From contig CAYVXG010000003.1 of NCBI GenBank assembly GCA_964455295.1, forward strand, positions 8,612 through 44,909: 36,298 nucleotides of DNA. The letters run 5' to 3'. The notes under the pieces were generated by a model. That model saw nothing but the letters and a program-made list of their open reading frames with translations. It searched no databases and had not been told where the DNA came from. The position numbers were made by a program, and so were the translations under genes. Below are positions 1 to 36,298 of the stretch, one piece after another; position 1 is the stretch's first letter, and each line of letters opens with the position of its first letter. The stretch comes from an uncultured Candidatus Peribacteria bacterium (GTDB taxonomy: Bacteria > Patescibacteriota > Gracilibacteria > Absconditabacterales > Absconditicoccaceae).

Positions 1-206
1 TAATTGGAGTGAGAAAAGATGGAGGATTTAGTATCAAAGCACGTAGTACTCAAGATAACGATCTTATCAAGTTTGCTCATGATGGGGTGGAGGCTGAAGA
101 ATTAGTGTTTGATAAGGAAGGAAATATGATCTGACATAAAAAAGAATCTACTCTGGATCCTGAAGATAATAAGCCTGATAGCTGGGACTTTGATCCTGCT
201 GCCTAA
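1..206 (+). CDS. 3' end of an unidentified CDS (partial, runs off the window start)
   Basis: Frame 3 is open from the window edge to TAA 204-206 (...FAHDGVEAEELVFDKEGNMI[G]HKKESTLDPEDNKPDSWDFDPAA*). One in-frame TGA (132-134) is read as Gly. No family recognised. Confidence 0.5.
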
Positions 207-220
207 ACATTAACACAGGA

Positions 221-256
221 CTAAGATTTATTAAATATAATTTTTCTTAGTTTTTT
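221..256 (+). terminator. weak hairpin plus T-run after the partial CDS
   Basis: ctaaga (221-226) pairs with tcttag (245-250). The loop is 18 nt and is followed by T6 at 251-256. The large loop makes this weak. Confidence 0.3.
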
Positions 257-366
257 CTTATATGAAATTTCAAAATAATCTTGGTTTTGCTTTCTATAAA
301 AATATTATCTAAGATTGCTTCAGATTATATGAGATTATTAAAAAAATTATAAATCTACTTCTGCCT

Positions 367-2019
367 ATGATAAATATTAAGTACCAAAGTGACGACGAAG
401 ATTTACTGACAAGATTACTGAAAGTGAGAGGATTTGATACTCCTCAAGCTCAGTTAGATTTTTTGTCTCCAAACTTCAAAAATGCTCGGCATAGTCCTTG
501 GGGTTTGTCTGATATGGATAAAGCAGTAGTGAGGATTATCCATGCCATCCAAAATAAAGAAAAAATTATGATATTCTGAGATTATGATGCGGATGGGGTA
601 ACGAGTACTTATGTACTCTTTGATTTCTTCCGTACTTTTATAAAATTTGATACTATCAGTGTACAATTACCTCATAGACTGGAAGATGGATATGGTATCA
701 AATCTTATCATCTGGATCAAATCAAAGAAAAAGGAGTGGACCTGGTGATTACTGTAGATAATGGAATTACTGCCATAGAAGAATCTCTCCATGCTCAGGA
801 AATCGGACTTGATCTGATTATTACTGATCATCATCAACCACTTGAACAACATCCTACAGCAGTAGCAGTGGTAAATCCACAAATTTCTCCAGACTATCCT
901 TTTCATGAATTGTGTGGAGTAGGAGTAGTATTTAAACTTATTAATGCTCTTGCAGAAAGACTGGATTTTAGTACGGATATGAAAAAGCAGGTGCTCTACA
1001 GATATTTACCTATCGTAGCAATTGGAACGGTGGCGGATTGTGTTCCTCTCATTGGGGAGAATAGACTTTTTGTGAAAAAAGGACTGGAGATTATTAACAC
1101 CAAGCATCCTCATATGCCTGCTTCTCTCAGATCATTTCTTGAACATTTTAATCTCCACAAAAGACCGCTCACTACCACTGATATATGATACATGATCTGA
1201 CCAAGACTCAATGCTGCAGGAAGAATGCTCTCAGCTTATGAAGCATTTTATGCTCTTAGATATACAGGAGAAAAACAAAAAATATATCTCGAGAAACTAG
1301 GAAAACTTAATTTGGAAAGAAAAGGAATGCAAGATGAGATGATCAAAAAAGGTATTGAACAACTCGATCTGGACAAAAAAATTCTGATCCTTTGTGATGA
1401 AGAATATCATGAAGGAATAGTCTGAATAGTAGCGGGTAGACTAACAGAAAAATACTACAAACCAAGTATGGTCCTCAAAATTGATAGTGAAAAGGGTATT
1501 GGGGTAGCGAGCTTGCGTGGACCTGCATACTTTAGTGTGATTGATATGCTTTATCGTGTAGCGCCTTTACTGGATAGATTTGGTGGACATAAACAAGCAG
1601 GGGGACTTACGGTAAAAGTAGAAAACCTCCAAGAGCTTGTATCTCAGATGGAAGAGTATTGTGAGGAAATAGTAACAGAAGAAATGCTCAGAAGAATTAC
1701 TCATGTAGATACTATCCTTCATGAAGTAGATCTTCTAGAATCTAATTTCCGCCTCATTGATGCCCTCGCTCCCTTTGGAGAAGGTAATCGTGAACCAGCT
1801 TTACTTATTCAAAATGCTGTTATCAAACATAAACAAATAATCTGAAAAACGGGTAAATCTCACCTGAAGCTTTATGCTCAATGTGGGGCAAAACCCATCG
1901 AAATCATCCAGCGAAACAAGGGTGAAAACATTGATAATTTTGCTCTCAATGAAACTTATGATCTTGTGGTCTCTCATAGACGGGACGATCAAGAACGTTG
2001 GTATTTAGTGAGTGAGTAG
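367..2019 (+). CDS. recJ: single-stranded-DNA-specific exonuclease RecJ (DHH/DHHA1)
   Basis: All track fragments (367-579, 736-1188, 1225-1425, 1468-1845) are in frame 1 and separated only by TGA at 577, 1186, 1198, 1423 and 1843. The ORF ends at TAG 2017-2019. Read-through restores RecJ hallmarks: IMIF[G]DYDADGV, ITVDNG, ITDHH, DI[G]YMI[G]PRLNAAGR, EGIV[G]IVAGRL, GGHKQAGG. Confidence 0.92.
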
Positions 2020-2071
2020 TTTTCTAAGGGTGATATATAAAACTAATTATTTATCTTTCATTAAAAAATTT

Positions 2072-3121
2072 ATGTATCAATTTCCAGAACCAATCAAAGA
2101 ACTTCATAAAATATACTCACCAGATTTTCCAGATTTCTTAAGACCTTTTATGGAAGCTCCTGAAATGCAAAGATTAGGCGGAGTATCCCAAACCTGTGGT
2201 ATAGCTTTTACGAAATTTCATAATTACAAATTTTTACTTACCAGACTTGATCATAGTGTAGGAGTAGCTTTGATTATATGGTATTTTACACAAGATAAGA
2301 AGCAGACACTTGCAGGATTATTTCACGATATTAGTCACACAGCCTTTAGTCATGTAGGAGATTTTTTAAGAGGAGATTATGAAAATCAAGAATCCTCGGA
2401 AATATTTCATGATAAAATAATATCAAACTCACCTTCTATTATGAATGAATTAAAAAAACTTTGAATTAATTTTGAGGAGGTAAATGATTATACAAAATAC
2501 CCCATTGCAGATAACAATTGACCCCAACTGGCTTCTGATAGATTAGAATATAATTTTTGTGAACTTATCTGTTATAGTGGAGATCTTGAAAAGGTAAAAA
2601 GATTATATTCAGATATTGTGGTCTTAAAAAATGAGTACGAGGAAGATGAATTAGGCTTCCAAAGCTTGGAGAAAGCGCTTGAATTTGGTAATATAGCTAT
2701 AGATAATGATGCCCAAGTATTTTCAAGTTATGAATCAAAATTAGGTATGTCATTTTTAAGTGAACTCTTGAAAGATGCATTTGAGTCGTGATTATTTACT
2801 TTGAATGATCTTTATCAACTTACAGATATGGAAGTATTCTGAAAAATTGAGCAAGGAGGAAATGATTTACTCATCAAAAAATTAAAATACTTTCAAAATA
2901 TGAGATATTACAAAGTACGAGTTAATAAGCCTAAAATAGGGGAGTTTGTGGTAGATACAAAAAACAAAAGAAGATATATTGACCCTCTTGTAAAAACTAG
3001 AAATGGAAATATAAGACTTTCCAAATTAGATCAATGATTTAAAGAAAGAGCTGATTTACACAAGAATAAAACAGTAGAATGGGTTTCTTGTGATTGGGTT
3101 GAGGAAAGGAGTAAGAAGTAA
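2072..3121 (+). CDS. HD-domain metal-dependent phosphohydrolase (dGTPase/SAMHD1-like HD signature)
   Basis: ATG 2072 (MYQFPEP...) to TAA 3119-3121 in frame 2, with five in-frame TGA. Motifs RLDHSVGVA and LFHDISHTAFSH are present. The track ORF start at 2012 overlaps the recJ end and is probably not used. Confidence 0.8.
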
Positions 3122-3130
3122 TTTTCTTAG

Positions 3131-3300
3131 GGTTGAGGGCGTGTTGATATAAGATATAGTTGATGTATCTCGCAAAATTGTCATCAATAATCTTGATATG
3201 CAGCTAATTTGATAGTAACCCTTAGAATGGAATCTCTACTGAAGGCCTTGAGATATAGCAACCAAATGAATTAATGAACTGAAACATCTAAGTAGTTGAA
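3131..3300 (+). pseudogene. decayed 5'-domain fragment of a 23S rRNA gene (about 170 nt, no remainder of the gene)
   Basis: Exact 19-mer gaactgaaacatctaagta (3276-3294) equals the near-universal 23S helix-region motif GAACUGAAACAUCUAAGUA. Upstream there are colinear but degraded matches to the 23S 5' end: ggttgagggcg vs GGUUAAGCG/GGGCG, gatgtatctcgca vs GGAUGCCUUGGCA, gatatgc, ttagaatggaa vs CCGAAUGGGGAA. The conserved GAUGAAGGACG block is not recognisable. Confidence 0.5.
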
Positions 3301-3321
3301 GCTGCGTATTTATTTTTTCTC

Positions 3322-3347
3322 AAGTCGGTTTTTTATCCGGCTTTTTT
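3322..3347 (+). terminator. intrinsic terminator-like hairpin after the 23S-like relic
   Basis: aagtcgg (3322-3328) pairs with ccggctt (3337-3343) with one G-U. The loop is 8 nt and a T-run extends to 3347. Confidence 0.5.
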
Positions 3348-3461
3348 CTTCATTTTAACTTTCCATTGACTTTCTCCTCCCAATATTCATGATGATGGTG
3401 CTAAAGTAGATCTTTAATATCACCTATAAAATAAATTCCATAAACCAAAAAAATAAACTAT

Positions 3462-4193
3462 ATGAAAAAAATTACACTTTTATGTGTTTTTCTATGCTTT
3501 ATAGCATATGGGAATGCTCAACAAAATACTGATACTGAGATGGTTTCCATCTTAGAGCACAAAATTACTCTAGACAATATCTCTCCGGAGATAGAAAAAT
3601 TGTTCCTCAGGGGCTTTCATGTTGCGACCACGTCCAAAATGAGAGCTTGGGTGCAAGACATCCAGCAACTCAATGAAGAACAATATACACAGTACCTCAA
3701 TTATTGGGCATATTTTGACGCACAAAAATATTCGACCCCTACTGATACGGCATTAATAATAATGCTACAACGAATTCCACTATCTCAAAAGTTTTTTGGC
3801 AAGATGCCTAACAAACTGACAGATAAAGAGTTAGCTCAGTTAGGGAATGTAATGATTAACAACCACTTGGCTGTGTCGGTCGATAAAAAAACCTGGCTTT
3901 ACAGTAAAAATTTGTGCTTGTCTTCTTATTTGGATCTTAATACTATCCAATTTGATACACGCGCAAGTTATATTGAACACCATGTAAGTGTGGATTTGTT
4001 AGATAATTTCAGCGATAAACCGTATTTTGAAATAGTTCATTATGACGTGTGTCGTCTTATGTCGGCATCTCAGTTAAATGTTGTACCTATTTCTAATACT
4101 AAAAAAGTGATATTACGCTACAATCTTGGAGCAATCCTAATTGCCGGAGGAGAGAGATTTATTCTTTCTCAATTAAAATTTACATCAAGTTAA
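3462..4193 (+). CDS. secreted hypothetical protein (signal peptide)
   Basis: Intact 243-aa ORF with no TGA. The N-terminus MKKITLLCVFLCFIAYGNAQQ is a classic signal peptide ending A-x-AQ. A strong terminator follows. Confidence 0.75.
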   Translation: MKKITLLCVFLCFIAYGNAQQNTDTEMVSILEHKITLDNISPEIEKLFLRGFHVATTSKMRAWVQDIQQLNEEQYTQYLNYWAYFDAQKYSTPTDTALIIMLQRIPLSQKFFGKMPNKLTDKELAQLGNVMINNHLAVSVDKKTWLYSKNLCLSSYLDLNTIQFDTRASYIEHHVSVDLLDNFSDKPYFEIVHYDVCRLMSASQLNVVPISNTKKVILRYNLGAILIAGGERFILSQLKFTSS

Positions 4194-4229
4194 GAACTAT
4201 TTTAGTATAATCAGTTTCTAATAACCTAA

Positions 4230-4256
4230 GTAGAGGGTCTTTTCCCTCTACTTTTT
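4230..4256 (+). terminator. rho-independent terminator
   Basis: gtagaggg (4230-4237) pairs with ccctctac (4244-4251). The loop is 6 nt, followed by T5 at 4252-4256. Confidence 0.85.
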
Positions 4257-4286
4257 CATTATGTAAAATGTGATTAAAAAAACTTG

Positions 4287-4315
4287 TTGACTTTAGGGAT
4301 ATAAAACCATATAAT
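4287..4315 (+). promoter_or_regulatory. sigma70-type promoter
   Basis: TTGACT (4287-4292), a 17-nt spacer, then TATAAT (4310-4315). It lies 35 nt upstream of ATG 4351. Confidence 0.7.
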
Positions 4316-4350
4316 TCATTATTGATGATTTATTACTTATCAAGTATCCG

Positions 4351-5580
4351 ATGGATGATAAGCTGAATCCTACTCCTGTTAAAGTAAAGCCAGAAACAAT
4401 AAAAAACTTTTCCAAACAATTTCTCACTGGATTAGCTGCTTTTTCTGCTCTCTTGAGCACTCAAGCTAACGCACAGACCAATAAAATGTCTCCTCAGATT
4501 GCCCAACAATGGGAACAGAAAACCCAAGATGCAAAAGCTCACCAAGATGATGTATATCAATGCCTCCTACCCAATCATGATCACAGCACTCATGCTGATT
4601 CTGATCATGATAATCTGGATACTCGTAATGCGATGTATACGGATTGTGATACAGTAAGAGTATATGATCTGATTGTAGATGACAAAGAACGTAAAGATAA
4701 AGGTGAGTTTGAATACCTCATAGATAGTATGTATGCTGCAGAAGGAAGAAAGCGTAAACATCTTGGTAAAACCGTAGTACCTGTTACAGATGATGTAGCA
4801 AAACGGGCTATGAACAATACAGTAATGGCTATGCATTCAGATGCGATGTATTTTTTCCGTAACAATGTAAGAGATAGTCTTCCACCCTTAATCCAAGAAG
4901 CTTTAACATATATTTTGGAAACCTATAGACCTGATATTATCAATATAACTGTGCCAGGATTTGTATCTGGAGGAGCAACTATGGGACCAAATTGGAGCAC
5001 AGGAAATCCCGTATATTCCAATCAAGTAAATGTAACTGTCATATCCAATACTCAATGGGATAGTGATGATGTGGAAAAACAAAAAAGATATTATTGGTTA
5101 AAACTCCACGAAGAAGGACATCTCCAAGGAAAACAGCACCCTGATAAATCAAGTCCTTGTCCATGACGAATAGTTCTTCCCGAATGGAAAGGATATATGG
5201 CGAGCTCCATGTGGTGGGACCTAACTCTTGATGATACTCAAATGAATAAGGAGAATTCACTCAAAGCTACTCCATTATTTCTCAAACAAAACGAAAAAAG
5301 AGAGTCTGACTGTACAGTTTCACTCGCAAATCCAGATCTCAATGAAGTAGAAATCAGTTTATTCCCAAATCCTGCTTCTACTAGCATTACTATTCATAAT
5401 CCAGATAATCTCATCAATATCCCTAAAGTAAGCATCACTGACATGATGGGGAATACACAAAAAGCTGGTATGCAAGAAGATAATACTATCAATCTCCAAC
5501 ATTTACCTGGAGGTGTTTATTTCATACAATTACCTCTCAAAAATGGTAAGATGAAAGTAGTGCGTATTGTAAAAGTGTAA
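4351..5580 (+). CDS. secreted HExxH-motif (putative zinc metallopeptidase) protein with T9SS-type (Por) C-terminal sorting domain
   Basis: Track ORFs 4351-5166 and 5197-5580 share frame 1 and are joined through one TGA (5164-5166). Signal-like N-terminus ...LTGLAAFSALLSTQANAQ. HEEGH at 5107-5121. The C-terminal ~80 aa (ISLFPNPASTSITI...ITDMMGN...LQHLPGGVYFIQLPLKNGKMKVVRIVKV) matches the type A T9SS CTD pattern. Confidence 0.75.
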
Positions 5581-5648
5581 TATAATCTGAAATAGTGGGG
5601 AGTTTTCTTAGTGTTTTCATTATTATTCTGAAAATTCATAATTAATAG

Positions 5649-5676
5649 TCTCAGTAATTTATTATTGAGATTTTTT
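5649..5676 (+). terminator. rho-independent terminator
   Basis: tctcagta (5649-5656) pairs with tattgaga (5663-5670) with one G-U, followed by T6 at 5671-5676. Confidence 0.65.
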
Positions 5677-5677
5677 A

Positions 5678-5773
5678 ATGAAGAAGCCAGTTGTTATTTG
5701 AATTGACGGTATACATAGGTCGGGAAAAGGTACTCAAAATAAACTCATTCTCAGTAATTTTTTATTTTTTTAA
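5678..5773 (+). pseudogene. truncated N-terminal fragment of a P-loop nucleotide kinase
   Basis: 31-codon ORF MKKPVVI[G]IDGIHRSGKGTQNKLILSNFLFF*. It contains only a Walker-A/GKGTQ start and then stops. The 12-bp direct repeat tctcagtaattt occurs at 5649-5660 and 5749-5760, one copy just upstream and one inside the 3' end of the ORF. Confidence 0.45.
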
Positions 5774-6509
5774 ATATGACTTTAGATAAAATTAAACTCT
5801 TAATCTAATACATTATTTTAGCAAACTCTAAAGATTTCTTATATACAAAAAATAATATGATGCCATCCATGAAAATGTAATTCTTTAGTATGCTGTATAT
5901 AAAATGGTTGATAATCGGTGCCAATGAAGCAATTGTAGGAGCTACAGCTTTAACTCATAATCTAAATTATATAGTAAAATATAATTCAGAGGTGGAAGAA
6001 GGAAAAGGACTTCGCAAAGAATTCCTTAGTAAAGCTTCTTTACTTTAGAGAAAATAATTAAAATTGAAAATGTTTTCTCAAAAACTAAAGCTATTAGAGC
6101 GAAAAAAAATGCATCCTGAAGATATGACATTAAGTAATGCAGATACTCTTTTAAATTACTTTCTACTACCCTTATTTTCTTTGCGGAAAAATATTTAAAA
6201 GAAGTAAAAGTAGATATTCATCATCGTTGCTTATCAAATCACTAGTAGATAAATGACTCTTTTAGAAAAAGGTATTTATTTTTTCATATTCTGTATGAAA
6301 AAATAAATATTTAAAATTTGTGATAGATAATTTAAAGAATATGGAGTAATATGTTGGAAACTTTAAAAGATGAAGATCTAACAGAGGTGTTGGAAACTTC
6401 TAATATTTTATAAATAATCAATTTTCTCTCTCCTTACTAGGTAAGTAACAAATAATATTAGATTTCTTATTACTTTCATTACTTTTCTGAAATATAATTT
6501 TTATATTGT

Positions 6510-6526
6510 CAATAATTTAATTATTG
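6510..6526. promoter_or_regulatory. perfect 8-1-8 palindrome just upstream of the RNR gene (candidate operator or 5'-UTR hairpin)
   Basis: caataatt-t-aattattg at 6510-6526. It lies between a TATAAT at 6493-6498 and ATG 6538. Confidence 0.3.
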
Positions 6527-6537
6527 TTGATAGTATA

Positions 6538-8244
6538 ATGAAAAAATTTAATTACTCAAAACAATCAATAGAAGTTCTTCAAAAGGGGAATATTTTATGA
6601 AAAAACGAACTACCCGAAGACATGATTACAAGAATCATTACATCAACTGCAAAAATTGAAATAGATTATTTTAATCAAGATCCTGCTGCATTAAGACATT
6701 TCTTATCTTCTCTGGAAGATTATTTGATTACAAAAAAGATCGTTCCTAGTACTCCAATATTAACAAATTTGTGAAGAGTAAATGGGTATCCTATGTCAGC
6801 TTGTATTGTTCCAGATATTGATTTTACTCACAATAAAAAAAATATAAAGGCAATCATTGATTCTCTTCATTTAGAAGGGATGGGAACTGGTTTTAATTTT
6901 TCTGAATTACAGGAACCCCATAAAATAATTTATTTTTTAAATGATATTGCTAATGAATTACAAAATTCTTGAAAACAAAATAGACCAGTAGGTAATATGG
7001 GAATTATGAATATTTATGATAAAAATATTGAGAATTTTATTGATCTAAAAATAGAATGAATTAATAAAAAGATAGATTGGAAATTTAATTTTTCAATTGA
7101 TATTGATAATGCTTTTATAGATTCTTTAAGTAATAATAAAAATATAATATTGACAAATGGCGTATCAATAAGCGCAAGAAAACTTTTCAAAAAAATCTGT
7201 TTTTCGGCTTATGAATGCGGAGATCCAGGTATTGTGCGTTTAGACTTAATGAACAAAGATAATCCACTTGAAAGTATTTCTAAATACATAGCTACTGCTC
7301 CTTGCGGGGAAGTTGGATTAGCTGCTTGAGAGACATGCCAATTTTCTTCAATAAATATTTCAGAGTGCGTAAAGTCATCATATAATGGAAAAATTGAAAT
7401 AAATTATGAACTTTTAAAAAATATTACTCATCTGCTTGTGCGCTTTTTGGATGATATGCTTGAACATAGTATCAAAAATTATTCCCAATCTAGGGTAAGA
7501 GAAATTGCTATTATGAAAAGAAAAATATGAATTTGAGTTTGTGGATTTGCAGATTTTTTAATTAAAATGAATCTACCTTATGAGTCTCCAGAAGCAATTC
7601 AAAAAGCAGAGGAAATTATGAGCTTCATAAATCTTGAATCCAAGAAAGCTAGTATTGAATTAGCAAAAACTAGAGGAGCATTTCCAAAAATTCAAAATTC
7701 AAAATTAATTAATTCTTTATTTTACTCAGAGAGATTTTGAGAATCTAATAATAATTGGCAGAAAATTGACTCTAATATTCAGAAGTTCTGAATTAGAAAT
7801 AGTTCCACAACTGCGCTCCCACCTACCTGAAGAAGTAGTATTATTTTTGATACCTCACAACAAATCGAACCCATATTTCATTTAAGAGATAATAATTGAG
7901 AAATTAGAGCAGATTTAGATAAATGTTTGAAAAATACTTATCAGGGAGTATATTTTAATGACGTTATAGAAGTTATTGCTAATACGTGAAGCTGTCAATG
8001 AGTAGATTTTCTTCAAAAAGAAATATATAAGACATCAAAGGAAATATCCTCTTTAGGACATATAAATATGTTACTAGCATTTCAAAAATACACTGATGAA
8101 GCTATTTCTAAAACAATAAATTTACCTAATAACTCCACCCTTGAAGAAATAATGGATATATATAATCAAGCTTTTGAAAAAAAACTAAAATGAATAACAA
8201 TTTATAGAGATTCGAGCAGAGAGTTTCAACCAATTAAGCTTTAA
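6538..8244 (+). CDS. nrdJ: class II (adenosylcobalamin-type) ribonucleotide reductase, short form
   Basis: ATG 6538 to TAA 8242-8244, frame 1, 568 codons. It is invisible in the standard-code track because of about 14 in-frame TGA. The table-25 translation shows PMSACIV, ATAPCGEV (canonical NPCGE loop), ETCQFSSINI, RKI[G]I[G]VCGFADFL, STTALPPT[G]RSS, SKTINLP and LK[G]ITIYRDSS. Confidence 0.8.
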
Positions 8245-8259
8245 TTTTTTAAAAAAAAC

Positions 8260-8823
8260 ATGAATTTAGTACTTAATAAAAATATTTGACTGGTGGGAGT
8301 AAGTGGAGTTGGGAAATCTACTTTTGTAGAAAATTTTAAAGATATATTATTTCATTACTTATCTCTTTCATCATTTGTTAGAGAGGAGACAGTAAAAAAG
8401 AATTTGGTTCCACACAGAGAAAACTTTGCTTTTGTTTCTTGAGAATTAAGAAAGACACTTGGAAATGACTATTTAGCTAAATTAGCTTATAATGTTATCA
8501 GAGGGAATAATGATTTTTATATTATTGATGGAATAAGACATCCTGAGGAAATAGAATATCTTAGGGGACATATGTATATTGACTTTATAGGAATTATAGT
8601 TGAAGATAAAAAAGATTTAACTGCAAGAATTTTAAATAGGAAAAGACCTACTGATATTCTTAAGGTGGATAATATTTTAAAAAGTATTAATAGAGAATAT
8701 TCTTCTGATATAATGAATGTAAAGAAATGCCTTGAACTATCTAATATAATTATAAGTAATAATTGAACTCTTGAGGAGTTTAAAACTAAAATATCAATAC
8801 TAATGCATGATTATATAGTCTAA
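8260..8823 (+). CDS. P-loop nucleotide/nucleoside kinase (UPF0200 / dephospho-CoA-kinase-like family)
   Basis: ATG 8260 to TAA 8821-8823, with 3 in-frame TGA. Walker A I[G]LVGVSGVGKST. IIDGIRHPEEIEYLR and NN[G]TLEEFKTKI resemble the UPF0200-type kinases. Confidence 0.7.
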
Positions 8824-8874
8824 AATTCTATTGAATAGACCTTAGTCCCTTTTTTATTTTAAATAATTAAAAAA

Positions 8875-9330
8875 ATGTCTAATTATTATCAATATTGTAT
8901 AAAATTTGTTATTTTTAATATAGAATGCAATAAAATACTTTTATGTAAAAGAAAATGAGAAAATGATTTTAATAATACATATAGTTTTGCTGGTTGAAAA
9001 CTAGAAAACTCTGATAAAGATATCTGGATATGAGCTAGTAGAGAGAAGACGGAAGAACTTTGAAATAATTGTAGGATAGAAGTATATAAGGAGTTAGCTA
9101 TATCTCAGTATTATATTAAAAATAATTGAGTCCACATGATTTTGTCTCATCATTTTTGTATTTTTTTATGAGGGCTAATACGCCTTGGAGAAGAATATGA
9201 ATCTTATAAATGGTTTAATCTAGACCAAATATGAGAAGAAAAAAATATTATCCCTACGATTCCTATTATAGTCAAAAAAATGCAGTCATTTATTCGTTCG
9301 TTAAATAAATTTACTCGCATTAAGTTGTAA
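8875..9330 (+). CDS. Nudix hydrolase
   Basis: ATG 8875 to TAA 9328-9330, with 7 in-frame TGA. Nudix box AG[G]KLENSDKDIWI[G]ASREKTEEL[G]N (REx2EExG). Confidence 0.75.
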
Positions 9331-9366
9331 AAATAGGAAGATATTTATATATTATAATTTTATAGT

Positions 9367-9915
9367 ATGTTTACTGAAATAGAAATTAAATTCTTAAATC
9401 AAAATTATGAAGAATTTACTGATTTAATGAAAAAAAATAATGCTCAACAAATCCAGCATAGGAACCTTTTTAAAAGGTTAGTATATTCTCCTATTATATC
9501 TAGTAAATTTAAATCATTTTTGAGACTTAGAACTAACTGAGAATATACTGCATTAACCTATAAAATTCTTGAAGGGTATAGTGTAGATGGCATAAAAGAA
9601 TTAGAGACTACAGTAGGAGATTTTGAAGTTACTAAAAAATTACTTTCTTTTATTGGATTAGAGCCTACTTCTTATCAAGAAAATTATAGAGAGATCTGGA
9701 AAATAAAAAATACTGAGATATGTTTTGATGAACGACCGATGATAAAGCCCTATGTAGAAATAGAATCTCCCACTTTGGAGGAGCTAAAGGAAATCTGTAC
9801 TTCCTTAGGTTATAATTATGAGGAATGAGTATTTGGTACAGTAGATAATGTTTATGAGCAAGAATTATGACTTAATAAAGAAGAATTTAATGCTATTCCT
9901 TATTTAGTTTTTTAA
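9367..9915 (+). CDS. CYTH-domain protein (triphosphate tunnel metalloenzyme / class IV cyclase-like)
   Basis: ATG 9367 to TAA 9913-9915, with 3 in-frame TGA. The N-terminal EIEIKF matches the ExExK CYTH signature. At about 180 aa it is typical CYTH size. Confidence 0.7.
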
Positions 9916-9926
9916 TAAATTACTTG

Positions 9927-11648
9927 ATGAATTCTGAACAAATAAAAAAATATCATAAAGATATATATGAACAATTTTATTTAGTTCATGATATTGTATT
10001 ATCTTCTCCTTTTATAATTAATTGGTCTTGAGATGTTCGTAATAACGATAACAGAGTAAGCATTAAACAAAAAATTCCCTTTCGTATGTATATAGGGTGA
10101 AAAAAAATAAAAGAAAAGGGAATAAGATTATGAGAGATACAAGAATATAATCCTCTTACTAATACCTTTGCTATTTGCAATCCTGATGCATACTTGTCTT
10201 ATGACCAAGAGGTACTTAATGCTCTTAATGAAAATTTCCCTATTGATTATGGATTAGAGATATCAATTTTGACTGAACTTCCAAAATCTTTTGGGATGTC
10301 GTTTACTACTGTTTTTACTTCACTCATATTCTTGCTCTGTGAACTATTCACTGGGAAGCTCGACTCGGAAAAATTAATAGAGGGTATCAAGGGAGAAATC
10401 TCAGATCAAACAAATCTTTATCTTAAGGAACAATTTTCTAATCCCTTCCAGTTAAAACTGAAAGGAGTTGGTAAAATTGGTTATTCTACTAAGATTACTT
10501 CACTATTTGAGGGGGATTTCCCAGTTATAGGATTTAGAACTCCAAAAAATGTTTTTTATGGTTTTAGAATGAATGAAGTATTCAAAAGCAATGCTCCTAA
10601 ATATAATTTACCAATAGATTATGCTATAGTATATAGTGGAAAGTCTTCTAATCTAGAAACTATTGATGGTATTAATACTCATCAAAATGATTGGAATGAT
10701 AAAATGAAATTTTTATTTGAGCCGCTTTTTGCGGATCTATTTACTCACCATGATATCGATCCTTATCCTCAGTTCTATAACCTTTTTCTTGCGGAGTCAT
10801 CAGAAAATATTCATGATATTTACAGTAAGGTTATGTGATCTATAAGTATTGAGATTTTATATGGATTCTATAAGGTGCTACAACCCTCAGCTTCCTTTGA
10901 TGAAGCTTCACCATTATTAGGATCTTTACAAAAGATTATGTTGGGAAATAGACTTACAAGAAAAAATGACTATCATATTATTGACTTTATGGATGAGATC
11001 AGAAAAATCTTTAAAGATATAAAACATGCTATTTTTCCAAATGATAGTACAATTTCTTCGGGCTGTGCTGTAGTAGCTTCCTTGAATGGTTATGAAAAAT
11101 GAAGATTTGATCAAGTTAATGATTTAGCCCAGTCTTTTGGAGGAGGGACGTATTACTCAAGCTGGATCGATTGAACTGAGAAAAAATGATTAATTATAGA
11201 ACAATTTTTAAGTAAAGGGATTATGTCTTCAAGGGTAAAGAAAAATGATTGTATCAAAGGTAAAAAATCTGCTTGAGTTTTGTTGTTGTATGAAAATCTT
11301 CAAGAAGCTATTAAACTAAATGATATATGTGTAGATATGATTCATTCTAAAATATATATAAATTGAGACGCTACTACTAGTAATGAACTTTCGACTCAAT
11401 GATTTACATGCGTATTGCTTAATCAAATTATATTATCTCCTTCAGAGAAAATATTCTCTAAAGAATTACCTGCTTCTTCATACGCAAAAAATAAAAGCGA
11501 ATTTATGGGAAAAATTATTTATCCCCTTATTAAAGTAATAAAAGAGAGAACTGGAAAAGAACTTAACGTTCAATGCGATGGAAGTGGAGCAAATTATCAT
11601 TGTAGTATGGATTTTGCAGATTTAAGTGTAGTTATCATAGGGGAATAA
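9927..11648 (+). CDS. GHMP-kinase-like protein with degenerate motifs and a C-terminal OmpR/PhoB-type winged-helix-like segment (tentative)
   Basis: Track ORFs 10194-10838, 10875-11102 and 11415-11648 plus upstream sequence from ATG 9927 are one frame (573 aa, about 10 TGA). N-terminal SSPFIINWS[G]DV resembles GHMP motif I. LPKSFGMSFTT resembles a degraded motif II. The C-terminal ICVDMIHSKIYIN[G]D..ELSTQ[G]FTCVLLNQIIL..EKIFSKEL....GKIIYPLIKVIKERTG fits the trans_reg_C pattern. Confidence 0.6.
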
Positions 11649-11786
11649 TTACTCCTTATCCTCTTAATATATGAAATAATTAAAAATTAATACAACATTG
11701 GCAAGTAAGTATACTACCTAATATCATTTAAAGTTTATAAAAAATTATCACTTCTATTATATTTTTTTAAGATTATAATTCATAAT

Positions 11787-12287
11787 ATGAATAATGTAGC
11801 TTATATTGATGGACAAAATCTATATCTCTGAACACAAACTGAGTGATGGACTATCGATCTAAAAAAATTTAGAGTATACTTGAAAGATAAATTTGATATA
11901 CAAGAAGCATATTATTTTCTTTGATACTTATCAGATGAGACGCAAGATCTTTATAGCACTCTACAAAAAGCAGGATTTATAGTTTTCTTTAGAGAGCATA
12001 CTTCTGCTTTAAAAGGTAAGAAGAAAGGAAATGTAGATGTAGATATTGTATTTGAAGTAATGAGAAGAATAATAGAGGAGAAAGATTTTGATAAGATTGT
12101 TTTAGTATCAGGTGATGGAGATTATATAAAGCTTGTAAAATATCTTATTTTAAAAAATTTATTAAAGAAAATACTATTTCCTAATAACAATAACTCTTCT
12201 TTATACAACAAACTAGGTAATAAATACTACTCTTACTTAGGAGATATAAAAAGCAAAATTTCATATAATAAAAAAAGGGGATCTTAA
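11787..12287 (+). CDS. NYN-domain (LabA-like, PIN-fold) putative ribonuclease
   Basis: ATG 11787 to TAA 12285-12287, with 3 in-frame TGA. N-terminal AYIDGQNLYL and C-terminal IVLVSGDGDY are the two NYN/LabA signature blocks. TATAAT at 11774-11779 ends 7 nt before the ATG, so the mRNA may be leaderless. Confidence 0.75.
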
Positions 12288-12384
12288 TGCACCTGCACAT
12301 TTCAGAACCCTTTCGTGGTAATACTATACTAGTATAATAAAATTTATAAAATAATCAAGTTCTTATAACTACAATATTATAAAC

Positions 12385-13197
12385 CTACCCCAACAAATTC
12401 TTCCTCACTATTTCCACATCTTCTTTATAGGTAATCCCATATCGATTATCTTGAGCAATAAGAACTTCACACTCGAGAGAAAATTTCTTGATGAGTCGAT
12501 TGCAGTACAGACCAATATAGTATTCCTCTCATTCTTTGGCTGTAAGTTGCCATTTTTCAAACTCAGACTTGAGGTGAAGGAGAGTATGATCATGAAACAT
12601 CCAGAAATTCATGCTGGCGATAGATTGAGGATCAATGTTTTTTCCGTCTCTATCTTGTAAACCATCTGGAGTGCGAGTAATTCAGAATGTTTCCGTGATG
12701 GATTGAAGGTGATTGTCCTCTATAGTACAGATTCCTCTATTTACGCTTCCATTTTCACTGAGGGTTTTTTCTAGAATATACCCTATCATACCAAAAGTAT
12801 CTACCTTGCAATTTTCTAGTCGTCTGGAGGCTTGTTGCATACTATCAGCTCCGTAATAATCATCTGCATTGATAAGAAGACAGGGAGAGTGAAGAACTGG
12901 GAGAACACAAGAGAGTGCATGACCTGTTCCTCGAGGCTTAGTTCTTGGTTCTTCTATTTCTTGATATACATATTCTGTGTTTAAGATATCTTTATAGGTA
13001 TTTCAGATTATATTTTTAAAATCTTCTTCAATTTCTTTACGGATGATGTAGATGACATCAGTAAATCCTGCATGAATAGCATCTTGAAGTGTGAAATCTA
13101 GTAATGTTTCACCCTTATCTCCTATTCTTGCGATTTGCTTAATTCATCCAAATCTACTACCCATCCCAGCGGCAAGAATAATCAATGTTTTCTGCAT
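12385..13197 (-). CDS. sugar-phosphate nucleotidyltransferase (NTP_transferase family)
   Basis: Minus-strand ATG at 13195-13197 to TAG at 12385-12387 (270 aa, 4 TGA). N-terminus [17 protein letters not shown][G]IKQ, and LLINADDYYG. The start overlaps the lepA stop (TAATG). Track ORFs 12408-12593 and 12451-12660 are fragments or antisense. Confidence 0.8.
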
Positions 13198-14597
13198 TAT
13201 CTTTTCATCATATTGATAAATATATCGTTTGGTATACTCACTTTTCCGATTTCTTTCATTTTTTTCTTGCCTTCTTTTTGTTTTTCCAAAAGTTTTCTTT
13301 TTCTACTGATGTCCCCTCCATAACATTTGGCGAGTACATCTTTTTTGATAGCAGAAATAGTTTCTCTTGCGATAACCTTAGATCCAAAAGCTGCTTGAAT
13401 AGCAATACTAAACAAATGTTTAGGAATAAGTTCCTTGAGTTTTTCGCAAATCTCTATTCCTATCTCAAATCCTTTGGGTTCGTACACTACCATACTGAAA
13501 GCTTCCACTACTTCCCCAGCAATCAAAATATCAAGTTTTGCTAGATCGCCAACTCTGTAGGTTTTGAACTCGTAATTCATAGTTGCGTAGCCCTTTGTGA
13601 GTGATTTTAATTGGTCATAAAAATCAATAATAATCTCTCCGAGTGGCATTTCATATTTTCGTATTACTCTGTCGTCATTGAGAAATTCTGTTCCCTTGAG
13701 GATTCATCTAGCATTATTGCATAGCCCTGATATATTACCATAATATTCTGAAGGACCTACGACTTCCACCTCTGCGATTGGCTCAAGTATTTCGGCTACA
13801 TCGCCATTTGGTGGCATATCTCCTCCAGATCTCACGATCAACCAATCTTTCAAGATTTCTGCATATGTTTCTCTCACATAGTGAGGATCTTCGTTCATAA
13901 TTTCAATATTCGGATTCTTATATTTGAGAACAAATTTTCGTAAACCAGTAGCAATAAGATCGTCAATGTTCACTCCTGTTTTTACCGATTCATGTTTGAA
14001 ATTCTTGAGTCTTACGACGTATACTACATTGGGAATAGTGAAAATAGTCTGAATATTATATTCTCTTTCCAGTCTTTCCTTGACAATATCCATATGAAGC
14101 ATACCCAAGAATCCACAACGGAAACCGAATCCCATGGCTTTATTGTTTTCATACTCATATTCGATTGAAGAATCATTGATAGAAAGTTTTTCAAAAGAAT
14201 CTCTGAGTTTTTCAAATTCATTATTTGCTACAGGATATACTCATGCAAATACATAGGGTTTGATTTTACGAAAACCAGGAATTGCATAGGGGAGCAGAAG
14301 TTCAAAATCATTGTTGTAATTTACCCCGTCGATCAAAGTATCCCCAATTTTGATATCTCTTACAGACTTTGCACCTGTCACGATATAACCAATTTCCCCA
14401 GTATTGAGGCTTTTTACGATTTTATAGTTAGGATTGAAGTAGCCAACTTCAGTGATGGTAATTTTTCTTTCTGAATGGATAAGTGAGATTTGTTGATTAC
14501 CAAAAAACTGTCATTCCACAACTTTCACATAAGCAACCACGCCTTTGTAAGGATCATATACACAATCAAAGATAAGAGCTTTGGAAATAGTACTCAA
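13197..14597 (-). CDS. lepA: elongation factor 4 (LepA) lacking the entire N-terminal GTPase domain (5'-truncated; start codon uncertain, possibly TTG at 14595-14597)
   Basis: Fragments 13197-13649 and 13704-14135 plus upstream sequence are one frame (3 TGA, e.g. YVFA[G]VYP). Homology begins at [21 protein letters not shown] (about 14582), which corresponds to domain II. It continues through [26 protein letters not shown] to the LepA C-terminal domain ([24 protein letters not shown]). An in-frame TAA at 14622-14624 closes the frame upstream. No G1-G4 motifs occur in any frame of 14598-14785. Confidence 0.8.
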
Positions 14598-14735
14598 ATT
14601 GCTAATATTAGTGGTTAAAAATTATATTTTAAAATCTGCAAAGATATATTGAAATTGCCTGCTTTTTCAAGTAAGTACTTTTATCCTCCTGCGTTAATTA
14701 AAAGTTTTTTTATTTACATTTGTCAATAGAAGATA

Positions 14736-14762
14736 AAAATCTCACCATAAAGATGAGATTTT
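14736..14762 (-). terminator. rho-independent terminator of the pilin-like gene
   Basis: aaaatctca (14736-14744) pairs with tgagatttt (14754-14762). The loop is 9 nt. The minus-strand reading is followed by TTTTTATCTTCT. Confidence 0.7.
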
Positions 14763-14785
14763 ATTATTGTAATTCAAAGATCAGA

Positions 14786-15241
14786 TTATTGAGTGTTTGT
14801 AATCAAGTTGATAACCCAGAATACGAAACTTACAAGTAACCAAGAGATACCAATCATGATAAGTCCGATACCAGCTTGTCTCAATATTGTGGATCCATCA
14901 CCGTAAGCTTTAGCGTCTCCAGCAGCAGTAAGCATTTTGAATCCAGCATAAAGACAGATGATCAAAGCAATAAGAGCTAATAATCCAAGTACCCAGTTGA
15001 TAGCGATTTTAACTGCGGCGATTAAACCTCCAGCTCCACCAGTATCAGCTTGACCTGCTTTAGCAACTCCTACTCCAGCTGCAGAGTCAGTTGTCTTAGT
15101 AAAGGTATTATTTCCATCAGTAGGTTGAGTGAATCCGCCAGCATTTCCTGCTCCACCATTGGCAAATGCAAATCCAAATAATCCTACAACTGCTACACTA
15201 GCAAGGAGCAATTGGGTACTAATTTTTTTTACGAGTTTCAT
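14786..15241 (-). CDS. T4SS-type pilin-like protein (TrbC/VirB2 superfamily, CPR/Gram-positive type)
   Basis: 151-aa ORF with no TGA. Signal peptide MKLVKKISTQLLLASVAVVGLFGFAFA, then a Gly/Ala/Thr-rich spacer, then two hydrophobic helices separated by a short polar loop (INWVLGLLALIALIICLYAGFKMLTAAGDAKAYGDGSTILRQAGIGLIMIGISWLLVSFVFWVI). This is the characteristic VirB2/T4SS-pilin layout. Confidence 0.6.
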   Translation of the reverse strand: MKLVKKISTQLLLASVAVVGLFGFAFANGGAGNAGGFTQPTDGNNTFTKTTDSAAGVGVAKAGQADTGGAGGLIAAVKIAINWVLGLLALIALIICLYAGFKMLTAAGDAKAYGDGSTILRQAGIGLIMIGISWLLVSFVFWVINLITNTQ

Positions 15242-15288
15242 TGTTTTTATGAATAATAAATAATAAAGTGTTTAATAAATACATTACT

Positions 15289-15317
15289 ATTATAATAACA
15301 TTCTTATTAAAATGCAA
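15289..15317 (-). promoter_or_regulatory. sigma70-type promoter of the pilin-like gene
   Basis: On the minus strand: TTGCAT (15312-15317), a 17-nt spacer, then TATAAT (15289-15294). The leader to ATG 15241 is about 40 nt. Confidence 0.65.
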
Positions 15318-15468
15318 ATTTATTGTACTCTTTTCATTATTTTTTTTCGTAATATCAAAAAAACGCCTACAAAAAGCGTAAATATTAATAGTATCAAATC
15401 TGTAGATTGATAGTTTTTGCAAGCATTTTGATAATAACTACTAAAAAACTCTCGTTTAATCTAGACTA

Positions 15469-15696
15469 TTATGCATCAATAACTTTGTTTTTTGATTTAA
15501 CTTTAATGGTAAGAACTTGTTTTCCATTATAAAACCCACATGCTTCGCAAACTCTATGAGGATATCTGGGAGCGTTACAGTTTTCACACTTTACAGCATG
15601 ATACTTAGCAACTAATCTTACGATATTCAAAGTTTGCCATTTGCTATGTCTTACGTGTTTTTTGAATAGGGATATTCTCTTCTTTGGAGCTAACAT
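15469..15696 (-). CDS. rpmF: 50S ribosomal protein L32
   Basis: MLAPKKRISLFKKHVRHSKWQ...CENCNAPRYPHRVCEACGFYNGKQV, with a CxxC...CxxC zinc ribbon. ATG 15694-15696 is preferred over the track's TTG at 15711. Confidence 0.9.
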   Translation of the reverse strand: MLAPKKRISLFKKHVRHSKWQTLNIVRLVAKYHAVKCENCNAPRYPHRVCEACGFYNGKQVLTIKVKSKNKVIDA

Positions 15697-15770
15697 TGAT
15701 AATAGTAACAATATAATAAAATATTTTATATTCAGATTTTAGTAGAGTAGGCGGTCGAGGAGTAAACTAA

Positions 15771-16055
15771 TTACGCTACATTTGGTACTACATGAGCAAA
15801 AGTAGTAAGATATACTCTTCCATTAAAATTTGTGATCTTCTTTTTAGTGAATTTCACAACCCCATCTATTGATGAATGAATTGTCCAATCTCTTCCAAGA
15901 TAGGTATTTTCACCACATCTATATTTAGTTCCTTTTTGTCTGATAATAATATTTCAAGCTTTTGCAACTTGACCTCAAAATAACTTTACACCACGATATT
16001 TTGGATTACTGGTCCATAGATTCTCTGCTTTTCCAGCGGCCTTTACGGTAGACAT
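15771..16055 (-). CDS. rpmA: 50S ribosomal protein L27
   Basis: ATG 16053-16055 to TAA 15771-15773 (94 aa). It is missed by the track because of 2 TGA. The sequence ...RGVKLF[G]GQVAKA[G][35 protein letters not shown] matches the L27 core, with both TGA on conserved Gly. Confidence 0.9.
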
Positions 16056-16088
16056 TTATTTAAATTAATACTAAATAGTTAATCACGA

Positions 16089-16116
16089 TATATAATTAAT
16101 TATCAGTTCATTGCAA
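16089..16116 (-). promoter_or_regulatory. candidate promoter of rpmA
   Basis: On the minus strand: TTGCAA (16111-16116), a 16-nt spacer, then TATATA (16089-16094). Confidence 0.45.
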
Positions 16117-16131
16117 GAGAACTTAGCATAT

Positions 16132-17739
16132 TTATTTCTTTTTCTTTGAACCTTTTACTTTCATAACTGGATTTTCAATTTCACTAAGATCTGTAATTTC
16201 CTTAATCTGCGAAGTTGGTTCAAAAATCTCTATCAGTTCTTCTTTCAGATCATCTTCATCATCATAGCCATTATAAAAATGTTTCAAGAAAGGTTTTTTA
16301 TTCACCGTTTTTTCTATATTTTTCATGAGAAGCCCATAATCTCCAGATTTTGGATAGACATAGGTAACAGGATCAAGTAGCCCTGTTGGTCTGATTATTT
16401 GTTCCGCAATGGTTTCAGAACGTTCAAGTTCAAAAGGAGCTGGGGTAGCGGAAACATAGAGAGTTTTTGCTTTTGTTTTGATATGTTTATGGAGATTCTT
16501 AGAAAGCTTTTTGAGTTCCCTTTCTTCTGCTGATAAAGCTTCTTCAGCTTCATTGTGATCTCGCCCAAGTATGGCTTTAACTTCATGAAATCCAAGAGGT
16601 CTATGTTCCAAAGCACTGGGGAGACGGAATCCATGATTTACCAGACTATGTTTTCTGGTCTTATCTGCCGAAGGCATTCCCTGTAATTGTGGTACAGACA
16701 TATGTGATTCGTCCATGATAATAAGCATATCATCAGGGAAGTAATCAAAAATCGTGTTTGGAGTATCTCCCCAATTACGTTTTTCAAAATACATGCTATA
16801 ATTTTCTATTCCATTTACAAATCCAGTTTCTTTGATCATTCTGATATCAAACATGGTTCTTTTTTGTAATCTATTCGCCTCAAGGTCTTTTCCTTGAGAG
16901 AGTAATTCTTTTACTCTATCGTTCATCTCTGACTCTATCTGAATCAGAATATTTTGCATATCTGAAGTATCTTGTATGTACTGTGTTGCAGGCCAAATCC
17001 ACACATCAGGAAGGGAAGTGTTTCCGATAGTTTCCCAAGTCAGACTATCTTTTTTTTCTATATATTCGAGTTTTTCATCTGTAAAATGAAGTCTATAGAC
17101 AATTTTTTCTGTGGAGGAGAAAATATCTCGCATATCACCTCTCACATCAAAGGTTCCCGCTTCAAGTGCTTGAGAGCTCTTTACGGGTTCATATCTCATA
17201 TCGATGAGTTTTTTTTTGAGTTCTTTGTGCATAATTCTGTCTCCCACACTGAGATGGAGGGAATATTCACGGAAAAAGTCCTTATCTCCGAGCCCATAGA
17301 GTGCTGAAACAGAACTTACTACGATGGTATCCTTTCTTTCCAGTAAGGAAGCCATAGTACTCAGTCTATACATCTCTATTTCAGAATTTACGGTTGCTTC
17401 CTTTTCGATATAAATATCTCTATCAGAAAGATAAGATTCTGGCTGATAATAATCAAAATAGGATACGAAATAATGTACAGCGTTATCAGGAAAAAAGTAT
17501 TTAAACTCGGTTGCTAATTGAGCAGCGAGTGTTTTATTGTGAGAAATAACTAAGGTGGGAACTTGAAGTTTTTGAATAATATTTGCCATGGTAAAGGTTT
17601 TACCAGTTCCTGTAGCTCCCAAAAGGGTAATTTGTTTTTGACCAGCTGTAAAACCTTCTACAATAGTCTTAATTGCTTTGGGTTGATCTCCAGAAGGAGA
17701 GTAGGCAGACTGTAATTCAAATTTTTTCATATCTTTCAT
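16132..17739 (-). CDS. uvrB: excinuclease ABC subunit B lacking the C-terminal helicase domain (domain 3, motifs IV-VI) and the UvrC-binding tail
   Basis: 535-aa ORF with no TGA. The N-terminal two thirds are well conserved: PSGDQPKAI, LLGATGTGKTFTMANII, HNKTLAAQL, YFVSYFDYYQPE, GIENYS, IIMDESHMSVPQ, GFRLPSALEHRPL, YVSATP, IRPTGLLDP (16369-16395). The last ~78 residues are acidic/Lys-rich with no helicase motif (no LVTTLTK, LHS, GINLLREGLD or GRAAR). Confidence 0.85.
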   Translation of the reverse strand: MKDMKKFELQSAYSPSGDQPKAIKTIVEGFTAGQKQITLLGATGTGKTFTMANIIQKLQVPTLVISHNKTLAAQLATEFKYFFPDNAVHYFVSYFDYYQPESYLSDRDIYIEKEATVNSEIEMYRLSTMASLLERKDTIVVSSVSALYGLGDKDFFREYSLHLSVGDRIMHKELKKKLIDMRYEPVKSSQALEAGTFDVRGDMRDIFSSTEKIVYRLHFTDEKLEYIEKKDSLTWETIGNTSLPDVWIWPATQYIQDTSDMQNILIQIESEMNDRVKELLSQGKDLEANRLQKRTMFDIRMIKETGFVNGIENYSMYFEKRNWGDTPNTIFDYFPDDMLIIMDESHMSVPQLQGMPSADKTRKHSLVNHGFRLPSALEHRPLGFHEVKAILGRDHNEAEEALSAEERELKKLSKNLHKHIKTKAKTLYVSATPAPFELERSETIAEQIIRPTGLLDPVTYVYPKSGDYGLLMKNIEKTVNKKPFLKHFYNGYDDEDDLKEELIEIFEPTSQIKEITDLSEIENPVMKVKGSKKKK

Positions 17740-17771
17740 AGTAAGTACTTCATATCAAAATGCAATAATAT

Positions 17772-17800
17772 TTGACAAATACTCTAGCCATGAATATAAT
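17772..17800 (+). promoter_or_regulatory. consensus sigma70 promoter
   Basis: TTGACA (17772-17777), a 17-nt spacer, then TATAAT (17795-17800). It lies 33 nt upstream of ATG 17834. Confidence 0.75.
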
Positions 17801-17833
17801 TACTTAGTGCATATTTATCTCATTTACCAGATA

Positions 17834-18850
17834 ATGAATAATCTGAATTTATTTATCTCTCGCCCAGAAATTTTGGAGCAAGATTCTGCAAAATCTACAG
17901 TAGAAAGTCCTGAAACTACTGAAGTTTCTCAGAAAACTGATAGCAAAGAACTTAATATTCAGATGAATAAAAAAATACAATCTTTACTCACTACACTTAC
18001 AAAAGACCCCATTTCTGATAAAAATTTAGATTTTGATAAGGAAGAAGATAGAAAACTTATTAGTCAAGCTTTAGATAAGCTCAGTCCTGAAGATAAAAAA
18101 AAGGAAAACTATAAAACCCTTACCTCCTATATTACAGAATTTAATACCAACCAAGAAAGCGCAAACAAAGCCTTGGATTCTTTTCAAATTAAACATAATA
18201 AATCATTAGATAATCTGAAACAACAGATTATTGATACTCCTAAGACAGAAGAAGATAAAAATAAAGTTTCAGGTGCTCCAAAAGTGGAAAATCAATCGGA
18301 AACTACAGAACAACACTCAGAAGCTCTTCCTTTTGAGACCCTAAAAAATACAGTATCAGAAGCAACAAAGGAACAAGTAGTTACTAAACTTAATAAATTG
18401 CTTGCTGAAGAGCTTAAAGATAATCCGAGAGCTCGAATTCCAGGAAAAAGTGTAGCTCGAGGAACTGAAAACGAAGGATCATTATGGATCCAAAAAGCAA
18501 TTAATATGGTTAATGGAGAAGATGTCCTTAGTGTTGATGGTAAGTTTGGTAACAAATCATATAAAGCAGTAAAAGACTTCCAAGCTACTCATAATCTTAC
18601 CAAAAAAGATGGGCTTGCGGGCAAAGAGACGATCACAGAACTTATTAAGCATATAAATACTATGCATCCTGATCCAAAGACAGCTCCGATAGATCAAGCA
18701 ATTGTGCCATCAGCATTAAATAAAGAAGTTGAAACGCCTTCAAATATCACTAATCCAGTAGAAAGTACGAGAGTGGAAGTAAAATTAGCTGGAAAAGAAC
18801 CTTCCCTCAAAGAAATAAAAGATGGAGCTACAGCTCTTACAGCTTACTAA
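17834..18850 (+). CDS. low-complexity Lys/Glu-rich protein with C-terminal peptidoglycan-binding (PG_binding_1-like) domain
   Basis: ATG 17834 (MNNLNLFISRPE...) is in frame with the track ORF. The C-terminal block GSLWIQKAINMVNGEDVLSVDGKFGNKSYKAVKDFQATHNLTKKDGLAGKETITELI fits the PG-binding repeat pattern (DGxFG..T..AV..FQ). Confidence 0.65.
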   Translation: MNNLNLFISRPEILEQDSAKSTVESPETTEVSQKTDSKELNIQMNKKIQSLLTTLTKDPISDKNLDFDKEEDRKLISQALDKLSPEDKKKENYKTLTSYITEFNTNQESANKALDSFQIKHNKSLDNLKQQIIDTPKTEEDKNKVSGAPKVENQSETTEQHSEALPFETLKNTVSEATKEQVVTKLNKLLAEELKDNPRARIPGKSVARGTENEGSLWIQKAINMVNGEDVLSVDGKFGNKSYKAVKDFQATHNLTKKDGLAGKETITELIKHINTMHPDPKTAPIDQAIVPSALNKEVETPSNITNPVESTRVEVKLAGKEPSLKEIKDGATALTAY

Positions 18851-18912
18851 CGAAGACCTACAAATAATTAAAATAGATTTTATTATAAAACTTATTTATA
18901 ACTCTCAAACAC

Positions 18913-19542
18913 ATGGCACTCCCACAAAACTTTAATTACTCTTATCGTGGATTTTGGAAACAACTTACTAATGTACTGTTAGTGGCTTTTGTTCTTATGA
19001 TAGCGTATTGGTGTTATTTACGATATCAAGGATATGATTTTGCTTCTTCATCCTATCTTCCTAAATCCTTGCCTAATACTTTCCGCTCTTATCAAGCTCT
19101 CAAAGACGAGGAAGCAAGTAAGCAGGAAATTTCAAATAAACTGAGAGAGAGTGATGACTTGGTGAGATATGAGATAGCGAGATATATCAACAATAAAGAA
19201 AAGATCACGAATTGGTCAGATAATATTAATAATCTGGTAAGAATGTATACAGAATTGCAAAGTGTGGCTCGTACTACCAATAACGGTATCATCTTGAGTG
19301 ATTTTACTATCGAGAAAGAAAGTATTCAGGTTCGTGGACAAATTCAAGAACTCAAATTTATGTATATTAAGAATGGAATTATTGATAGATTTAGTGCTTT
19401 GGAATTTGTAGATAATATTAGTATTCCTTACTATCAAAAAAATGGTGCTTACTTTGATTTTGTTCTCAAAGCCGATGTAATCAATACCAAAGACTTAGAA
19501 ACCACTAATCAAACTGGTAGTATACTTGGTACAGGAAATTAA
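18913..19542 (+). CDS. bitopic membrane protein, PilN/PilO-like architecture (tentative)
   Basis: 209 aa. It has a short N-terminal cytoplasmic segment, one TM helix (LTNVLLVAFVLMIAYWCY), a coiled-coil stretch, then a small alpha/beta domain (IILSDFTIEKESIQVRGQI...FDFVLKADV) as in PilN/PilO or VirB8-type proteins. Confidence 0.4.
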   Translation: MALPQNFNYSYRGFWKQLTNVLLVAFVLMIAYWCYLRYQGYDFASSSYLPKSLPNTFRSYQALKDEEASKQEISNKLRESDDLVRYEIARYINNKEKITNWSDNINNLVRMYTELQSVARTTNNGIILSDFTIEKESIQVRGQIQELKFMYIKNGIIDRFSALEFVDNISIPYYQKNGAYFDFVLKADVINTKDLETTNQTGSILGTGN

Positions 19543-19608
19543 TTCGTTTGTAATTTTAAATCTCTTGTTTATTTTGTAAGTGTGTGATTAAAAGAATGTT
19601 GTCAGATT

Positions 19609-19640
19609 TCTGTCCTGTGTTTTCATAGGGCAGATTTTTT
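19609..19640 (+). terminator. rho-independent terminator (hairpin A of the YCTGT series)
   Basis: tctgtcct (19609-19616) pairs with agggcaga (19627-19634) with one G-U, followed by T6 at 19635-19640. Confidence 0.75.
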
Positions 19641-19761
19641 CTTTTATACTTAAACTACTGTAATTGTAAGCTTTTTCATATCTAGTTTTATACTTATAAG
19701 TATTTCCTAAAAAAGTATAATTTTCTATTGCATTTTTAAATAATTTCATTATATTCTAATT

Positions 19762-19877
19762 ACTTCTTCTGATGTCAAATCTCTGAAGAAGCCCATGTTT
19801 AACTATAAAATTTTAAAGACTTTAACACACTTACAAGTCTTTTAGCCTATTTCTGTCTTTACAGGAATAGGTTTTTT
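19762..19877 (+). ncRNA. candidate small RNA 1 (own promoter and own terminator)
   Basis: Promoter ctaTTGCAT (19728-19733), a 16-nt spacer, then TATATT (19750-19755). Internal hairpins: cttcttc/gaagaag and aaagactt/aagtcttt. Terminator cctatttctg (19846-19855) pairs with caggaatagg (19862-19871), followed by T6 at 19872-19877. The start coordinate is inferred from the -10 box. Confidence 0.45.
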
Positions 19878-19939
19878 CATGTTTTTTAAAAAAGTATAAA
19901 TTCTATTGCATTATAATTTATTTTATTTATAGTAATGAT

Positions 19940-20032
19940 GTTCACTATCTTTAGATAGTGATAAAGAAATAATGATTTTGCACACACTTTCACGTATTTT
20001 TACCTGTCTAGTTCTCTAGGCAGGTATTTTTT
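19940..20032 (+). ncRNA. candidate small RNA 2 (own promoter and own terminator)
   Basis: Promoter ctaTTGCAT (19906-19911), a 16-nt spacer, then TATAGT (19928-19933). 5' hairpin tcactatc/gatagtga. Terminator tacctgtctag (20001-20011) pairs with ctaggcaggta (20016-20026), followed by T6. The IS element is inserted in its T-tract. Confidence 0.45.
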
Positions 20033-20034
20033 AA
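20027..20034. repeat. left copy of the 8-bp target-site duplication (TTTTTTAA)
   Basis: ttttttaa lies immediately outside the left inverted repeat and is identical to 20785-20792. Confidence 0.8.
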
Positions 20035-20784
20035 GGGTCTAGACTAGTTGAGTATAAATTTTAAGTATTTTCAATAACTTCTTATACATATTTTCTCTTT
20101 GTAATCAACAATTAAATCTAAACTCTGATTCTTTGAGGTGTAGATTATATTTTTCTTTCTTTATGCCATTGAACTTATTGAGCCTCCTCTTGGTATAACT
20201 CCAATAACTCTCTATTCAGTTGATATGCTTTCAATTTCATCTACTAAACTCATTTGCACTATGGTTTACTCTATAGTGCTTTTCATATCATAAATCTACT
20301 AATCAATCATAACTCTTCCATCAATCTGTATTTATTATACTATCGTCATTCACTTTTCATCTTATTATTGGTAGCAATGTCTTTGATGATACATCATCTA
20401 TTATCTCTGTATATACTTTCCCATTTCTCTTTAATAATCCAAATACTTTTGTCTTCCCATATGCTCATCTTCATCTCTTTCATCTTACCCTTCTTGCTCA
20501 AAAATAACTCTCATCTATCTCTATCGTTCACTGCAATACCTCATTCTTCTCATATTCACTGTACTCATATATCACTTCTCTCATGTAATTGTACCAACTA
20601 TTCACTGTATTTCTGTCTATGCTAAGCAATCTACTTGTTTTTGATGCTGGTATATCTTCACAAAAATAACGTATTATTTTACGGCTTTCTATCGTTCATA
20701 AATGTGAACTTTTTCTATATGCGTTTTTGTAAGTCATAACCTAGTATATTCAAACAGTAAATGCTTGTCAACTAGTCTAGAGCC
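20035..20784 (-). mobile_element. IS1595-family insertion sequence, apparently intact (750 bp)
   Basis: Terminal inverted repeats GGGTCTAGACTAGTTGA (20035-20051) and the reverse complement of 20768-20784, GGCTCTAGACTAGTTGA (16 of 17 identical). The 8-bp direct repeats TTTTTTAA flank the element. It carries a single transposase ORF. Confidence 0.85.
20039..20737 (-). CDS. IS1595-family (ISXO2-like) DDE transposase
   Basis: ATG 20735-20737 to TAG 20039-20041, 232 aa. There are 14 in-frame TGA against about 4 GGN Gly codons. The translation shows EIDESYF[G]ARRVR[G]KR[G]R[G]AYGKTKVFGLLKRNGKVYT, INTD[G]WKSYD[G]L, HYRVNHS, HIN[G]IESYWSYTKRRL and LKESEFRFN. The track ORF 20254-20625 (+) is its antisense artefact. 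Confidence 0.88.
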
Positions 20785-20792
20785 TTTTTTAA
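20785..20792. repeat. right copy of the 8-bp target-site duplication (TTTTTTAA)
   Basis: ttttttaa lies immediately outside the right inverted repeat. Confidence 0.8.
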
Positions 20793-20859
20793 ATAGTGAT
20801 AGTGGATTTGTTTTTTTACTTGCTATTGCATTATTTAAATATTTATTTATAATACATCA

Positions 20860-20954
20860 CTCATTGTAGTAGTCTCACTACCTATAATGAATAAGTCCAT
20901 ACACAATCTTTTTTAAAATTTCTGCCTGTTTACGTTTTTGTAAGCAGGTTTTTT
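20860..20954 (+). ncRNA. candidate small RNA 3 (own promoter and own terminator)
   Basis: Promoter ctaTTGCAT (20826-20831), a 16-nt spacer, then TATAAT (20848-20853). Terminator cctgtttac (20925-20933) pairs with gtaagcagg (20940-20948) with one G-U, followed by T6 at 20949-20954. Confidence 0.45.
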
Positions 20955-21043
20955 CTTTTTTCTTATTGGACTTGATATTTAATAGTTTGAGATACGAGAA
21001 CTTAGCATTACCATTACATTGTAGGAAGATTTTCATTTTTTGA

Positions 21044-21076
21044 GTCTGTTATAGAGTTTCTATGATAGGCTTTTTT
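21044..21076 (+). terminator. orphan hairpin-terminator E (YCTGT series)
   Basis: gtctgttatag (21044-21054) pairs with ctatgataggc (21060-21070) with three G-U pairs, followed by T6 at 21071-21076. No upstream CDS. Confidence 0.55.
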
Positions 21077-21179
21077 AATGAAGAGATTATTTTTCTATTT
21101 GACATTTTTTTAATTTGTTTATTTTTTCTTTGTACTCCCTAAGTAATTAGGAATGTATAGGGATTGCATATTTTGTTAT

Positions 21180-21216
21180 TCTGTGCCTCTAGAAAGCTAG
21201 GGGTGCAGATTTTTTT
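21180..21216 (+). terminator. orphan hairpin-terminator F (YCTGT series)
   Basis: tctgtgcctctag (21180-21192) pairs with ctaggggtgcaga (21197-21209). The loop is aaag and T7 follows. It is paralogous to hairpin G. Confidence 0.6.
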
Positions 21217-21290
21217 ATTTGATATTTTGGTACATATGTGTATTTTAAGTTATTCATTTTTTTGTTGGGAATGAATATGTTTATAGGGAT

Positions 21291-21327
21291 TCTGTGTCTT
21301 TGGAAAGCCAGAGGTACAGATTTTTTT
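21291..21327 (+). terminator. orphan hairpin-terminator G (YCTGT series)
   Basis: tctgtgtctttgg (21291-21303) pairs with ccagaggtacaga (21308-21320). The loop is aaag and T7 follows. One compensatory A-U to G-C change is seen relative to F. Confidence 0.6.
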
Positions 21328-21426
21328 AAACCTAAGACTTGTAATATAATGAAATATTTTTATATGTAATAGTAATGTGCAATTTTCAATTGCAGTATAA
21401 GATACAGAAAGTAGTTAGTTAGTTTG

Positions 21427-21460
21427 GACCTGTTATGTATTTGCATAATAGGTCTTTTTT
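21427..21460 (+). terminator. hairpin-terminator H (YCTGT series); may also serve the convergent mscS gene
   Basis: gacctgttatg (21427-21437) pairs with cataataggtc (21444-21454) with one G-U, followed by T6 at 21455-21460. Confidence 0.6.
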
Positions 21461-21465
21461 ATGGT

Positions 21466-22446
21466 TTAATTACTTTTTGAAGCAAGTATTAGTTTTTCTT
21501 TTGCGGAAAGTTTTTCTTTGATAGCAGCTACATTACTAAGGATATCGGTATCATTACGATCCATAGTAGCCACAATATGTTTATAAGGCATTTTGATGCC
21601 TGCTTTACGTAATCAGTCTATAATAGCTCCAGTTACATCACCAATAATATAATCTTTAGGTAATCCACAATTTGGGTCTACCCAGAAGAAGACTTTAATT
21701 TCTACTCAGGCATCACCATACTGCATAATAAAGGTTCTTGTAGATTCTTTTTTACGTACGATTTCTAGAGCATTAGCGCTTTCCCTCATTATTTCCATAG
21801 CTTTATCAAGATCTTCATCATAACTTACAGGGATAAGAGTATTAAACTTGATAACTTCTTCACTTGAATAGGTTTTTATGGGATTGGTAATAAGTTCCAT
21901 ATTTGGGATAACTACCTGTCTAAGATCCAAAGTTCTGATGGTAGTATATCTAATGGTAATTTCTTCAATTTTACCAAAATAAGGTGGTTTTCCATCGATT
22001 TCTACAATATCTCCAAGTTTGAGCTCTTTTACATTGAGAATCATAACGCCAGCTATCATATTTCCAAGGATTTCTTTGAAGGCAAATCATACACCAAAAG
22101 AAATACCTCCCAATATTACTCCTACATCAAATCAGACTATTTCAAATGATATGAATATGGTAATAATAAGTAGAATATAAAATACAATATCGTAGACGAG
22201 TTGTCCTACGCTTTCTTCTTTCTTACTATCTTTGAGATTTGCATGTTCATAAAACTTTCTACTGGCTATACTTGCTATCCATCTTGTTACTATAAATAAT
22301 ACAAAAAATATAACTACTGCCAGTCCTACTTTCCAAACATAAGAAACATACTCAGAATTGAGGGCTTGAGAAAGATAACTAGGTTGTTCAATACTAGTGC
22401 TTTTTTGATTATTGGTAGATGTAGTTGGAGGGTTTTTTGCTGTCAT
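21466..22446 (-). CDS. mscS: small-conductance mechanosensitive channel (MscS family)
   Basis: Fragments 22132-22485 and 21706-22059 plus the downstream tail are one frame (4 TGA), ending at TAA 21466-21468. The sequence ISFEIV[G]FDVGVILGGISFGV[G]FAFKEILGNMIAGVMILNVKELKLGDIVEIDGK...VVIPNMELITNPIKTY is the MscS TM3/beta-domain core. The start is set at ATG 22444-22446 (MTAKNPP...) because the promoter covers the track's upstream Met. Confidence 0.85.
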
Positions 22447-22452
22447 ACTCTG

Positions 22453-22481
22453 ATGATACCCTAAACACCTCATTTTGTCAA
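22453..22481 (-). promoter_or_regulatory. promoter of mscS; geometry implies a leaderless mRNA
   Basis: On the minus strand: TTGACA (22476-22481), a 17-nt spacer, then TATCAT (22453-22458). Only 6 nt separate the -10 box from ATG 22446. Confidence 0.6.
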
Positions 22482-22492
22482 ACAATTTACAT

Positions 22493-22520
22493 TTGCAATT
22501 TTGCTAAGTCTGGTTATAAT
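22493..22520 (+). promoter_or_regulatory. promoter of the type IV pilin gene
   Basis: TTGCAA (22493-22498), a 16-nt spacer, then TATAAT (22515-22520). The leader to ATG 22583 is about 60 nt. Confidence 0.65.
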
Positions 22521-22582
22521 ATAGGTGTATGTAATTTGTTATCAAAGAAGATATTTATTTTAATTTATTATAAGAGATTTTT

Positions 22583-23092
22583 ATGAAAAACTTATCAAAA
22601 CATTTCGCTAAGCTTAGTAAACAAGCTAGAAAAGCTTTTACCCTTATCGAAATTCTTATTGTTATTGCGATTATTGGTATCCTCACGATTGCTTTATTGC
22701 CAAGAATTCAAGGAGCTCAAGCAAGTGCAAGAAATACAGCTCGTAAAGCTGATCTCAATCAAATTGCAACTGCCTTAGCTGCTTACAATGGTGATAATGG
22801 TTCTTATCCAGAAAAGATTGAAGATTTGGCTGGTGATAATGGTTACCTCAAATCATTACCAAAAGATACTGGTAAGAAAGTAGTGTGTCCTGGCGTTTCA
22901 AGTGGAGATCCTACTAATTATTATTATGCTAGAAAAGGTGATGGTTATATTTTAGCTGCTTACATGGAAAAACAACCTGGAAATGCAAATGTAAATTATG
23001 TCGGTGAGTGTGGAGATAGTATGACTCCTAGTGATACTAAAGTTCCAACACGGACAGATAAGGCTAAATATGTAATTGAAGTACAAAATTAA
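22583..23092 (+). CDS. type IV pilin / pseudopilin (prepilin-type N-terminal cleavage/methylation domain)
   Basis: 169 aa with no TGA. N-terminus ...KQARKAFTLIEILIVIAIIGILTIALLP is the class III signal (Ala at -1, Glu at +5). AYNGDNGSYP is typical of PulG/PilE-like globular heads. Confidence 0.85.
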   Translation: MKNLSKHFAKLSKQARKAFTLIEILIVIAIIGILTIALLPRIQGAQASARNTARKADLNQIATALAAYNGDNGSYPEKIEDLAGDNGYLKSLPKDTGKKVVCPGVSSGDPTNYYYARKGDGYILAAYMEKQPGNANVNYVGECGDSMTPSDTKVPTRTDKAKYVIEVQN

Positions 23093-23108
23093 ACCTTATA
23101 AAAATTCT

Positions 23109-23136
23109 CTTGCAAAATATTTTTTTTTGATTAATA
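23109..23136 (+). promoter_or_regulatory. candidate dnaK promoter abutting the CIRCE-like repeat
   Basis: TTGCAA (23109-23114), a 16-nt spacer, then TAATAT (23131-23136). Confidence 0.35.
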
Positions 23137-23161
23137 TAGCACCTGATAATCTTAGGTGCTA
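23135..23161 (+). promoter_or_regulatory. CIRCE-like 9-N9-9 inverted repeat upstream of dnaK (putative HrcA operator)
   Basis: ATAGCACCT-gataatctt-AGGTGCTAT compared with the CIRCE consensus TTAGCACTC-N9-GAGTGCTAA. The AGCAC/GTGCT core and the 9-nt spacer are shared. It lies 70 nt upstream of ATG 23232. Confidence 0.45.
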
Positions 23162-23167
23162 TTTTTT
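23135..23167 (+). terminator. rho-independent terminator of the pilin gene (same hairpin as the CIRCE-like repeat)
   Basis: A perfect 9-bp stem (23135-23143 with 23153-23161) is followed by a T-run extending to 23167. Confidence 0.7.
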
Positions 23168-23231
23168 TATTGAATATTAATTGTAAGCAGAATCAGATTA
23201 TAAAATTATTTATTATATAAATTACTTATCA

Positions 23232-25151
23232 ATGTCATACATTATTGGAATCGATTTGGGTACAACAAACAGTTGTGCTGCGTATATGCTTAGTGATAGA
23301 GCAGAAGTAATACCGAATAGTGATGGAATGAGAACCACTCCGTCTGTAGTATATATCAAAGGAGATGAAATGTTAGTGGGTACCGCTGCAAAAAGAAAGG
23401 CAGTATTGGAGCCAAAGAACGTGATTTTTGAAGTAAAAAGATTTATTGGTAGAAAATATAGTGAACTTACGGAAGATGATAAGAAAGTTCCTTACACTAT
23501 CAAAGCAGGTGCTGATGGAGGAGTACTCATTGTTATTGATGACAAAGAATACAAACCAGAGCAAATTTCTGCATTCATTTTGAAAAAAATTAAAGAAGAT
23601 TGTGAAAAATTCTTGGGACAACCAGTTACTCAAGCGGTAGTTACTGTTCCGGCTTATTTCAATGATAGTCAAAGAAACGCTACGATGATATCTGGGGAAA
23701 TTGCTGGATTGAAGGTGGAAAGAGTAATCAATGAACCTACAGCAGCAGCATTCTCATATGGAGTTGATAAATCTATGAGTCATAAAGTGTGTGTGTTTGA
23801 CCTTGGAGGAGGAACATTTGATGCTACTATCATGGATATTGATACTGGAGAAGATGGTAAAACATTTGAAGTAAAAGCTACTTCTGGTGATACCCATCTT
23901 GGTGGAGCCGATTTTGATCAAAGAATAATCAGATGGCTCGCAGATCAATTTAAAGCTAAGGAAGGAGTAGATCTTACAGGAAACCCTATGGCTATGCAAA
24001 GACTTAAAGATGAAGCTGAAAATGCTAAAAAACAATTGAGTAGTGCCGATAGTGTAGAAATTAATATTCCATTTATTACTACAGTAGAAGGAACTCCCAA
24101 ACATATTCAAGAAACTCTTACAAGAGCAGCTTTTGAAAGATTAATTTCTGATTTACTTGAAAGATGCGTGAAACCCGTGAAATCATGTATCACTGATAGT
24201 GGATTGAAATCTTCAGAGATTGATGATATTATTTTAGTGGGGGGGTCTACAAGAGTGCCAGCAGTAATGAAATTGGTAGAAGATAACTTTGGTAAGATGC
24301 CAAAAGCAACAGTAAATCCTGATGAAGCAGTAGCTCTTGGAGCCGCAATTCAAGGTGGAATTCTTTCTGGTAATTCTAGCGTATCCGATATCTTATTGAT
24401 GGATGTGACTCCATTGAGTCTTGGTGTAGAAGTAGAAGGAGGGTTAACTCATGTTATGATCTCTAGAAATACAACTATTCCAGTAAAAAAATCTAATATT
24501 TATACTACAGCTGTAGATAATCAACCAGCTGTAACTATTCATGTTACACAAGGAGAAAGACCAATGGCTGGAGATAATAAATCTCTTGGTATGTTTAATC
24601 TTGAAGGTATACCACCATTGAGAAGAGGACAAGCCCAGATTGAAGTAACGTTTGATATTGATGCATCAGGTATCTTACATGTAACTGCACTTGAAAAAAC
24701 TACAGGTAAAGAACAAAAAATTACTGTACAAGGCGCTACAGGATTGTCAGATGATGATATCAAAAGAGCTCAAGAAGATGCCGAAAGATTTGCAGAAGAC
24801 GATAAGAGAAGATTAGAATTTGCAGAATCAAAGAATAAATTTGATCAAGTACTCTACCAACTCGAGTCTATGCTTGAGGAAAATAAAGATAAAATTCCTG
24901 AAGAAGAAAAAGCTAAAATCACTGAAATGATAGCTTCAGGAAATGAGCTCAAGAAAAATGAAGCTACTACAAAAGAAGAATTTGATGCTAAGCATGAAGA
25001 ATATCAAAAAGAAATCATGGATATGTATCAAAAATTCTCTGCAACTAACACTGCTCCTGGAACTGGAGCAAATCCTGACGACATCCTTGAACCAACTGAA
25101 GGGGAAACTAAGGAAGATAAGCCAGAAGATGGAAAAGTTATTGATGCATAA
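23232..25151 (+). CDS. dnaK: molecular chaperone DnaK (Hsp70)
   Basis: Intact 639-aa ORF with no TGA. Motifs IGIDLGTTNS, DLGGGTFD and VGGSTRVP, and an acidic C-terminal tail. Confidence 0.97.
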   Translation: MSYIIGIDLGTTNSCAAYMLSDRAEVIPNSDGMRTTPSVVYIKGDEMLVGTAAKRKAVLEPKNVIFEVKRFIGRKYSELTEDDKKVPYTIKAGADGGVLIVIDDKEYKPEQISAFILKKIKEDCEKFLGQPVTQAVVTVPAYFNDSQRNATMISGEIAGLKVERVINEPTAAAFSYGVDKSMSHKVCVFDLGGGTFDATIMDIDTGEDGKTFEVKATSGDTHLGGADFDQRIIRWLADQFKAKEGVDLTGNPMAMQRLKDEAENAKKQLSSADSVEINIPFITTVEGTPKHIQETLTRAAFERLISDLLERCVKPVKSCITDSGLKSSEIDDIILVGGSTRVPAVMKLVEDNFGKMPKATVNPDEAVALGAAIQGGILSGNSSVSDILLMDVTPLSLGVEVEGGLTHVMISRNTTIPVKKSNIYTTAVDNQPAVTIHVTQGERPMAGDNKSLGMFNLEGIPPLRRGQAQIEVTFDIDASGILHVTALEKTTGKEQKITVQGATGLSDDDIKRAQEDAERFAEDDKRRLEFAESKNKFDQVLYQLESMLEENKDKIPEEEKAKITEMIASGNELKKNEATTKEEFDAKHEEYQKEIMDMYQKFSATNTAPGTGANPDDILEPTEGETKEDKPEDGKVIDA

Positions 25152-25176
25152 TAAGCTGAAATCTTTCAAAGAAAAA

Positions 25177-25200
25177 GCAGACTGTGATGGTCTGTTTTTT
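25177..25200 (+). terminator. rho-independent terminator (copy 1 of a duplicated 22-mer)
   Basis: cagac (25178-25182) pairs with gtctg (25190-25194), followed by T6. The string cagactgtgatggtctgttttt is repeated exactly at 25995-26016. Confidence 0.7.
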
Positions 25201-25266
25201 CAATTGTTGATATTCATAAGATAATAATTATTTAGTCAATATACTTTAAATATTTTAATAATTACT

Positions 25267-25971
25267 ATGCTTTCTGTTATAGATCTTTCTGAAATTAATA
25301 ATGATGAAACTGCAAATACTCCCGAATTAGGAAATTTACAATATCATTACAAAACATTATTAGATCTTCAAAAAACTCTTTCTCAACAAGATTCTGAATC
25401 AGGGTACTCTTTAATACTTTATAAAGATGAACTCGAAAAAAATATTTCACGTCCTATGGATAAAAAACAAGCTTTAAAGATTTTAAGTTCCAGAATAGCA
25501 AGATATCTACAAGAAGATAAAGATGTTATACAATTTAATAATAAAGATGAGATTATCCTTTATGATTATGAATCATTTGATATTGAAAAACGAAAAACTT
25601 TCCTCGATAACTTTGTTTTATCTGCTGAAAAAAGATTGCAATACTTTAAAGATATCATGGACATAAAGTTTAATACTATGATGAGTATATATGACTGCAT
25701 AGGATATCTTATTAGAAAATGAATTTTTACTGACTTGGAGGGAGAAAGATGGTTAAATAAAGCCTCTAATTTACTAGAAGAGTTTGATAAACAATTTGAG
25801 AAGCTTGTCACCGATGATGATAAAGAGGAAAGTAATTTAAAGGAAATTACTCCTCAAAATTATCGCACTAATCCTCAATTTAATTATTATTTTGGAGAAG
25901 TGATGAATAAGATTGATATTTTATTGGAAAGATTAAGGATACTTAGTAGAGAAGAAAAACTATTGGAATAG
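25267..25971 (+). CDS. hypothetical coiled-coil protein
   Basis: Track ORFs 25267-25722 and 25735-25971 share frame 1 and are joined through one TGA (25720-25722). 234 aa. No recognisable motifs, and no GrpE-like signature. Confidence 0.6.
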
Positions 25972-25994
25972 ATTAATAAGTTTTCTATAAAAAA

Positions 25995-26016
25995 CAGACT
26001 GTGATGGTCTGTTTTT
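25995..26016 (+). terminator. rho-independent terminator (copy 2 of the duplicated 22-mer)
   Basis: The 22-mer is identical to 25178-25199. Confidence 0.7.
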
Positions 26017-26241
26017 ATTTTTGTAAAATATTACAATTAATGTAAAATGACTTGACATATATATATATAGATATTTATAAACTTATTGTTCTTTAATATC
26101 TTATTAGATTATTCTATTTGTAGAACTATCTGATTCAACTTCCTTTCTAGTTGATCCCTCAAAGAAAGTGACCTTATAAGTCATTAAAAGATAAAATAAA
26201 GTTAAAACAACTATTAATAAAACATCAAAATTTAATCAAAA

Positions 26242-27087
26242 ATGAATCTCGAGACTAAAAAACTAACTGCAGAGATATTAGACCGCACCAAAGTGGGTCA
26301 TAATACTTACTTGAGAACTTTCTTAAAAAATTATTGTACAAAGACAGGTTTGGCAGATAACATTTTTATTACGACTAACTTAAGTCTTTTTACATTGCTG
26401 GAGGAAAATAGAGATATCAATCCAGCACATGTAGCCGCTTTGGTGAAATCGTTTAAGGAATGCTATTTACCTACGATTATTTACGTAAATGAATTTCTTC
26501 AGATTATCGATGGTCAACACAGACTTGAGTCAGCAAAAAAAACGAATAAACCCGTTATTTTCTGCATCCAGCCAGGTTGGGGCATTAAAGAAGTGCAGAT
26601 TTTGAATGTAAATTCTAAGAACTGGACAGGTGAGGATTTCATGAACTCTTTTGCGAGGGCTGGGAATGAGAACTATATCCAATTCCGTGAATTATTTGAG
26701 AAATCTCACTTTCCTATCACCATATTATTATCTATTGTACGTAATAAGCCTGGAGATAGAGGAGCTGATTCGAAACAGATATTTATATCTGGAAAGTTAT
26801 TATTTACACACGAAATGAAAATCAATAGCTTAATTAGAGTTACAAAAATACATGAAATTGGGATGTTTCATCCTAATGGTAAGACTAAGAGAGCATTTGT
26901 AGATGCCTGTTTAAGTTTTATATCTCTAAAAGGATACGATCATCAATTGTTTTTAAGGCAATTAAGATCCTATCCAGATGAACTATTACTTCAATCAAAG
27001 CAATTGACAGAAAAGTCTTACTTGGAGATATTTGAGAAAGTTTACAATTACAAGAAGAGAGAAGGTAATAGGATTAAGATTGCTTAG
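26242..27087 (+). CDS. ParB/Srx-fold protein with DGQHR motif (ParB-like nuclease domain family)
   Basis: 281-aa ORF with no TGA. The block NRDINPAHVAALVKSFKE...IIYVNEFLQIIDGQHRLESAKK is the ParB N-terminal-domain / DGQHR signature. Confidence 0.65.
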   Translation: MNLETKKLTAEILDRTKVGHNTYLRTFLKNYCTKTGLADNIFITTNLSLFTLLEENRDINPAHVAALVKSFKECYLPTIIYVNEFLQIIDGQHRLESAKKTNKPVIFCIQPGWGIKEVQILNVNSKNWTGEDFMNSFARAGNENYIQFRELFEKSHFPITILLSIVRNKPGDRGADSKQIFISGKLLFTHEMKINSLIRVTKIHEIGMFHPNGKTKRAFVDACLSFISLKGYDHQLFLRQLRSYPDELLLQSKQLTEKSYLEIFEKVYNYKKREGNRIKIA

Positions 27088-27128
27088 TACTAAAAAGAAC
27101 CATAATTAAGTAACTAAATAAGTAAGGA

Positions 27129-27473
27129 ATGAGAAGATTTACTCAAATTATTTGCTGGATTTTAATTATTGTGCCAGTTTTTTATGGTATTTTAATTGAT
27201 TCTTACGTAGATAGTTTACTACGAGAGGGTGAAAATCCAAAAGATTACAATTTAAGTTTATTTGGGGAAACGGCCCAGATGTGGTGGTATTTTGTGCCTA
27301 TTGGTGCTTGTATCGTACTAATTGCATTAAATTGGAAACAATTTAAAAAGGAAGAGAAGGACTTTCTTGATAGCCCTCTCAATACATCTTGGGATGATAA
27401 GCTCAATTGAATGAGAACAAAAAGCGCTGGTATTGTACTAGCGCTTTTTCATATACTAAAAATTAGTATCTAG
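27129..27473 (+). CDS. small two-TM membrane protein (end ambiguous: TGA 27408-27410 if a stop, TAG 27471-27473 under table 25)
   Basis: MRRFTQIICWILIIVPVFYGILI... and WWYFVPIGACIVLIALNW form two hydrophobic helices. The first TGA is followed directly by a terminator hairpin, which the table-25 reading would translate. Confidence 0.55.
27419..27450 (+). terminator. rho-independent terminator
   Basis: aaaaagcgct (27419-27428) pairs with agcgcttttt (27440-27449) in a perfect 10-bp stem with an 11-nt loop. Confidence 0.75.
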
Positions 27474-27529
27474 ATTTACTAATTTTGGTGTGTAATTTTA
27501 ATGATGAGCGAGAACTCTTTTTTATTATA

Positions 27530-27573
27530 CCCTCACCCCAACCCTCTCCCAAAAGGAGAGGGAGCGCAGAGAG
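27530..27573. repeat. GC-rich inverted-repeat element, compositionally foreign to this AT-rich genome
   Basis: cctcaccccaaCCCTCTCCcaaaaGGAGAGGGagcgcagagag. The 8-bp G/C stem is 27542-27549 with 27555-27562. There is no flanking T-run on either strand. Confidence 0.5.
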
Positions 27574-27625
27574 TTATTTTAGTCTAAATTCTCACGTAGT
27601 GTTTTTGCCGCCTCTGCAGTGTATA

Positions 27626-28474
27626 TTAAGCGTGGGGAAAGTATAATTCCATAAAACTATTATAGATTTTTTCTTGAAGGGTAGTGAGAGGAATATTGAA
27701 ATATTCTGAAATATAAGTGTAGGTATGTACAATATTTGCAGGAGTATTGATTTGACCTCTGATGGCTTGGGGAGCGAGGAAGGGAGCATCTGTTTCGATC
27801 AAAGTTTTGACATCGTGATCTAAGCAGTACTGGTAACTGTCTCTAAGATCTTGGGCTTTGGGATAGCTAATATTTCCACAAAAACCTATGAAAAGCTGAG
27901 TAGTTGTAGATTTATTATCCAGCCGATCTTTGAGAATCTCGAGCTCTGATGGTTGGTAACCCCAACAATGAAAGTAGACATTTCTAGGTAAGACTTCCAA
28001 TGACTGTAAGACTTCAAATGTACCAGCAAAGTCTGTTCTGGAATGAATAATGATGGGTAAGTTGTACTTCACTGCAAGTTCGCACTGCGCTTTAAATAAG
28101 AGTTTTTGAGAAGATGAAAATGGTCTGTATTCCTCTCGATGCATGTCCGTTCCAATTTCTCCAATTCAGATTATAAATTCTTTAAATTCTGACAGTATAT
28201 CTTCTAGTTTCTCTTGGGTAGATTGTAAGAGTTCAGGAGTACTAGCAAGTGATTCTGTTTCACTGGGATGAATGCCCATGGTAGCTCAGATATGAAGATT
28301 TGGATAGATGTTTCTTGCTTGTGTAGCTATTTCCACTGCTTTTTGATTATCCTCAAAGTTGGTAGCAATAATGGAGATTCAGTTTCCTCATATTTGTATA
28401 AAATCTTCAAGATGCTTTTGTCGAGCTTCCCGTAATGGAGAAATGTTGAGATGGGTGTGGGAGTCGATAAACAT
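27626..28474 (-). CDS. tatD: TatD-family metal-dependent hydrolase/DNase
   Basis: ATG 28472-28474 to TAA 27626-27628 (282 aa, 4 TGA). Motifs MFIDSHTHLN, [G]I[G]EIGTD, PIIIHSR, YFHCW and ETDAPFLAP. Confidence 0.88.
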
Positions 28475-28554
28475 GTGAAGAAGAGGATTTTAAATAATCA
28501 GATAAATAGATGATAATTAAAGTAATGGAAAATAAAATTATAAATTTATCAAAC

Positions 28555-28584
28555 AAAAAACTCACCAATCATGGTGAGTTTTTT
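28555..28584 (-). terminator. rho-independent (bidirectional-looking) terminator after the membrane-protein operon
   Basis: aaaaaactcacc (28555-28566) pairs with ggtgagtttttt (28573-28584). The loop is 6 nt, and A/T runs lie on both sides. Confidence 0.85.
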
Positions 28585-28600
28585 ATCTATTTCTTTTATA

Positions 28601-30685
28601 TTATCCAGTAAGATCTGAATATTTAATTTTGAATTTTGCTCCCATGGGTGCTCCTTTCCCATCTTTGGTGTAATCAGCAAATATAGTAGCAGGAGATTTA
28701 TTGGTAGCACTGTAAAATTCTTTAGAGAAGATTTTTTTCATAAATCCTCCAGCAGCTTGATTTGCGTCTGTATCAGCCCAAAACTTATCAATACTGAATG
28801 TTTTCTTTCCATCTTCACCTTCCACGAAATGTTTTGTTTTGTCATCATCCTTTTTGATGATTTTTTTACTCACCATATAGTCGTATCCACCAGCAGTGAT
28901 CCAAGAACTCAGTGCATTTCTCCATTGTGGGCTATCTCATTTGATAGTGGTTTTTCTGGAAATCATATTATCCATAATTCCTTTGAAGAATTTTTGTGAT
29001 TCAGCTTCAAAAGTAGCTACTTTTGTTTTATCTACAAGATTTGGATTGAGATCGGCTTCTTTGATTCCGAAATCTTTTTCCTTAAACGGCGCTGTTCCTC
29101 ATCGATTGATATCATAATCATATCATAATTTTCCAAGAATATTACCTTTGGTTTGTTCTGCAATATCAAACTGACTTCTTTGAGTTTGAGTAATCATATT
29201 ACCTCTAGCGATTCCTTCCACTTTGTTGAAGCCAAATTTGTCTCCGAGTTGATCCAAAGAGATATTTTTACCATCTACACCTAGTGGTAATTTGATGCCT
29301 GTGGTAATGGTTTTCTTTCCTGCATCCATAACCTTTTGTCCATAACTGGAAAGAAGACTGCTCGTAGAAAGTCCTACCCTAAATACAGCCCACAGAAGAC
29401 CCATAGTCATTACACAGATAATCAGATATCCAAAACTTCCCATTATTTGTTTGCTTGTATCTTCATAGACATTTCCATCAAATGTCATCTTTCCTCCTCC
29501 AGGAATGGTGATACTTTCATTGTCTACAGAAATCACTCCTCCATCCACATCATTCCAAAATTTGCTAGCGGCTCCAGAAAGGGACTCTACACTTGTCTGA
29601 TCATTTACTCCTTTGGTGAGAGCACCAAATAAACTGGCAATGGTAATGACCGCTAAGAATAAAGTTGCTGCTACCATAGCGGGTGCGAATATAGCTCAGA
29701 TTATATTTTTTATATCAAAATAATCATCTCCTCTTCCTCTTACTTTTCCTCGTAGAGCATCCAACCGCCCAATTCCTGCGCCTTCCATTCCTCGTCTCAG
29801 AGCAATAAAGGGAGCAAAAAGAAACCGCATCCAAATCATAAATATTCTAGCAAAATTTACGACGAGAAGAGCAATAATTGGGGTGATGAACATAATCATC
29901 AAAAATAGTTTCACTAAGAGTCAGATGGTTACAGATTTTAGTTCATGGGAATCTCCATTACTCGATAAGAAGTCAAAGATATGAAATACTCCGATTCAGA
30001 AATATCTGAGGGGTCAGGACATATTATCTGTAGTAGGAACAATATCTTCAATACTAAGTCCGTCTGTTCCATTACTGGTACAAGAAGGAGTAATGATATT
30101 TGATTTTCACTCAAAATCGATAATAATTTCTTTGGGTGGGCAAGCCATTTGTTCTAGTAGTGATTTCTTCACTGGGAGACTATCGATAATAGAAGAACCC
30201 ATATTGCTTACTCCCAGCAAGGCTAGAGTTCATAAGTCTACCATTGCAGAAAGTGCAAATCGGCTCAGATTTACTGCAAGGGTAGTAATAATCAGTTTGA
30301 CAATTTTAGTACCCAGACCTTTAGTGCCACCTTTGGTGATAACATCCCAAATAATAGTAAGTATTACTCCTACGATCACAAAATTTACTATCGTTCTTGC
30401 AAGGCTCCATCCTTGAAATAAGAAGTCTGCAATCTTGAGTATCTCTCCTGTTACCAGTGAGTTGGTCATGAATTTACCTGCAAGATTAGTAATAGGAATC
30501 CAGATCCATGACAATATTTTCACGAAGGTATCCATTTTTTCTGCAAGATTTTGCTCTACGGTAGAGCCATCTGTAGCAAATGCATAAAACCCATATCCAA
30601 AGAGGAGTATAATCAGACTTATGAGAATGGTATTTTTTGCTTTATTCATAGGTAGGTTAATAATTGAATGTTTAATTTCCTTCAT
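28601..30685 (-). CDS. large polytopic membrane protein A (VirB6/TrbL-like topology, tentative); paralogue of the upstream gene
   Basis: Track ORFs 30230-30685, 29696-29914, 29123-29677 and 28601-28876 and the gaps between them are one frame (694 aa, 9 TGA). There are multiple TM segments, a Cys-containing extracytoplasmic loop and a hydrophilic C-terminal domain. It shares the blocks NSLVTGE, W..R/M..NF/SF.IV..IL..IWDVI and SAMVDLGT with protein B. GGAAGGAG lies 9 nt before ATG 30685. An alternative start is ATG 30647-30649 (MNKAKNTILISL...). Confidence 0.75.
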
Positions 30686-33329
30686 CTTCAGTGTCTCCTT
30701 CCTCTGTCGATCCAGTAGGTGCAGTAATGTTAAGTGGTGGAATTCTAGGTGGATTTTTTATTCTAAATATCCTTCCATCAGAATATACTTCTCAATCATT
30801 ACTAGTATTTAAATCTTTTATTCCAAAATAATCTTTTACATGTGTATGTAAGACTTCTTCATTCTTCACAAAGTCGTTTATCTTTTGATAGTTTTTATTA
30901 AGATTGGACTTATCTACGTTGAAGGCTTGTTCCAATGAGTAGATATTGTTTGTGGTATCGGCTTTTGTAGTATAGAATACCATCTCATTATCATATGATT
31001 TTATAGTATTGTTATTGTTTGCACTTGAAATACCTCCAGTTCTTATCTGTTGTATTCCTTTACTCATATTATTTCTCAACTCTACAATATTCTTAGGTCC
31101 TACAAGTCTGCTTGCTATGCTATCTTCAGTTTGAGCTTCTCTGAGAACTTTCAGTACTCTTTCACTATTTTCAGACTTAGCCATAGCTTTCCAGAAATTA
31201 TCTTGTGTTACGATTTCACTTAAATTATCTCCCGTCACATTCATGGCTTTATCTCCTGTAAGTTTACTCCAGTTAGCCACATCCTCTTTATTGAGATAAT
31301 GGAAGTTTCTGTTTTCTGCTCCTAGACTAATAATTCCATTTGCCATAGTATCTGCTGCCACCTGATTTTTGTTAGTGTCTGGACTATCAAAACTTTGACT
31401 CAAGGCAAATGTCTTATTATGTTTACCTTTTTCCTCAGATCCTGGTAAGCGAGCTTTGGTGTAAGATACCAACTCTTCAGCTGCATCCTTAGTTTTATCT
31501 TTAGTGATGTTTTTCATAATTTCTCCTGGTACTCCACGATCCATATCTGTAATTTGTTTAATACTATCTCGACTCAAGGCTCAGTTTGGACCTGGGAAGA
31601 TTGGTCTACTGCTCAAGTAATCTTCTCCAAATGATTCCATTTTTCTAGTAATATTTTGAGTCATTTTTGAAGCTCCCAATGCCATAAACATCAGTTTTCG
31701 CATAATCATAATTCAGAATATATTTGCTATAATCCAGCTAAAGTAATCAAAGAAAATACTGGTAGAATATTCCGCACTGAACTTTTTCATTTTAATGTCT
31801 GTAATTTTATCTCCTTTGTCATCTACTGTGCTGAAAATCTGATACTCATCGTCTGAATCAATATTTATACCTATTGCTTGAAGTAAACCTGCTTTATCAG
31901 AGTCATACTTCAACATATTATTGGTAGCATTGAGGAAAACAATAGATAATCAGAGGGCTAAGACTACAATTACAGGTTGAAAGATAACATTAATAATGTC
32001 AGATACTCAGGTTTTAAAATTCACCATATCTAGCCAGTTGGATTCAAGTTTTTTACTCATATCTCCGCTTATTCCTTTTCCTTTAAATACCTCATTCAGT
32101 GCTAAGAGTGGTGAAAAAGCTATCACCATTCGCAATATTCCTATTCTTGCTATACTTACAAATGCAAGTGTGATAAGTGGGATAATCAGAAGTATTCCTG
32201 TTATTGCCTTGATAAGGAAGAGCATAACTTCAGTTTCTGTAGATTTTCCACTCACGGTTACATTGAGACTTGTGAAATTGAGTAAAGACCCATATACAGT
32301 ATATAAAGGTCCCACCATAGACTTTGATTTATTAATCAAATCTCCAATAGTACTACAATCTGACATTTCTACTGACCCTTCTTGAAGGAGCTGAGTAAGT
32401 CCTGTTCTACTAGAAATATTGGTGGTATAATCTACTTTCATGAGGGCAGTAGGAGAAAGCGCACAAAATCATTTTCCATTTTCTATACTTTCAGCCATTC
32501 CTTGAGTACTTGTGGAAGTATACTTCCCCTTTTCTTGTTCTATATATTGATTCCAAGAATCTTCATTGATAACATTGTCTTCAAATTTACATGGAAGATA
32601 AGTTTTTGTGGGGTTTTCAGCACAAGAAAATGTAGTATTAAATCTGAAAGTACTTTGTTTTTGTGCCGTAGAGGCACTTGTATCTGCAAGATTGATGATA
32701 CTGCTATTTACCAATATTTTAGTATCATCATTGCTGCTAATAAGTGTAAGAGGTATAGCTCCTACTTGATAGATTAAAATAGTACTTAAATCAATAAGAG
32801 CTGATACTATAAACCAACTAAGAGGAATAAATACACCTGCTAATATCCAAGATTTTATTTTATTGGGTAAATCTTTATAAGGGTCTCCGTCTTTTTTTCG
32901 GATCATCTTTACAATATCCCATAATATCATTGCTGTTAGTACTATGAAGGAAATCTGCATCATGATAGTCCAAAATTTTCTGAGAGTGGTCGTGAGACCA
33001 AAAGCTTCACCATATACCAAACTATTATCCAAAGCCATCCCTGTTATCGCTAGCAAGGGTCGTATGATGATATATAGAGTATTGAGAATAATATCCAACA
33101 AGGAAGCAAGATCATTGAGCGATTTATTAGTGCTTGCATCTGGAGCAGCATTACTTGCATTTTCTGCTAATTGTTGAGCATATTCTTCGCCATTTATTAC
33201 AGGTTGAGCTCGTGCTTTCAGACTTAGAACTGATTCGTCAGGAACAAAAAAGGAATGATGAAAGCCAAAATTTCCTAAGCCAATTCCGACTGCTACTATT
33301 AATCAGATTATTATTTTTTTTATATTCAT
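30672..33329 (-). CDS. large polytopic membrane protein B (VirB6/TrbL-like topology, tentative) with a ~350-aa hydrophilic C-terminal domain
   Basis: ATG 33327-33329 to TAA 30672-30674. Track ORFs 32469-33101, 32007-32441, 31713-31916 and 30792-31577 are all one frame (885 aa, 7 TGA). Features: N-terminal anchor MNIKKIII[G]LIVAVGIGL, at least 6 further TM segments, a 4-Cys loop, and a Pro-rich acidic end. It overlaps the protein A ATG by 14 nt. Confidence 0.75.
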
Positions 33330-33375
33330 AAGAACTGTGTGATTAGTATGAAGAGAGGTATTTTTCCCTTGTTTG

Positions 33376-33404
33376 TTTATACTTAAAATACTAAATTTTG
33401 TCAA
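33376..33404 (-). promoter_or_regulatory. promoter of the two-gene membrane-protein operon
   Basis: On the minus strand: TTGACA (33399-33404), a 17-nt spacer, then TATAAA (33376-33381). The leader to ATG 33329 is about 40 nt. Confidence 0.65.
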
Positions 33405-33457
33405 ATATCAAGATTGCAATAAGGAGCGGAAAAGTTACTATTTTTGAGCTAATAAAT

Positions 33458-33486
33458 TTGACAAAATTATATATTTAATTTCTAAT
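33458..33486 (+). promoter_or_regulatory. candidate pnp promoter
   Basis: TTGACA (33458-33463), a 17-nt spacer, then TCTAAT (33481-33486). The leader to ATG 33500 is short. Confidence 0.45.
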
Positions 33487-33499
33487 TGCTTTGTGTTGC

Positions 33500-35686
33500 A
33501 TGTCGTATAGTATAAGAAAACCTCAAGAAATAGTTTTAAAGCAAGATTTTTTCGGTAAAGAACTTATAATTAGATCGGGAATATTGGCTCCAAATTGTGA
33601 TGGAGCTGTAAGAATTAAGCTGGGTGGTACTGAAGTGTTGGTAACAGCGGTTATGAAAAGAAATCCTAATCCAGATAAAGATTTTCTCCCTTTGACTATC
33701 GATTTCCGTGATAGTAATCATGCTGTGGGTAAAATTGGAGGAGGCGCTTATAGAAAAAGAGAAGGAAGACCTACTGAAATGGTGACCTTGTATGGAAGAA
33801 TTGTAGATCGTACCCTTAGACCTATGTTTCCTAAAGGTATGATCAATGATATCGTAATTAGCGTAACCCCCCTTTCTTTTGATAAAGAGAATGATCTGGC
33901 AACACTTGGTATACTTGGAGGGTCTTTAGCAACTTTGATGGCAGGAATTCCATTTGATGGACCAGTAAGTGGAGTGAGAATCGGATTTACGAAAGCCCAA
34001 ACTAGTGAAAATGAAGGAAAAGTTTCTGTAGGAGATTTTGTTATTAATCCATTGGTAGAAGAATTTGAAAATAATGGTCTCAACTTATTAGTAAGTGGAA
34101 AAAAAGGGAGTATGAATATGATAGAGATGGATGGTATGGAAATTGATGAAGAGACGCTCAGGAAGGCTTTTGAATATGGTCAGGAAGCTACAGACCTACT
34201 CTGTGATATCCAGAGTAAATATTTGGCAATGATTCAGCCTAAGGATCTTTCAGGATTTGTAGCAATCAACTACCCATCTGATGAACTCAAGGCAGAAGTA
34301 GCTCAGCTTATTCCTCATGCTGATATGGAGAAATTCTTCAAAGGAACAAAAGATGAGCGAGATGCTTTATTTATTGAATATAGAAAAAGACTGAGAGATA
34401 AATTTGGACCTTTACTTGAAAATAGAGATGATATAGAATTAGCAGCAAAATACACTTGGGAAAAAGTAAATATGGCTCTGGAATTGCAGGTGAAAGAATA
34501 TTATAAAGAGCTTATTTTAGATAAAAATATAAGAATAGACGGAAGAGCTATGGACGAAATTAGGCAATTGTACTGTGAGGTGGGAATATTGGATAGAGTT
34601 CATGGAAGTGCCTTATTCCGAAGAGGAGATACTCAAATTTTGAATACGACTACCTTGTGAGCACCTGGAGATGTACAATTAACCGATGATATGATGAATG
34701 ATGGAACAGAAAAAAGATATATGCATCACTACAACTTTCCACCATTCTCAGTAAATGAAGCTATGAGAATTAGAGGAACAGGAAACCGTGAAATAGGACA
34801 TGGAAGATTGGCGGAAAAAGCACTTGAGTTCATGATTCCATCAAAACAAGATTTTCCTTACACGATTAGACTAGTTTCAGATTGCTTAGCAAGTGGAGGG
34901 TCTACGAGTATGGGTTCAGTCTGTGCGAGTACGCTCAGTCTTATGGATGCAGGAGTACCAATCAAAAAACCAGTTTCAGGAATAGCAATGGGAATTTGTT
35001 CACGTACTAATGATCAAGGAATTCCGTCAGAATATAAAGTTCTTATTGATATTCAAGGAGCAGAAGATCATAATTGTGATATGGACTTCAAAGTTGCAGG
35101 TACGCCCGATGGTATTACAGCAATACAACTTGACATGAAAATCAGAGGAATAACAGTGGATATGGCTATGGAAGTAGTTCAAAAAGCTAATATTGCTAGA
35201 CTAGAAATTATGGAATTCATGCTTCAAACTCTTGCTAAGCCAAGATTGGAATTATCAGAATTTGCTCCAAAAATTACGGTAATACAAGTAGATCCTTCAA
35301 AAATAAAGATTGTTATTGGAAAAGGAGGAGAAATGATTGATAAGATTATTGCAGAGACTGGAGTAAAAATTGACTTTGACGATGAGGGAACTTGTATGAT
35401 TACGAGTAGAGATGCCAAAGCAATTCAAAGAACCATCGAAATTATTCAAGATTTGACGTATGAACCCAAAATTGGAGATGAATTTGATGGAGTAATTACA
35501 AGAATTGAAAATTATGGAATATTTGTGAAATATACAAAAGATAAGATAGGATTATCAGGAGCAAGAAACTTAGGACTCAAATTTGGAGAAAACCCAGCAA
35601 CATTTTATAAAATAGATCAACGTATTAGAGTAAAAATTGTAGGAATTACTCCTGAAGGGAAAATTGACTTACAGCCAGTAAAATAA
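33500..35686 (+). CDS. pnp: polyribonucleotide nucleotidyltransferase (PNPase)
   Basis: Track ORFs 33491-34660 and 34691-35686 share a frame and are joined through TGA 34658-34660 on the conserved Gly of ...ILNTTTL[G]APGD.... Two RNase PH cores (DRTLRPMFPKG; GHGRLAEKAL; GGSTSMGSVCASTLSLMDAGVP), a KH domain (IGKGGEMIDKI) and an S1 domain (GDEFDGVITRIENYGIFVK). Start at ATG 33500 (MSYSIRKPQE). Confidence 0.95.
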
Positions 35687-35822
35687 TTTGTCACAGAACA
35701 TTACTTGAAGTGTATGTCAATATAGCTACTATAATCTGAGTTAATATTCAAAATAGTAATTAAACCATCATATAAAACTATAAATTCATTCTTTTTATTT
35801 TAATTTTTTAAACCTTACAACA

Positions 35823-36298
35823 ATGGTAGCAATTGCAGGAAGAAGAAAACAATCAAACAACACCCTTTACTTAATATTATTCGGATTAATCGGAGCGATT
35901 TTTGCGATACGATATTTGGTAAGTGGAGGTAATGAACAGACAATTGATGAAGATATTTTAGATATAAGTGGAACAGATATAAGTGGTAGTTATGATTCTA
36001 TGCTTTCTGGAGAATATGGAAGTGAAGATGATATCTATGGAGATGATGATAACCGATTGATTGATGATCTCAATTCTGGAAATATAGATGCTGGAGTGGC
36101 TCCAACAACTGGATCGGCTGTAGGAACTCAAACTGGAACTACAGTGGTAGTAGTGGAAGAACCAACAACAACTCCAACACCAACACCTACCCCAGAACCA
36201 ACAAGAGTAAGCAGTTCTCCATCATTGGTAAGTACTGGAGGGGTAGTATTTAATTCTACAAGAGGTGGATATGCAATCAATTTCCCTTCAAAAGGAAT
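35823..36298 (+). CDS. membrane-anchored protein with acidic and Thr/Pro-rich linker (partial, runs off the window end)
   Basis: ATG 35823 (MVAIAGRRKQSNNTLYLILFGLIGAIFAIRYL...). The frame stays open to the window edge. It has an N-terminal TM anchor, then a D/E/G-rich region and TTTPTPTPTPEPT. It is not in the track because it has no stop. Confidence 0.65.
   Translation, partial: MVAIAGRRKQSNNTLYLILFGLIGAIFAIRYLVSGGNEQTIDEDILDISGTDISGSYDSMLSGEYGSEDDIYGDDDNRLIDDLNSGNIDAGVAPTTGSAVGTQTGTTVVVVEEPTTTPTPTPTPEPTRVSSSPSLVSTGGVVFNSTRGGYAINFPSKG

What the first reader, a model, noticed from the sequence alone, without database searches (positions are those of the whole stretch)
6538..12287. AT-rich, TGA-dense six-gene nucleotide island: possible code-25 phage-derived module or uncharacterised nucleotide-based system
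Six co-directional genes are involved. The first five are packed with 11-51 nt gaps: short class II RNR, UPF0200-like P-loop nucleotide kinase, Nudix hydrolase, CYTH triphosphate-tunnel enzyme and a GHMP-like protein with a wHTH-like tail. A separately promoted NYN (PIN-fold) nuclease follows.

The block is visibly more AT-rich than its flanks and carries the highest TGA density in the window apart from the IS. Its left border is about 0.95 kb of gene debris and its right border is a convergent gene. RNR, nucleotide kinase and Nudix together form a classic phage auxiliary dNTP-supply set. CYTH, Nudix and an NYN nuclease together are also the kind of parts list seen in nucleotide-signalling or nucleotide-depletion defence systems. 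I know of no named system with this composition.
Basis: partly seen in the sequence, partly recalled or inferred. Interest (0 to 1): 0.65.

Follow-up and report, generated by a model that had tools for sequence, protein, structure and literature searches.

The report
Mosaic nucleotide-enzyme island, not one system
The six genes are real and lie in the most AT-rich stretch of this tiny Absconditabacterales genome, but they are a patchwork: a mobile three-gene deoxynucleotide-supply cassette overwrote part of an older resident module and sits beside an unrelated nuclease gene, so this is not a single phage-defence system.

Summary
Under code 25, six co-directional ORFs encode a short class II RNR, a UPF0200-type P-loop kinase, a Nudix hydrolase, a CYTH enzyme, a GHMP-fold protein and a NYN nuclease. 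The block (27.1% GC) is the most AT-rich 5.75 kb in the 0.89 Mb assembly. Its high TGA density is what any low-GC gene of this genome shows.

The block is not one unit.
1. RNR-kinase-Nudix (6538-9330) is a conserved, horizontally moving cassette. It is collinear at 51-54% aa identity in another code-25 contig, where it lies near a large serine recombinase. All three genes are also in G019, and two are in G006. The same Nudix subfamily is fused to this RNR clade in other lineages.
2. A sister strain carries a Tmk-like kinase and a 382-aa ORF in place of the cassette. The window keeps a 26-codon remnant of that kinase at 5672-5749, so the cassette overwrote resident genes.
3. CYTH and the GHMP-fold protein are the resident part. 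They are linked to Tmk/Gmk-like kinases in four other genomes.
4. NYN is unlinked elsewhere.

A sister species has a Type III R-M system in the same slot, which marks a gene-turnover hot spot. No evidence was found for a defence system or for phage origin. The best reading is an accessory, O2-independent dNTP-supply cassette inserted next to an older phosphate/nucleotide module.

The parts
5649..5766 (+). 18-nt direct repeat TCTCAGTAATTT(A/T)TTATT at 5649-5666 and 5749-5766. The second copy starts exactly at the left junction of the replaced segment.
   Evidence: the repeat finder family D7, 94% identity. The junction position comes from the alignment with L047. It may be recombination microhomology or chance in AT-rich DNA.
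5672..5749 (+). Remnant (26 codons, including the P-loop GIDGIHRSGKGTQ) of a resident Tmk-like P-loop kinase gene that was truncated by the replacement.
   Evidence: tblastn of the sister-strain 233-aa kinase P0022: 84.6% identity over residues 3-28, E 2e-10. The DNA alignment with L047 loses homology at about 5749. G002 keeps an even shorter remnant, up to about 5706.
5750..6537 (.). AT-rich (23.7% GC) non-coding filler of unknown origin on the left of the cassette. It contains a perfect 16-nt hairpin at 6273-6309.
   Evidence: No homology to L047, L050 or elsewhere in the genome. Composition, hairpin I12. No Rfam family and no tRNA.
6538..8244 (+). Short (568 aa) class II-type (NrdJ-like) ribonucleotide reductase. 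It has no ATP cone and no C-terminal Cys tail. The Cys89/Cys256/Cys267/Glu258 set is present, but Ala254 replaces the catalytic Asn.
   Evidence: PF02867 1.8e-74. TIGR02504 NrdJ_Z scores 348.9 bits, below its 399.95 cut-off. T. maritima NrdJ 1XJE at 7.6e-56, with TNPCGE aligned to TAPCGE. The clade alignment is.
8260..8823 (+). UPF0200/AAA_17 P-loop nucleotide kinase (dNMP-kinase-like).
   Evidence: AAA_17 3e-8; PRK08356 1.2e-11; PHROG 139 dNMP kinase 6e-8; the kinase part of the PADLOC dCTPase model 3.4e-17. PDB 3H0K/3LW7 at 2e-7. 51% identical to the ortholog after the RNR in L050.
8875..9330 (+). Nudix hydrolase with an intact REx2EE core. It belongs to the same subfamily as the Nudix domains fused to this RNR clade.
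   Evidence: PF00293 3.7e-10; best NCBIfam hit is the NudG-type pyrimidine (d)NTP diphosphatase, below its cut-off. Identity is 54% to the L050 neighbour, 37% to G006, 40% to G019, and 45% to the Nudix domain of the RNR-Nudix fusion P0116.
9367..9915 (+). CYTH (triphosphate tunnel metalloenzyme) with the N-terminal ExExK motif (TEIEIK). This is a resident gene; homology with the sister strain resumes at about 9376.
   Evidence: PF01928 6e-10. Full-length orthologs at 32-33% identity lie next to P-loop kinases in G005 and G004, and at 42% in L045.
9924..11648 (+). 574-aa GHMP-kinase-fold protein with an eroded motif II (LPKSFGMSFTT against the family consensus LPRGVGLGFGS) and a conserved C-terminal domain of about 115 aa (SSYSKNKN motif) that may be a winged helix. 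Resident gene.
   Evidence: Fold search: all top-50 PDB hits are GHMP kinases. Family alignment A1. The C-terminal domain model has pLDDT about 90, but its best PDB hits (BaeR, RepE, PurR) are not significant, E of 0.4 or more. The family is patchy, found in 20 of 61 relatives.
11787..12287 (+). NYN (LabA-like, PIN-fold) nuclease. It is an independent gene and probably a later insertion.
   Evidence: PF01936 5.2e-15. NYN genes are multicopy and never adjacent to CYTH or the 574-aa family in 60 relatives. In G002 the 3' remnant of the 574-aa gene abuts the NTP-transferase gene with no NYN between them.
12385..13197 (-). Right border: a convergent NTP-transferase gene with normal composition (37% GC). 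It is syntenic in G002 and in the sister strain.
   Evidence: PF00483 2e-8. 77% aa identity in G002. Synteny.

Best explanation
The 'island' is a gene-turnover slot between a Por-tail secreted-protein gene and the lepA/NTP-transferase pair. It has been filled in layers.

Layer 1, resident and older. This was a Tmk-like P-loop kinase, a 382-aa ORF, CYTH and a GHMP-fold protein. CYTH and the GHMP-fold protein survive intact.

Layer 2, recent. A 3.6-kb segment (about 5750-9375) replaced most of the Tmk-like kinase gene and all of the 382-aa ORF. It carries an RNR-kinase-Nudix cassette.

Layer 3. A stand-alone NYN gene.

How the cassette most likely works (inferred). It acts as an accessory, oxygen-independent dNTP-supply unit alongside the genome's class I NrdAB.
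- The B12-type RNR makes deoxyribonucleotides.
- The Nudix enzyme hydrolyses particular (d)NTPs to (d)NMP plus PPi. Candidate roles are dUTP/dCTP to dUMP/dCMP, or clearing damaged dNTPs.
- The UPF0200/dNMP-kinase-like enzyme re-phosphorylates monophosphates.

How the resident pair most likely works (inferred). CYTH hydrolyses a triphosphate-bearing substrate. The GHMP-fold protein has a degenerate ATP motif and a possible DNA-binding tail, so it probably acts as a ligand sensor or regulator rather than a kinase.

What is shown: gene identities, junctions, remnants, collinear conservation, fusions and composition. What is inferred: substrates and physiology.
For: 1. Mosaic structure.
- Sister-strain contig L047 (about 83% nt identity on the shared right side) reads Por - Tmk-like 233 aa - 382 aa - CYTH - 574-aa protein - NYN - NTP-transferase - LepA. 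It has no RNR, AAA_17 kinase or Nudix.
- Homology to the window ends at about 5749 and resumes at about 9376.
- The window retains 26 codons of the Tmk-like kinase at 85% identity.

2. Cassette coherence and mobility.
- L050 carries RNR (53%), kinase (51%) and Nudix (54%) in the same order. Homology covers exactly window 6538-9330.
- There the cassette lies in an AT-rich block (28-31% GC against 37-44% in the flanks), two genes from a 580-aa serine integrase.
- G019 has RNR-Nudix-kinase and G006 has RNR-Nudix.
- Only 2 of 60 relatives have this RNR type.

3. Rosetta-stone links. Five of the best 120 RNR homologs are RNR-Nudix fusions and one is an RNR-CYTH fusion. The fused Nudix is 45% identical to the window's Nudix. 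The RNR-CYTH fusion sits inside an archaeal NrdR-NrdD-NrdG-ThyA/dCMP-deaminase-HD-thioredoxin cluster.

4. Accessory status. G000 keeps NrdB (95% identical to G002's) and Tdk on contig C58, which ends inside tdk. The class I system is therefore present and its nrdA lies in an assembly gap. G006 and G019 also have both RNR types.

5. Resident module. CYTH orthologs sit next to Tmk/Gmk-like kinases in G005, G004, L045 and L047, and next to the 574-aa family in G005, G004 and L047.

6. Hot spot. G002 has a Type III R-M pair in the same slot. It is flanked by remnants of the Tmk-like gene start and of the 574-aa gene end.

7. Maintenance and expression. The cassette is present in at least 20 wastewater or sludge metagenomes. 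Pieces of it at 100% identity occur in two biofilm metatranscriptome assemblies.
Against: - No enzyme activity is shown.
- The RNR clade has Ala where all characterised RNRs have the catalytic Asn, and it lacks a C-terminal redox tail. Canonical RNR activity is therefore not guaranteed.
- The right junction falls exactly at the CYTH start, and an RNR-CYTH fusion exists. A functional link between the cassette and CYTH, and so selection for this placement, cannot be excluded.
- The resident part is also AT-rich (28% GC), so composition alone does not separate the layers.
- The metatranscriptome evidence consists of low-depth contigs and could be DNA carry-over.
- The nrdA gene itself was not found in the assembly. 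Its presence is inferred from nrdB.
Confidence: 0.68

Rival explanations
1. The RNR-kinase-Nudix cassette, or the whole block, is the remnant of a code-25 prophage or integrative element that carried auxiliary dNTP-metabolism genes.
For: - RNR, dNMP kinase and Nudix are a common phage gene set. PHROG hits: phrog_84, phrog_139 and phrog_1198.
- In L050 the cassette lies in an AT-rich five-gene block next to a large serine recombinase (phrog_95 integrase, 4.6e-36).
- TGA-Gly codons are used throughout, so the donor used code 25.
- The distribution is patchy.
Against: - The window has no integrase, structural gene, tRNA or att-like long repeat.
- IMG/VR has no relative of the RNR.
- The best phage RNRs are at most 33% identical, against 41-54% in cellular Absconditabacterales contigs.
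- The L050 neighbours have no PHROG structural hits.
- In G006 and G019 the RNR has the host's own GC content.
Confidence: 0.2
2. The six genes, or Nudix+CYTH+NYN with the kinase, form one nucleotide-signalling or nucleotide-depletion anti-phage system.
For: - Weak PADLOC domain hits: kinase to the kinase part of dCTPase (3.4e-17), Nudix to candidate PDC-S07 (1.6e-11), and NYN to NYN/HEC-09.
- The slot holds a Type III R-M system in G002.
- The cassette lies 2.3 kb from Cas1 in G019. The neighbourhood is therefore defence-island-like.
Against: - The components have different histories and partners.
- No relative keeps Nudix, CYTH and NYN together.
- The kinase lacks the deaminase domain that defines the dCTP-deaminase defence protein (37.7 bits against a cut-off of 400).
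- CYTH and the 574-aa protein have no PADLOC hit.
- In other genomes the 574-aa family sits beside rpoD/gyrB housekeeping genes.
Confidence: 0.06
3. The block is ordinary, vertically inherited core nucleotide metabolism. Its AT-richness only reflects low expression or relaxed selection.
For: - All the enzymes are metabolic.
- Low-GC genes elsewhere in the genome show the same TGA usage.
- The resident genes are AT-rich in the sister strain too.
- The cluster is identical in a 97%-identical population found in many samples.
Against: - The RNR type is found in only 2 of 60 relatives, its kinase in none of the four genus mates, and the 574-aa family in 20 of 61 relatives.
- The truncated Tmk-like gene and the sister-strain and G002 alternatives show replacement events.
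- The cassette is compositionally foreign in L050 as well.
Confidence: 0.06

Closest known systems
Class II (adenosylcobalamin) ribonucleotide reductase NrdJ, e.g. Thermotoga maritima NrdJ (PDB 1XJE)
   Same: Same ten-stranded barrel domain (PF02867). The three active-site cysteines and the glutamate align. The best NCBIfam models are NrdJ/NrdZ.
   Different: - Only 568 aa.
- No ATP cone.
- No C-terminal cysteine-rich or redox tail, which most class II enzymes have (PMC5704485).
- Catalytic Asn replaced by Ala in the whole clade.
- Scores below the TIGR02504 cut-off.
Phage and cellular dNTP-synthesis gene sets (nrd genes with a dNMP kinase and a MutT/Nudix or dCTPase/dUTPase, as in T4-like phages; from established knowledge)
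   Same: Same logic of reductase plus monophosphate kinase plus (d)NTP pyrophosphatase. PHROG families 84, 139 and 1198 match.
   Different: - The kinase is of the archaeal UPF0200 type.
- No phage context is present in the window.
- The nearest relatives are cellular CPR and DPANN contigs.
- Nudix is fused to the RNR in some lineages.
UPF0200 protein SSO1041 / AdkA-like kinase (PDB 3H0K, 3LW7) and the kinase domain of the anti-phage dCTP deaminase
   Same: Full-length P-loop kinase similarity.
   Different: It has no deaminase domain, so it is not the defence protein. Its substrate is unknown.
CYTH / triphosphate tunnel metalloenzymes (CyaB class IV cyclase, bacterial and archaeal tripolyphosphatases). 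Kinase-CYTH pairing is known from plant TTM1/2 uridine-kinase-CYTH fusions (from memory).
   Same: CYTH domain above the Pfam cut-off, with the ExExK motif. It recurs next to a P-loop kinase.
   Different: Below the cyaB equivalog cut-off (34.7 against 57.95 bits). It forms its own subfamily with a C-terminal FGTVD..Y..ELG extension. Its partner is a GHMP-fold protein.
Thymidylate-kinase-like polyphosphate kinase PPK3 of Sulfolobus (PMC12995831)
   Same: It shows that Tmk paralogs in phosphate-metabolism operons can be polyP-dependent nucleotide kinases. TTMs degrade short polyP. This offers a model for the ancestral Tmk-like+CYTH pair.
   Different: No direct sequence comparison with PPK3 was made. 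The sister-strain Tmk-like kinase had no PDB match at E 0.01. The Tmk-like gene is destroyed in this window. This is a lead only.
GHMP kinases and their non-catalytic sensor relative Gal3p
   Same: GHMP fold (Gal3p 3V5R is among the hits). The window's copy has lost two of the three glycines of motif II, as a sensor would.
   Different: It carries an extra conserved C-terminal domain of about 115 aa. It has no Pfam family. Most family members keep motif II and may be active kinases.

Membership tests
Class II RNR (NrdJ) | RNR barrel domain with the thiyl-radical Cys, the two redox Cys and the Glu | tested here: met
   PF02867 1.8e-74. C89, C256, C267 and E258 are invariant in the clade and align to TmNrdJ.
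Class II RNR (NrdJ) | Conserved active-site Asn two residues before the radical Cys (Tm N320 / Ec N437) | tested here: not met
   TAPCGE in place of TNPCGE. Ala254 is invariant in 12 of 12 clade members.
Class II RNR (NrdJ) | Score above the curated equivalog cut-off (TIGR02504) | tested here: not met
   348.9 bits against a cut-off of 399.95.
Class II RNR (NrdJ) | Adenosylcobalamin-dependent ribonucleotide reduction | not testable with these tools
   Needs an enzyme assay.
Prophage / integrative element | Integrase, structural or replication genes, and att repeats at the borders | tested here: not met
   None in or beside the block. A serine integrase lies near the cassette only in L050.
Prophage / integrative element | Relatives on viral contigs | tested here: not met
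   No IMG/VR hit for the RNR or the 574-aa family. Phage RNRs are at most 33% identical.
Known anti-phage defence system (PADLOC) | Full-length matches to all components of a described system | tested here: not met
   Only partial domain hits. There is none for the RNR, CYTH or the 574-aa protein. The anti-phage dCTP deaminase model scores 37.7 bits against a cut-off of 400.
Single conserved operon/system of six genes | Co-occurrence and linkage of the components in other genomes | tested here: not met
   Linkage holds only within sub-sets: RNR-kinase-Nudix, and kinase-CYTH-GHMP. NYN is unlinked.
Horizontally acquired genomic island | Atypical composition, patchy distribution, alternative contents at the same site, gene remnants at the junctions | tested here: met
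CYTH / TTM superfamily | CYTH domain above the Pfam cut-off with the N-terminal ExExK motif | tested here: met
   39.7 bits against a cut-off of 23.2. The sequence reads MFTEIEIKF.
GHMP kinase superfamily (574-aa protein) | GHMP fold | tested here: met
   All of the top-50 Foldseek PDB hits are GHMP kinases, but the model pLDDT is 54 and TM-scores are 0.24-0.47.
GHMP kinase superfamily (574-aa protein) | Intact phosphate-binding motif II (PxGSGLGSSAA-like) | tested here: not met
   The window has LPKSFGMSFTT. The family consensus LPRGVGLGFGS is intact in most homologs.
OmpR/PhoB-type winged helix (C-terminus of the 574-aa protein) | Significant structural or sequence match to wHTH domains | tested here: inconclusive
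   The domain model is confident (pLDDT about 90). The best hits (BaeR, RepE, PurR) have E of 0.4 or more and TM-scores of 0.3-0.4. No Pfam or PDB profile hit.

The most novel reading that the evidence does not exclude
The short, Asn-less, tail-less NrdJ-like clade of CPR and DPANN organisms may be a distinct kind of ribonucleotide reductase. Its turnover or substrate channel would depend on a dedicated Nudix partner, sometimes a CYTH partner, and a UPF0200 kinase. It would then spread as a self-contained RNR-kinase-Nudix cassette. Under this reading the placement of the cassette directly in front of the resident CYTH gene in this genome would be functional rather than accidental.
Probability: 0.2. 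Interest if true: 0.65.

Novelty: new variant of a known kind. Interest (0 to 1): 0.4.

Why it matters
- Absconditabacterales and other CPR bacteria live on scavenged nucleotides. A mobile, oxygen-independent dNTP-supply cassette is a plausible niche-adaptation trait in wastewater biofilms.
- The case shows that an AT-rich, TGA-dense block in a code-25 genome is not by itself a phage signature. TGA-Gly use simply tracks low GC.
- The same chromosomal slot holds three different contents in three close relatives: a resident kinase-CYTH module, an RNR cassette and a Type III R-M system. This gives a clean example of a gene-turnover hot spot in a 0.9-Mb genome.
- The repeated fusion and adjacency of one Nudix subfamily with an unusual RNR clade lacking the catalytic Asn is a concrete, testable biochemical lead.

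Tried and rejected
1. 'Sole RNR of the genome, displacing class I'. This was suggested at first because PF02867 finds only this RNR in G000. It was rejected: nrdB (95% identical to G002's) and tdk sit on contig C58, which ends inside tdk, so nrdA lies in an assembly gap.

2. Phage origin. IMG/VR scans with the RNR and with the 574-aa family found nothing. INPHARED RNR hits are at most 33% identical. PHROG scans of the L050 neighbours found only the integrase.

3. Defence system. PADLOC gave only partial domain hits.

4. The 183-aa HHH_5 protein that precedes distant 574-aa homologs is not a CYTH relative.

5. The 382-aa ORF of the sister strain is not related to the Nudix-like methyltransferases found beside CYTH in G005 and G004. 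It has no Pfam or PHROG hit.

6. The promoter and terminator scan was uninformative in this AT-rich DNA (58 hits against 49.5 expected).

7. No riboswitch or other Rfam family, and no tRNA.

8. A PDB profile search with the 574-aa family found nothing. The fold search of its C-terminal domain was not significant.

9. The G001 NTP-transferase locus has a different gene order and was not informative.

10. Literature searches found no description of RNR-Nudix or RNR-CYTH fusions, or of this cassette. This is absence of evidence only.

Full report
**Observation.** Pfam and NCBIfam give the following:
- Ribonuc_red_lgC at 1.8e-74, with NrdJ/NrdZ models best.
- AAA_17/PRK08356.
- NUDIX at 3.7e-10.
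- CYTH at 6e-10.
- Nothing for the 574-aa protein.
- NYN at 5.2e-15.

The kinase matches the UPF0200 protein SSO1041 in the PDB. An AlphaFold model of the 574-aa protein is poor (pLDDT 54), yet all 50 best PDB matches are GHMP kinases. 'GHMP-like' therefore holds at fold level.

**Composition.** The window is C3:8612-44909 of a 0.89-Mb, 62-contig assembly with 33.4% GC. The block has 27.1% GC, about 4 SD below the mean, and is the most AT-rich 5.75-kb window in the assembly. I called 700 ORFs genome-wide. All six genes lie in the lowest 9% by GC.

TGA supplies 35% of Gly codons in the block against 13.5% overall. However, the pooled value for all genes below 30% GC is 30.5%, and after regression on GC only the Nudix gene is mildly high (z = 2.4). 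The TGA density is real but follows from AT-richness. It is not a separate mark of foreign or phage origin.

**The block is a mosaic.** A contig from a sister strain, L047, is about 83% identical in nucleotides on the shared part. Its order is Por-tail protein, Tmk-like kinase (233 aa), unknown 382-aa ORF, CYTH, 574-aa protein, NYN, NTP-transferase, LepA. It has no RNR, AAA_17 kinase or Nudix.

DNA alignments place the left end of shared homology at about window 5749 and the right end at about 9376, which is codon 3-4 of CYTH. Window 5672-5749 still encodes residues 3-28 of the Tmk-like kinase, including its P-loop, at 85% identity. The window's state is therefore derived. A segment of about 3.6 kb replaced most of the Tmk-like gene and all of the 382-aa ORF. 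That segment consists of 0.8 kb of unidentifiable 23.7%-GC DNA plus RNR, kinase and Nudix.

An 18-nt direct repeat has one copy 100 nt upstream and one exactly at the left junction. It may be recombination microhomology or chance.

**The RNR-kinase-Nudix trio is a travelling unit.** The evidence is as follows.
- Contig L050, from another code-25 organism, has the three genes in the same order at 53, 51 and 54% amino-acid identity. Nucleotide and translated homology to the window covers exactly 6538-9330.
- In L050 the trio and the next two genes (GreA-like, AAA_28) have 28-31% GC against 37-44% in the flanks. A 580-aa large serine recombinase follows them (Resolvase + Recombinase domains; phrog_95 integrase at 4.6e-36).
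- G019 has RNR-Nudix-kinase at 43, 40 and 43% identity, 2.3 kb from Cas1. G006 has RNR-Nudix at 41 and 37%.
- Among 60 relatives only those two carry this RNR type. None of the four genus mates has the kinase.
- Of the best 120 RNR homologs in the 5.8-billion-protein set, five are RNR-Nudix fusions and one is an RNR-CYTH fusion. The fused Nudix domain of P0116 is 45% identical to the window's free-standing Nudix.
- The RNR-CYTH fusion sits in an archaeal cluster of NrdR, NrdD, NrdG, a ThyA/dCMP-deaminase fusion, an HD protein and thioredoxin.

These Rosetta-stone links place the Nudix firmly in deoxynucleotide metabolism with this RNR. The link for CYTH is weaker: the two CYTH domains share only 26% identity over 96 residues.

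**Accessory, not essential.** PF02867 finds only this RNR in the assembly, while seven relatives all have a longer class I-type enzyme. That first suggested displacement. However, G002's cluster reads NrdB-Tdk-NrdA-...-Tmk-...-DHFR. In G000, NrdB (95% identical) and Tdk lie on contig C58, which ends inside tdk. The class I system is therefore almost certainly present and its nrdA lies in an assembly gap. The class II-type gene is a second RNR, as it is in G006 and G019.

**The resident part.**
- CYTH orthologs (32-42% identical over the full length) sit beside Tmk-like or Gmk-like P-loop kinases in G005, G004, L045 and L047. They sit beside the 574-aa family in G005, G004 and L047. In G005 and G004 a methyltransferase is also part of the cluster (a weak Nudix-like N-terminal hit was seen only for the G004 protein), with a separate Nudix gene nearby in G005.
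- The 574-aa family is patchy (20 of 61 relatives), fast-evolving (33% identity or less outside the species), and multicopy in some genomes.
- In more distant genomes the 574-aa gene stands alone beside rpoD/gyrB.
- Most members keep a GHMP motif II (LPRGVGLGFGS). The window's copy reads LPKSFGMSFTT.
- The conserved C-terminal domain of about 115 residues folds confidently (pLDDT about 90). Its secondary-structure order resembles an OmpR-type winged helix, but no PDB match is significant. The DNA-binding tail remains unproven.

**NYN and the hot spot.** NYN genes are common and multicopy. In no relative do they lie next to CYTH or the 574-aa family.

In the sister species G002 the same slot holds a Type III restriction-modification pair (Res 860 aa, Mod 658 aa, 27-28% GC). 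The pair lies between a short remnant of the Tmk-like gene start and a 35-codon remnant of the 574-aa gene end. That second remnant abuts the NTP-transferase stop codon with no room for NYN. Three close relatives thus have three different contents in one slot, and NYN looks like a separate, later arrival.

**Tests of the phage and defence readings.**
- IMG/VR scans found no relative of the RNR or of the 574-aa family.
- The best phage RNRs in INPHARED are at most 33% identical.
- The window has no integrase, tRNA or long flanking repeat near the block.
- No Rfam family, including riboswitches, lies in it.
- PADLOC gives only partial domain hits. The kinase matches the kinase part of the dCTP-deaminase model but has no deaminase.

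Defence-island-like neighbours exist: Type III R-M in the same slot in G002, and Cas1 near the cassette in G019. These are the only points in favour of a defence role, and they are guilt by location.

**Presence and expression.** The cassette occurs nearly word for word in at least 20 activated-sludge, wastewater and biofilm metagenomes from about ten studies. A contig from a strain about 97% identical spans Por-filler-RNR-kinase, so the junction is not an assembly artefact. Two biofilm metatranscriptome assemblies contain short 100%-identical contigs from the RNR, the kinase and Nudix, and a near-identical (6 differences) contig from the 574-aa gene. This is weak evidence of transcription.

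**Mechanism.** Steps marked as inferred are not shown by any result here.
- The cassette most likely gives the cell a second, oxygen-independent route to deoxynucleotides.
- The RNR is inferred to be B12-dependent, by family.
- The Nudix partner is inferred to convert particular (d)NTPs to monophosphates. The best, sub-threshold NCBIfam match is the NudG-type pyrimidine (d)NTP diphosphatase.
- The UPF0200/dNMP-kinase-like enzyme is inferred to re-phosphorylate monophosphates.
- For the resident pair, the inference is CYTH acting on a triphosphate substrate, plus a GHMP-fold sensor or regulator.
- A recent paper shows that Tmk paralogs can be polyphosphate-dependent nucleotide kinases (PPK3) and notes TTM tripolyphosphatases (PMC12995831). 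This is a lead for the ancestral Tmk-like+CYTH pair, not a test.

**An unexplained point.** In all 12 aligned members of this RNR clade, Ala replaces the active-site Asn (T. maritima N320), giving TAPCGE for TNPCGE. The proteins also end right after the barrel, without the C-terminal redox tail or Cys-rich domain that most class II enzymes use (PMC5704485). From my own recollection of the literature, not checked here, this Asn is essential in E. coli class I RNR. The clade may therefore have altered chemistry. Its habitual Nudix partner could be part of that story. This is the basis of the 'novel case'.

**Verdict.** The six-gene system and the defence idea are not supported. The finding is a new variant of a known kind, an accessory nucleotide-metabolism cassette in a gene-turnover hot spot. 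It is of moderate interest, mainly for the RNR-Nudix link and the unusual RNR active site.

Noticed in passing
window 7291-7308 (codons 252-257 of the RNR, TAPCGE); alignment A4: The whole short NrdJ-like clade (12 of 12 sequences from CPR, DPANN and other lineages) has Ala where RNRs have the catalytic Asn (TmNrdJ N320 / EcNrdA N437). It also lacks any C-terminal Cys tail. The three Cys and the Glu are invariant.
   Followed up: partly
L041 (G002:C27) 10542-15110: A sister species has a Type III restriction-modification pair (Res 860 aa, Mod 658 aa, 27-28% GC) in exactly the slot occupied by the island. It is flanked by remnants of the Tmk-like gene start and of the 574-aa gene end.
   Followed up: yes
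window 13197-14597 (-); L041 8214-9614; L047 8223-9623: The LepA gene is 466 aa, with only the EFG_C and LepA_C domains called and no GTPase domain. It has the same 466-aa length in G002 and in the sister strain. The truncation is therefore shared within the genus and is not an assembly artefact.
   Followed up: partly
genome contig C58 (about 1.9 kb): nrdB (95% identical to G002's) and tdk run to the contig end. A 30-aa remnant matching the C-terminus of G002's 602-aa serine-recombinase-like ORF lies upstream. nrdA, tmk and DHFR of the G002 cluster are missing from the assembly, presumably in a gap.
   Followed up: partly
G050 (code 11, same class), several contigs; G004:C6 4317-8139: The 574-aa GHMP-fold family is multicopy in some genomes. 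G050 has 15 matching pieces and about 8 genes. G004 has a tandem pair beside a PALP enzyme and GreA.
   Followed up: no
L043 (G019:C15) 1-5324: An open ORF of more than 1000 aa and Cas1 lie 2.3 kb upstream of the RNR-Nudix-kinase set in G019. The 2.3-kb gap (5324-7645) could hold cas2 or a CRISPR array but was not examined.
   Followed up: no
L045 6188-8549: In another code-25 contig the Tmk-like kinase-CYTH pair lies near a HIT/DcpS-type nucleotide hydrolase and a solute-binding protein. The 574-aa gene is absent there.
   Followed up: no
window 6273-6309: A perfect 16-nt inverted repeat (TATTTATTTTTTCATA / TATGAAAAAATAAATA, 5-nt loop) lies in the unidentifiable filler upstream of the RNR.
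   Followed up: no
L024 5583-6803 and L023 2151-3479: In G005 and G004 a 406-442-aa SAM-methyltransferase sits in the kinase-CYTH-GHMP cluster. The G004 protein has a weak Nudix-like N-terminal hit (E 0.003). CYTH triphosphatase, Nudix and methyltransferase together recall RNA 5'-end (cap-like) chemistry. This idea is untested.
   Followed up: no
window 4351-5580: The left-flank gene carries a Por_Secre_tail (T9SS type A sorting) domain (5.5e-10), which is unusual for a CPR genome. It is syntenic in G002 and in the sister strain.
   Followed up: no

What the first reader, a model, noticed from the sequence alone, without database searches (positions are those of the whole stretch)
19543..21465. 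Gene-free 1.9 kb tract with eight same-strand 'YCTGT' hairpin-terminators, three with private CTATTGCAT-N16-TATAAT promoters: a tandem family of candidate small RNAs
Excluding the inserted IS, about 1.2 kb contains no plausible CDS. It does contain eight stem-loops, each followed by T6-T7, at 19609, 19846, 20001, 20925, 21044, 21180, 21291 and 21427.

Evidence that they are transcribed RNA structures on the + strand:
- Every 5' arm contains the motif C/T-CTGT: tctgtcc, ttctgtc, cctgtct, cctgttt, tctgtta, tctgtgc, tctgtgt, cctgtta.
- Every imperfection in the stems is a G-U pair on the + strand, which would be a C-A mismatch on the other strand.
- Hairpins F and G are clear paralogues with a compensatory A-U to G-C change.

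Three units have near-identical promoters (ctaTTGCAT, a 16-nt spacer, then TATATT, TATAGT or TATAAT at 19728, 19906 and 20826). These would give ~95-115-nt transcripts, each with a 5' hairpin, an ACACA/CACAC-containing single-stranded stretch and the terminator. In a streamlined CPR genome such a dense array of independently transcribed short units is unexpected. No known RNA family comes to mind.
Basis: seen in the sequence. Interest (0 to 1): 0.7.

Follow-up and report, generated by a model that had tools for sequence, protein, structure and literature searches.

The report
Strain-variable island of small RNA genes
A 1.2 kb gene-free gap in an uncultivated Absconditabacterales (candidate phyla radiation, CPR) genome holds a row of short promoter-hairpin-terminator units that look like small regulatory RNA genes, a class not yet described in this group, but no expression data were available to prove they are transcribed.

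Summary
Eight + strand hairpin/T-tract terminators sit at the stated coordinates (10 terminator-like sites found against 1.3 expected). Their stems have 78 Watson-Crick and 21 G·U pairs and no mismatch. Three near-identical CTATTGCAT-N16-TATAnT promoters are present. The genome reads TGA as sense (code 25, Absconditabacterales), and the tract has no credible CDS under that code either.

The eight are not one family.
- A is the terminator of the upstream gene.
- B, C and D are paralogues: strong promoter, 5' hairpin, exposed ACACACUU-type motif, terminator.
- F and G are a second pair with weaker promoters.
- E and H have no convincing promoter.

Eight other strains carry 7-10 terminators each. 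Stems vary three times less than the rest of the array. The array diverges 1.7%, against 4-12% at fourfold sites of the flanking genes.

A sister species has its own five-promoter, six-terminator array at the same site. It includes an orthologue of unit C with five tandem ACACACTT motifs. Three more distant relatives have no array.

Best reading: an island of independently transcribed small RNAs (confidence 0.6). Transcription and targets remain untested.

The parts
19543..19640 (+). Unit A: 3' UTR and intrinsic terminator of the upstream 209-aa gene (hairpin 19609-19634, T-tract 19635-19640)
   Evidence: It starts directly after the stop codon at 19540-19542 and no promoter lies upstream of it. 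Terminator scan. Fold z = -3.8.
19574..19586 (+). GU-rich box TTGTAAGTGTGTG in that 3' UTR, complementary to the ACACACTT motif of units B and C
   Evidence: Inverted-repeat search: 12/12 complementary to 19825-19836 (unit B) and 11/12 to 19981-19992 (unit C). Among 30 regions tested by duplex folding it is the best partner for B and the second best for C.
19723..19755 (+). Promoter of unit B (-35 TTGCAT 19728-19733, 16-nt spacer, -10 TATATT 19750-19755)
   Evidence: Identical in all nine strains.
19762..19878 (+). Predicted sRNA B, about 117 nt: 5' hairpin, second hairpin with ACACACUU (19825-19832) in its loop, terminator 19844-19873
   Evidence: Fold -29.6 kcal/mol, z = -5.0. Motif unpaired probability 0.73 against 0.45 for the whole RNA. 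The start site is inferred from the -10 element.
19901..19933 (+). Promoter of unit C (-35 TTGCAT 19906-19911, -10 TATAGT 19928-19933)
   Evidence: An orthologous promoter is present in the sister species at L145 4781-4811.
19940..20032 (+). Predicted sRNA C, about 93 nt: 5' hairpin 19942-19961, ACACACUU 19982-19989, terminator 20001-20026 with U-tract
   Evidence: Fold z = -5.5. Motif unpaired probability 0.83. The terminator carries a G-C to A-U double change in strain L009.
20035..20784 (-). IS1595-family insertion sequence (transposase 20039-20737, code 25) inserted in the U-tract of terminator C. It is not part of the array.
   Evidence: Pfam DDE_Tnp_IS1595, E = 4.5e-29. Terminal inverted repeats and the 8-bp duplication TTTTTTAA at 20027-20034 and 20785-20792. 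The site is empty in eight other strains.
20821..20853 (+). Promoter of unit D (-35 TTGCAT 20826-20831, -10 TATAAT 20848-20853)
20860..20955 (+). Predicted sRNA D, about 96 nt: 5' hairpin, single-stranded CAUACACAAUC (20898-20908), terminator 20924-20949
   Evidence: Fold z = -6.2. Motif unpaired probability 0.96.
20987..21078 (+). Unit E: weak promoter-like site (TTGAGA-N16-TACCAT) and terminator 21042-21072
   Evidence: Three one-sided, pair-preserving changes in strains L013, L015 and L016. Independent transcription is uncertain.
21099..21216 (+). Unit F: TTGACA-N15-TATTTT promoter-like site, 5' hairpin, terminator 21180-21209
   Evidence: z = -4.1. The L001 homologue has TTGACA-N16-TATTTT. 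Two wobble-preserving stem changes. There is a weak sub-threshold Rfam hit to BTnc201: 29 bits against a gathering score of 105.
21219..21327 (+). Unit G, a paralogue of F: TTGATA-N16-TATTTT, 5' hairpin, terminator 21291-21320
   Evidence: (repeat family D4, 85% identical). G is fused with F in strains L001 and L017. The sister-species unit U3 has a homologous stem.
21335..21365 (-). Inverted fragment of a B/D-type promoter joined to ACAAGTCTT
   Evidence: Inverted repeats I1, I2 and I12 found in the homologous L001 array; mapping them to these window coordinates is my own reading. Function unknown; probably a rearrangement remnant.
21370..21461 (+). Unit H: 5' hairpin 21378-21394 and terminator 21426-21455, ending about 10 nt before the stop codon of the convergent MscS gene
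   Evidence: z = -2.5. No convincing promoter was found.

Best explanation
The tract is an island of small non-coding RNA genes. It lies between two convergent genes: a 209-aa membrane protein of unknown function and MscS.

**Anatomy.** After the upstream gene's own terminator (A) come short same-strand transcription units. Each has a sigma-70-type promoter, a 5' stem-loop, a mostly unpaired linker and an intrinsic terminator. The predicted RNAs are about 60-145 nt long.
- Units B, C and D are sibling sRNAs, joined by an extra unit x1 in other strains. They share a strong CTATTGCAT-N16-TATAnT promoter and an exposed ACACACUU-type motif.
- F and G form a second sibling pair.
- E and H are less certain.

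**Inferred mechanism.** The RNAs act in trans through the exposed CA-rich motif, in one of two ways.
- They base-pair with GU-rich sites (AAGUGUGU). One such site lies in the 3' UTR of the upstream gene.
- They titrate an RNA-binding protein.

**Turnover.** Units are gained, lost and fused by recombination between the similar promoters and terminators.

**Shown:** the anatomy, strand asymmetry, paralogy, strain polymorphism, presence in a sister species, and reduced divergence.

**Inferred:** transcription, start sites, trans action and targets.
For: **Terminator density and quality.**
- 10 terminator-like sites against 1.3 expected.
- 99 stem positions with no mismatch, and stems much more stable on the + strand.

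**Promoters.**
- The promoter motif occurs 4 times against 0.35 expected. The fourth copy drives a T4SS-pilin-like gene, so it is a genuine promoter type of this organism.

**RNA structure.**
- Every unit folds as 5' hairpin, linker and terminator, with z from -2.5 to -6.2.
- B, C and D align in the promoter, an ACACA-CTT core and the terminator.
- The core is predicted unpaired at 0.73-0.96, against 0.41-0.50 for the whole RNAs.

**Strains.**
- Eight other strains at 96-100% identity carry 7-10 terminators per array, with whole-unit gains, losses and an F/G fusion.
- 99.9% of stem cells pair. There is 1 compensatory pair, 5 one-sided pair-preserving changes and 1 break.
- 2.2% of stem columns vary against 6.2% of other columns (Fisher p = 0.0025).
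- The array diverges 1.7%. Fourfold sites diverge 12.2% in the 209-aa gene, 4.3% in MscS and 6.5-16% in other neighbouring genes.

**Sister species** (209-aa protein 91% identical, MscS 84%).
- It has an array at the same site with five TTGCAT/TTGCAA/TTGATA-N16 promoters and six + strand terminators.
- Its unit U1 shares unit C's promoter, 5' hairpin and GATAAAGAA.
- U1 carries five exact ACACACTT copies within about 90 nt, in a predicted open region.

**Against coding.**
- No conserved ORF. The 9-16-codon ORFs in B, C and D read the conserved core in different frames.
- No Pfam match for the longest ORFs.
- No similarity to the gene that occupies this site in relatives.
Against: - No transcript data exist, so promoters, start sites and RNA ends are all predictions.
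- Covariation within the species is thin: one double change, and 51 of 500 shuffles reach the observed score.
- Unit bodies cannot be aligned between the two species that have arrays. Three relatives at about 70-78% protein identity have no array. Any function is therefore young and lineage-specific.
- Strain divergence is mosaic. A recent sweep or recombination block could contribute to the low divergence of the array.
- E and H lack convincing promoters.
- No copy was found outside this locus, but only about 36 kb of the genome was available.
- The complementary 3' UTR box is not conserved in the sister species.
Confidence: 0.6

Rival explanations
1. Non-functional debris at a recombination and insertion hot spot. 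Duplicated promoter and terminator fragments were left by rearrangements and mobile DNA after the ancestral gene at this site was lost. They may be transcribed but have no role.
For: - Relatives carry a 145-174-aa gene, or an unrelated spacer, at this position.
- Copy number varies from 7 to 10 among strains.
- An IS has inserted here.
- Inverted fragments of a B-like unit lie at both ends of the array.
- Unit bodies cannot be aligned between the two species that have arrays.
Against: - The array diverges 2.5-7 times less than fourfold sites of the flanking genes.
- Stem columns are three times less variable than other columns, and the stem changes that occur nearly all keep pairing.
- Complete promoter-plus-terminator units are maintained in two species.
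- The ACACACTT motif is conserved between paralogues and amplified to five copies in the sister species.
- Inference: a reduced genome would be expected to delete 1.2-1.5 kb of useless DNA.
Confidence: 0.17
2. The CA-motif RNAs are protein sponges of the CsrB/RsmZ or CrcZ type rather than base-pairing sRNAs. ACACACUU would be the binding site of an RNA-binding protein, presented once per unit here and five times on one RNA in the sister species. This is a sub-variant of the best explanation.
For: - Five exact tandem motifs lie in a predicted unstructured stretch between a 5' hairpin and 3' hairpins.
- The total number of motifs per locus is similar in the two species: 3-4 against 5.
Against: - No candidate binding protein was identified.
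- The motif differs from the GGA (CsrA/RsmA) and A-rich (Hfq/Crc) motifs of known sponge RNAs; those known motifs are recalled from established knowledge.
- A perfectly complementary 12-nt box exists next door, which favours base pairing.
Confidence: 0.2
3. The units are genes for very short peptides of 9-16 residues, not non-coding RNAs.
For: ATG-initiated ORFs lie between the promoter and terminator of B (MFNYKILKTLTHLQVF), C (MILHTLSRIFTCLVL) and D (MNKSIHNLF). Genes of this genome show no obvious Shine-Dalgarno sequence in the upstream regions I read. Its absence here is therefore not evidence against translation.
Against: - The conserved ACACACTT core is read in different frames in B and C, and the ORF lengths and ends differ.
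- F and G differ by indels that are not multiples of three.
- The sister-species orthologue replaces the 'ORF' with five tandem motif copies.
Confidence: 0.05
4. A stack of terminators acts as a transcriptional insulator between the convergent 209-aa gene and MscS.
For: - The two genes converge on the tract.
- All terminators face the MscS 3' end.
- MscS has no intrinsic terminator of its own.
Against: - Strong internal promoters fire towards MscS from inside the stack, which defeats insulation.
- One terminator would be enough.
- Relatives with the same convergent arrangement have no array.
Confidence: 0.04
5. A DNA-level element such as a replication origin, in which the TTnACACAC repeats act as DnaA-box-like iterons.
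For: The tract is AT-rich and gene-free. By my own reading of the sequence, the CA motifs match 7-8 of the 9 positions of the DnaA box TTATNCACA.
Against: - The flanking genes converge on the tract rather than diverge from it.
- GC skew follows gene orientation, with no global switch at this point.
- The hairpins are strand-asymmetric, with 21 G·U pairs and T-tracts on one strand only.
- No dnaA or dnaN gene lies nearby.
Confidence: 0.02

Closest known systems
Multicopy 'sibling' sRNA genes arranged in tandem, for example Listeria LhrC1-4 and Nostoc/Anabaena NsiR1 (reviewed in PMC4211561; details of the individual examples are from my own knowledge)
   Same: - Several short paralogous units lie side by side on one strand.
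- Each has its own promoter and Rho-independent terminator.
- Copies share a conserved exposed motif.
- Copy number differs between relatives.
   Different: - The island mixes at least two unrelated sequence families with single units.
- The motif is CA-rich (ACACACUU), not the UCCC type of LhrC.
- The host is a code-25 CPR bacterium in which no sRNA has been described.
- No regulator, target or expression data exist.
Protein-sequestering sRNAs (CsrB/CsrC, RsmX/Y/Z, CrcZ); comparison from my own knowledge
   Same: A short motif is repeated several times in accessible regions of a small RNA that ends in an intrinsic terminator. This applies to sister-species unit U1, which has five ACACACUU motifs.
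   Different: - The motif is not GGA or AAnAAnAA.
- In the window species the motif occurs once per RNA.
- No partner protein is known.
Cyanobacterial Yfr1 and Yfr2-5 sRNAs; comparison from my own knowledge
   Same: Short RNAs in which a conserved single-stranded motif is flanked by stem-loops; the Yfr1 motif contains CACAC. The Yfr2 family occurs in several copies per genome.
   Different: - No sequence or Rfam match at any reported E-value.
- The phylum and the promoters are different.
Rfam BTnc201 (Bacteroides sRNA), the best sub-threshold Rfam hit
   Same: About 90 nt long, with a 5' structure followed by a terminator hairpin. Unit F aligns over the full model.
   Different: The score is 29.4 bits against a gathering score of 105, with E = 0.014 in a 2.2 kb search. 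The resemblance is generic hairpin and terminator similarity, so unit F is not a member.

Membership tests
Intrinsic (Rho-independent) terminators | A stable stem-loop containing G-C pairs, immediately followed by a U-tract on the transcribed strand | tested here: met
   Eight sites with 11-14 bp stems and T5-T7 tails. RNA hairpin energies are -13.8 to -18.9 kcal/mol.
Tandem sibling sRNA gene cluster | Each unit has its own promoter | tested here: inconclusive
   B, C and D have a strong consensus match (4 motif occurrences against 0.35 expected). F and G have a good -35 but a weak -10. E and H have no convincing promoter. Promoter activity was not measured.
Tandem sibling sRNA gene cluster | Copies are paralogous and share a conserved accessible motif | tested here: met
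   B, C and D align in the promoter, the ACACA-CTT core and the terminator. F and G are 85% identical over 40 nt. The motif is predicted unpaired at 0.73-0.96.
Tandem sibling sRNA gene cluster | No conserved protein-coding frame | tested here: met
   Code-25 ORF list, frame comparison on alignment A1, no Pfam hit.
Tandem sibling sRNA gene cluster | Discrete small transcripts are detected | not testable with these tools
   No transcriptome data were accessible.
Tandem sibling sRNA gene cluster | Defined targets are regulated through the conserved motif | tested here: inconclusive
   A 12-nt perfect complement lies in the upstream 3' UTR and ranks as best or second-best duplex partner among 30 regions. 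It is not conserved in the sister species. Only 36 kb of the genome was available.
Any Rfam 15 family | Covariance-model score at or above the family's gathering threshold | tested here: not met
   No hit in the whole window at gathering thresholds. The best sub-threshold hits score 29 bits against 105 and 26 against 54.
Csr/Rsm- or CrcZ-type protein-sponge RNA | Multiple copies of the protein-binding motif (GGA, or A-rich AAnAAnAA) in loops or unpaired regions | tested here: not met
   The repeated motif is ACACACUU, not GGA or A-rich. Multiplicity (five copies) is seen only in sister-species unit U1. The architecture resembles a sponge RNA, but membership of these families is excluded.
Type I toxin-antitoxin repeats | A small hydrophobic toxin ORF with an overlapping antisense RNA | tested here: not met
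   No hydrophobic ORF is shared between units. No - strand terminators occur in the array; no test for - strand transcription units was made.
CRISPR array | Near-identical direct repeats at regular spacing | tested here: not met
   The repeat search finds only the promoter triplet at 77% identity and the F/G pair at 85% identity, with irregular spacing of 178, 920 and 111 nt.

The most novel reading that the evidence does not exclude
The ACACACUU RNAs could be the RNA half of a previously unknown global post-transcriptional system in CPR bacteria. In this reading the motif is bound by a dedicated RNA-binding protein, so the RNA acts as a sponge comparable to CsrB or CrcZ but with a new motif. 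A more speculative alternative is that these abundant, fast-evolving RNAs serve the epibiotic, host-dependent lifestyle of Absconditabacteria. The evidence shows a motif that is amplified, accessible and conserved across paralogues and species, but it does not identify what the motif binds.
Probability: 0.15. Interest if true: 0.8.

Novelty: new member of a known kind. Interest (0 to 1): 0.55.

Why it matters
Regulatory RNAs are essentially uncharted in the candidate phyla radiation. A full-text search for small RNAs in Absconditabacteria found nothing relevant. If these units are expressed, a reduced genome that recodes UGA devotes about 1.2-1.5 kb to 7-10 small RNA genes, and the gene content of that island changes between strains. 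That would provide:
- a first set of candidate riboregulators for this lineage;
- a defined motif (ACACACUU) with which to search for targets or binding proteins;
- a natural example of sRNA genes being born, fused and lost over very short evolutionary distances.

Tried and rejected
**Searches that found nothing.**
- A genome-contig scan with the promoter pattern was too AT-rich.
- Rfam at gathering thresholds and at relaxed E-values, on the window, on L001 and on L145: nothing above threshold.
- tRNA/tmRNA search: none.
- blastn of the longest array against phage records: no match.
- Pfam on the six longest ORFs of the tract: nothing.

**Decayed-gene test.** tblastn with the 145- and 174-aa proteins that occupy this site in relatives found no similarity to any array (best E = 2.1). 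The 52-aa - strand ORF called in some assemblies is split by the x1/x2 insertion in five strains.

**Readings considered and rejected.**
- Type I toxin-antitoxin, CRISPR, oriC/DnaA boxes and a terminator-stack insulator (see the rival explanations and membership tests).
- A compensatory change between the 3' UTR box and unit D in strain L009 (T-A to C-G). It is real in one 7-bp register, but I estimate roughly a 1-in-10 chance of seeing it once the possible partners and registers are allowed for. I treat it as suggestive only.

**Not done.**
- I did not build a covariance model.
- The ACACACTT complement at 23785 lies inside the dnaK coding sequence. I did not pursue it as a target.
Full report
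**1. Observation**

- The terminator scan of 18500-22500 lists + strand stem-loop/T-tract sites at 19609, 19844, 20001, 20924, 21042, 21180, 21291 and 21426. That is 10 sites against 1.3 ± 1.2 in shuffles.
- The other 32 kb of the window is close to expectation.
- With a stricter finder, 8 of the 12 strong + strand terminators of the window lie in this tract, and there are none on the - strand.
- Across the eight stems, 78 of 99 positions are Watson-Crick, 21 are G·U and none is mismatched.
- The hairpins are far more stable as + strand RNA (-13.8 to -18.9 kcal/mol) than as - strand RNA (-1.5 to -11).
- YCTGT in all eight 5' arms cannot be chance: the joint probability is about 1e-15.
- TTGCAT-N15-17-TAKADT occurs four times in the window against 0.35 expected. 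Three copies are in this tract.

**2. Context**

- Reading TGA as sense doubles the summed length of ORFs of at least 100 aa and repairs many genes.
- Homologues of the flanking proteins are named Candidatus Absconditabacterales. The organism therefore uses genetic code 25.
- The tract lies between a 209-aa membrane protein of unknown function (18913-19542, +) and a convergent MscS gene (21466-22485, -).
- Under code 25 the tract still has no ORF above 58 aa, and the longest ones have no Pfam match.
- The inserted element is an IS1595-family IS at 20035-20784. It has terminal inverted repeats and an 8-bp duplication TTTTTTAA, which is the U-tract of terminator C.

**3. Anatomy**

The eight hairpins are not one family.
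- **A** follows the stop codon of the upstream gene directly and is that gene's terminator.
- **B, C and D** are paralogues. Each has CTATTGCAT-N16-TATAnT, a 5' hairpin, an ACACA-CTT core and a terminator.
- The same promoter type drives a T4SS-pilin-like gene at 15289-15317. It is therefore a real promoter type of this organism.
- **F and G** are a second pair with TTGACA/TTGATA -35 elements and weak TATTTT -10 elements.
- **E and H** have no convincing promoter.
- Every predicted RNA folds as 5' hairpin, linker and terminator, with z-scores from -2.5 to -6.2.

**4. Other strains**

Exact-protein look-ups recovered the locus from eight further assemblies at 96-100% identity.
- All of them lack the IS.
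- They carry 7 to 10 terminators each.
- Five strains have two additional units. One of these, x1, has a TT(A/G)CAT-N16-CATAGT promoter and a CATACACTTT core.
- Two strains have F and G fused into a single unit.

I named a structure of 181 pairs on the nine-strain alignment and counted how the pairs fare.
- 99.9% of cells pair.
- One pair shows a double compensatory change: G-C to A-U in terminator C of strain L009.
- Five pairs change on one side only and stay paired.
- One pair is broken, as a single unpaired cell in one strain.
- This variation is too thin for a strong covariation statistic: 51 of 500 shuffles reach the observed value.

Two further comparisons point to constraint.
- Stem columns vary three times less than other columns: 2.2% against 6.2%, p = 0.0025.
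- The array as a whole diverges 1.7%. Fourfold sites diverge 12.2% in the 209-aa gene, 4.3% in MscS and 6.5-16% in other neighbouring genes.

Divergence between strains is mosaic, so a recent sweep could contribute to the low figure for the array.

**5. Other species**

A sister species has an array at the same site (209-aa protein 91% identical, MscS 84%; loci L145, L146, L141, L142). It contains:
- the gene terminator;
- five units with TTGCAT, TTGCAA or TTGATA, a 16-nt spacer and a TATAnT-like -10 element;
- six + strand terminators in all.

Apart from stems, promoters and the CA motif, the unit bodies cannot be aligned with those of the window.

Its first unit is the orthologue of unit C. 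It shares GCTATTGCAT-N16-TATAGT, the 5' hairpin and GATAAAGAA. Its body contains five exact ACACACTT copies within about 90 nt, in a region predicted to be open.

Three more distant lineages keep the gene order but have no array. They carry either a 145-174-aa gene or an unrelated 480-nt spacer. That gene has no detectable similarity to the arrays.

**6. Coding test**

- The short ORFs in B, C and D (16, 15 and 9 codons) read the conserved core in different frames and end at different places.
- F and G differ by indels that are not multiples of three.
- The orthologue of C replaces the 'ORF' with motif repeats.

I therefore regard peptide coding as unlikely.

**7. The motif and a possible partner**

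- The CA-rich core is the most conserved feature across paralogues and species, and it is predicted to be accessible.
- Its exact complement lies in the 3' UTR of the upstream gene. TTGTAAGTGTGT at 19574-19585 pairs 12 of 12 with unit B. The overlapping 12-mer at 19575-19586 pairs 11 of 12 with unit C.
- That UTR ranks first for B and second for C among 30 regions tested by duplex folding.
- In strain L009 the box reads GTGCGTG and unit D reads CATGCAC. This keeps a 7-bp duplex in one register. I estimate about a 1-in-10 chance of that by coincidence.
- The box is not conserved in the sister species.
- An inverted fragment of a B-like promoter also lies inside unit H. The complementarity may therefore be a rearrangement remnant rather than a target site.

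**8. Interpretation**

The best-supported reading is an island of independently transcribed small RNAs with at least two sibling families. They would act through the exposed CA-rich motif, either by base pairing or by protein titration.
- Shown: the anatomy, the strand asymmetry, the paralogy, the strain polymorphism, persistence in a sister species and reduced divergence.
- Inferred: transcription, RNA ends and mode of action.

The main rival is functionless debris at a rearrangement hot spot. Fast turnover and absence from relatives favour it. The conservation pattern and the amplified motif argue against it.

**9. Comparison with known systems**

- No Rfam family reaches threshold.
- In architecture the closest known systems are tandem sibling sRNAs (reviewed in PMC4211561) and, for the five-motif RNA, protein-sponge sRNAs. 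The motif excludes membership of the Csr/Rsm or CrcZ families.
- A literature search found no report of sRNAs in Absconditabacteria.
- I class the finding as a new member of a known kind.

**10. Limits**

- The single genome-contig scan was wasted on a pattern that was too AT-rich.
- I could therefore not test for copies elsewhere in the genome.
- No expression data were available.

Noticed in passing
whole window, e.g. 21466-22485 (-), 367-2019, 28601-30685: TGA is a sense codon (genetic code 25). The summed length of ORFs of at least 100 aa doubles, and MscS and many other genes are intact only when TGA is read through. Homologues are named Candidatus Absconditabacterales.
   Followed up: yes
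window 20035-20784, with duplications at 20027-20034 and 20785-20792: A 750-bp IS1595-family element has inserted exactly into the U-tract of terminator C, with the 8-bp target duplication TTTTTTAA. Eight other strains have the empty site, so the insertion is recent. It separates terminator C from all but the first six T residues of its tail.
   Followed up: yes
window 25172-25199 and 25989-26016: The dnaK gene and the following grpE-like gene end in 28-nt terminators that are 96% identical (AAAAAnCAGACTGTGATGGTCTGTTTTT), with A- and T-tracts on both sides. Terminator sequences seem to be copied around in this genome.
   Followed up: no
window 5581-6537: A second tract of about 950 nt has no ORF above 52 aa under code 25. 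It contains a short fragment resembling the N-terminus of a P-loop kinase (PVVIGIDGIHRSGKGTQNKL), which is probably a pseudogene remnant.
   Followed up: partly
window 15289-15317 (-): The T4SS-pilin-like gene (14786-15241, -) has the same promoter type as units B-D (TTGCAT-N17-TATAAT followed by AGTAATG). TTGCAT may therefore be the preferred -35 element of strong promoters in this organism.
   Followed up: partly
L006 6565-7040 and L147 4440-4925: In a relative at about 70% protein identity, the spacer between the 209-aa gene and MscS is about 480 nt. It is bounded by roughly 18-nt inverted repeats (TCTGTCATCCCGAGCGAG / CGCTCGGGATGACAGCG), which looks like a MITE-type insertion.
   Followed up: no
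L019 5697-6221 and L020 5557-5994: In two other relatives the site of the array is occupied by a 145-174-aa gene with no called Pfam domain. The two proteins are 35% identical to each other. The gene has no counterpart in the window's arrays.
   Followed up: partly
L009, L010, L011, L013 compared with window 16132-25151: Divergence between strains is strongly mosaic. In L009, for example, uvrB differs by 0.2% and dnaK by 5.5%. This points to frequent homologous recombination within the species.
   Followed up: partly
L009 array (alignment A5, columns 379, 402 and 542): In strain L009 the -35 element is TTGTAT instead of TTGCAT in both units C and D. The -10 element of unit C changes from TATAGT to the consensus TATAAT. 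This may be a compensating change in promoter strength.
   Followed up: no
window 21456-21468: MscS has no intrinsic terminator of its own. Its stop codon lies about 10 nt from the hairpin of unit H, so MscS read-through would run antisense into the array.
   Followed up: no

What the first reader, a model, noticed from the sequence alone, without database searches (positions are those of the whole stretch)
28601..33404. Operon of two giant paralogous polytopic membrane proteins hidden by TGA fragmentation: candidate VirB6/TrbL-like conduit or novel envelope machine
Eight track ORFs collapse into two overlapping minus-strand genes, B (885 aa, 30672-33329) and A (694 aa, 28601-30685). They are driven by TTGACA-17-TATAAA (33376-33404) and closed by a strong terminator (28555-28584).

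The two proteins share an N-terminal module with three conserved blocks:
- AGKFMTNSLVTGE in A and TGMALDNSLVYGE in B.
- W..R..NFVIVGVILTIIWDVI in A and FW..MQISFIVLTAMILWDIV in B.
- LSAMVDLGT in A and VSALIDLST in B.

Each then has a Cys-containing exposed loop, further TM bundles and a long hydrophilic C-terminal domain. That domain is unrelated between the two proteins and unrecognisable to me. Gene B's stop overlaps gene A's ATG by 14 nt, with GGAAGGAG in front, which suggests translational coupling.

The topology resembles extended VirB6/TrbL proteins. Together with the VirB2-like pilin, the PG-binding protein and the type IV pilus parts in the same window, this looks like part of a cell-surface or host-contact apparatus that has not been characterised in this phylum.
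Basis: partly seen in the sequence, partly recalled or inferred. Interest (0 to 1): 0.72.

Follow-up and report, generated by a model that had tools for sequence, protein, structure and literature searches.

The report
Tandem divergent VirB6-like membrane proteins
Two neighbouring genes of an uncultured SR1 (Absconditabacterales) bacterium, which look broken only because this lineage reads TGA as glycine, encode a conserved pair of large membrane proteins that are probably the highly diverged VirB6 core subunits of a type IV secretion system, a part a recent survey could not find in this bacterial class.

Summary
Under genetic code 25, the fragmented minus-strand ORFs merge into gene B (30672-33329, 885 aa) and gene A (28601-30685, 694 aa). 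All 16 internal stops are TGA. The promoter-like site, the terminator and the 14-nt B/A overlap are present.

A and B are genuine paralogues across the whole membrane core (hhalign E=3.5e-46). Their C-terminal domains are unrelated.

The family is large and unannotated, with 4,997 representative clusters. A B-type gene directly precedes an A-type gene in all six genomic contexts examined.

The VirB6/TrbL reading is partly supported, by weak evidence that points the same way:
- Three family members hit Pfam TrbL/VirB6 in one conserved block. One of them scores above Pfam's curated threshold.
- A Mycoplasma conjugation-protein model hits the same block.
- The AlphaFold model of A finds DotA and TrwI/VirB6 among its top four PDB matches, although the E-values are not significant.
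- The inferred topology and domain layout match extended VirB6 proteins.

Evidence against:
- A and B themselves do not hit TrbL.
- A profile comparison with the TrwI clade fails.
- No VirB4 or VirD4 gene lies nearby in any context.
- The proposed link to the pilin, peptidoglycan-binding and pilus genes in the window is not supported.

Verdict: a new variant of a known kind, at confidence about 0.6.

The parts
30672..33329 (-). Gene B: 885-aa B-type extended VirB6-like polytopic membrane protein, with 7 TGA = Gly codons
   Evidence: Open under code 25. Full-length homologues of 750-1007 aa exist. AlphaFold2 model has mean pLDDT 65.7.
28601..30685 (-). Gene A: 694-aa A-type paralogue with 9 TGA = Gly codons; an alternative start at Met13 (30649) is used by some gene calls
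   Evidence: Paralogy to B: hhalign E=3.5e-46 over 448 columns. AlphaFold2 model has mean pLDDT 62.0.
33249..33329 (-). B signal peptide or signal anchor (about aa 1-27)
   Evidence: Hydrophobic segment at aa 5-24. Most family members have VFA|Q-type signal-peptidase sites at this position.
32775..32978 (-). B TM1, basic loop and TM2 hairpin (aa 118-185); this is the shared N-terminal module
   Evidence: Hydropathy. The 145-157 loop has 20.8% K+R across the family, which places it inside. Sub-threshold PF18895 hit at B 112-178, 24.8 bits against a cutoff of 26.6. The hit is not reproduced at family level.
32241..32774 (-). B large extracytoplasmic loop (aa 186-363) carrying Cys236, Cys247, Cys289 and Cys325
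   Evidence: All 145 aligned members have at least 2 Cys here. C247 and C289 are present in 142 of 145.
31872..32291 (-). B TrbL/VirB6-like conserved block (aa 347-486: TM3, the 'FSP' helix and TM4) with invariant P384, R395, P407 and P452
   Evidence: PF04610 hits of P0029 (26.8 bits, above the 25.9 cutoff) and P0026 map to B 347-486 and B 365-469. The NF045848 hit of P0040 maps to B 306-419.
30675..31574 (-). B-type C-terminal hydrophilic domain (aa 586-885), alpha/beta, no recognisable family
   Evidence: pLDDT 65-89 over about aa 620-840. No Pfam, NCBIfam or PDB match. Almost Cys-free across the family.
29531..29995 (-). A TrbL/VirB6-like conserved block (aa 231-385)
   Evidence: Mapped through alignment A4 from the PF04610 hit of P0029. 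Aligns with the B block at E=3e-6.
28604..29323 (-). A-type C-terminal hydrophilic domain (about aa 455-694), unrelated to that of B
   Evidence: The hhalign alignment ends at about A 504 and B 624. No family hits.
33376..33404 (-). Promoter-like site: TTGACA, 17-nt spacer, TATAAA, 47 nt upstream of the B ATG
   Evidence: Read directly from the sequence. Such sites are not enriched in the region as a class.
30672..30702 (-). B/A junction: GGAAGGAG (30695-30702), then the A ATG (30683-30685) overlapping the B stop by 14 nt
   Evidence: Junctions in relatives: 17-nt overlap (L003/L004), 1-nt overlap (L009), 33-nt gap (L002).
28555..28584 (.). Intrinsic terminator hairpin (CTCACCA-TGAT-TGGTGAG plus T-run), 17 nt after the A stop

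Best explanation
A and B are an anciently duplicated, co-transcribed pair of highly diverged 'extended VirB6' (TrbL/VirB6 superfamily) cytoplasmic-membrane proteins. They belong to an Absconditabacterales (SR1, code 25) bacterium.

Shown here:
- Both genes are intact under code 25.
- They are homologous across the whole membrane core.
- The B-then-A order is fixed in every relative examined.
- Sequence statistics across the family indicate this layout:
  - a cleavable signal peptide, so the mature N-terminus is outside;
  - a two-helix hairpin with a basic cytoplasmic loop;
  - a large disulfide-bearing outside loop;
  - a three-helix block that carries the TrbL-like signature and four invariant residues (P384, R395, P407, P452);
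  - a 250-330 aa type-specific C-terminal domain, predicted to be cytoplasmic.

Inferred, not shown:
- By analogy with the VirB6 and DotA pentamers, A and B co-assemble into the central membrane platform or protochannel of the Patescibacteria-type T4SS.
- The VirB4 ATPase would dock on this platform from the cytoplasm, possibly through the C-terminal domains.
- The outside loops and N-terminal helices would form the base for substrate passage or for polymerisation of a VirB2-like pilin, such as the one encoded at 14786-15241.
- The pair would then be the 'missing' VirB6 of class Gracilibacteria.
For: 1. Curated-model hits fall in one block and one register.
- P0029 matches the A/B profile at E=3.9e-163. 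It hits PF04610 TrbL at 26.8 bits, above the curated cutoff of 25.9, with E=5.4e-6. Its residues 339-467 match profile positions 77-202 of 215 and map to B 347-486.
- P0026 hits TrbL at E=0.0085 and maps to B 365-469.
- A third member among the 55 scanned also hits at E<=0.01.
- Expected false hits at E=5.4e-6 over 55 proteins are about 3e-4.
- At E<1e-4, the only Pfam families hit by any of the 55 members are TrbL and T4SS_pilin.

2. NCBIfam NF045848 (MMCAP2_0566 family conjugal transfer protein) hits P0040 at E=1.3e-4. The match maps to B 306-419, overlapping the same block.

3. Foldseek search of the A model against 350,542 PDB chains.
- Rank 2 is the DotA-IcmX protochannel. The review PMC12857230 treats DotA as the VirB6 equivalent.
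- Ranks 4, 8, 10, 19 and 37 are TrwI/VirB6 chains of the R388 stalk.
- Those chains have the highest target-normalised TM-scores in the list (0.38-0.52; all others are 0.35 or lower).

4. Topology across 145 members.
- Cys residues occur only in loops 186-363 and 474-524.
- K/R-rich loops lie at 145-157, 415-441 and just after TM5.
- This gives N-out, five TM segments, a large loop between TM2 and TM3, and C-in. That is the published A. tumefaciens VirB6 topology (my own knowledge: Jakubowski et al. 2004).

5. The architecture matches the definition of extended VirB6. [quoted passage not shown]

6. A survey of 3,035 Patescibacteria genomes found VirB6 'scarce or absent' in Gracilibacteria, 'suggesting extreme sequence divergence'. 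In the same class, TrsD and VirB3 genes are mostly not located near virB4 (PMC12102498).

7. The organism belongs to that class. Code 25 is supported, and a member of the DnaK 90% cluster is named Candidatus Absconditabacterales bacterium.

8. A B-type gene directly precedes an A-type gene in the window and in L001, L002, L003/L004, L008 and L009. The junctions are overlapping or tight in four of the six.
Against: - A and B themselves give no TrbL hit even at E<=1.
- Only about 3 of roughly 85 scanned family members hit TrbL. Two of these are far below the curated threshold.
- hhalign of the family, or of the P0029 subfamily, against a 122-sequence TrwI-clade alignment is not significant (E 0.2-0.5). 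It is no better than reversed-sequence controls.
- HMM searches of PDB sequences find no VirB6.
- All Foldseek E-values are 0.5 or higher, and the B model does not list VirB6 in its top 50.
- The models are of only moderate confidence (pTM 0.45-0.47).
- Helical membrane bundles can reach TM-scores near 0.5 by chance.
- No VirB4, VirD4 or other recognisable T4SS gene lies within about 10 kb in six contexts. The conserved neighbours are TatD, a Metallophos protein and an operon for a giant protein.
- The near-absence of Cys in the supposedly cytoplasmic C-terminal domains (0.04% against a 1.02% background) is unexplained.
Confidence: 0.6

Rival explanations
1. A and B form a lineage-specific envelope complex that is not part of a T4SS. 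One possibility is a dedicated exporter, anchor or assembly platform for the giant surface proteins and Cys-rich secreted proteins encoded next to the pair in several relatives. Any resemblance to VirB6 would then be remote shared ancestry, or the generic similarity of helical bundles.
For: - In L001, L002 and L008 the pair lies next to a conserved array. The array encodes a giant protein (4011-5323 aa), four conserved domain-less proteins (the three L008 members with several Cys each) and a Metallophos protein.
- In L001 and L008 the array and the pair are on the same strand, with gaps of 66-134 nt before B.
- No T4SS ATPase is linked in any context.
- Most family members show no TrbL signal.
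- hhalign against the TrwI clade is negative.
Against: - The giant-protein array is absent from the window and from L003/L004 and L009, although the pair is intact there.
- The only curated models hit below E=1e-4 are T4SS or conjugation membrane proteins. The TrbL and NF045848 hits fall on the same conserved block.
- VirB6-class structures are the best structural matches of A.
Confidence: 0.25
2. A and B form a T4SS-derived or unrelated membrane channel for uptake of host DNA or nucleotides. It would work with the neighbouring nucleases or phosphoesterases (TatD, Metallophos), by analogy with VirB6-like ComB6 in the Helicobacter ComB uptake system.
For: - TatD lies directly next to the A gene in the window, L002, L003/L004 and L008.
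- A Metallophos gene directly precedes B in L001, L002 and L008.
- These bacteria must obtain nucleotides from hosts (PMC8080830).
Against: - The TatD orientation varies: same strand in the window and L003, convergent in L002 and L008.
- In the window a strong terminator separates A from TatD. TatD is therefore not an obligate co-transcript.
- TatD is a widespread cytoplasmic housekeeping enzyme.
- Metallophos is absent next to the pair in the window lineage.
- There is no direct evidence for transport of any substrate.
Confidence: 0.1
3. The merged ORFs are decaying pseudogenes or assembly artefacts, and the long reading frames arise by chance.
For: Under the standard code the region is split into about ten short ORFs. 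Some public pipelines report only fragments.
Against: - All 16 interruptions are TGA, and there are no TAA or TAG stops and no frameshifts.
- TGA aligns with Gly in orthologues.
- No gene in the window ends in TGA.
- Thousands of full-length homologues share invariant residues.
Confidence: 0.01

Closest known systems
VirB6/TrbL family (Pfam PF04610): A. tumefaciens VirB6 and R388 TrwI (PDB 7O3V, 8RT9, 8RTD)
   Same: - Polytopic inner-membrane proteins with an outside N-terminus.
- A two-helix N-proximal anchor.
- A large outside loop after TM2.
- A following hydrophobic block containing a basic residue and a helix-breaking (G/S)P motif.
- Family members hit the Pfam model in that block.
- TrwI chains have the best target-normalised structural match to model A, with TM-scores up to 0.52.
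   Different: - A and B are two to three times longer (694 and 885 aa, against 295-342 aa).
- They carry a cleavable signal peptide, a Cys-stabilised outside loop and a 250-330 aa C-terminal domain.
- Neither passes the Pfam model itself.
- The profile comparison with the TrwI clade is negative.
- They are not encoded in a virB-type operon.
Extended VirB6 proteins of Rickettsiales (RvhB6a-e; Anaplasmataceae VirB6-1 to VirB6-4). The subfamily definition comes from PMC12857230; the Rickettsiales details rest on my own knowledge (Gillespie et al. 2009/2010; Bao et al. 2009).
   Same: - Tandem arrays of paralogous, very large VirB6-like genes with big hydrophilic extensions.
- T4SS genes scattered around a reduced genome of an obligately host-dependent bacterium.
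   Different: - Rickettsiales are diderm Alphaproteobacteria with an MPF_T system, and their VirB6 domains are recognised by standard models.
- Here the host is a monoderm CPR bacterium and the sequence is far more diverged.
- The array is a fixed B-then-A pair, with a third copy in L001.
MPF_FA VirB6 homologues of Gram-positive conjugative elements (for example TcpH of pCW3 and ConG of ICEBs1), described as 700-900 residues in PMC12857230
   Same: - Monoderm setting and similar size.
- An N-terminal polytopic region followed by additional hydrophilic domains.
   Different: - Those proteins are single-copy and lie inside conjugation operons next to VirB4 and the coupling protein.
- The VirB4 proteins of Patescibacteria group with MPF_FATA, not MPF_FA (PMC12102498).
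DotA of the Legionella Dot/Icm system (PDB 9NGY), treated as the VirB6 equivalent in PMC12857230
   Same: A large polytopic protein forming a pentameric protochannel. It is rank 2 among PDB matches of model A.
   Different: The match is not significant (E=1.0, TM-score 0.12-0.15). DotA belongs to an MPF_I-type diderm system and pairs with IcmX.
NCBIfam NF045848, MMCAP2_0566 family conjugal transfer protein (Mycoplasma integrative conjugative elements)
   Same: A weak hit (E=1.3e-4) on the same conserved block in family member P0040. Tenericutes elements belong to MPF_FATA, the class from which the Patescibacteria T4SS is thought to derive (PMC12102498).
   Different: The score (21.3 bits) is far below the curated cutoff of 90. 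Only 2 of 55 members hit. The role of that Mycoplasma protein was not checked here.

Membership tests
TrbL/VirB6 (Pfam PF04610) | Significant match to the curated family model | tested here: inconclusive
   A and B give no hit at E<=1. Among family members, P0029 scores 26.8 bits (cutoff 25.9, E=5.4e-6), P0026 scores E=0.0085, and one more member scores E<=0.01. The two hits mapped (P0029, P0026) lie in the same block and register, B 347-486. About 82 of 85 scanned members do not hit.
TrbL/VirB6 (Pfam PF04610) | Profile-profile similarity to bona fide VirB6 sequences | tested here: not met
   hhalign of A4, of the core block and of the P0029 subfamily against the TrwI clade plus A. tumefaciens VirB6 gives probability 0.1-0.3% and E 0.2-0.5. 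Reversed controls score equal or better. The template was narrow (at least 51% identity), so this is a weak test.
TrbL/VirB6 (Pfam PF04610) | Polytopic topology: N-terminus outside, about 5 hydrophobic helices, large outside loop between TM2 and TM3, C-terminus inside | tested here: met
   Hydropathy. Family-wide K/R, D/E and Cys distribution by loop, and signal-peptidase sites. A six-TM alternative is not fully excluded.
TrbL/VirB6 (Pfam PF04610) | Fold similarity to solved VirB6 structures (TrwI; DotA as equivalent) | tested here: inconclusive
   Model A: DotA at rank 2 (E=1.0); TrwI chains at ranks 4, 8, 10, 19 and 37 (E 2-7, target-normalised TM-score 0.38-0.52). Model B: no VirB6 in the top 50. 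Model pTM is 0.45-0.47.
TrbL/VirB6 (Pfam PF04610) | Encoded with VirB4 and other T4SS genes | tested here: not met
   No VirB4, VirD4, VirB3 or VirB8 domain within about 10 kb in the window, L001, L002, L003/L004, L008 or L009. This feature is reported to be relaxed in Gracilibacteria (PMC12102498).
TrbL/VirB6 (Pfam PF04610) | Co-occurrence with VirB4 in the same genome; assembly into a pentameric stalk or platform | not testable with these tools
   Only about 20-36 kb stretches of each genome could be read. No multimer modelling or whole-genome look-up was available.
Extended-VirB6 subfamily (definition in PMC12857230) | [quoted passage not shown] | tested here: met
   B has 885 aa with a central loop of about 180 aa and a C-terminal domain of about 300 aa. 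A has 694 aa with a central loop of about 100 aa and a C-terminal domain of about 240 aa.
VirB2-like T4SS pilin (Pfam PF18895), considered for the shared N-terminal module | Match to the pilin model, reproducible across the family | tested here: not met
   B 112-178 scores 24.8 bits against a cutoff of 26.6. Only 1 of 55 members hits. The family N-module profile against the window pilin g13 gives hhalign probability 3.7%, against 5.0% for an unrelated TM protein.
Genetic code 25 recoding (as opposed to pseudogenes) | In-frame TGA only, aligned with Gly in relatives, and never used as a terminator | tested here: met

The most novel reading that the evidence does not exclude
The A/B pair may not be a conventional T4SS translocon subunit. 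It could be the membrane core of a VirB6-derived surface machine specific to code-25 CPR predators. In this reading, a hetero-oligomeric A/B platform exports or anchors the giant fibrous surface proteins and Cys-rich partners encoded beside it in several lineages. The unusually Cys-free, type-specific C-terminal domains would themselves be pushed out or exposed to contact the prey cell, as proposed for the C-terminal domain of F-plasmid TraG. That would be a new functional class descended from VirB6.
Probability: 0.12. Interest if true: 0.8.

Novelty: new variant of a known kind. Interest (0 to 1): 0.55.

Why it matters
T4SS genes, including virB6, are essential for epibiotic growth in the one Patescibacteria species where they have been tested genetically (PMC12102498 and PMC12857230, citing Wang et al. 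2023). The only phylum-wide survey could not find VirB6 in class Gracilibacteria.

If this family is that missing subunit, three things follow:
- About 5,000 clusters of metagenomic proteins, with no Pfam domain on any of the 22 first-found homologues and no name beyond 'hypothetical protein' in the clusters examined, would gain a function.
- VirB6 in these predatory or parasitic bacteria would be an obligatory two-paralogue, extended form. That parallels the Rickettsiales arrangement in an unrelated, monoderm, host-dependent lineage.
- The type-specific C-terminal domains and the Cys-stabilised outside loops become concrete targets for studying how SR1 bacteria contact and exploit their hosts.

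The case also shows how use of the standard code, together with strict HMM coverage rules, can hide core machinery in recoded genomes.

Tried and rejected
- HMM searches of PDB sequences with 17-sequence and 145-sequence family profiles returned only noise and no VirB6.
- Foldseek with the full-length B model found nothing significant. There was a recurrent but very weak scatter of beta-lactamase/PBP-fold hits (E>0.5, TM-score about 0.2). I do not trust these, because the C-terminal region shows almost no family-wide conserved residues and so no conserved catalytic motif.
- hhalign and hmmsearch against a TrwI-clade alignment built from the last homology search were negative. Reversed-sequence controls scored as well or better.
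- tblastn of the TrbL-like block of P0029 against 72,556 plasmids gave no match.
- Sampling plasmid VirB6 diversity by tblastn returned mostly Rhizobiales sequences, so I abandoned the attempt to build a broad VirB6 profile.
- The hypothesis that the N-terminal module is a pilin-like hairpin was rejected at family level.
- I looked for VirB4-like ATPases among the conserved neighbour proteins in L008, L003 and L009. Six had no Pfam domain, and the seventh (L009) is a Wzy_C O-antigen ligase, not an ATPase.
- The reference-genome scan returned a single close relative with an uninformative title.
- The T4SS survey's supplementary table was cut in storage. The part I read held no Gracilibacteria rows.
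- tRNA and Rfam scans of the window found nothing.
- The pseudogene and frameshift explanation was rejected.

Full report

Gene B (30672-33329) has 7 and gene A (28601-30685) has 9. Neither has an internal TAA or TAG, and both end in TAA.

Three results show that TGA is a sense codon here:
- All 27 genes I could call in the window end in TAA or TAG.
- In codon-aware alignments with orthologues from five other loci, TGA aligns first with TGA and then with Gly. Ser, Asn and Ala follow, and Trp is not among the 12 commonest.
- A member of the 90%-identity cluster of the window's DnaK is named Candidatus Absconditabacterales bacterium.

This is the SR1 lineage, which uses genetic code 25. Public collections hold full-length calls of both proteins, and also 120-250 aa fragments from pipelines that used the standard code.

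The other sequence features are as described:
- TTGACA, a 17-nt spacer and TATAAA lie at 33404-33376.
- GGAAGGAG sits 9 nt before the A start codon, which overlaps the B stop by 14 nt.
- A 13-pair hairpin with a T-run lies at 28555-28584.

There are two caveats. Promoter-like sites as a class are not enriched in this AT-rich region (24 found against 22.1 expected). Some gene callers start A at Met13, which would remove the overlap.

**A and B are true paralogues, and the pair is ancient and fixed**

BLASTP gives two collinear blocks between A and B, at E=2e-9 and E=3e-6. Family profiles align over 448 columns at hhalign probability 100% and E=3.5e-46. The alignment covers everything from the N-terminal helix to just past the last TM helix. 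The C-terminal 250-330 residues do not align.

The word-indexed search found only 22 relatives. An exhaustive profile search then found 4,997 representative clusters at E<=1e-3 and 569 at E<=1e-30. The best 150 are nearly all full-length, mostly 700-1000 aa. None of the 22 first-found homologues carries a precomputed Pfam domain, and no source names the clusters I looked up beyond 'hypothetical protein'.

In the window and in five further independent contexts (L001, L002, L003/L004, L008, L009), a B-type gene is immediately followed by an A-type gene on the same strand. Orthologues group by type. The junctions are a 14-nt overlap, a 17-nt overlap, a 1-nt overlap, a 33-nt gap and a 105-nt gap. 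One junction is hidden by a scaffold gap. L001 has a third copy. A fixed gene order across lineages that share only about 25-30% identity argues that both proteins are needed together, most simply as one complex.

**Anatomy and topology**

Across 145 aligned members, in B numbering:
- Cys occurs almost only in loop 186-363. Every member has at least 2 Cys there, and C247 and C289 are present in 142 of 145.
- Cys also occurs in loop 474-524, where 54% of members have at least 2.
- Loops 145-157 and 415-441 and the stretch after the last TM helix are K/R-rich.
- The N-terminal region, loop 100-117 and the two Cys-bearing loops are acidic.
- Most members have VFA|Q-type signal-peptidase sites.

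The consistent reading is a cleaved signal peptide and an outside N-terminus. TM1 (118-144) and TM2 (158-185) then form a hairpin, followed by a large disulfide-bonded outside loop. Next come TM3 (364-392) with an interfacial helix, TM4 (442-473), a small outside loop and TM5 (525-551). The C-terminal domain is inside.

AlphaFold2 models residues 364-404 of B, and the equivalent stretch of A, as one long helix. That fits this count of TM helices.

Five residues are invariant in all 145 sequences: S171, P384, R395, P407 and P452.

One point remains unexplained. The C-terminal domains are almost Cys-free, at 0.04 per 100 residues against 1.02% in the other window proteins. That is unusual for a cytoplasmic domain. 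It keeps open the possibility that this domain is exported, or that the topology differs from the one inferred.

**Is it VirB6/TrbL-like?**

Direct tests on A and B are negative. Neither hits Pfam TrbL even at E<=1. HMM searches of PDB sequences find nothing.

Evidence comes from the wider family:
- Scanning 55 diverse members against Pfam gave only two families below E=1e-4, TrbL/VirB6 and T4SS_pilin.
- The best TrbL hit is P0029. It scores 26.8 bits, above Pfam's curated cutoff of 25.9, with E=5.4e-6. Its residues 339-467 match profile positions 77-202 of 215.
- A second mapped hit, P0026, has E=0.0085 and falls in the same register.
- Both map to B 347-486, the block that holds the invariant P384, R395, P407 and P452.
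- An independent NCBIfam model for a Mycoplasma conjugal-transfer protein family hits P0040 at E=1.3e-4. That match maps to B 306-419 and overlaps the same block.

Structural comparison gives a weak result in the same direction. Foldseek with the A model returns no significant match. However, rank 2 is the Legionella DotA-IcmX protochannel, and ranks 4, 8, 10, 19 and 37 are TrwI/VirB6 chains of the R388 stalk. Those TrwI chains have the highest target-normalised TM-scores in the list, at 0.38-0.52. A 2025 review treats DotA as the VirB6 equivalent. [quoted passage not shown] It notes sizes of 700-900 residues in MPF_FA systems (PMC12857230). A and B fit that definition.

The negative results must be set against this:
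- Profile-profile comparison with the only bona fide VirB6 alignment I could build is not significant. That alignment is a narrow TrwI clade plus A. tumefaciens VirB6, and reversed-sequence controls score no worse.
- The B model does not recover VirB6.
- Most family members do not hit TrbL.

**Context**

No VirB4, VirD4, VirB3 or VirB8 gene lies within about 10 kb of the pair in any of the six contexts. The recurrent neighbours are:
- TatD, in the window, L002, L003/L004 and L008. Its orientation varies, and in the window a terminator separates it from A.
- A Metallophos protein upstream of B, in L001, L002 and L008.
- In those same three loci, an array encoding a giant protein (4011-5323 aa) and four conserved proteins with no recognisable domain (the three L008 members with several Cys each).

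The window's VirB2-like pilin (14786-15241), its peptidoglycan-binding protein (17807-18850) and its type IV pilin (22583-23092) lie 6-14 kb away, behind housekeeping genes. None of them accompanies the pair elsewhere.

The lack of linkage to T4SS genes is less damaging than it would normally be. A survey of 3,035 Patescibacteria genomes reports that in Gracilibacteria the TrsD and VirB3 homologues are mostly not near virB4. The same survey found VirB6 homologues 'scarce or absent' in this class, 'suggesting extreme sequence divergence' (PMC12102498).

**Conclusion**

The most likely explanation, at confidence about 0.6, is that A and B are a co-expressed pair of highly diverged extended VirB6-type subunits. 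The pair probably fills the VirB6 gap reported for class Gracilibacteria. By analogy with the TrwI and DotA pentamers, it would form the central membrane platform of the Patescibacteria-type T4SS.

The gene structure, the paralogy, the fixed pairing, the topology signals and the weak TrbL link are shown here. The assembly, the ATPase docking and the role in pilin or substrate handling are inferred.

The main rival (0.25) is a lineage-specific envelope machine tied to the giant-protein operon, with only remote or superficial similarity to VirB6. A nucleic-acid uptake role with TatD and Metallophos is less likely (0.1). Pseudogenes are excluded.

The finding is a new variant of a known kind. It is of moderate interest as it stands, and of higher interest if the Cys-free C-terminal domains or the giant-protein linkage reflect a new function.

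Noticed in passing
window 3462-5580 (+): Two adjacent genes look foreign to a monoderm CPR genome. The first (3462-4193) has a Bacteroidota-style signal peptide (…CFIAYGNAQQ). The second (4351-5580) ends in a type IX secretion C-terminal sorting domain (PF18962, E=5.5e-10). They contain 0 and 1 TGA codons, whereas many neighbouring genes contain several. This may be horizontal transfer from a Bacteroidota host or prey.
   Followed up: partly
window 13197-14597 (-), with 15242-16131 (-): The LepA/EF4-like ORF is only 466 aa and starts at the equivalent of domain II, so it lacks the GTPase domain. The upstream space holds the pilin gene and then the genes for ribosomal proteins L27 and L32, not a LepA N-terminus. 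It may be a truncated remnant or a split gene.
   Followed up: partly
window 14786-15241 (-): A stand-alone VirB2-like T4SS pilin (PF18895, 26.7 bits, at the 26.6 cutoff) lies between the L27/L32 genes and the LepA remnant, with no other T4SS gene beside it. Its 90%-identity cluster is seen on many contigs.
   Followed up: partly
window 6538-12287 versus 22583-25151 and 33491-35686: TGA (Gly) usage is very uneven. A low-GC block (GC 0.25-0.30) uses TGA for up to about two thirds of Gly codons. Examples are 14 TGA against 17 GGN in the gene at 6538-8244, and 7 against 3 at 8875-9330. DnaK, PNPase, UvrB and both pilins have 0-1.
   Followed up: no
window 20039-20737 (-): An IS1595-family transposase (PF12762, E=4.5e-29) has 14 in-frame TGA codons in 232 codons, against only 4 GGN codons. 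This mobile element is therefore fully adapted to code 25.
   Followed up: no
L008 1-9867; L001 1-9935; L002 5934-7133 and 12704-19922: A conserved array lies next to the B-A pair in three distant relatives. It encodes a giant protein (4011-5323 aa; a weak FG-GAP hit in L008), then four conserved proteins of about 280, 470-560, 410-490 and 680-700 aa. The four proteins have no Pfam domain in the L008 representatives I scanned, and three of those have several Cys. A Metallophos protein lies directly upstream of the B gene in all three loci; in L001 and L008 it follows the four proteins.
   Followed up: partly
B aa 586-885 (window 30675-31574) and A aa ~455-694 (28604-29323), and the same regions across the family: The C-terminal domains are almost free of Cys. 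The figure is 0.04 per 100 residues over 145 proteins, against 1.02% in the other window proteins. All Cys are confined to two loops. This is unexplained if these domains are cytoplasmic.
   Followed up: partly
L003 6426-7217 and L004 3111-3902: In the closest distinct relative, a TraX-family (PF05857) gene lies directly upstream of the B-type gene. TraX is the F-pilin acetylase family, though it occurs widely. This gene is absent from the window, where PNPase is divergently transcribed from the same position.
   Followed up: no
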